Shown here in pieces: positions 1-23,120 of a stretch of 23,120 nucleotides of DNA. Both the position numbers and the translations under genes were made by a program. Within the stretch, counting starts at the first letter, position 1. Every line of letters starts with the position of its first letter. The notes beneath the pieces were generated by a model, which ran no database searches, had not been told where the DNA came from, and worked only from the letters and a program-made list of their open reading frames with translations. This DNA is from an uncultured Clostridia bacterium (GTDB taxonomy: Bacteria; Bacillota; Clostridia; Christensenellales; Aristaeellaceae). The stretch is from assembly GCA_937907055.1 (NCBI GenBank), contig CALCTW010000114.1:1-23120 (forward strand), read 5' to 3'.

Positions 1-128
1 ATGGAATAGGCATCCACGCCGTAGGAGGCGTTGAAGGCCTTCACTTCTTCAAAGTCCTTGAAGCCGTATTTGTCCAGCACAGGCTGCAGCTGGGGCATAC
101 GACCTTCATAGTTTTCAAACAGAGCCAT
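1..128 (-). CDS. GGGtGRT-family protein, N-terminal ~42 codons only (the gene runs off the left edge)
   Basis: ATG at 126-128 sits 9 nt after AGGAGG. The translation is MALFENYEGRMPQLQPVLDKYGFKDFEEVKAFNASYGVDAYS. As I recall it, this N-terminus resembles the GGGtGRT family, which normally lies directly downstream of the NifU-like gene. High-GC3 codon bias matches the neighbouring gene. Confidence 0.5.
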   Translation of the reverse strand, partial: MALFENYEGRMPQLQPVLDKYGFKDFEEVKAFNASYGVDAYS

Positions 129-145
129 TTTCGTATACCTCCTTC

Positions 146-850
146 TTACTTGTCAGTGCGGGGATCGATCCACTTCACGGCGCCGTCCTCGGCCTTGAAG
201 CGGCCATAGGTGCCGATGTTCTTCTCGTAGGCTTCGTTGGGGGACATGCCCTTCTTGATGGCGTCCATCATCTTGCCCAGAGACAGATACTGATAACCGC
301 ACACCTGATCGTCCTTGTCCAGAGCCATCTCCAGCACGTAGCCTTCGGTCATCTCCAGATAACGGGTGCCCTTGGCCTTGGTGCCGTACATGGTGCCGAC
401 CATGGAGCGCAGGCCCTTGCCCAGGTCTTCCAGACCGGCGCCGATCTTCAGACCGTCATCAGAGAAAGCGCTCTGGGTGCGGCCGTAAACGATCTGCAGG
501 AACAGTTCGCGCATCGCGGTGTTGATCGCGTCGCAAACAAGGTCGGTATTCAGAGCTTCCAGAATGGTCTTGCCGGGCAGGATCTCGGCAGCCATAGCGG
601 CAGAGTGAGTCATACCGGAGCAGCCGACAGTCTCGACCAGCGCTTCATGAATGATGCCGTCCTTGACGTTCAGGCTCAGCTTGCAGGTGCCCTGCTGAGG
701 AGCGCACCAACCAATGCCGTGGGTGTAACCGGAAATATCCTTGATCTCTTTTGCCTGAATCCACTTGCCTTCTTCAGGGATAGGCGCAGGACCATGCTTG
801 GGGCCTTTGCAAACGCAAACCATCTCTTCCACTTCACGCGTATATTGCAT
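146..850 (-). CDS. NifU-N-like iron-sulfur cluster scaffold-type protein (234 aa)
   Basis: This is ORF 146..904. I place the real start at ATG 848-850 (MQYTREVEEM...) because AGGAGG lies 8 nt upstream at 861-866. The Cys-containing stretch GIGWCAPQQGTC...VETVGCSGMTHSAA is typical of NifU/IscU-like folds. Stop is TAA. Confidence 0.7.
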   Translation of the reverse strand: MQYTREVEEMVCVCKGPKHGPAPIPEEGKWIQAKEIKDISGYTHGIGWCAPQQGTCKLSLNVKDGIIHEALVETVGCSGMTHSAAMAAEILPGKTILEALNTDLVCDAINTAMRELFLQIVYGRTQSAFSDDGLKIGAGLEDLGKGLRSMVGTMYGTKAKGTRYLEMTEGYVLEMALDKDDQVCGYQYLSLGKMMDAIKKGMSPNEAYEKNIGTYGRFKAEDGAVKWIDPRTDK

Positions 851-909
851 GGAAAAGTTCCTCCTTGAGAATATTGTTGTGACACACAAAACCTGTGTGA
901 CCATTAAAA

Positions 910-938
910 ATTATACCATAAGTAGAACAGGAATGAAA
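910..938 (-). promoter_or_regulatory. Putative sigma-A promoter for the NifU-like/GGGtGRT genes
   Basis: The minus strand reads TTTCAT-N17-(TGg)TATAAT, an extended -10 at 910-918. That leaves a leader of about 50 nt containing a TGTGAC direct repeat. Confidence 0.4.
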
Positions 939-980
939 AGGGGGAAACGAAGGTTTTTTAAGACATTTTTTGCTCAAACT

Positions 981-1030
981 AAAAATTTAAAAGGCATCAT
1001 GAACATATGATATGTTCATAAATGCCTTTT
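981..1030 (-). terminator. Rho-independent terminator after the HPr-like gene
   Basis: Long hairpin: 989-997 pairs with 1022-1030, and 999-1006 pairs with 1012-1019. On the minus strand it is followed by a TTTTT run. Confidence 0.7.
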
Positions 1031-1054
1031 AAATCTGATTATCTTTTAACCGGA

Positions 1055-1282
1055 TCAGATGGAGAATTTCTTGATATCATTCGCCAGATCATCACATTCG
1101 TCATTGTAGACATCCAGGCTGATCGGCTTGCTGAGATCCAGAGAGAAGATACCCAGAATGGACTTTGCATCGACCACATGACGGCCGGCGCGAAGATCCA
1201 TTTCGTAAGGATAACGATTCACGGTGTTAACGAACTCTTTTACCTCTTCGGCATAACTGAGTTTGATCGGAATAGAGCGCAT
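1055..1282 (-). CDS. HPr-family phosphocarrier-like protein (75 aa) lacking the His15 active-site motif
   Basis: The ORF has an AGGAGGA RBS. The segment VDAKSILGIFSLDL matches the HPr Ser46 region (KSIMG..SL). No GIHARPA-type His15 motif is present in the N-terminus. Stop is TGA. Confidence 0.6.
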   Translation of the reverse strand: MRSIPIKLSYAEEVKEFVNTVNRYPYEMDLRAGRHVVDAKSILGIFSLDLSKPISLDVYNDECDDLANDIKKFSI

Positions 1283-1320
1283 GGGAGAGTCCTCCTTCTT
1301 GTATTGTACTTGTTAATTTA

Positions 1321-1348
1321 ATTATACCATTCGGGCTGTAAATTGCAA
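1321..1348 (-). promoter_or_regulatory. Putative sigma-A promoter for the HPr-like gene
   Basis: The minus strand reads TTGCAA-N16-(TGg)TATAAT, immediately downstream of the gltX stop. Confidence 0.5.
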
Positions 1349-1355
1349 TAGCAAA

Positions 1356-2798
1356 TCACAGTTTTGCAACGGAAGATTCAATGCGCTTCATAGTTTCTTC
1401 CCTACCAAGCAGGTAAGCGATCTCAAAAGCGCCGCCGGGCGTGGATTCCAGACCGCTGATGGCGATACGGAGCGGCCAGAGAACAGCACCGTTCTTCTTT
1501 CCGCTCTCGGCAATCGCGGCCATAACAACATCATGGATGTTCTGTTCATTCCAATCGGTGATGTTCTCGAGAATGGGCTTAATGAAGAGCAGATTTTCCT
1601 TCGCCACCTCAGGATTGGTCTTCATCTTCTTGTGCGTATACAGATCATTGCTGAATTCCGGCATTTCCGCAAGGAAAGCTACCATATCCGGAATGTTCTT
1701 AAAAACATCCGTACGGCTCTGCATCAGTTCGGCCAGACGCTTATAGTCGATATTTTTACCGGCAAGAACTTTGTCGAACCATGGCGTAGCCATTTCAAGA
1801 TACTTCTCAGCCGGCAATTCACTGATGTAATGCGCGTTGAACCAGGTAAGCTTGCTGACATCAAAGATACCGGGTGCCTTATTGATATGCTTTACGTCAA
1901 ACGCTTCCACAAGCTCTTCAAGCGTAAAGAATTCGCGGTCATCGCCCGGATTCCAGCCAACCAGCGCAAGATAGTTGATCAGTGCTTCCTTCAGATATCC
2001 CTTTTCAACATAGTCGCTGTAATAGGCATCACCGTCACGTTTACTCAGCTTGTGCTGGGCATCGCGCATAACAGGCGGCATATGGATATACTGGGGGATC
2101 TGCCAGCCGAAAGCATCATAAAGCAGATTGTACTTGGGAGTAGAAGAAAGATACTCCATTCCGCGCATGACATAGGTGATATTCATCAGATGGTCGTCAA
2201 TGACATTCGCGAAATTGTATGTAGGCATGCCGTCTGCCTTGATCAGGATCATGTCATCCAGCGTATCGTTCGGGAAGGAAAGCTCACCGAACACCAGATC
2301 GTTATAAACAGTGGTACCGGTCGTGGGGCAGTTCATGCGGATAACATAGGGGATACCCGCGTCCAGCTTTGCCTGCACTTCTTCTTTGGAAAGATTCATG
2401 CAATGCTTGTCATACTTGAATACTTCGCCCTTCGCCTCACAGGCGGCACGGCGTTCATCCAGTTCTTCCTTAGTGCAGAAGCAGTAATAAGCATGTCCGG
2501 TCTCGACCAGCTTCTGCGCGTAGGGAAGATAGAGCGCTTTACGCTCGCTCTGAATATAAGGTCCGTACTCACCGCCGACATCCGGTCCTTCATCCCAATC
2601 AATACCGCAGCCGCGGAGGGTATCATAAATGACCTGTGTAGCGCCTTCAACAAAGCGCTCCTGATCGGTATCTTCGATACGGAGAATGAATTTACCGTTA
2701 TTCTTCTTGGCGAACAGGTAGCCATAGAGGGCGCTACGAAGACCGCCAAGATGCATGAACCCCGTGGGAGAGGGGGCAAATCTGGTTCTGACTTCCAT
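1356..2798 (-). CDS. gltX: Glutamate--tRNA ligase
   Basis: 480 aa. It has a class I HIGH-type motif (PSPTGFMHLGG) and a KMSKS-type motif (HKLSKRDG), with overall GluRS-like sequence. The RBS is AGGAGTA. It lies 21 nt downstream of glnS. Stop is TGA. Confidence 0.92.
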   Translation of the reverse strand: MEVRTRFAPSPTGFMHLGGLRSALYGYLFAKKNNGKFILRIEDTDQERFVEGATQVIYDTLRGCGIDWDEGPDVGGEYGPYIQSERKALYLPYAQKLVETGHAYYCFCTKEELDERRAACEAKGEVFKYDKHCMNLSKEEVQAKLDAGIPYVIRMNCPTTGTTVYNDLVFGELSFPNDTLDDMILIKADGMPTYNFANVIDDHLMNITYVMRGMEYLSSTPKYNLLYDAFGWQIPQYIHMPPVMRDAQHKLSKRDGDAYYSDYVEKGYLKEALINYLALVGWNPGDDREFFTLEELVEAFDVKHINKAPGIFDVSKLTWFNAHYISELPAEKYLEMATPWFDKVLAGKNIDYKRLAELMQSRTDVFKNIPDMVAFLAEMPEFSNDLYTHKKMKTNPEVAKENLLFIKPILENITDWNEQNIHDVVMAAIAESGKKNGAVLWPLRIAISGLESTPGGAFEIAYLLGREETMKRIESSVAKL

Positions 2799-2819
2799 AG
2801 GATACTCCTTTAAAGATGA

Positions 2820-4517
2820 TTATTGAGGCTTGTAGCTGTCTTTCAGGCTGACAACACGGTTGTAGACAGCAGTTTCGGAAGAACTGTCCTTATCCTTGCA
2901 GAAATAACCGGTGCGAAGGAACTGGAAGGTGGTGCCGACAGGGGATTCCGCCAGCACATGCTCGCCATAGCCATGCGCAACATGCAGAGAATCGGGATTA
3001 AGGCGGCTGATAAAGTCCTTCTTTTCGGCTGCTTCTTCGCCTTCGGTCTCTTCGCTTTCCGCGGTGTCATCATTGAGCAGGGGCTCATAAAGGCGGCCTT
3101 CAACCTTGCAGCAGTTATTGGCATCCACCCAGTGGAGCGTACCCTTTACCTTGCGATCGGCACCCGGAGTGCCGCTGCGGCTGTCAAGATCAACAGAGCA
3201 TTCAAGATGATCGATGGTACCGTCAGCGTTCTTGACAACTTTCTCACACTTGATGATATAAGCACCCTTCAGACGAACCTCGCCATCGGGCTTAAGACGG
3301 AAGAACTTCTTGGGAGCTTCTTCCATGAAATCTTCCTTTTCGATCCAGATCTCATTGCTGATGGTAACCTTGCGGCTGCCCATTTCAGGATGATCGGGAT
3401 GATTCTCCATTTCAAGCGTATCAACAAAACCTTCGGGCCAGTTGGTCAGCACCACCTTCAGCGGATCCAGCACAGCCATGGCACGAGCGGCCTTGTCGCC
3501 CAGATCTTCACGGACACAATGTTCCAGCATCGCGTAATCCACAGTGCTGTCCGCCTTAGAGAGGCCGACAAGTTCAATAAAGGAGCGGATCGCGGCGGGA
3601 GTAAATCCGCGGCGGCGCATTGCGCACAGCGTGGGCATACGGGGATCATCCCACCCGGAGACATAGCCTTCCTCAACCAGACGGCGGAGGTAACGCTTGC
3701 TCATGATCGTACGGGTAATATTCAGACGGGCAAATTCGATCTGACGGGGACCATGATAACCTTCTTTGGCAGTACGGAACCCCGCGTTCTCAACCACCCA
3801 GTCGTACAGCGGACGATGTGCTTCGAACTCGAGGCTGCACAGAGAATGGGTGATCCCTTCGAGCGCGTCGCTGATGGGATGCGCGAAATCGTACATGGGG
3901 TAGATGCACCAAGTATCGCCGGTGCGATGATGATGCTTGTACAGGATACGATACATGGCAGGGTCACGCATATTCATATTGGGGCTTGCCATATCGATCT
4001 TCGCACGCAGGATCATCTTTCCCTCGGGGAACTCGCCCTTGCGCATACGGCGGAAAAGATCAAGGCTTTCTTCCGCGGGACGATCACGCCAGGGGCTGTT
4101 CTTGCCGGGCGTTGTCAAAGTGCCGCGATATTCGCGCATCTCATCCTGAGAAAGCTCATCCACATAAGCCAAACCGCGCTTGATAAAATCTTCAGCGATC
4201 TCATAGATCTTCTCGTAATATTCGCTGGCGTAATACATACCGCCGTTCCAGTTGAAACCAAGCCATTTGATATCTTCCTGAATACCATCCACATATTCAG
4301 TATCTTCTTTGGAAGGATTGGTATCATCAAAACGGAGATTGCATAATCCGCCGTATTTTTCAGCAGTACCAAAGTCTGTTATAAGCGCTTTGCAATGCCC
4401 GATATGCAGATATCCGTTCGGTTCAGGAGGAAAACGGGTGTGGATGCTGTTGCACCATCCGCTTTCAAGATCTTTATCGATAAAATCCCAAATAAAGTTC
4501 GTACGTTCGGTTTCCAT
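2820..4517 (-). CDS. glnS: Glutamine--tRNA ligase
   Basis: 565 aa. It has PEPNGYLHIGH (HIGH) and IMSKR (KMSKS) motifs and a GlnRS-like C-terminal anticodon-binding region. AGGAGG RBS (plus-strand cctcct at 4525-4530). Stop is TAA. Confidence 0.9.
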   Translation of the reverse strand: METERTNFIWDFIDKDLESGWCNSIHTRFPPEPNGYLHIGHCKALITDFGTAEKYGGLCNLRFDDTNPSKEDTEYVDGIQEDIKWLGFNWNGGMYYASEYYEKIYEIAEDFIKRGLAYVDELSQDEMREYRGTLTTPGKNSPWRDRPAEESLDLFRRMRKGEFPEGKMILRAKIDMASPNMNMRDPAMYRILYKHHHRTGDTWCIYPMYDFAHPISDALEGITHSLCSLEFEAHRPLYDWVVENAGFRTAKEGYHGPRQIEFARLNITRTIMSKRYLRRLVEEGYVSGWDDPRMPTLCAMRRRGFTPAAIRSFIELVGLSKADSTVDYAMLEHCVREDLGDKAARAMAVLDPLKVVLTNWPEGFVDTLEMENHPDHPEMGSRKVTISNEIWIEKEDFMEEAPKKFFRLKPDGEVRLKGAYIIKCEKVVKNADGTIDHLECSVDLDSRSGTPGADRKVKGTLHWVDANNCCKVEGRLYEPLLNDDTAESEETEGEEAAEKKDFISRLNPDSLHVAHGYGEHVLAESPVGTTFQFLRTGYFCKDKDSSSETAVYNRVVSLKDSYKPQ

Positions 4518-4548
4518 AAGGATTCCTCCTTTTGATATATACTTTTAT

Positions 4549-4577
4549 ATTATAAAACATACAAAACACATTTACAA
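4549..4577 (-). promoter_or_regulatory. Putative sigma-A promoter for glnS-gltX
   Basis: The minus strand reads TTGTAA-N17-TATAAT. The predicted leader is only about 25 nt, so there is no room for a T-box. Confidence 0.5.
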
Positions 4578-4630
4578 GATAAACCTAATCCATTAGTTGA
4601 TTAATTCGATCATCAAAGATAAAAATATAA

Positions 4631-4668
4631 TAAAAAAGCACCGGCGCCTAAAAAGCAGACGCCGATGC
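4631..4668 (-). terminator. Rho-independent terminator after the zinc-ribbon gene
   Basis: GC-rich stem: 4638-4646 (gcaccggcg) pairs with 4660-4668 (cgccgatgc, one G-U pair). On the minus strand it is followed by a T6 run. Confidence 0.75.
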
Positions 4669-4688
4669 CTGTTTAAATCGTGAACCGA

Positions 4689-4985
4689 TTAATACTGGGG
4701 ACGATTCTTCTGATAGCAATCGCGGCAGTAGACGGGACGATCTCCGCGGGGCTGGAAGGGCACCTGAGTGGTGCAACCGCAGCCATCGCAAACAACTTCA
4801 TACATCTGACGTTCGCCACGAGGAGCAGCGCCACCGTTGTTCTGAGCACGACGGGCGGCACGGCAAGCGGGGCAACGGCCGGGCTCGTTCTGGAAGCCCT
4901 TTTCGGCGTAGAAAGCCTGCTCGTTAGCGGTGAAGGTGAATTCCTGGCCGCATTCACGGCAAGTGAGGGTCTTGTCCTGATACAT
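4689..4985 (-). CDS. Double zinc-ribbon protein (N-terminal CxxC...CxxC zinc ribbon plus C-terminal CxxC-x17-CxxC domain), function unknown
   Basis: 98 aa: CRECG...CPACR and CDGCG-x17-CRDCY. AGGAGGA RBS. Codon usage is very biased toward high GC3, which suggests high expression. Stop is TAA. Confidence 0.8.
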   Translation of the reverse strand: MYQDKTLTCRECGQEFTFTANEQAFYAEKGFQNEPGRCPACRAARRAQNNGGAAPRGERQMYEVVCDGCGCTTQVPFQPRGDRPVYCRDCYQKNRPQY

Positions 4986-5120
4986 AACTGTATCCTCCTA
5001 AATAATTATCCAAACCGAATTGATACGATTAGCTGTTTCCATGGGCCCTTCATCAGTCAGATTGGACGATCACTAGATCCGGGAAGTACACCTACGTCGC
5101 TTAGGCTTGGTACATAACGC

Positions 5121-5148
5121 ATTATAGCACAACTTCAGCCGATTGCAA
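5121..5148 (-). promoter_or_regulatory. Near-consensus sigma-A promoter for the zinc-ribbon gene, giving a ~125-nt leader
   Basis: The minus strand reads TTGCAA-N16-(TGc)TATAAT. Confidence 0.55.
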
Positions 5149-5320
5149 TATTTTTTGATTACGAATCTTCAAATTTTCTTATCAAAAAAAGGACATACGA
5201 ACGTTCGGATTTTTAAGGCTTTAACATGATGGATGTTTGCGGTCATGATAGAAATGTTCAAGTATGAACATGTAATGGTCGCAAAAACGATGTCATCAGG
5301 TACTGAATAAGAAGAAACAG

Positions 5321-5349
5321 TTGAAATAAGCGAACTTCTATGTTAATAT
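5321..5349 (+). promoter_or_regulatory. Putative sigma-A promoter for plsX
   Basis: TTGAAA-N17-TAATAT with a TGn extension (tgtTAATAT), about 35 nt upstream of the start codon. Confidence 0.5.
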
Positions 5350-5387
5350 GAAACAGTATTCCTGATAAGGACAGAAGGGGAATGAAC

Positions 5388-6395
5388 ATGGTCAGGATTT
5401 ATTTAGATGCAATGGGCGGAGATAACGCGCCTGAGTGCACTGTAAACGGCGCGATCGAGGCGCTTCGTAATGATTCGGATATTACGATCACACTTGCCGG
5501 TATCCGTTCCGAGATAGAAAAGTATCTGTTGAACTGTGACGATGTGATGCCTCGCATCGAGATCGATGAATGCAGCGAGATCATTACAAACGATGAAGCG
5601 CCTGTAATGGCGGTTCGTCATAAGAAAGATTCCGCGCAGGTCAAAGGTATGTTGGCTGTCCGTGACGGCAAACAGGATGGATTTGTTTCAGCGGGTTCTA
5701 CCGGCGCGACGCTCGCCGGCGGTCTTTTCCGTCTTCGCTGTATTGAGGGGATCGACCGGCCCGCTCTGGCTCCGCTTCTTCCGAATGGAAAGGGCTATTT
5801 CTGCCTGATCGACTGCGGCGCGAATGTAGATTGCTTGCCTGAATATCTGCCTCAGTTTGCTGTAATGGGCAGTGCCTACATGAAGCACATGATGGGAATG
5901 GAAAATCCCCGTGTCGGACTTGTGAATATCGGCGCTGAATCCGAAAAGGGAAACGCGCTTGTCAAGGCTGTGTATCCCATGATGGAAGCCGGTCCCTTCA
6001 ACTTTGTCGGAAATGTTGAAGGACGCGATATCACAAATGATCAGGCAGATGTCATTGTTTGCGACGGCTTCAGCGGCAACCTCATCCTTAAATTCATGGA
6101 AGGCCTTGCCATTACGCTGCTTGGCATGATGAAAGAAGAATTAGGCTCTGATATCCGCGGAAAATTCGGCTATCTGATGGCCAAGCCAAATTTCCGGCGT
6201 TTTAAGAAGCGCATGGATTATCACGAAGTCGGCGGCGCTCCGCTCCTCGGTGTAAACGGGGCCGTTGTAAAGGCACACGGCAGCAGCAACGCGCATGCCA
6301 TCGCCTGCGCAATCCGTCAGTGCAAGAAAATGGTGGATAATAAAGTTGTAGACGCGATCCGTGAAGGCGTCAAGGGCAGTATGCTCGAACAGTGA
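5388..6395 (+). CDS. plsX: Phosphate acyltransferase PlsX
   Basis: N-terminal MGGDNAP motif and PlsX-like sequence throughout. I prefer ATG 5388 (GAAGGGG lies 7 nt upstream). ATG 5382 is the alternative start. Stop is TGA. Confidence 0.9.
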   Translation: MVRIYLDAMGGDNAPECTVNGAIEALRNDSDITITLAGIRSEIEKYLLNCDDVMPRIEIDECSEIITNDEAPVMAVRHKKDSAQVKGMLAVRDGKQDGFVSAGSTGATLAGGLFRLRCIEGIDRPALAPLLPNGKGYFCLIDCGANVDCLPEYLPQFAVMGSAYMKHMMGMENPRVGLVNIGAESEKGNALVKAVYPMMEAGPFNFVGNVEGRDITNDQADVIVCDGFSGNLILKFMEGLAITLLGMMKEELGSDIRGKFGYLMAKPNFRRFKKRMDYHEVGGAPLLGVNGAVVKAHGSSNAHAIACAIRQCKKMVDNKVVDAIREGVKGSMLEQ

Positions 6396-6461
6396 ATTGC
6401 TACAATACAGCGCATTCGTGCTGATATTGAATAAAAAGTGAATCAACAGGAGGTTGTTAAT

Positions 6462-6692
6462 ATGTCTACTTACGAACAGGTCGCCCAGATGATCGCAAAG
6501 CAGTTGAGAATCGATGTGAAGGATATCACTCCCGAAAAGAGACTTCTGGAAGATCTCAAGGCTGACAGCGCCAACATCATGGTCATGATCATGGATATGG
6601 AAGATACCTTCGATATGACAGTTGAGGATGAAGCCATCACCTCTCTGCGCACGGTCTCTGACATCGTGAACTACATCGAACAGAATAAGTAA
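6462..6692 (+). CDS. acpP: Acyl carrier protein
   Basis: 76 aa from ATG 6462, with AGGAGG 8 nt upstream. The ORF-track start at 6438 is a GTG with no RBS. The phosphopantetheine-site motif is DLKADSAN. Stop is TAA. Confidence 0.85.
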   Translation: MSTYEQVAQMIAKQLRIDVKDITPEKRLLEDLKADSANIMVMIMDMEDTFDMTVEDEAITSLRTVSDIVNYIEQNK

Positions 6693-6702
6693 GCACCGGG
6701 TC

Positions 6703-6773
6703 CCTCTTTGTGCATGCACAGAGATGGTTCACGGAACAGGTCGCTGCCGGAGAGAACGCCTCTCCGGCAGCGA
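6703..6773 (+). promoter_or_regulatory. Two stem-loops in the acpP-rnc spacer (attenuator or processing site candidate)
   Basis: The first hairpin is 6703-6723 (tctttgtgcatgcacagaga). The second has a perfect 14-bp stem, 6741-6754 pairing with 6760-6773, with loop aacgc. No clear U-tract follows. Confidence 0.4.
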
Positions 6774-6800
6774 TATGTATCGCGAAAAGAGGATAACGGC

Positions 6801-7481
6801 ATGGTCGATTATACCGAACTCGAAAACAATCTTGGTCATCATTTTCGTGATGAACGGTTGTTGATTAATGCGCTCACGCATCCATCCTTTATGAAAGAGC
6901 GCAGCAATCAGCGACTGGAGTTTCTTGGGGATGCTGTATTGCAGCTGGCGATCAGCGATGTGCTGTATAAAACCCATACATCCGTTCAGGAGGGCGCGCT
7001 GACAAATCTGCGTCAGCACCTTGTCTGTCAGGATGCGCTTGCACAAGTGGCAAGGAAGATCGGCCTTGGCACTTTTTTACGTATGGACAAAGGCTGTGAG
7101 ATCGGCGGAGGCCGCGAAAACGACAGTGTTCTGAGTGACGCGATGGAAGCCGTATTGGCGGCTGTTTATCTTGACGCGGGATATATTCCCGCGAAGAAGA
7201 TCATTGAATCCTTATGGCCGCTTTCCGATGCGGAGGAATTCAGTGACAGCAAGAGCGCGCTGCAGGAGTATCTGCAAAAACGCGGTCAATCCCAGCCGCA
7301 TTATGAGATCCTTGATGAAAGCGGCCCGGATCATAATAAACGTTTCACTGTTGCTGTATTTGTCAATGACCTACCGCTCGGGAAGGGGATCGGTACCAGC
7401 AAGAAACGCGCAGAACAGGCAGCGGCAAGAGAAGCCCTGAAAGAGTTGAAGAAGGCAGATAACTGCGGAGGAACGAAATGA
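6801..7481 (+). CDS. rnc: Ribonuclease III
   Basis: 226 aa from ATG 6801, with an AGAGGA RBS. It has the RNase III signature QRLEFLGDAVL and a C-terminal dsRBD (KSALQEY...KKRAEQAAAREAL). The stop TGA overlaps the smc start (ATGA). Confidence 0.9.
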   Translation: MVDYTELENNLGHHFRDERLLINALTHPSFMKERSNQRLEFLGDAVLQLAISDVLYKTHTSVQEGALTNLRQHLVCQDALAQVARKIGLGTFLRMDKGCEIGGGRENDSVLSDAMEAVLAAVYLDAGYIPAKKIIESLWPLSDAEEFSDSKSALQEYLQKRGQSQPHYEILDESGPDHNKRFTVAVFVNDLPLGKGIGTSKKRAEQAAAREALKELKKADNCGGTK

Positions 7482-10400
7482 AGTTAAAAAAGATCGACAT
7501 TCATGGCTTCAAATCCTTCGCGGATAAAACAGAGATCATTTTTAACGAAGGCATTACAGGCATCGTCGGTCCGAACGGCAGCGGAAAGAGCAATATCGGC
7601 GACGCTGTGCGTTGGGTTCTCGGCGAACAAAGCGCGCGTGTTCTGCGCGGTTCAAAGATGGAGGACATCATCTTCGGCGGAACAGAGAAGCGCAAAGCTG
7701 CCACATATTGCGAAGTTACACTCACGTTTGACAACGAAGATCTGAAGCTTAAGAGCACATTTACGGAAGTCTCCGTTACCAGACGCGTATATCGGAACGG
7801 CGACAGTGAATATTACCTGAATGGCACCGCCTGCCGACTGAGAGACATTCTTGAGCTATTCCGTGATACAGGTATCGGCCGTGAAGGTTACTCCCTGATC
7901 GGTCAGGGACGAATCGACGAGATCCTATCTGTTAAGAGTGAAGACAGACGTCAGATCTTCGAAGAAGCCGCCGGTGTAATGACATTCCGTGTTCGCAAGG
8001 AAGAAGCCGAAAGAAAACTGAACCGCACCGAGGAAAACCTCAGCCGTGTGTCTGATATCTTAGAAGAACTGGGAAATCGTATCGAGCCCCTCTCCAAACA
8101 GGCTGAAACCGCTAAAGAATATCTCAGTCTGTTTGCTGAACTTAAAAGCCTCGAGATCAACATCTACCTTGTTCGCCATGATAAGTTAGAAGAGAAGATC
8201 ACAAGTCTAAAGACTTCTGTTGAGACACTGAATGATATTTTGATCCAGCACGAAGCACTGCTTAATCAGACGACTGAGAATCGTCAGAAGCTGGAAGAAG
8301 CGCTGCAGACCTTGGAAGAAGAGCTGGCACTTTGTCGCAGTGATTATATGGGCGAAACAGAAGCCTATCATAACGCGCAGAGCGAGCTTGAACTCGAAAA
8401 GCAAAAGTTGCATACCGAGATCGAGCGTTTTGACCGCACAAAACAGGAGATCGAGATTGCCGAAGAAAGAAAGAATGAGATCTATTCACTCTTTTCCAAA
8501 GGCAGCACAGCAGAATCAGAAAGCAAAGACGCGCTTGAAAAAGCAGAACAGGAACTGCGTCAGGCTCAGGAAAAGCTGAATGCTTCCGTGGAGGAAGCCG
8601 ATCGTCTTGAAGTCACGCTTGACGAACACAAGAGCGCGATCCTGAATGCTGTAAACCTCCTGAGCGATTTTAAAAATCGTCAGGCCCGCCAGCAGACGAT
8701 GCGCGACCAGATGAAAAAACGTCTGGATGAGATCGAGCAGAGCCAGTCTGAACTGAACAGCAAACAGACAGAATTAGAAATCTCTTTGGAGAACGCGATC
8801 CGTCAAAGCGAGGAAGTCAACAAAAGAACCGAGCAATTCCGGCAGGATGCCGCGAGCGCGGAGGGAAAGCTTCGTCTGGCGATTGAGGATGGCAATAAGG
8901 CGCAGGAGACGATCCATCAACTGAATCTGAAGCTTCAGGCCGACAGAAGCCGTCTCAAGCTCATGGAAGAGATGAGCCGGGAAATGGAAGGTTACAGTCA
9001 AAGTGTTAGAAAAGCTTTGGCTTATGCTGAAAATGATCCTTCTGTCTACGGTGTTGTTGCAAGGCTGATCAAGGTGCCGCGCGAGCTGGAAACGGCGATC
9101 GACATGGCGCTGGGTGCACAGCTTCAGAACATCGTTACAAGAGACGAAGAAGCCGCCAAGCGAATGATCGATCATCTGCGCATCAATAAACTCGGCCGCG
9201 CTACTTTCCTGCCGATGAGCACAGTGCGATCCCGCACGTTATCAAATGAAGAGCGTAAGCTGCTCACTATGCCGGGCTGTATCGGCGTTGCCAGCGATCT
9301 CATCAATTATGATGATAAGTTCCGCGGGATCATCGAAAACCTGCTCGGCAGAACGGTGATCGCAAAAGACCTGAATTCCGGTATTCCCATTATGCGTGCC
9401 GGAAGACATGCTTTCCGCCTTGTTACATTGGAAGGCGATGTCATGTCAAGCGGAGGTTCCATGACAGGCGGTACAACACAGAGCCGCGCTGTAAGCCTCC
9501 TTGGACGTGAACGCGAAAGGGAAGAACTGCAGCATACTGTTGAGAATAATTCCACTCGTCTTGAACAGCTTCGCAAGCAACTGGAACAGTTTCAGGATAA
9601 AGTGGAAAAACTGCAGCACGAATCCGCTCTGGCGAGAGAACAGGTACATCAGGAAGAAATCGCTGTTGCTCGTGAGCAGGAACGCGTATACAATGCCCGT
9701 GCTGAACTGGAAGCGCATAACGAGCGTATCCGTCAGACGAAACTTGCGATCGAGCAATTGACAGACAGTATCGAGGAGATCGATCATGATCTTCGCGAAG
9801 CTGAGGCGGAGACCGGTAAGGTGGCTATCGACCGTGAGGCGATGGATATGAAAACGACATCGCTGCAGGCTGCTTTAAAAGATGCCAGAGAAAAGGTCGA
9901 AAACAGGCGTACGCTCCTTTCTGACGCTCAGCAGAATTATACAGAGATCCGCCATGCCTTGGATGTGCTGCAGCGTGATAAAGAGCGTCAGGACAAAGAA
10001 CTTTCACAGATCGACAGTCAGATCGCCGCTTTGAAGACGCAGTTGGAGAGCAAGGAAACGCAGATCAAAGTTCTTGAAGAAGATATTCTGGAACGAGAAA
10101 GCGATCTCCATTCTCGTGAGTCGATTGTTAATGATAAACGGGAGAAAGTCGACTTGCTCGACAAACAGCGTCTGTCGATGACTCAGGAACAGCGTGAGAG
10201 CGTTGAAAAATCAGAAAATATTCATAAGCAATACGATGAAGATCAGCTGCACCTTCACAAGACTGAATTGAACCTCAGCAAAGCCGAAAGCGAACTGAAA
10301 GTCATGAGTGATCATATCTTCAATGAATATGAACTCACTTATGCTGACTGCGCGGAATTCCGTATTGAAAACTTCGCGCTCACAGAAAGCGAACGAAACG

Positions 10401-11032
10401 CTTCTTCCATTCGCAGCCGTATCCGCGAATTGGGCCCGATCAATGTCTCCGCGATTGAAGACTATGCCAACACAAAGGATCGTTTTGATCAGATGACTGC
10501 GCAGAAGGACGACCTGCTGAAGGCTAAGGACGATCTGCAGAATCTGATCACACGCCTGCTTGGGCAGATGGAACGTCAGTTTGTCGAAGAATTTGACAAG
10601 CTCAAGGTCTTCTTCAGTGAAACATTCACCCGTCTGTTTGGCGGCGGTACCGCAGAGTTGAGACTGACCGATCCGCAGGACGCGCTGAACTGCGGTATCG
10701 AGATCATTGCGCAGCCGCCGGGAAAGAAGCTCCAGCTGCTGTCTCTGCTCTCCGGCGGTGAACGCGCCCTGACCGCGATCGCGATCCTCTTCGCAATGCT
10801 GAAGTTAAAGCCGACTCCGTTCTGTATCCTTGATGAGATCGAAGCTGCTCTCGATGAAGCCAATATCGGTTATTATGCCGATTACATGGCGGAATTCTCA
10901 AAGGGAACACAGTTTGTCGTTGTTACCCATCGTAAGGGTACCATGGAACGCTGCGATTCACTCTTCGGCGTTGCTATGCAGGAGAAAGGCATCAGCCGCA
11001 TGGTGAGCGTTGACTTGAAGGACTACGAATGA
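7478..11032 (+). CDS. smc: Chromosome segregation protein SMC
   Basis: 1184 aa. Walker A is GPNGSGKSN. There are long coiled-coil regions around a central hinge. Signature motif LSGGE and Walker B FCILDEIEAALD are present. Stop is TGA. Confidence 0.95.
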   Translation: MKLKKIDIHGFKSFADKTEIIFNEGITGIVGPNGSGKSNIGDAVRWVLGEQSARVLRGSKMEDIIFGGTEKRKAATYCEVTLTFDNEDLKLKSTFTEVSVTRRVYRNGDSEYYLNGTACRLRDILELFRDTGIGREGYSLIGQGRIDEILSVKSEDRRQIFEEAAGVMTFRVRKEEAERKLNRTEENLSRVSDILEELGNRIEPLSKQAETAKEYLSLFAELKSLEINIYLVRHDKLEEKITSLKTSVETLNDILIQHEALLNQTTENRQKLEEALQTLEEELALCRSDYMGETEAYHNAQSELELEKQKLHTEIERFDRTKQEIEIAEERKNEIYSLFSKGSTAESESKDALEKAEQELRQAQEKLNASVEEADRLEVTLDEHKSAILNAVNLLSDFKNRQARQQTMRDQMKKRLDEIEQSQSELNSKQTELEISLENAIRQSEEVNKRTEQFRQDAASAEGKLRLAIEDGNKAQETIHQLNLKLQADRSRLKLMEEMSREMEGYSQSVRKALAYAENDPSVYGVVARLIKVPRELETAIDMALGAQLQNIVTRDEEAAKRMIDHLRINKLGRATFLPMSTVRSRTLSNEERKLLTMPGCIGVASDLINYDDKFRGIIENLLGRTVIAKDLNSGIPIMRAGRHAFRLVTLEGDVMSSGGSMTGGTTQSRAVSLLGREREREELQHTVENNSTRLEQLRKQLEQFQDKVEKLQHESALAREQVHQEEIAVAREQERVYNARAELEAHNERIRQTKLAIEQLTDSIEEIDHDLREAEAETGKVAIDREAMDMKTTSLQAALKDAREKVENRRTLLSDAQQNYTEIRHALDVLQRDKERQDKELSQIDSQIAALKTQLESKETQIKVLEEDILERESDLHSRESIVNDKREKVDLLDKQRLSMTQEQRESVEKSENIHKQYDEDQLHLHKTELNLSKAESELKVMSDHIFNEYELTYADCAEFRIENFALTESERNASSIRSRIRELGPINVSAIEDYANTKDRFDQMTAQKDDLLKAKDDLQNLITRLLGQMERQFVEEFDKLKVFFSETFTRLFGGGTAELRLTDPQDALNCGIEIIAQPPGKKLQLLSLLSGGERALTAIAILFAMLKLKPTPFCILDEIEAALDEANIGYYADYMAEFSKGTQFVVVTHRKGTMERCDSLFGVAMQEKGISRMVSVDLKDYE

Positions 11033-11069
11033 TAGAATACAGTATGTTTAATGAAAGTGAGGCGAGTTT

Positions 11070-11963
11070 ATGGGTTTCTTCTCAAAATTAAAAGAAAAAC
11101 TGACCAAAACCCGCGGAAATCTGAACGACAAGGTGGACGATCTTGTCGTCAATACGCGAAAGATCGATGATGATTTCTATGACGAGTTGACCGATATCCT
11201 TATTCTTTCCGATATCGGTATGTCTGTCACAGAAGATATTATCGAAAAACTTAAGAAGAGTGTCAAATCCGAACGCGTCAAGAACGCGGAACAGGCCAAA
11301 GAGATGCTGAAGGAACTGCTGATCGATGAGATGACGATCGAAAAGAAAGAACCGAAGTATCCTTCCGTGATCATGGTTGTCGGTGTCAACGGCGTCGGCA
11401 AGACTACCACTATCGGTAAGCTGGCGCTCCGCTTCAAAGAGCAGGGCAAGTCCGTAATGCTGGCCGCGGCTGATACATTCCGTGCTGCCGCTGATGAGCA
11501 GTTGACTGTCTGGAGCGAACGCGCGGCAGTGCCGCTGATCCATGGTGAAGGGACAGATCCCGCTGCCGTCGTTTATGATGGTGTTCAGGCGGCAAAAGCA
11601 CGCGGAACAGATATCCTCATTGTGGATACTGCCGGTCGTTTGCATAACAAAAAGAATCTGATGGATGAGCTGGCGAAGATGCGCCGCATTATCGACCGCG
11701 AGTATCCGCAGGCCGAAATGCGCTGTCTGCTGGTACTGGATGCCACGACCGGTCAGAATGGTTTGCAGCAGGCAAAAGCCTTCAAAGAGTCCACAGATAT
11801 TAACGGTATCATCCTCACAAAGCTGGATGGAACAGCAAAGGGCGGTATTGCGGTCGCGATTCGCCGTGAACTGAACCTGCCTGTTGAGTTCATCGGTGTT
11901 GGCGAAGGCATTGACGATCTGCAGCCCTTCGATCCGAAGGAGTTCATCGAAGCGCTGTTCTGA
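11070..11963 (+). CDS. ftsY: Signal recognition particle receptor FtsY
   Basis: 297 aa. SRP-GTPase motifs GVNGVGKTTT, DTAGR and TKLDG are present. Stop is TGA. Confidence 0.92.
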   Translation: MGFFSKLKEKLTKTRGNLNDKVDDLVVNTRKIDDDFYDELTDILILSDIGMSVTEDIIEKLKKSVKSERVKNAEQAKEMLKELLIDEMTIEKKEPKYPSVIMVVGVNGVGKTTTIGKLALRFKEQGKSVMLAAADTFRAAADEQLTVWSERAAVPLIHGEGTDPAAVVYDGVQAAKARGTDILIVDTAGRLHNKKNLMDELAKMRRIIDREYPQAEMRCLLVLDATTGQNGLQQAKAFKESTDINGIILTKLDGTAKGGIAVAIRRELNLPVEFIGVGEGIDDLQPFDPKEFIEALF

Positions 11964-12010
11964 TCATATCCCCTAAACAACTTATCCATATGTGATCATG
12001 AAGGACAACA

Positions 12011-12055
12011 AAAGAGGATTTGAGACTCCGAAAAGTCTTAAATCCTCTTTTTCGT
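12011..12055. terminator. Bidirectional rho-independent terminator between convergent ftsY and the hydrogenase operon
   Basis: 17-bp stem with one mismatch: 12011-12027 pairs with 12034-12050, loop ccgaaa. It is flanked by an A-run upstream and a T-run downstream. Confidence 0.75.
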
Positions 12056-12112
12056 ATACAGACCGCTTGCATTTCGCATGCTTATCGGTTGCGATATTGA
12101 AATCTGCAATGC

Positions 12113-13534
12113 TTATTTCAAGATCGAGATTGCGTCGCAGATCCGTTTTTCAAGTGCTTCCTTACCGTACTTATCAACTTCAGCCTTATTCTTTTCACCG
12201 TGGGTAAGGCATCCGGCACCACCGATACAACCGCCGATACAGGCCATGCCCTCGATGAAGTTCGCCTGCAGTTTTCCGGCTTTCTTCTGAAGAAGCGCGA
12301 TCCTGCACTGTTCAATTCCGTCACAGACAGCGGGTTTCACAACAAACTCAATATTCTGCTCTTTGATCGCTTCGGCAACAGCATCCGACAGACCGCCGCT
12401 TCTCGCAAAGATGCGGCCAAAGTAGGAGGCATTATCTAACGCGGTTTCCTCAAGTTGAGCAATATCGATCTCCCGGCTGTCGATCAGAGCCTGCAGTTCT
12501 TCAAATGTCAATACAGCATCCACATAAGGCTTCACTGTCTCTTTCTGCATTTCCATTTTCTTCGCGATACAGGGACCGATAAACACTGTTTTGCAGTTTG
12601 CATCATGTTCCTTGATGTACTTTGCGATCACAGCCATGGGGGAAAGGTTGTGAGAAACAAAATGCTTCAGATCGGGGAATGTTTTCTCGATATAGCTTAC
12701 AAAAGCCGGGCAGCAGGAGCTTGTCAGGAATCCTTTTTCAGCCAGTTCCCTGGCTTCTTCATTGGAGACCATATCAGCACCCAAGGCAGCTTCGATCACT
12801 GTATGGAAGCCAAGCTGTTTGATTCCGGAAACGACCTGACCAAGCTTTGCGTAAGTAAACTGACTGGAAATAGACGGCGCTACGATCGCATAGACCTTTT
12901 GACTGGGGTTCGAAGTCTGGTCCTTCAGCATGTCGATCACATTCAGGATATAGGATTTCTCGCTGATCGCGCCGAATGGACACGTATATACGCACGCGCC
13001 GCAGGAGATGCAGGTATTATTGTCAATACATGCTTCCTTTTCATCGCCCATTGAGATCGCCTTTACCTTACAGGCCGTTTCACACGGACGCTTGTAATTA
13101 TGGATTGCGCTGTAAGGGCATACCCTTGAGCAGGCGCCACACTCTTTGCATTTTGCCTTATCGATATGCGCAACGTGATTATCATCGAATGTGATCGCGC
13201 CGAAACGGCACGCATCCTCACAGCGGTGAGCGAGACAGCCGCGGCATGCATTTGTGACCTCATATCCGCCCATCGGACATTCGTCGCAGGCAATATCGAT
13301 TACTTCGATCACGTTCGGATTCTGCTTATCGCCGCCCATCGCAAGCTTGACCCGCTCAGCGATGATCGCGCGTTCCTTGTAAACACAGCAACGCATCGAG
13401 GGTTTTTTCCCCGGAACGATAAGCTTTGGAATGTCAAGGAGATTATCCTGCAGAGTATCTGCCCATGCCTGTTTTGACACTTCACGCAGCACTTTATATT
13501 TCAAATGCTGTACTTTGGTATCGAACTTGTGCAT
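12113..13534 (-). CDS. Monomeric [FeFe]-hydrogenase, group B type
   Basis: 473 aa with several ferredoxin-like Cys clusters. H-cluster motifs are TSSCCPAF, GPCIAKKME and EGMACIGGCIGGAGC. RBS is GGAGGAAAT. Stop is TAA. Confidence 0.85.
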   Translation of the reverse strand: MHKFDTKVQHLKYKVLREVSKQAWADTLQDNLLDIPKLIVPGKKPSMRCCVYKERAIIAERVKLAMGGDKQNPNVIEVIDIACDECPMGGYEVTNACRGCLAHRCEDACRFGAITFDDNHVAHIDKAKCKECGACSRVCPYSAIHNYKRPCETACKVKAISMGDEKEACIDNNTCISCGACVYTCPFGAISEKSYILNVIDMLKDQTSNPSQKVYAIVAPSISSQFTYAKLGQVVSGIKQLGFHTVIEAALGADMVSNEEARELAEKGFLTSSCCPAFVSYIEKTFPDLKHFVSHNLSPMAVIAKYIKEHDANCKTVFIGPCIAKKMEMQKETVKPYVDAVLTFEELQALIDSREIDIAQLEETALDNASYFGRIFARSGGLSDAVAEAIKEQNIEFVVKPAVCDGIEQCRIALLQKKAGKLQANFIEGMACIGGCIGGAGCLTHGEKNKAEVDKYGKEALEKRICDAISILK

Positions 13535-13543
13535 ATTTCCTCC

Positions 13544-14716
13544 TTAGAAGTAACTGACCTTGATTCTCTTTCCCATCTTGCGCAGACAGTTTGACAGTTC
13601 TTCAACCAGGGTCATCTTAATGTTGAAAGTGATCGGCAGATCAGGATTCTGATGAGCCGGATTGATCGCGCGGCCTACATAGAAGTTAATATCCGTCGCT
13701 TCGTCGAAAAGCATCCGGCAGATCATCGAAGCGCCATCCTGACCAAACTCCCATTTCTCATGCAGTTTGTTTTCCGTGATAAAATCCTTCGCATACTCAA
13801 CGACCCGGTTAACGGTAATAACACCTTCTGTAACAAGATCAACGCCTTCAATACGGGCAATGGGCGGGACATCGGAACGAACGAACCTCAAATCCGCCTC
13901 CACACGCTTATTTAAGTACCTCGCTGCCACAGAGGCCGTTGTACCGCCGCAGACGATATGTTTGCCTTCCTTCGAGAAGAAAAGGGACATCATGCGATTA
14001 TTATCATCACGCTCCCTTGGCGGACCAAACAGAAGGTTCATCGGTACGCGCTTACGCATCTTGATCACGCATGCTGTCGCGTCATCACCCGGATTATGAC
14101 CGTACAGGTTATCAACTTCCGAGATCAGCATGGAGGACAGCACTTTTGCGGAATAACCGCCCGCATTCGCGGATTCCATGAAGGAAATGATCTCTTCACG
14201 GCGCCAACCGAAATTATAGGCGATGCCGATTCCGGCATGAGGACAGCCATCGCTCATCGCAATAAATGTATCATCTTCCTGCAATCTGATTAAGGAATGA
14301 TAGATCTTTTTGCCGCCGATGTTCAGTTCGGTTTTGGGATACTCATAGTTACGCCCATTCCTCAGCATGATCGTCAGTGGGTTGTCATACTGGATCAGTT
14401 CCATCTCACGGTTCTTTACAAGATTGAGAATCGTGAAGGTAGAATAGGCAACACCGCGAACGGAACAGATCGGCAGAGTCTGCGCGATCGTCTCCACACA
14501 ATCTGTGATAGACAAGCCTTCCGCCATCATTGTAGAAATGATCTTACTGGTCAAGGTGGACAGTATACTGGCTTTTACACCGCTTCCCAGGCCATCCGCA
14601 AGTACAACGATCGTTGAATCATCATCCGGCTGAACAACGTCAACATGATCTCCGCAAAGTTGTTCCCCGGCATGATTGATGCTCTTATAGCCGATCTCGG
14701 CACAGATATCATTCAT
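13544..14716 (-). CDS. PP2C/SpoIIE-family serine phosphatase
   Basis: 390 aa. It has the SpoIIE/PP2C-type motif CGDHV...VLADGLGSGVKAS and a later SDGCPHAG. The start overlaps the hydS stop by 8 nt (ATGAATGA). Stop is TAA. Confidence 0.8.
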   Translation of the reverse strand: MNDICAEIGYKSINHAGEQLCGDHVDVVQPDDDSTIVVLADGLGSGVKASILSTLTSKIISTMMAEGLSITDCVETIAQTLPICSVRGVAYSTFTILNLVKNREMELIQYDNPLTIMLRNGRNYEYPKTELNIGGKKIYHSLIRLQEDDTFIAMSDGCPHAGIGIAYNFGWRREEIISFMESANAGGYSAKVLSSMLISEVDNLYGHNPGDDATACVIKMRKRVPMNLLFGPPRERDDNNRMMSLFFSKEGKHIVCGGTTASVAARYLNKRVEADLRFVRSDVPPIARIEGVDLVTEGVITVNRVVEYAKDFITENKLHEKWEFGQDGASMICRMLFDEATDINFYVGRAINPAHQNPDLPITFNIKMTLVEELSNCLRKMGKRIKVSYF

Positions 14717-16385
14717 TGGAGATGCTCTCCTTCAGCTTTGTCAGTGTGATCTTGGTCTCAGCGGCGGTTTCACCAAGCAGAGAAGCGATCTCCTGCACGA
14801 TACGCATCTGCTTATCCACTACACGGTCTGCTGTCTCGATCGTCTGCGCGCGCTGCTTTTCGCGCTTTTCATGTTCAGTTTCTTCTTCCGTCACATCGCG
14901 CATAAGGCAGAGAAGCATATGATACGTGCTGTCGTACACATAGCTTTCTTCGACGTACTTATCATACTCAGCCAGATAAGTACGGCGATTCTTGATGCCG
15001 CGTTTTGTTTCCAATACTTCTACAAAGGGCTTTGGATCGAGAATACGAACGACCTGATCCCCAAGAACATCGGAAGCATAGCGGATGTTCAGAATCTTCT
15101 GCGCCGCTGGATTGATCTGCTGAACTTCAAGCGCGTCATTGACAACGATGATCGCGTTGGGGGAGTTGGAAACGATGCAATCAGAGAAGCTCTCTGCCTT
15201 ATCCTTCAGGTAGGGCAGACACATGGAGATTTCCGCTTTGCCCTGATAGATCGCGATCGCCTTTTCACGGCAGGTATTGTATCCGCAGGAACCGCAATTC
15301 AGTTCATCTACAGGTCCGATCTTACCCATTTGCTTCAGGATCGCCTTGATCTCCTTATCGGTCGGCATCTTACTGTTACGATCGATCGGCTCAAAACGTT
15401 TCCTGAGATCCATAGAATCAGGCTGGGAAACTTCAAAGTCTTCGTTACCGGCATAAGTAGCTACAGATCGATAGGCAGTAACAGGAGAATTCTTGTACTT
15501 CTCCATTACAGGACCGCCGATACAACTGCCCGTACAGGCTGACATCTCAATAAAGCACTTATGAATGTTGCCCTGTTCGATCTCCTTAAGCGCCGCGATA
15601 CAGTTTTCAACACCATCAACTGCCATATACGTGTAGCCGGGCGCGTTCTGCGACATCGTCTTAAGAACACCGCCGGTCGTGGGGAAGAAGCGCGCACGGC
15701 TCTTTTCTTCAGAATCCATGTCCGGTTCCAGGGTTACATTCTCGGCTTTCAGCCAGTTCGTCAGTTCTTCGTAAGTCAACACAGCATCAACGAGACCGCT
15801 GTACTGCTTTGCTTCATCCTTCTTTGATACACAGGGGCCGATGAAAACGACCTTTGCTTCAGGATGAGCCTTTTTGATCTGCGCGCAATGTGCCTGCATG
15901 GGGGAAAGCACATCCGCCAGACAAGGAACAAGTCCGGGGAAATATTTCTGTACCAGAAGGTTAACAGAATGACAGCAGGTGGAGATCACGATGTCTTCCA
16001 ATCCTTTGGAAAGCATCTTCTCATATTCAGTCTTTACGATCGTAGCGCCGACCGCTGTTTCCTGCACATCCGTGAAGCCAAGTTTTTTCAGAGCCTTCGT
16101 CATCCCATTTATGCCAATACCGCTGTAGTTGGCAATAAAGGAAGGCGCAAGACTTACATAGACCGGAATACCCGACTGAATAAACACTCTTACCTTTTCA
16201 GTCTCGTCAACGATCTGCTTCGCGTTTTGCGGACAGACTACGAAGCATTGACCGCACAGAATACATTCGTCTCCGATAATATGAGCCTGATTCGCGGAAA
16301 AACGAATCGATTTTACCGGACAATGACGAATGCATTTATAACAATTCTTGCAATTGGACTTTTTAAGCGTCATGCATTCCGACAT
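14709..16385 (-). CDS. Sensory-type [FeFe]-hydrogenase homologue with C-terminal PAS domain (HydS/HfsB-like)
   Basis: It has two N-terminal CxxCxxCxxxCP ferredoxin motifs. The H-domain motifs are variant: STCCHS, GPCVSKKDE and EMSACTGSCIGGP. An extra CGSCGYNTC...C motif follows, then a PAS-like segment. I prefer start ATG 16383-16385 (GGGGGA lies 6 nt upstream). ATG 16371-16373 (ATGA overlap) is the alternative. Stop is TGA. Confidence 0.8.
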   Translation of the reverse strand: MSECMTLKKSNCKNCYKCIRHCPVKSIRFSANQAHIIGDECILCGQCFVVCPQNAKQIVDETEKVRVFIQSGIPVYVSLAPSFIANYSGIGINGMTKALKKLGFTDVQETAVGATIVKTEYEKMLSKGLEDIVISTCCHSVNLLVQKYFPGLVPCLADVLSPMQAHCAQIKKAHPEAKVVFIGPCVSKKDEAKQYSGLVDAVLTYEELTNWLKAENVTLEPDMDSEEKSRARFFPTTGGVLKTMSQNAPGYTYMAVDGVENCIAALKEIEQGNIHKCFIEMSACTGSCIGGPVMEKYKNSPVTAYRSVATYAGNEDFEVSQPDSMDLRKRFEPIDRNSKMPTDKEIKAILKQMGKIGPVDELNCGSCGYNTCREKAIAIYQGKAEISMCLPYLKDKAESFSDCIVSNSPNAIIVVNDALEVQQINPAAQKILNIRYASDVLGDQVVRILDPKPFVEVLETKRGIKNRRTYLAEYDKYVEESYVYDSTYHMLLCLMRDVTEEETEHEKREKQRAQTIETADRVVDKQMRIVQEIASLLGETAAETKITLTKLKESISNE

Positions 16386-16654
16386 ACCCAATCCCCCTTT
16401 GCTTTTTCGATCGCAGGTATGATCGTTTTATCCCAGAATTCACTGAACCCTTCAGGCGTAATCCCGGTGTAAGTATCACGGCCGACGATCAGTGTAACAC
16501 CGAGGCGGTTGCACTGACCGGTGCAGAACGCGCCGGTCAGTACCACCTCGTCACTCAGATGATTCTGGTTGATTTTTTCCTGAATCAATTCCACGATTCT
16601 TTCGGAACCCTTCAGGTGGCAGGAGCTGCCCACACAAATCTCAATGCACAGCAT
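16370..16654 (-). CDS. Thioredoxin-like [2Fe-2S] ferredoxin domain protein (94 aa)
   Basis: The Cys pattern C-x4-C ... C-x3-C (CVGSSCH ... FCTGQCN) is typical of NuoE/HydC-type 2Fe-2S domains. Stop is TGA. Confidence 0.7.
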   Translation of the reverse strand: MLCIEICVGSSCHLKGSERIVELIQEKINQNHLSDEVVLTGAFCTGQCNRLGVTLIVGRDTYTGITPEGFSEFWDKTIIPAIEKAKGDWVCRNA

Positions 16655-16656
16655 AC

Positions 16657-16896
16657 TTAAACCCTTGCCTTAATCTCTTTATTGAAAAAGTCGCGAACTG
16701 TTTCGGGAGTAACGGAATAGAGCTGATCATCAACAGTCACGCAGACCCCCAACTGGCATTTTCCCATGCAGAAGGTACCGCCAAGCTCCACCTTGTCATT
16801 CAGTCCGGCTTCGTCAAGCAGATACTGAAGCCCTTCCACGACCTGACGGGAGCCCTTGATATGGCAGGAAGATCCGATACATACGGTCACTTTCAT
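16657..16896 (-). CDS. Thioredoxin-like [2Fe-2S] ferredoxin domain protein (79 aa), paralogue of 16370..16654
   Basis: CIGSSCH ... FCMGKCQ. I prefer ATG 16894-16896 (MKVTV...). The ORF-track start at 16911 is a GTG overlapping the upstream stop. Stop is TAA. Confidence 0.7.
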   Translation of the reverse strand: MKVTVCIGSSCHIKGSRQVVEGLQYLLDEAGLNDKVELGGTFCMGKCQLGVCVTVDDQLYSVTPETVRDFFNKEIKARV

Positions 16897-16907
16897 TTTT
16901 TTTTTCC

Positions 16908-17657
16908 TCACTCGTACTCGACAACATTTACCCAGCTGGTCAGGAATTCACGTTCTTTCTCATTGCCCTTTACAGACTGAGAAGCCGCGACGATCGGCAT
17001 CCACTTCTGGATATAACGCTTCTCCGTACCGCTCTTCTTGCAGAAGAGATTCAGATATTCTTCCGCCATGTCGATCTCGCCATTCAGCCAGAACAGCAGA
17101 TAGGTGCGGGCTACGTCAGCAGAAGCGTTACCCTGCGTAGCATGAGACCAATCCAGAATGTAAGGGACACCGTCATCGGAAATGATGATGTTGGATGGGT
17201 TGAAATCTCCGTGGCAAAGCTTGTTGTGCTTCGGCATACTGTCAAGACGTGTATGAAGTTCATAGCGGGTCGTGATATCAAAGCTCGTCTGAGAGATCTT
17301 GCGCTGCATCTTGTCCTTCAGTTTGGTCAGCATGGGGCAGGTCTTTGATTGTACCTCGATCTGCAGATCAACAAACAGATTCAGATATTCATCCTTTTTA
17401 TCAGGATTCTCCTGCATCAGCTGAGCAAGTGTCTTGCCCTTGATATAATCCGCAACAATCGACCACTTGCCGTCAATCAGCGTTACCTGGTGGATCTTCG
17501 GAATAGAAAGACCGGTTTCTTCTACACGCGCCTGGTTCAGCGCTTCATTCAGAACTTCCGCCTTGGAGTAGAAATCGTCAAAAACCTTCATGGTAAAATT
17601 GCCATCACGGTAGATCGTCTTATGATTTCTGACTGCAATAATTCTGTCAAGTTTCAT
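16908..17657 (-). CDS. APH/choline-kinase-fold protein kinase-like protein
   Basis: 249 aa. Catalytic-loop motif is HGDFNPSNIII, followed by ILDW (the DxD-type metal site). AGGAGGAAAA RBS. It starts 12 nt after the adhE stop. Stop is TGA. Confidence 0.7.
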   Translation of the reverse strand: MKLDRIIAVRNHKTIYRDGNFTMKVFDDFYSKAEVLNEALNQARVEETGLSIPKIHQVTLIDGKWSIVADYIKGKTLAQLMQENPDKKDEYLNLFVDLQIEVQSKTCPMLTKLKDKMQRKISQTSFDITTRYELHTRLDSMPKHNKLCHGDFNPSNIIISDDGVPYILDWSHATQGNASADVARTYLLFWLNGEIDMAEEYLNLFCKKSGTEKRYIQKWMPIVAASQSVKGNEKEREFLTSWVNVVEYE

Positions 17658-17669
17658 GGCTTTTCCTCC

Positions 17670-20384
17670 TTACGCTTTGGCCATACCGTTCTTGGAACGA
17701 TTGTAGGCTGTCTTGAAGTTATGCACATTATCAGTCTGTGCAAGATCGGACTCAGAAGGCATTTCGGGTTCTACGAAGTGCTTTCCGTAGTAAGCGTTCA
17801 GATACATCTGACGGATCTCGCTCATCAGGGGATAACGGGGGTTCGCGCCGGTGCACTGATCATCAAAGGCCTGCTCAACCATATCATCCAAACGGGCAAG
17901 GAAATCCGCCTCATCGGGGACATAATCACGGATCGTGGCCTTGATTCCAACCTTGACCTTCAGGTCATTGACGGCATTGATCAGATTCTCCAGTTTTTCT
18001 TCGTCAGTGTTGCCGCCGAGCGCAAGCGCATCAGCCACTTCAGCGTAACGGGCAAGCGTATGAGGATGATCATACTGAGAGAAAGTGCCCATCTTGACAG
18101 GCGCTTCAGCAGCATTGAAGCGGAGAACTTCTTCCAGCATCAGCGCATTGGCCACGCCATGGGGGATGTGATGGAAGGCACCCAGCTTATGCGCCATGGA
18201 ATGGCACACACCCAGGAAGGCATTGGCGAAAGCCATACCGGCGATCGTAGCGGCATTTGCCATCTTCTCTCTGGCTTCAACGTCCACCAAGCCATTGTCG
18301 TAAGCGCGGGGCAGATACTTGAAGATCGTCTGAAGCGCCTGCTTGGCAAGTCCATCGGTATAGTCGGTCGCCATCACAGAAGCATAAGCTTCGAGCGCGT
18401 GGGAAACAGCGTCGATACCGGAAGCAGCCGTCAGTCCGCGGGGAGCACTCATATGATAATCCGTATCAATGATCGCCATATTGGGCAGAAGCTCATAATC
18501 AGCCAGAGGATACTTGATACCGCTATCCTGATCGGTGATGACCGCGAAAGGAGTCACTTCAGAACCGGTACCGGCAGAAGTGGGGATCGCGATGAAATAC
18601 GCCTTGATACCCATCTTCGGGAAAGTGTAGACCCTCTTGCGGATATCAATGAAACGCATCGCCATATCCATGAAATCGACATCGGGATGCTCATACATCA
18701 CCCACATGATCTTGGCAGCGTCCATGGCAGAACCGCCGCCGAGCGCGATGATGGTATCCGGATTGAAGGAACGCATCAGCTCCGCGCCCGCTTTCGCGCA
18801 GGCCAGTGTGGGATCGGGAGCAACGTCGGAGAAGGTCTCATGAACAATGCCCATCGCATCGAGCTTTTCTTCGATCGGTCTGGTATAGCCGTTATTGTAA
18901 AGGAAGGTATCAGTCACGATGAAAGCGCGCTTTTTGCCCATCACATTCTTCAGTTCATCCAGCGCTACAGGCAGGCAGCCCTTCTTGATGTAGATCTTTT
19001 CGGGAGCACGGAACCAGAGCATATTCTCCCTCCTTTCAGCAACAGTCTTGATATTGATCAGGTGCTTGACACCAACATTCTCGGAAACGGAGTTTCCGCC
19101 CCAGGAACCGCAGCCAAGCGTGAGAGAGGGGGGAAGTTTAAAGTTATACAGGTCACCGATACCACCGTGAGAAGAAGGCGTATTGACAAGAATACGGCAA
19201 GTCTTCATACGCGCAGCAAACTCATTCAAAACAGGCTGCGCGACTTTCTCATTCAGATAGATCGAGGAAGTGTGACCATAACCGCCGTCTGCCACAAGCT
19301 GCTCTGCCTTTGCAAAAGCATCCTGCATATCTTCAGCCTTGTACATGGCAAGAACAGGGGAGAGCTTTTCGTGAGCAAATTCTTCCGTCAGTTCTACGCT
19401 CTCAACTTCACCGATGATGATCTTGGTACCGGCAGGCACCTTTACACCGGCAAGTTCCGCGATCTTCGCGGCAGACTGTCCAACGATCTTCGCGTTCAGA
19501 GCGCCGTTGATCAGGATGGTCTTGCGCACCTTTTCGGTTTCTTCAGCGTTCAGGAAATAGCATCCTCTTGCGGCAAATTCAGACTTCACAGCGTCATAAA
19601 CATTCTTATGGACGATGACAGACTGTTCGGAAGCACAGATCATACCGTTATCAAAGGTCTTTGAATGGATGATGGAATTGACAGCCAAAATGATATCAGC
19701 GGTCTCATCGATGATCGCGGGGGTATTACCGGCGCCAACGCCCAGCGCGGGCTTACCGGAGGAATACGCCGCCTTTACCATGCCGGGGCCGCCGGTCGCG
19801 AGGATGATGTCCGCTTCCTTCATTACAAGGTTGGTCATATCCAGAGAGGGGATATCAATCCACTCAATGATCCCTTCGGGAGCACCGGCCTTCACAGCAG
19901 CTTCAAGTACAATCTTTGCTGCAGCAATCGTGGAATTCTTTGCTCTCGGATGGGGGCTGATGATGATCGCGTTACGGGTCTTCAGCGCGATCAGGGTCTT
20001 AAAAATCGCGGTGGAGGTGGGGTTGGTCGTAGGAATGACCGCGGCGATAACACCGATGGGCTCAGCGATTTTTTTAATACCAAAAGCTTTGTCTTCTTCG
20101 ATCACACCACAAGTCAGCGTATTCTTATACGCATTATAGATATATTCGGCTGCGTAATTGTTCTTGATTACCTTGTCCTCAACGATACCCATGCCGGTTT
20201 CCTGCACTGCCATCTTGGCAAGCGGAATACGCGCCTGATTAGCAGCGATCGCCGCGGCCTTGAAAATGCGGTCGACCTGCTCCTGTGTATAGGTCGCAAA
20301 CACCTTTTGTGCTTTTCTGACGCGTTCGATCGCCGCTTCAAGGGCTTCCACGCTGTCAATGATCTGTCTTTCCTTCGTTTCCAT
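17670..20384 (-). CDS. adhE: Bifunctional acetaldehyde-CoA/alcohol dehydrogenase
   Basis: 904 aa with an N-terminal ALDH domain and a C-terminal Fe-ADH domain (GGGSAMDAAK). AGGAGGA RBS. It starts 19 nt after the rex stop. Stop is TAA. Confidence 0.95.
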   Translation of the reverse strand: METKERQIIDSVEALEAAIERVRKAQKVFATYTQEQVDRIFKAAAIAANQARIPLAKMAVQETGMGIVEDKVIKNNYAAEYIYNAYKNTLTCGVIEEDKAFGIKKIAEPIGVIAAVIPTTNPTSTAIFKTLIALKTRNAIIISPHPRAKNSTIAAAKIVLEAAVKAGAPEGIIEWIDIPSLDMTNLVMKEADIILATGGPGMVKAAYSSGKPALGVGAGNTPAIIDETADIILAVNSIIHSKTFDNGMICASEQSVIVHKNVYDAVKSEFAARGCYFLNAEETEKVRKTILINGALNAKIVGQSAAKIAELAGVKVPAGTKIIIGEVESVELTEEFAHEKLSPVLAMYKAEDMQDAFAKAEQLVADGGYGHTSSIYLNEKVAQPVLNEFAARMKTCRILVNTPSSHGGIGDLYNFKLPPSLTLGCGSWGGNSVSENVGVKHLINIKTVAERRENMLWFRAPEKIYIKKGCLPVALDELKNVMGKKRAFIVTDTFLYNNGYTRPIEEKLDAMGIVHETFSDVAPDPTLACAKAGAELMRSFNPDTIIALGGGSAMDAAKIMWVMYEHPDVDFMDMAMRFIDIRKRVYTFPKMGIKAYFIAIPTSAGTGSEVTPFAVITDQDSGIKYPLADYELLPNMAIIDTDYHMSAPRGLTAASGIDAVSHALEAYASVMATDYTDGLAKQALQTIFKYLPRAYDNGLVDVEAREKMANAATIAGMAFANAFLGVCHSMAHKLGAFHHIPHGVANALMLEEVLRFNAAEAPVKMGTFSQYDHPHTLARYAEVADALALGGNTDEEKLENLINAVNDLKVKVGIKATIRDYVPDEADFLARLDDMVEQAFDDQCTGANPRYPLMSEIRQMYLNAYYGKHFVEPEMPSESDLAQTDNVHNFKTAYNRSKNGMAKA

Positions 20385-20403
20385 AGGATCCTCCTTATAC
20401 TGA

Positions 20404-21000
20404 TTATGATTGAGTCAGCCTGTTTTGAAGATGCGCGAGAGACAATGCCAGGTTCTCATATTGAACGGTGACATTGTCAGGCACGCGTAAATGGGAAGAG
20501 GAGAAGCACCATATTGCTCTGATTCCCGATCGTACCATCTCCTGTGCCGCGTGATCCGCTACATCAGGAGGGACGGCCAGAATACCAAGCTCGATTTGAT
20601 GGAGTGAGCAGAAAGACTGCAATTCACTCATAGGAAGAATGCTGCTGTTCCATTTTTCAGGATCAGTATCAAAGGCTTTGACAACACTCACACCGTATTC
20701 ATTGAATCCGGGAAAACCGAGCAGTGCCATTCCAAGCTTACCGGCGCCGACGATGATGGCTTCCCGCGGTTTATTGCCGGACAGGATCGCTTCCATACAT
20801 TCTATCAGTGCAATAACCGGATATCCCACTTTGGGTTTACCGCTGCCGCAAACAGAAGCCAGATCTTTTCTTACCTGTACTTCGCCGAGGTTCAGATCCT
20901 TCGCGATCGTGGTTGCGGAGATCTCTGTATGTGTAGATGAAAGACCGCGAAGAAATTTCAGATAAACCGGCAGTCTTCCAAGCGTTGCCTTTGAGATCAC
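20404..21000 (-). CDS. rex: Redox-sensing transcriptional repressor Rex
   Basis: 198 aa with an N-terminal winged-helix region (LGRLPVYLKFL) and a Rossmann motif IVGAGKLGMAL. GTG start, with AGGAGG 8 nt upstream. Stop is TAA. Confidence 0.85.
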   Translation of the reverse strand: MISKATLGRLPVYLKFLRGLSSTHTEISATTIAKDLNLGEVQVRKDLASVCGSGKPKVGYPVIALIECMEAILSGNKPREAIIVGAGKLGMALLGFPGFNEYGVSVVKAFDTDPEKWNSSILPMSELQSFCSLHQIELGILAVPPDVADHAAQEMVRSGIRAIWCFSSSHLRVPDNVTVQYENLALSLAHLQNRLTQS

Positions 21001-21027
21001 AAAGCATACCTCCTTTCCACAATTAGC

Positions 21028-21036
21028 ATTATATCA
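21028..21036 (-). promoter_or_regulatory. Extended -10 element (TGaTATAAT), candidate promoter of the rex-adhE-hyd operon
   Basis: The minus strand reads TGATATAAT about 28 nt upstream of the rex start. No good -35 lies at 17 nt; a TTGCAA sits only 10 nt away. Confidence 0.4.
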
Positions 21037-21070
21037 TATCCATTTGCAATAGGGAATGGTTGTTTCGACA

Positions 21071-21093
21071 TATCGATATTGTGATTATCGATA
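21071..21093. repeat. Two copies of the 8-bp palindrome TATCGATA separated by 7 nt (candidate operator)
   Basis: TATCGATA occurs at 21071-21078 and 21086-21093, with spacer ttgtgat. The site lies between the LysR terminator and the rex promoter. Confidence 0.45.
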
Positions 21094-21103
21094 TATTATA
21101 TAT

Positions 21104-21134
21104 TAATAAATACCCACCCGGAGCACGGGTGGGT
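21104..21134 (-). terminator. Rho-independent terminator downstream of the LysR gene
   Basis: The 9-bp GC stem acccacccg (21112-21120) pairs with cgggtgggt (21126-21134). On the minus strand it is followed by TATTTATT. Confidence 0.65.
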
Positions 21135-21208
21135 CTGACATGCGCTGAAGCAGCTGATCATCATTACCTGTTTGCTGCTTTTTACGCGCAGAAAGGATTC
21201 CTTATCTC

Positions 21209-21394
21209 TTAAAATAACTCTCTTTTTACACGGCAAAGCTCCGTGATAAATGCTTTGTCCAGATCTGACAGCATATAGTCTGCCTTATGGACGATCACAT
21301 CTTTATAGATTTTTTTGTTCTCCTTGCATTTACGATGAACAAGCCCATACCGCTACAGAACATCCGGCGGGCATACGGAGACCCACATAAATGT
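21209..21394 (-). pseudogene. In-frame continuation of the LysR gene beyond its first TAG, containing a second TAG at 21353-21355 and ending at TAA 21209-21211
   Basis: Same frame as 21395..22129. Translation: TFMWVSVCPPDVL-TAG-RYGLVHRKCKENKKIYKDVIVHKADYMLSDLDKAFITELCRVKRELF-TAA. It restores a normal LysR length of 306 codons. Confidence 0.6.
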
Positions 21395-22129
21395 CTATGG
21401 ATTCTTTGCCAGCATTTCAAACTGAATTGAACGTTCAAATATAAAGATCTGTTTTTCGACTTCAGGAAGCTCCTCCTTCTTGATTTCCGCCAGCGGAAGG
21501 GAAGGAACATAGGGGTTCGCATGCACAATCTCGATCTTATCGCTAAGGTCAGAATAATGGATCTCCGGCAGTTCCGCAAGAGGTGACTTTTCGTTCACGA
21601 GCAGTACATACTGAAACTCGTTCAGTAATTCATAAGCAAGCCCCTTGCTATCCAGCCATTCTTTGTAATACTTGTCGTATTGCGCCGCGTAGCGGATGAT
21701 ACCCAGTTTATAATCAGACTCTAAAATATTTCGGATCGTATGAACCGAGTTTGTTTCCTTGTAGGTCAGTTCATAACCTCCGTCCTTCGGAAGCTTTGTA
21801 ACGAAAGAAGAAAAAGCTTCACTGATATAACTGGCGAGAGGCACGGAGATAGAGAATTTCTTCTTTTCGGAATAATCCTTCCGGAACATATTTTCCACAG
21901 CATCGACCTGTTTAAGGATCTTTTCCGCATATTTCAAAAATTCTGCGCCTTCCGGTGTAGGCTTCATCCCGCGCGTGGAACGCGTGAAGATACTGACCCC
22001 CAGTGAGGCCTCGAGATCCTTGATGCATCGGCTGAGATTTGGCTGATCCATATATAGCTTTTCTGCAGCCTTGTTGATCGATCCATTCGCGGCGACCGCT
22101 AAAGCATATCGGAGATAAAGCAGGTTCAT
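21395..22129 (-). CDS. LysR-family transcriptional regulator. It is 244 aa as read under code 11 and ends at a TAG, so it appears truncated.
   Basis: Start is ATG 22127-22129 (MNLLYLRYALAV...) with AGGAGGA 7 nt upstream. The N-terminal HTH is SINKAAEKLYMDQPNLSRCIKDLE. The ORF-track start at 22183 has no RBS. Confidence 0.8.
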   Translation of the reverse strand: MNLLYLRYALAVAANGSINKAAEKLYMDQPNLSRCIKDLEASLGVSIFTRSTRGMKPTPEGAEFLKYAEKILKQVDAVENMFRKDYSEKKKFSISVPLASYISEAFSSFVTKLPKDGGYELTYKETNSVHTIRNILESDYKLGIIRYAAQYDKYYKEWLDSKGLAYELLNEFQYVLLVNEKSPLAELPEIHYSDLSDKIEIVHANPYVPSLPLAEIKKEELPEVEKQIFIFERSIQFEMLAKNP

Positions 22130-22204
22130 TATATGTCCTCCTTTCGGATATTCTGCATAAATGTACATTTCATATTCATGCACCGTGCATACAGAGACAC
22201 ATAT

Positions 22205-22233
22205 ATTATATCAGCATTTTTCCCTGTTGCCAA
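22205..22233 (-). promoter_or_regulatory. Putative sigma-A promoter for the LysR gene
   Basis: The minus strand reads TTGGCA-N17-TATAAT. Confidence 0.5.
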
Positions 22234-22243
22234 TATAAAGAAC

Positions 22244-22266
22244 TGTATAATGAATCGTTTTATACA
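22244..22266. promoter_or_regulatory. Dyad TGTATAA-N9-TTATACA just upstream of the LysR -35 element (candidate LysR autoregulatory box)
   Basis: Perfect 7-bp inverted arms at 22244-22250 and 22260-22266. AT-rich dyads of this spacing are typical of LysR binding sites. Confidence 0.4.
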
Positions 22267-22319
22267 TTTTCAGATCGAATTCATCGGTTTTCGTTTCAGA
22301 AAATCTTTTGCATGCATAG

Positions 22320-22349
22320 AAAAAGCGTACGGAGAAAACTCCGTACGCT
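22320..22349 (-). terminator. Rho-independent terminator after fba
   Basis: 11-bp stem: agcgtacggag (22324-22334) pairs with ctccgtacgct (22339-22349), loop aaaa. A T5 run follows on the minus strand. Confidence 0.8.
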
Positions 22350-22364
22350 GAGAGAACCAATCGA

Positions 22365-23120
22365 TCAGGCCTTGCCGGCGCAACCAAGGACGTTCAGGAT
22401 CTTATGGGCAACCATGTCCTTCACGGCCTGACGGGCGGGCTTCAGGTACTGACGGGGATCGAAGTGATCGGGATGCTCGGCGAAGTACTTACGGATGCTG
22501 GCGGTCATAGCCAGACGGATGTCGCTGTCGATGTTGATCTTGCAGACAGCCAGTTTCGCGGCCTGAGCCAGCTGATCCTCGGGGATACCGATAGCGCCGG
22601 GCATATTGCCGCCATACTGGTTGATCTCGGCAACAAACTGCTGAGGAACAGAAGAAGCACCGTGCAGAACGATGGGGAAGCCGGGCAGCTGCTTGGAGCA
22701 TTCTTCGAGAACGTCAAAGCGAAGCTGAGGCTTGGTGCCGGGCTTGAACTTGTAAGCGCCGTGGCTGGTGCCGATCGCGATCGCCAGAGAGTCGCAGCCG
22801 GTACGGGTAGCGAAATCAACGACCTCTTCGGGATGGGTGTAAGCAGCCTTGTCAGCTTCGACAGACACTTCGTCTTCAACACCGGCCAGGGTGCCCAGTT
22901 CGGCTTCAACAACAACGCCATGATCGTGAGCATACTCAACGACCTTGCGGGTCAGGGCGATGTTCTCTTCATAGGGCTTGGAGGAAGCGTCGATCATGAC
23001 GGAGGTGAAGCCGCCGTCGATGCAGCTCTTGCACAGCTCGAAGCTGTCGCCATGGTCCAGGTGCAGGGCGATCGGGATATTGTTCTCGATGGCAGCAGCC
23101 TCCACCAGCTTCACCAGATA
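22365..23120 (-). CDS. fba: Class II fructose-1,6-bisphosphate aldolase, C-terminal ~251 codons (the 5' end lies outside the window)
   Basis: The frame is open to the right edge (YLVKLVEAAA...). Motifs are LHLDHG, IGTSHGAYKF and VLHGASS. Codon usage is strongly biased. Stop is TGA. Confidence 0.88.
   Translation of the reverse strand, partial: YLVKLVEAAAIENNIPIALHLDHGDSFELCKSCIDGGFTSVMIDASSKPYEENIALTRKVVEYAHDHGVVVEAELGTLAGVEDEVSVEADKAAYTHPEEVVDFATRTGCDSLAIAIGTSHGAYKFKPGTKPQLRFDVLEECSKQLPGFPIVLHGASSVPQQFVAEINQYGGNMPGAIGIPEDQLAQAAKLAVCKINIDSDIRLAMTASIRKYFAEHPDHFDPRQYLKPARQAVKDMVAHKILNVLGCAGKA

Follow-up and report, generated by a model that had tools for sequence, protein, structure and literature searches.

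The window, a stretch of 23,120 nucleotides from an uncultured gut Clostridia bacterium, carries what is by its sequence a chromosomal orthologue of the rex-to-hydA2 cluster of Ruminococcus albus 7; it is thereby an already known cluster, an ordinary member of a described and very widespread system. It is very probably best explained as a single unit of the R. albus type, in which H2-sensing HydS with PP2C and kinase, together with Rex, control their own operon. Three features go beyond the initial annotation: a dyad in place of the canonical Rex box, an invariant overlap between hydS and the PP2C gene, and nonsense mutations in the upstream lysR gene.

The minus strand between 12113 and 21000 holds eight tightly packed genes in the order rex-adhE-kinase-fdx-fdx-hydS-PP2C-hydrogenase (Table 1). 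All eight open reading frames of the initial annotation lie where it had placed them, its gene identities agree with the Pfam and NCBIfam domain assignments, and its junction lengths are reproduced on recomputation: 19 nt from rex to adhE, 12 nt from adhE to the kinase, -4 nt from the kinase to fdx1 (+11 nt with the ATG start), 2 nt from fdx1 to fdx2, -16 nt from fdx2 to hydS, -8 nt from hydS to PP2C, and 9 nt from PP2C to the hydrogenase. This packing is not a product of chance, because dozens of species show the same gene order with likewise tight junctions. The cluster is chromosomal and located between ftsY-smc-rnc-acpP-plsX and fba.

Table 1. Features of the operon and its flanks, in the direction of transcription.
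Feature	Coordinates	Strand	Basis
LysR-type regulator gene, directly 5' of the operon, broken	21209..22129	-	HTH_1 PF00126, 1.5e-19; two in-frame TAG (21395-21397, 21353-21355)
Intrinsic-terminator-like hairpin, closes the lysR unit, just 5' of the operon promoter	21112..21134	-	9-bp GC-rich stem ACCCACCCG/CGGGTGGGT, then AUUUAUUAAU; dG -18 kcal/mol, z = -2.9
19-bp dyad TCGATAATCACAATATCGA, candidate operator	21073..21091	.	consensus TCGATAA-N5-TTATCGA; perfect 9+9 inverted repeat
Predicted sigma-70-type promoter	21028..21057	-	weak -35-position hexamer ATTCCC (21052-21057), 18-nt spacer, extended -10 TGATATAAT (21028-21036); read from sequence
rex, redox-sensing (NADH/NAD+) regulator, first gene	20404..21000	-	NF003994 equivalog, 211 bits (cutoff 130); PF06971 and PF02629
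adhE, bifunctional acetaldehyde-CoA/alcohol dehydrogenase, NADH-consuming ethanol sink	17670..20384	-	NF010378 equivalog, 1383 bits
APH/choline-kinase-fold phosphotransferase	16908..17657	-	PF01636 APH, 3e-12; HGDFNPSN catalytic loop, ILDW metal-binding motif
fdx1, thioredoxin-like [2Fe-2S] ferredoxin	16657..16911	-	2Fe-2S_thioredx PF01257, 4.9e-9; Cx4C...Cx3C motif
fdx2, thioredoxin-like [2Fe-2S] ferredoxin	16370..16654	-	PF01257, 3.1e-7; Cx4C...Cx3C motif
hydS, putative H2-sensing [FeFe] hydrogenase (group C, phosphatase-linked)	14709..16385	-	Pfam Fer4, Fe_hyd_lg_C (2.8e-48), FeS PF04060 (1.1e-10), PAS (23.2 bits, cutoff 22.6)
SpoIIE/PP2C-type Ser/Thr phosphatase	13544..14716	-	PF07228, 1.7e-13
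Monomeric ferredoxin-dependent [FeFe] hydrogenase (HydA2 of R. albus; group B by NCBIfam), H2-evolving sink	12113..13534	-	TIGR04105 FeFe_hydrog_B1, 577.8 bits (cutoff 450)
Bidirectional intrinsic terminator, operon 3' end	12010..12051	.	18-bp stem, dG -22.7 kcal/mol, z = -4.98, then UUUUGUUG

The central protein, HydS (558 aa from an ATG start, in agreement with the database gene call P0001), aligns with R. albus HydS over 99% of its length, at 68.6% identity. Besides two N-terminal [4Fe-4S] sites and the H-domain, it has a C-terminal 4-Cys cluster and a PAS domain, and its C-terminal helix is nearly invariant. The plan of N-terminal [4Fe-4S] sites, H-domain and C-terminal 4-Cys cluster is shared with TmHydS and the sensory group C, the PAS domain with group C; in HydDB, group C3 is defined as 'phosphatase-linked' (PMC5037454). 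The H-cluster motifs read STCCHS, GPCVSKKDE and EMSACTGSC, with Gly at the position of CpI M353 and Ser at that of M497, as in TmHydS. HydS therefore shows, in its sequence, the marks of a sensory [FeFe] hydrogenase with low turnover. TmHydS, however, has Ala at the position of CpI C299, where HydS of the window retains the proton-relay Cys, as do only 17% of sensory enzymes; it may thus have appreciable catalytic activity. A PDB search with HydS gave neither a solved structure nor a close sequence, the best match being a bifurcating HydA (E = 1e-20).

The phosphatase (74% identity to R. albus) continues into a C-terminal domain of some 170 aa, which is uncharacterised and gave no match in a Pfam search. 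The 8-nt overlap of its gene with hydS is identical in 75 of 76 loci, a pattern that points to invariable translational coupling of the two. The hydrogenase that follows has the motifs TSSCCP, GPCIAKKME and EGMACIGGC intact, is 74% identical to R. albus HydA2, and resembles it also in its score against TIGR04105 (577.4 bits for the R. albus protein). Upstream of hydS, fdx1 likely starts with the ATG at 16896, giving 79 aa, the length annotated for it in the surveyed locus L083; identity to R. albus is 78% for fdx1, 53% for fdx2, 69% for the kinase and 74% for AdhE. In the PDB, the sequences closest to the kinase belong to choline kinase, hygromycin kinase and macrolide kinases, all of them small-molecule kinases; a protein-kinase role is thus an assumption. 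In the R. albus literature, the APH-fold gene goes by the name 'Ser/Thr kinase'.

Conservation was surveyed in 80 species-level loci, of which the 48 with at least 6.2 kb of upstream sequence were used for upstream counts. Half of these (24/48) have rex-adhE-kinase-fdx-fdx upstream of hydS, and 13/48 have adhE without rex. PP2C and hydrogenase genes follow hydS in all 67 loci with enough downstream context. Natural variants consist of kinase-fdx-fdx-hydS-PP2C-hydrogenase or just fdx-hydS-PP2C-hydrogenase, standing alone without adhE or rex; the latter core block is found alone in Monoglobus. The PAS domain, the C-terminal 4-Cys cluster and the coupling to PP2C are kept in every locus, including those that lack rex or adhE.

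In the mechanism that would follow, accumulating H2 would bind HydS at the H-cluster, and HydS would alter the activity of the bound PP2C via its C-terminal cluster, PAS domain and helix; PP2C would counteract the APH-fold kinase on a putative phospho-target. In parallel, the operon's own Rex would read a rising NADH/NAD+ ratio, and the two signals would jointly induce the operon, so that AdhE could re-oxidise NADH to ethanol and the ferredoxin-only hydrogenase could re-oxidise reduced ferredoxin. Such a circuit would feed back on itself, because rex, hydS, kinase and phosphatase are on the transcript they control. The initial functional reading, which saw two electron sinks as controlled jointly with an NADH sensor and a putative H2 sensor, fits both the sequence and published work on the orthologues. 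Against the proposed mechanism, papers of 2025-2026 still describe the mechanism as unknown, and the C-terminal cluster of TamHydS shows no response to H2 (PMC13104023).

The same proteins could instead form an enzyme complex of ferredoxins, HydS, PP2C, kinase and HydA2-type hydrogenase under post-translational control, in which the activity of the hydrogenase or of AdhE, or the routing of electrons, is adjusted directly by phosphorylation. HydS would then be a subunit with a regulatory or catalytic role and not a transcriptional sensor, and operon transcription would be set by NADH alone, via Rex or another regulator. The invariant hydS-PP2C overlap and the constant presence of two small ferredoxins do suggest a stoichiometric complex; Greening et al. 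call the phosphatase a 'subunit' (PMC6776011), and among the eight proteins Pfam and NCBIfam find a DNA-binding domain only in Rex. In Thermoanaerobacterium saccharolyticum, deletion of hfsB raises NADH-ADH activity without a matching rise in ALDH activity, which its authors take as a hint of post-transcriptional regulation (PMC5707799), and HfsABC may make a functional hydrogenase without HfsD (PMC13277313). Against this, transcripts of the R. albus cluster shift about 100-fold with H2 (PMC6776011), adhE mRNA is altered 2-3-fold by deletion of hfsA and hfsB (PMC5707799), and HydS carries the residue substitutions of low-activity sensory enzymes; purely post-translational control is therefore rather unlikely, though it deserves consideration.

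How Rex would act on the operon of the preferred, H2-sensing reading can be approached from its promoter region. The rex gene starts with GTG behind a ribosome-binding site AAGGAGG (21009-21015). Its product has its best match among solved structures in chain 3wg9 (E = 9e-27) and an intact Rossmann motif (GAGKLG); the wing motif, VCGSGKPKVGY, departs from the (Y/N)FGxxGxxGxGY of solved Rex proteins. One promoter-like site lies 5' of rex, and its layout is repeated in related loci as AATTCCC or ATTTAC, 18 nt, and then TATAAT, TATACT or TAGAAT. No canonical Rex operator was found in the window at up to 3 mismatches, and the R. albus promoter likewise has none. The dyad, however, is found upstream of rex in R. 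albus as well (TCGATAAAGATAATATCGA), and it occurs in 23 of 30 rex-first operons as against 2 of 17 adhE-first operons (Fisher p = 3.6e-5), canonical Rex boxes showing the opposite trend (6/30 against 12/17, p = 0.0013); the loci behind both counts are phylogenetically related and hence not independent events. Of the 40 matches to the dyad in 1.36 Mb, 32 lie inside the promoter regions, which make up 15.8 kb. It is thus a candidate operator of the Rex paralogue encoded in the operon, and Rex in the window probably acts via this non-canonical 19-bp element and not via a canonical Rex box; alternatively, it could be the site of a LysR-type regulator. Autoregulation by Rex is without the support of a canonical operator, since the window has none and only the non-canonical dyad co-occurs with an operon-borne rex. 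The dyad is centred some 61 nt 5' of the predicted start of transcription; this position, upstream of the -35 region, is activator-like and not repressor-like.

These promoters also bear on the possibility that H2 is sensed only indirectly, by inhibiting the bifurcating hydrogenase; the NADH that builds up would then release the operon from repression through Rex alone, HydS would be no more than an additional hydrogenase of low activity, and the kinase and phosphatase would have an unrelated role. In favour of this, control of adhE by Rex in response to NADH/NAD+ is well established in Clostridia and Thermoanaerobacter (background given in PMC5707799), 18 of 47 related promoters have a near-perfect canonical Rex box that overlaps the -10 element, and HydS of the window retains the proton-relay Cys. 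Such boxes are, however, absent from the window and from R. albus; PAS domain, 4-Cys cluster and PP2C coupling persist even where rex or adhE is missing; and the regulatory phenotype of the hfsB deletion is unlike that of whole-operon deletion (PMC5707799), all of which makes sensing through Rex alone improbable.

The initial annotation had seen no internal terminator, and indeed no strong one emerged when the minus strand between 21300 and 11950 was scanned with an RNAfold-based method; the scan gave only the boundary hairpins at 21112-21134 and 12010-12051, the latter between the convergent hydrogenase and ftsY genes, and its sole candidate within the operon, at 13982, is a weak, irregular hairpin (dG -11.3). 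Terminator- and promoter-like sites in a consensus scan were no more numerous than in shuffled sequence (10 promoter-like matches, 13.2 expected). The locus is thus, as predicted from these elements, built as one transcription unit, with a single promoter 5' of rex and terminators at its ends only; the single-operon architecture proposed at the outset is consistent with this and with what has been published on its orthologue. A division into two or more units, such as rex-adhE and kinase-to-hydrogenase, with promoters embedded in coding sequence and no single autoregulated transcript, is highly improbable: the blocks are separable modules, because natural variants stand alone without adhE or rex, and a 10-of-12 sigma-70-like match exists at 17650-17622 on the minus strand, but this match lies inside the kinase ORF among promoter-like matches that fall short of the shuffle expectation, the junctions, at -16 to +19 nt, are too short to hold intergenic sequence, internal terminators are absent from the scan, and the R. 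albus orthologue acts as one co-regulated eight-gene block (PMC6776011).

A LysR homologue precedes the operon in 39 of the 48 loci whose upstream sequence is long enough; the initial annotation overlooked this conserved gene, which is broken in the present lineage. Its alignment to the R. albus LysR WP_013483405 stays in one frame for 307 aa, at 53% identity, and contains two stops. The 94%-related contig L085 has CAG (Gln) in place of both TAG codons; the first TAG is common to L083 and L084, and the second is found only in the window. Since the two codons interrupt the gene, lysR is likely a pseudogene here or encodes a truncated product of 244 aa, and regulation of the operon in this lineage may therefore differ from that in R. 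albus.

The arrangement rex-adhE (aad)-kinase-two ferredoxins-hydS-phosphatase-hydA2 of R. albus 7 was reportedly described by Zheng et al. (2014, J Bacteriol 196:3840). On pRUMAL01 (RUMAL_RS17350-17385), the same eight genes occur in the same order behind an upstream LysR gene, with 51-79% protein identity to the window across all nine proteins, the same 8-nt hydS/PP2C overlap, and the same dyad and lack of a canonical Rex box 5' of rex. The two differ in that R. albus carries its cluster on a megaplasmid of 420 kb, with an intact lysR and slightly less tight junctions, the window having two extra overlaps. The implication of the initial annotation that adhE on the transcript exceeds the R. 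albus case does not hold, given this identical order and the co-transcribed 'eight-gene cluster' of Greening et al. (2019), which includes the bifunctional alcohol/aldehyde dehydrogenase (PMC6776011). That cluster is repressed 111-fold in co-culture with the H2 consumer Wolinella (PMC6776011; PMC10838669), and ethanol formation stops when the partner holds H2 low; Greening et al. put forward an H2-sensing feedback loop (PMC6776011).

The hfsABCD operon of T. saccharolyticum and T. thermosaccharolyticum matches, by published descriptions, the core block fdx-hydS-PP2C-hydrogenase: hfsB is likened to HydS as its PAS-containing homologue, hfsC to a serine phosphatase, and hfsD to HydA2 as a ferredoxin-linked hydrogenase, in an arrangement like that of hydS and hydA2 (PMC5707799; PMC11837493). 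It lacks rex, adhE and the kinase, adhE being elsewhere on the chromosome; in five thermophiles, both the expression of adhE and the yield of ethanol go up when hfsB is deleted (PMC5707799). The same logic, a low-activity hydrogenase as cytoplasmic H2 sensor and a phospho-relay that controls hydrogenase genes, is found in HoxBC-HoxJ-HoxA of Ralstonia eutropha (PMC6978683). Its proteins, however, are unrelated, with a [NiFe] hydrogenase, a histidine kinase and a response regulator in place of the [FeFe] enzyme, the APH-fold kinase and PP2C, and it serves aerobic H2 oxidation, whereas the system in the window would serve fermentative redox disposal.

The operon consists of eight consecutive open reading frames, in the order rex, adhE, kinase, two ferredoxins, hydS, PP2C phosphatase and hydrogenase, whose junctions measure 19, 12, -4 (+11 if the first ferredoxin starts at an ATG), 2, -16, -8 and 9 nt; recomputing the frames and junction lengths returned the same gaps and overlaps for these closely packed genes as the initial annotation had given. 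Its observation that no internal terminator is visible also holds: an RNAfold-based search of the minus strand for sites with a hairpin and a U-tract finds convincing hairpins at two boundaries only, and inside the operon there is a single candidate, at 13982, whose hairpin is weak and irregular. Two internal terminators proposed by a consensus scan (18087-18102 and 18849-18864) were dropped, their folding energies being like those of shuffled sequences (z about -1), and promoter- and terminator-like sites in that scan are generally not above the shuffled-sequence level. Neither Rfam models nor a tRNA scan matched anything in the window, which thus contains no known riboswitch or leader.

Features of the operon, its promoter region and its surroundings, in window coordinates
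Feature	Position	Strand	Remarks
Housekeeping flanks	1-11963 and 22365-23114		plsX, acpP, rnc, smc, ftsY, fba
lysR	21209-22129	-	upstream of the operon
TAG codons in lysR	21395-21397 and 21353-21355	-	first and second
Terminator	21112-21134	-	precedes the promoter; dG -18 kcal/mol
Perfect 9+9 inverted repeat inside TCGATAATCACAATATCGA	21073-21091		centre near -61 relative to the predicted start
-35-position hexamer ATTCCC	21052-21057		weak
Extended -10 TGATATAAT	21028-21036		18-nt spacer between it and the -35-position hexamer
RBS AAGGAGG	21009-21015		upstream of the rex GTG
Operon	12113-21000	-	eight genes
rex start	21000	-	GTG
rex	20404-21000	-	
HydS C-terminal segment (DKQMRIVQEIASLLGETAAETKI.LTKLKE)	14709-14850		residues ~512-558
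hydS stop/PP2C start overlap	14709-14716		8 nt
PP2C C-terminal domain	13544-14050		residues ~225-390
Last-gene hydrogenase	12113-13534	-	
Terminator	12010-12051		downstream of the hydrogenase gene; dG -22.7, z = -5
Two adjacent class-I Glu/Gln-type tRNA synthetases (housekeeping flank)	1356-4517		
252-aa ORF	146-904	-	no Pfam match at E <= 1e-5

The same architecture recurs in related Clostridia, as seen in the survey of gene-neighbourhood conservation that the initial annotation had proposed. Scored protein relatives number at least 8000 each for HydS and PP2C, the top 120 for each being 78-100% identical and coming from gut and rumen metagenomes, and a scan of species-representative genomes confirms at least 510 relatives; among uncultured gut Clostridia the cluster is very frequent, with thousands of near-identical metagenomic proteins. 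Neighbourhoods were compared, by tblastn with nine window proteins, in the best 80 of these at least 510 loci (HydS at least 69% identical, 10-kb flanks). Among the 48 of the best 80 whose upstream context spans 6.2 kb or more, the complete block rex-adhE-kinase-ferredoxin-ferredoxin lies upstream of hydS in 24, in 20 of them together with lysR; 13 have adhE-kinase-ferredoxin-ferredoxin without rex, and 11 have no adhE upstream of hydS. PP2C and the hydrogenase follow hydS in all 67 of the best 80 loci that have downstream context, and hydS and PP2C overlap by an identical 8 nt in 75 of 76 loci, the other junctions all varying in length across related loci; this invariant overlap argues for obligatory co-production of HydS and PP2C. 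In Monoglobus, where HydS is 53% identical, ferredoxin-hydS-PP2C-hydrogenase occurs alone. The invariant core of the cluster is ferredoxin-HydS-PP2C-hydrogenase, with its fixed HydS/PP2C overlap.

HydS, a 558-residue [FeFe]-hydrogenase homologue, comprises two N-terminal Fer4 motifs, an H-domain (Fe_hyd_lg_C, 2.8e-48, next to matches to Fer4 families), a C-terminal four-cysteine FeS motif (PF04060, residues 364-393, E = 1.1e-10) and a PAS domain, for which the match is marginal (PF00989, 23.2 bits against a cutoff of 22.6); this is the domain composition of group C, and the FeS and PAS regions are kept in homologues down to 53% overall identity. Its STCCHS, GPCVSKKDE and EMSACTGSC segments align on the three H-cluster motifs of hydrogenases in the PDB, with the H-cluster-ligating cysteines retained. 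At the positions of M353 and M497 in the reference hydrogenase CpI it has Gly and Ser, as does TmHydS, a characterised sensory enzyme (PMC10055695); it also keeps the proton-relay Cys at the position of CpI C299, where only 17% of sensory sequences carry Cys (PMC10055695). In HydDB, subgroup C3 is termed 'phosphatase-linked' and group B 'colonic-type' (PMC5037454), and by their sequences both labels appear to fit the window proteins, C3 for HydS, whose gene overlaps that of the SpoIIE/PP2C phosphatase, and B for the last-gene hydrogenase. For TamHydS, a group D enzyme, biochemistry indicates no redox-state change of the C-terminal cluster with H2 (PMC13104023). The last ~45 residues of HydS are near-invariant, even in Monoglobus; this segment looks like a conserved Ser/Thr-rich helix and could be an interaction or phosphorylation site.

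The phosphatase belongs to the SpoIIE/PP2C family (PF07228), with the PP2C domain at the N-terminus. It continues into a conserved C-terminal domain of ~170 residues, which has no Pfam match; a PDB sequence search with the protein matched the PP2C domain alone, and weakly. The AlphaFold2 model, built from a shallow alignment of 45 sequences (80-84% identical to the query), reaches a mean pLDDT of 60.6 and stays below 50 over most of the C-terminal domain; it is too uncertain to classify the fold. Partner switching of the SpoIIE/RsbU type pairs a PP2C with a STAS-domain protein that a GHKL anti-sigma kinase phosphorylates; a PP2C domain is present here, but STAS and GHKL domains are lacking from all eight proteins, and the fold of the kinase is APH; this is thus not a canonical partner-switching module.

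The kinase is an APH-fold phosphotransferase (PF01636) with an HGDxxxxN catalytic loop; because choline kinase and antibiotic kinases are the closest relatives of solved structure, to call it a protein kinase is an assumption. The two ferredoxins are thioredoxin-like [2Fe-2S] proteins (PF01257), and AdhE scores 1383 bits on NF010378. Rex scores 211 bits on the equivalog NF003994 (cutoff 130) and consists of an N-terminal winged-helix domain and a Rossmann NAD(H)-binding domain (PF06971, 2e-13; PF02629, 4.4e-13); it has the GAGKLG motif and aligns to solved Rex proteins with E = 9e-27. The last gene encodes a monomeric hydrogenase of group B1 (TIGR04105, residues 4-445, 577.8 bits, cutoff 450), with intact H-cluster motifs TSSCCP, GPCIAKKME and EGMACIGGC. 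Its Ruminococcus albus orthologue HydA2 (11847-13283 of the R. albus locus) scores 577.4 bits on the same model; this assignment of both proteins to B1, well above the cutoff, is at odds with Greening et al. (2019), who class R. albus HydA2 as group A1 (PMC6776011).

Upstream of the operon, an alignment of the 330 nt preceding the first operon gene in 47 loci brings out a common layout: a terminator, one or more copies of a dyad, a conserved AATTCCC-like hexamer in the -35 region, then a spacer of 18 nt and a good -10. The dyad, TCGATA-N7-TA(T/C)CGA or, as a 19-bp consensus, TCGATAA-N5-TTATCGA, lies upstream of the -35 region and is found in the window, in the R. albus locus (4281-4299) and in about 25 other loci; it occurs in one to three overlapping copies per promoter, often two or three, with a spacing of 15 bp. 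Of its 40 matches in the 1.36 Mb searched, 32 fall in the 15.8 kb of promoter regions, where it is about 170-fold enriched; those upstream of a U32 peptidase (locus L075) and inside a hydrogenase gene (locus L011) look like chance. The canonical Rex operator (TTGTTAA-N4-TTAACAA or TTGTGAA-N6-TTCACAA) is not found near the window operon at up to three mismatches, the best Rex-box match in the promoter being 9/14; the one window hit, at 5210-5227, is at chance level. Among the 47 related promoters, 18 have a Rex box TTGTTAA-N4-TTAACAA matching at 12/14 positions or better, which in the examples examined sits over the -10 region. The promoter flavour tracks the presence of rex in the operon: the dyad occurs in 23 of 30 operons that begin with rex versus 2 of 17 that begin with adhE (Fisher p = 3.6e-5), and the canonical box in 6/30 versus 12/17 (Fisher p = 0.0013), these loci being phylogenetically related and the counts not independent.

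Near -61, the dyad would be equally well placed for an activator, for instance LysR, but it is also present in three loci without an adjacent lysR (L010, L014 and L079), and lysR-adhE operons without rex are mostly without it; its reading as a LysR site is weakened by both. In the window lineage, lysR is itself likely being lost, as a recent pseudogene: it aligns to R. albus LysR in a single frame over 307 residues, with two in-frame TAG codons, both of which are CAG (Gln) in a 94%-related assembly (L085), where the gene is intact. Two independent assemblies, L083 and L084, with a HydS 98% identical to the window protein, have the first TAG as well. Recoding of TAG, to which the alignment of both codons to Gln might point, is rejected because TAG is rare, no other gene has it in frame, CAG to TAG is the commonest nonsense transition, and the second TAG occurs in the window alone. 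As a terminal stop, TAG is used by none of 17 large window genes, an outcome expected about 22% of the time from its share of 8.5% of stops in related loci and thus within chance.

From the sequences, we infer that the dyad is an alternative site recognised by the operon's own Rex. The half-site TCGATAA equals the Rex half-site TTGTTAA at five of seven positions. The Rex proteins of these operons (that of the window and those of the related loci L001-L082) make up a subfamily characterised by the wing motif QVRKDLxx(V/I)(S/C)GxG(K/R)P(K/R)(I/V)GY, its core also being given as V(S/C)GxG(K/R)PK(I/V)GY, unlike the solved Rex structures, which have (Y/N)FGxxGxxGxGY at the wing position; the altered motif may mean a changed DNA specificity. 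A more far-reaching reading, which we put forward as improbable, is that the operon rex is not the housekeeping one but a specialised paralogue, recognisable by its wing motif, with its own 19-bp operator near -61. Bound there, it could respond to NADH as an activator or anti-repressor, and the phospho-signal of HydS, PP2C and kinase could have in it its missing output; operons without the paralogue, having lost it, would carry the canonical Rex box over the -10 and be under the chromosomal Rex. If true, the long-sought H2-sensing route would have a named endpoint on DNA. That the dyad and the canonical box are distributed in complementary fashion is the one lead worth an experiment, bearing on a question that reviews up to 2026 call open.

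The most likely mechanism, as suggested by the gene architecture of the window and the expression physiology of R. albus, would start from H2 accumulation, sensed by the putative sensor HydS, whose signal would pass to the coupled PP2C and the APH-fold kinase; in parallel, the operon's own Rex would sense NADH at its non-canonical operator, and the combined H2 and NADH signals would induce AdhE and the ferredoxin-only hydrogenase. In this scheme, we infer both the phospho-target and the endpoint at which the H2 route binds DNA; candidates for the phospho-target are the HydS C-terminal helix (SLLGETAAET), the PP2C C-terminal domain, Rex and AdhE. According to papers of 2025 and 2026, how hfs or HydS is connected to ethanol production is still unknown. 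The system chooses between H2 plus acetate and ethanol for electron disposal in a fermenting gut or rumen bacterium, a choice on which interspecies hydrogen transfer, methane output and engineered ethanol yield depend.

A tblastn search of PLSDB with HydS leads to plasmid pRUMAL01 of R. albus 7, a cultured strain (68.6% identity over 99% of the protein), whose annotated order is LysR, Rex, AdhE, phosphotransferase, two (2Fe-2S) ferredoxins, [FeFe] hydrogenase-domain protein, SpoIIE phosphatase and 4Fe-4S dicluster hydrogenase. Direct comparison with this annotation shows the eight window genes, all co-directional, to have the content and order of the R. albus-type cluster; with lysR, nine genes are alike in order and orientation. 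Their proteins are 51-79% identical overall: LysR 54%, Rex 51%, AdhE 74%, kinase 69%, ferredoxin 1 78%, ferredoxin 2 53%, HydS 69%, PP2C 74% and hydrogenase 74%. The initial annotation had implied that adhE on the transcript sets the window operon apart, which fails since R. albus has it too; its functional reading agrees with the published model for the orthologous cluster. The original description of the R. albus cluster is reportedly that of Zheng et al. in 2014. It is summarised in later papers (PMC5707799, PMC10838669, PMC11837493), and data on co-transcription and on strong repression at low H2 partial pressure are published (PMC6776011); such behaviour of the window operon is predicted from these data and from its sequence architecture. 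Since the eight-gene set, the hypothesis and the key expression experiment have all been published for R. albus 7, the window locus is not new; it is an ordinary member of a described, extremely widespread cluster, without new architecture, to which the present analysis adds the frequency of the cluster, its invariant core and its two promoter flavours. The R. albus 7 cluster is on a megaplasmid, whereas that of the window sits between ftsY-smc-rnc-acpP-plsX and fba and, given these housekeeping flanks, is chromosomal. The hfsABCD operon of Thermoanaerobacterium, by literature description, unites a PAS-containing HydS homologue with a phosphatase and a hydrogenase linked to ferredoxin (PMC5707799, PMC11837493); on this description, its core can be likened to the ferredoxin-hydS-PP2C-hydrogenase cluster of Monoglobus.

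Follow-up and report, generated by a model that had tools for sequence, protein, structure and literature searches.

The LysR-type regulator gene described here, in a 23,120-nucleotide stretch of DNA from an uncultured Clostridia bacterium (the window, meaning the whole stretch that was analysed), is interrupted in frame by two TAG codons, TAG#1 and TAG#2. Probably the regulator gene is an ordinary one that uses the standard genetic code and has a leaky nonsense allele such as is found in 'pseudo-pseudogenes'. In such a case UAG would mostly terminate translation and the main product would be a 244-aa fragment, while some full-length or tail-containing product would still be made and would still matter; neither a suppressor tRNA nor a change of code would be needed. 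The phenomenon of an old nonsense allele that is partly expressed past its stop is already described in bacteria (PMC7918605, PMC9122581). A preceding sequence-only reading of this DNA had listed, among other options, a very young pseudogene and regulated read-through giving short and long isoforms. The present explanation comes closest to a mixture of these two, with the correction that the nonsense allele is old and is seemingly expressed in part past the stop.

Layout of the gene and fold of its product

The frame lies on the minus strand and comprises 306 codons plus a stop, from the ATG at 22129 to the TAA at 21209-21211, with 244 sense codons before TAG#1; these values and the positions of both TAGs (Table 1) confirm what the sequence-only reading had reported. 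The two TAGs are the sole interruptions of the frame; they stand in the contexts CCA-UAG-A (TAG#1) and CUG-UAG-C (TAG#2). Between them lie 13 codons (TFMWVSVCPPDVL), and a further 47 codons follow TAG#2 before the TAA; a peptide made by read-through across codon 245 would be, e.g., AKNPQTFMWVSVCPPDVLQR. If TAG#1 terminates, the head (codons 1-244) is the only product. The observation that the only good terminator lies after the TAA holds as to position, and no terminator-like site was found after TAG#1; as an argument against decay it fails, this being simply the ancestral layout.

Table 1. Features of the LysR gene in the window, in order of transcription
Feature	Position	Strand	Basis or remark
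Promoter-like TTGGCA-17 nt-(TG)TATAAT of the LysR gene	22205..22233	(-)	11/12 matches, TG extension
RBS GGAGG, 7 nt 5' of the ATG	22137..22141	(-)	the same in intact relatives and every strain
Head, codons 1-244: winged HTH (residues 6-61), linker helix, some two thirds of the effector domain	21398..22129	(-)	PF00126, omega
TAG#1, codon 245	21395..21397	(-)	CAG (Gln) in intact orthologues; common to all clade assemblies
ATG of Met248, 6 nt 3' of TAG#1	21386..21388	(-)	possible restart codon, 59-aa C-terminal peptide
TAG#2, codon 259	21353..21355	(-)	CAG (Gln) in every other sequence; private to the window contig
Tail, codons 246-306	21212..21394	(-)	effector-domain strands and C-terminal helix; AF2 model, omega, positional test
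Ancestral TAA of the full-length frame	21209..21211	(-)	same position in all clade members and L003
Intrinsic-terminator-like hairpin with T-run, 3' of the TAA	21112..21134	(-)	9 pairs, 7 G-C

The N-terminal part of the protein matched PF00126 at residues 6-61 (E = 2.2e-19; 69.6 bits, cut-off 26.6), and a profile search of the PDB matched the DNA-binding domains of BenM, CatM, CbnR, and OxyR. With LysR-type transcriptional regulators (LTTRs) such as BenM, CbnR, CcmR, OxyR, and CysB the protein shares the N-terminal winged HTH, the linker helix, and, in its read-through form, a predicted two-subdomain effector domain and the length of ~306 aa. It differs from them in that its effector domain is too divergent for PF03466 (13.3 bits only, cut-off 28) and in that the product up to TAG#1 is without the last 62 residues of the fold. 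The read-through protein gave 6836 protein matches at E<=1e-10 (best E = 3e-179), and 119 of the best 120 were full-length, spanning 97-100 % of the query. The tail aligned end to end with thousands of intact homologues of ~307 aa, and the claim that it represents a genuine LysR C-terminus passed this similarity check; the clostridial C-terminal motif given in the sequence-only reading is close to the family consensus, ...TFMWVSPVPxxLLxRYGLVQRxCxENxKxYKDV.... Within the family, the position of codon 245 is variable and that of codon 259 hypervariable (top residue 24 %).

The structural elements of the tail were read from an AF2 model of an intact orthologue, P0001 (numbering offset +18; pLDDT 83.8, and >90 in the tail region), which superposes on full-length LTTR structures (BenM, CcmR, CbnR, OxyR, and CysB; ~313 columns, E about 1e-19). 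They are a strand at 246-250, in which F-M-W is invariant, a helix at 255-261, strands at 263-266 and 275-282, and the C-terminal helix at 289-305. Judged by this model, the two-subdomain effector fold would be complete in the read-through frame, and the 244-aa product would be without three strands and two helices. Core strands and the C-terminal helix of the LTTR effector fold belong to the tail, so residues 91-244 would hardly fold without it.

Origin and spread of the two TAG codons

The sequence-only reading had proposed to look at which residue stands at the two TAG positions in homologues. The closest intact orthologues are L003 (88 % identical) and L004, both syntenic with the window, and each has CAG (Gln) at the two positions. 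TAG#1 is carried by the window and by L001, L002, L005, L006, L007, L008, and L110, i.e., by eight assemblies of an Acutalibacteraceae-like species-level clade, of which L110 is the same strain as L005. These assemblies comprise 5-6 haplotypes with pairwise dS up to 0.17, come from at least five different samples, and were made by different pipelines (NCBI/ENA MAG, ENA metagenome assemblies, and Logan). TAG#2 occurs in one assembly only, that of the window. A diversity trough around TAG#1 is absent, and three haplotypes are found within 33 nt of it, which indicates that the stop is older than the diversity of the clade; on the same grounds, recent recombinational spread of TAG#1 was rejected as the cause of the selected-looking variation in the tail. 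Comparison of the strains thus shows that the C-to-T change at Gln codon 245 (CAG to TAG) preceded the divergence of those sampled, and that the window's strain alone has undergone a further C-to-T change, at Gln codon 259. Further strains were sought with a metagenome DNA pattern (0 matches), with a protein-based metagenome scan (best identity 62 %), and in the cluster of tail ORFs (the four known variants and no others); a GTDB scan, aimed at more of the genome, gave no relative above 68 %.

It is very improbable that one or both TAGs are artefacts of sequencing, assembly, or binning, or minority variants that entered a consensus. C-to-T is a common type of error and TAG#2 is known from a single MAG contig, which leaves the earlier suggestion of an error some ground for TAG#2; for TAG#1 it is excluded by the number of assemblies, pipelines, and samples. 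In addition, the window's other private differences in the LysR gene are all synonymous (six in the head, one in the tail), as expected of real divergence and not of random error.

Selection on the gene and competing readings

Comparison within the TAG clade shows purifying selection on the head nearly as strong as in intact relatives (omega 0.08-0.09), and a dead pseudogene was rejected on this basis. The suspicion that simple decay does not fit the gene is borne out by this value and by the placement of changes in the tail. Omega for codons 1-90, codons 91-244, and the tail is 0.027, 0.127, and 0.41 in the clade, and 0.028, 0.081, and 0.137 in intact lineages. Across models, tail omega is 0.41-0.73 in the TAG clade vs 0.14-0.21 in intact lineages, a 3-3.5x relaxation. 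Under GY94 with shared rates (omega_head 0.09, omega_tail 0.41), equality of tail and head (p = 0.001), omega_tail = 1 (p = 0.009), and omega_tail = 0.14 (p = 0.007) were all rejected; when the tail was given its own rate multiplier, omega_tail became 0.73 and neutrality was not rejected (p = 0.57). The nine amino-acid-changing sites of the tail sit on family-variable positions and spare conserved ones (P = 0.001). The density of segregating sites is 0.075 in the tail vs 0.18 in the spacer directly 3' of the TAA, i.e., the tail evolves about 2.4x more slowly than the adjoining spacer. An initial conclusion that the tail is a neutral relic was revised after the positional test and the spacer comparison. 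Taken together with the shared-rate model, these two comparisons point to a tail that is still translated, though all three draw on no more than 14 variable sites (in 186 nt) and 5-6 mutually recombining haplotypes.

A rather unlikely reading is that TAG#1 is a fully efficient stop and that selection acts on the 244-aa fragment only, e.g., as an effector-blind DNA-binding protein with HTH, linker, and partial effector domain, while the tail, no longer translated, is left to neutral drift, in which TAG#2 would be the earliest visible mark of decay. Such drift would agree with a tail omega 4.5-9 times that of the head, with the outcome of the free-rate model, and with the ratio of synonymous to nonsynonymous events (5:9 in the tail vs 33:9 in the head; Fisher p = 0.006), and a second nonsense change would be no surprise, the chance of at least one new stop among 14 neutral events in the tail being 44 %. 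Two features that had been held against decay carry little weight here: divergence is so low that an otherwise stop-free tail without frameshifts is to be expected and a lack of indels is unremarkable; the occurrence of the same codon twice is likewise unremarkable, since TAG makes up 40-46 % of the possible nonsense outcomes in the LysR gene. However, neutral drift accords poorly with the sparing of conserved positions, the slower evolution relative to the spacer, and the rejection of omega = 1 under shared rates, as well as with the constraint on residues 91-244 when the model has both subdomains completed by strands of the tail.

Less probable again is that UAG is decoded as sense throughout the window's clade, and perhaps in the sister species too, through a tRNA-CUA (Gln- or Pyl-type) from the chromosome or a prophage or because RF1 is weakened or lost, in which case a CAG-to-TAG change would be nearly silent and TAG would be purged from gene ends. 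In keeping with this, both LysR TAGs arose from CAG (estimated chance ~0.008 for two random nonsense changes, rising to ~0.04 if TAG is taken as given for both), the tail still looks selected, and the three in-frame stops in ~100 kb of lineage sequence are all TAG at substitution-tolerant positions where homologues can have Gln, while 574 orthologue copies from 96 reference loci hold 0 genuine internal stops. TAG terminators are likewise missing from the 20 window genes and the 36 distinct lineage genes (p about 0.03 for the latter at the family base rate of 8.9 % in 80 related loci). After calibration on these 80 loci this absence was rejected as evidence of recoding, as 10 of 32 comparable loci have no TAG terminator either, nor does a more distant relative (0/19); a TAG-ending ORF in L009 was rejected as a spurious antisense ORF.

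Against sense decoding of UAG, the window's remaining 20 genes are all intact and have no in-frame TAG, so that the expectation of further TAG-interrupted conserved genes yielded 1/21, the LysR gene itself, which cannot count as enrichment because the window was chosen for its TAGs. The aligned gene copies of the lineage (89 in all, 80 of them non-LysR) added one other gene, a lipid-kinase gene of the sister MAG L003 that is split by an in-frame TAG. This TAG is, like TAG#2, private to one MAG and stands for AAG (Lys) in conspecific strains, and it was rejected as a second case of recoding; the residues of relatives at the three sites are Q, Q, and K. If CAG-to-TAG changes were neutral, roughly ten or more polymorphisms would be expected in the sampled genes, and the relaxation of the tail would be unexpected under efficient decoding. 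Known bacterial stop reassignments all concern UGA (PMC8629427), and survivorship of CAG-to-TAG alleles has already been seen in standard-code Salmonella (PMC9122581). The window contains no tRNA gene, no pylTSBCD-type pyrrolysine genes, no methylamine methyltransferase gene with a TAG, and no Rfam elements, ~80 kb of further lineage sequence contains only a tRNA-Thr, a release-factor gene was found in none of the loci examined, and there is no unusual RNA structure after TAG#1 or TAG#2 (z = -0.8 and -0.4). Nothing shows a change of code, and the suppressor tRNA or reassignment proposed earlier found no direct support. It is improbable that the window's species and its sister species are early in losing UAG as a stop; if true, it would have no precedent, as UAG reassignment or as natural amber suppression throughout a species, among bacteria outside the pyrrolysine system.

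Comparison with known systems and significance

For the leaky nonsense allele, two routes past TAG#1 can be considered. In the likelier one, advanced here tentatively, tRNA-Gln would read UAG as a near-cognate codon and so restore the ancestral Gln. The other, which must be regarded as doubtful, is termination followed by restart at the ATG of Met248. This Met is invariant in the family alignments A1 and A3, and the 59-aa ORF that starts from it is called by gene finders in L001, L005, L007, and L008. Translational restart after nonsense codons is known from the classical lacI and T4 rIIB cases, and, as in those, an in-frame ATG shortly past the stop could yield a C-terminal fragment without a Shine-Dalgarno sequence. 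The LysR case differs in that two fragments would need to reassemble a single domain, and restart at ATG248 is putative; the lack of a Shine-Dalgarno sequence before ATG248 speaks against it, as does TAG#2, which would destroy the restart product in the window's strain. Model bacteria usually show little basal UAG read-through, and with two successive TAGs to pass, the window's strain would make very little full-length protein, which argues against a leaky allele there; TAG#2 would make the complete protein rarer still and bring this copy one step nearer to loss. A further point against the leaky allele is found upstream: strains of the TAG clade do not differ from the intact L003 and L004 in the promoter-like sequence, hence neither promoter nor RBS shows a compensatory change.

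Among known systems, the pseudo-pseudogenes of Belinky et al. 2021 (PMC7918605) and Feng et al. 2022 (PMC9122581) offer the closest likenesses. In-frame TAG stops that are orthologous to CAG, with dN/dS below 1, occur widely among bacteria (PMC7918605), and among read-through pseudogenes of Salmonella 68.6 % have UAG, with an origin by C>T or G>A and decoding mainly as Gln (PMC9122581). Here too, TAG is orthologous to the CAG of relatives and common to related strains, the interrupted gene keeps a dN/dS below 1, and the stop is of the commonest type, the C>T-derived UAG at which near-cognate tRNA-Gln usually inserts Gln. A pseudo-pseudogene is recognised by a stop that is orthologous to a sense codon and present in at least two strains. 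Both properties are found for TAG#1 and the former alone for TAG#2, and the further property of dN/dS <1 is clear for the head (0.08-0.09) and depends on the model for the tail, i.e., 0.41 (p = 0.009, shared rates) or 0.73 (not significant, free rate). In contrast to the described cases, all sampled strains of a clade with dS up to 0.17 carry TAG#1, and two stops lie 42 nt apart in one of them. Gut phages with TAG-to-Gln recoding (Borges et al., bioRxiv 10.1101/2021.08.26.457843) likewise have TAG where relatives have Gln, and they share with the present lineage a gut ecosystem in which tRNA-CUA genes circulate. However, TAG is found in many genes of these phages, which also supply the suppressor themselves, whereas the LysR case concerns one chromosomal gene in a housekeeping context, with no nearby tRNA and with a relaxed downstream region.

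For annotation, this means that the locus should be taken neither as a simple pseudogene, nor as a 244-aa regulator, nor as evidence of an alternative code. As a natural example it is clean: a nonsense allele has been kept across a species-level clade in a gene that appears selected on both sides of the stop, while large surveys suggest that such alleles are usually shorter-lived. It may therefore serve as a test case for the extent to which gut Clostridia tolerate or make use of UAG read-through or restart, for the tuning down of an autoregulated LysR regulator by a leaky stop, or, less likely, for a general weakness of UAG in this lineage.

LysR gene and surrounding region

The window, an entire 23.1-kb MAG contig, has a gene context typical of a Clostridia chromosome (gltX, glnS, plsX, acpP, rnc, smc, ftsY) and also carries adhE, rex, the LysR gene and fba. 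Re-reading of its sequence confirmed the described LysR frame of 306 codons in total with two in-frame stops, here TAG#1 (codon 245) and TAG#2 (codon 259), and the sole terminator-like hairpin downstream indeed follows the TAA. A perfect palindrome in the LysR 5' untranslated region may be an autoregulatory operator, and is conserved only in part in two relatives with an intact gene (L003 and L004).

Downstream of rex-adhE lies a cluster with an APH-like kinase, two tandem thioredoxin-like [2Fe-2S] ferredoxin genes, a SpoIIE-type phosphatase and two [FeFe]-hydrogenase-like genes, one of them HydS-like with an extra Fe-S domain. Every cluster gene was matched among 96 related loci fetched around LysR (~50 matches each for the larger genes), and the cluster looks like a redox-sensing module that the LysR gene adjoins. 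The 865 nt upstream of plsX hold a 98-aa CxxC zinc-ribbon frame as their sole ORF, with no match in Pfam (E <= 1e-5) or Rfam. The adjacent gltX and glnS indicate direct charging of tRNA-Gln in this organism, a point that bears on any Gln-type suppression. Two independent assemblies of the species (window left end, ~1-145; end of contig k141_170034, L005/L109) break, as located by coordinate arithmetic, within ~1 kb of one shared point left of a 252-aa ORF, which suggests a repeat there (rRNA operon, tRNA array or mobile element).

Features of the LysR locus and of other regions discussed (window positions unless another locus is named)
Feature	Position	Strand	Remark
LysR promoter	22233-22205		near-consensus TTGGCA-17 nt-TG-TATAAT; precedes gene
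Palindrome ATGCAC-G-GTGCAT	22178-22190	minus	~15 nt past -10 box
LysR frame	22129-21209	minus	
LysR start ATG	22129	minus	GGAGG 7 nt upstream
TAG#1	21397-21395	minus	after 244 sense codons
TAG#2	21355-21353	minus	13 codons past TAG#1
LysR terminal TAA	21211-21209	minus	47 codons past TAG#2
Terminator-like hairpin	21134-21112		3' of LysR TAA
Cluster downstream of rex-adhE	12113-17657	minus	
Stretch upstream of plsX	4517-5382		
98-aa zinc-ribbon ORF	4689-4985	minus	
gltX and glnS	1356-4517	minus	same strand
252-aa ORF	146-904		
Lipid-kinase gene	L003:4308-5198		contig JAZQPK010000166.1
Split mrpD	L108:10001-11486		more distant relative

Nature of the tail and origin of the stops

The tail (codons 246-306) is a real LysR C-terminus, as the sequence-only reading had suggested. 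The read-through protein has 6836 protein matches at E <= 1e-10, and 119 proteins among the best 120 are full-length (~302-340 aa; query coverage 97-100 %); the tail aligns with homologues in every column, with the invariant F247-M248-W249 and the motifs Y-G-L, Y-K-D and E-L-C among them. The AlphaFold model of the closest intact orthologue (mean pLDDT 83.8; >90 across the tail) superposes on full-length BenM, CcmR, CbnR, OxyR and CysB (E ~1e-19). The 62 residues past codon 244 are modelled as a central strand, a helix, two more strands and the C-terminal helix of the effector domain, so truncation would strip core elements, not an appendage.

At both TAG positions, CAG (Gln) is found in L003 (sister-species MAG GCA_045628485.1), whose orthologue is syntenic (fba-LysR-rex-adhE) and 88 % identical, and in L004; each stop thus arose from a Gln codon by a C-to-T change. 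All eight assemblies of the window's clade (window, L001, L002, L005, L006, L007, L008, L110) carry TAG#1; they derive from five or more samples and fall into 5-6 haplotypes, with dS between pairs reaching 0.17. TAG#2 occurs in the window only. Sequencing error, one of the explanations raised earlier, is therefore excluded for TAG#1 and unlikely for TAG#2, since the window's remaining private differences in LysR are all synonymous; that the TAGs are an artefact is hardly credible. Diversity does not dip around TAG#1, and three haplotypes can be told apart within 33 nt of the stop, indicating that the variation is younger than the stop. The clade (L005, L006, L110) and the sister species (L009, L010, L011) co-occur in samples ERZ27247138/ERR6929694 and ERZ27247132, leaving room for recombination between them; L009-L011 do not cover LysR, and the intact LysR of the sister species is known from L003.

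Selection on the two parts of the gene

Counted within the clade, events in the head (codons 1-244) are 33 synonymous to 9 non-synonymous, against 5 to 9 in the tail (Fisher p = 0.006). The GY94 codon model, fitted with common branch lengths for both partitions, gave an omega (dN/dS) of 0.09 for the head and 0.41 for the tail, and rejected a tail omega equal to that of the head (p = 0.001), to 0.14 (p = 0.007) or to 1 (p = 0.009). The gene is not dead, and the head values contradict the plain pseudogene proposed as one option. When the tail was given a free rate multiplier, its omega was 0.73, neutrality stood (p = 0.57) and values <= 0.2 were rejected (p = 0.017); in intact lineages the free-rate tail omega was 0.21, with an equally low tail rate. 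Relaxation grows towards the 3' end, i.e., omega in the clade versus intact lineages is 0.027 versus 0.028 for codons 1-90, 0.127 versus 0.081 for codons 91-244, and 0.41 versus 0.137 for the tail.

A truncated regulator followed by a neutral relic tail is rather unlikely, because the amino-acid changes in the tail sit on family-variable positions: the nine sites have a mean top-residue frequency of 0.51 versus 0.75 region-wide (randomisation P = 0.001), and just one of them, an I/V swap, falls among the 24 of 61 tail positions that are >=90 % conserved. Variable sites are also 2.4x less dense in the tail than in the spacer directly past the TAA (0.075 versus 0.18 per site). On these tests, whose sample is small (14 variable sites; 5-6 haplotypes that recombine), continued protein-level selection on the tail is probable, not proven.

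Genetic code and possible read-through

Lineage-level decoding of UAG, via a suppressor tRNA or an RF1 defect, would agree with several observations. All 20 window genes and all 36 distinct lineage genes (window, L003, L005, L009) end in TAA or TGA, genuine internal stops number 0 in 574 orthologue copies from 96 reference loci, and a lipid-kinase gene of L003 is likewise interrupted by an in-frame TAG, all three TAGs being at substitution-tolerant positions. However, across 80 related Acutalibacteraceae/Oscillospirales loci TAG is the terminator of just 8.9 % of genes, against which 0/36 is weakly unusual (p about 0.03); 10 of 32 comparable reference loci have no TAG terminator whatever, and a more distant relative likewise has 0/19. 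The LysR TAGs cannot count as enrichment, since the window was picked for them, and the scan for further in-frame TAGs yielded 0/20 among its other genes. TAG#2 and the kinase TAG are each private to one assembly, and relaxation of the tail exceeds that in intact lineages 3-3.5-fold, contrary to what efficient decoding would give. No tRNA was found in the window and only tRNA-Thr in ~80 kb of further lineage sequence; Rfam gave no element in the window, and RNA structure past both TAGs was not unusual. On the sequence covered, recoding, one of the explanations raised earlier, is improbable. The kinase gene (DAGK_cat + YegS_C; ...KTYEF*ETWLAP...) was rejected as a second case, as its TAG replaces AAG (Lys), present in three conspecific assemblies (L009-L011) whose 296-aa protein is uninterrupted; family members differ at this site (K, Q, N, E, G, R, T). 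A different lesion was seen in L108, where Mrp antiporter subunit D (MrpD, 72 % identical) is frameshift-split into 327 aa and 175 aa, the two pieces overlapping by 26 nt in different frames.

The bacterial stop reassignments known so far all concern UGA (PMC8629427), and in-frame stops within conserved bacterial genes are widespread and common to related strains, with a worked TAG/CAG example and dN/dS remaining below 1 (PMC7918605). In standard-code Salmonella, UAG is the stop in 68.6 % of the pseudogenes whose in-frame stop is read through, such stops are mostly of C>T or G>A origin, and UAG was read as Gln in 4/6 identified cases, credited by the authors to near-cognate tRNA-Gln (PMC9122581). 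Such survivorship bias accounts for the persisting CAG-derived TAGs here without a code change. The recurrence of one codon had been taken to argue against decay; both stops are TAG, but TAG is already the commonest nonsense outcome possible in this gene (40-46 %), and the chance that 14 neutral events include a second stop is 44 %.

On balance we lean towards a standard-code, leaky nonsense allele of the LysR gene. UAG at TAG#1 would usually terminate, giving a 244-aa fragment, while some tail-containing product would still be made and selected. The likelier, still tentative route to it is near-cognate Gln read-through of UAG; the other, less likely, is translational restart at ATG248, which is invariant and lies 6 nt past TAG#1. 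The window's strain, with TAG#2 besides TAG#1, would be one step nearer loss. The allele belongs to an already described kind of feature, in that its TAG is orthologous to CAG and common to related strains; what is unusual is that the stop has persisted throughout the strains sampled from a fairly deep clade, and that two stops follow each other in one strain.
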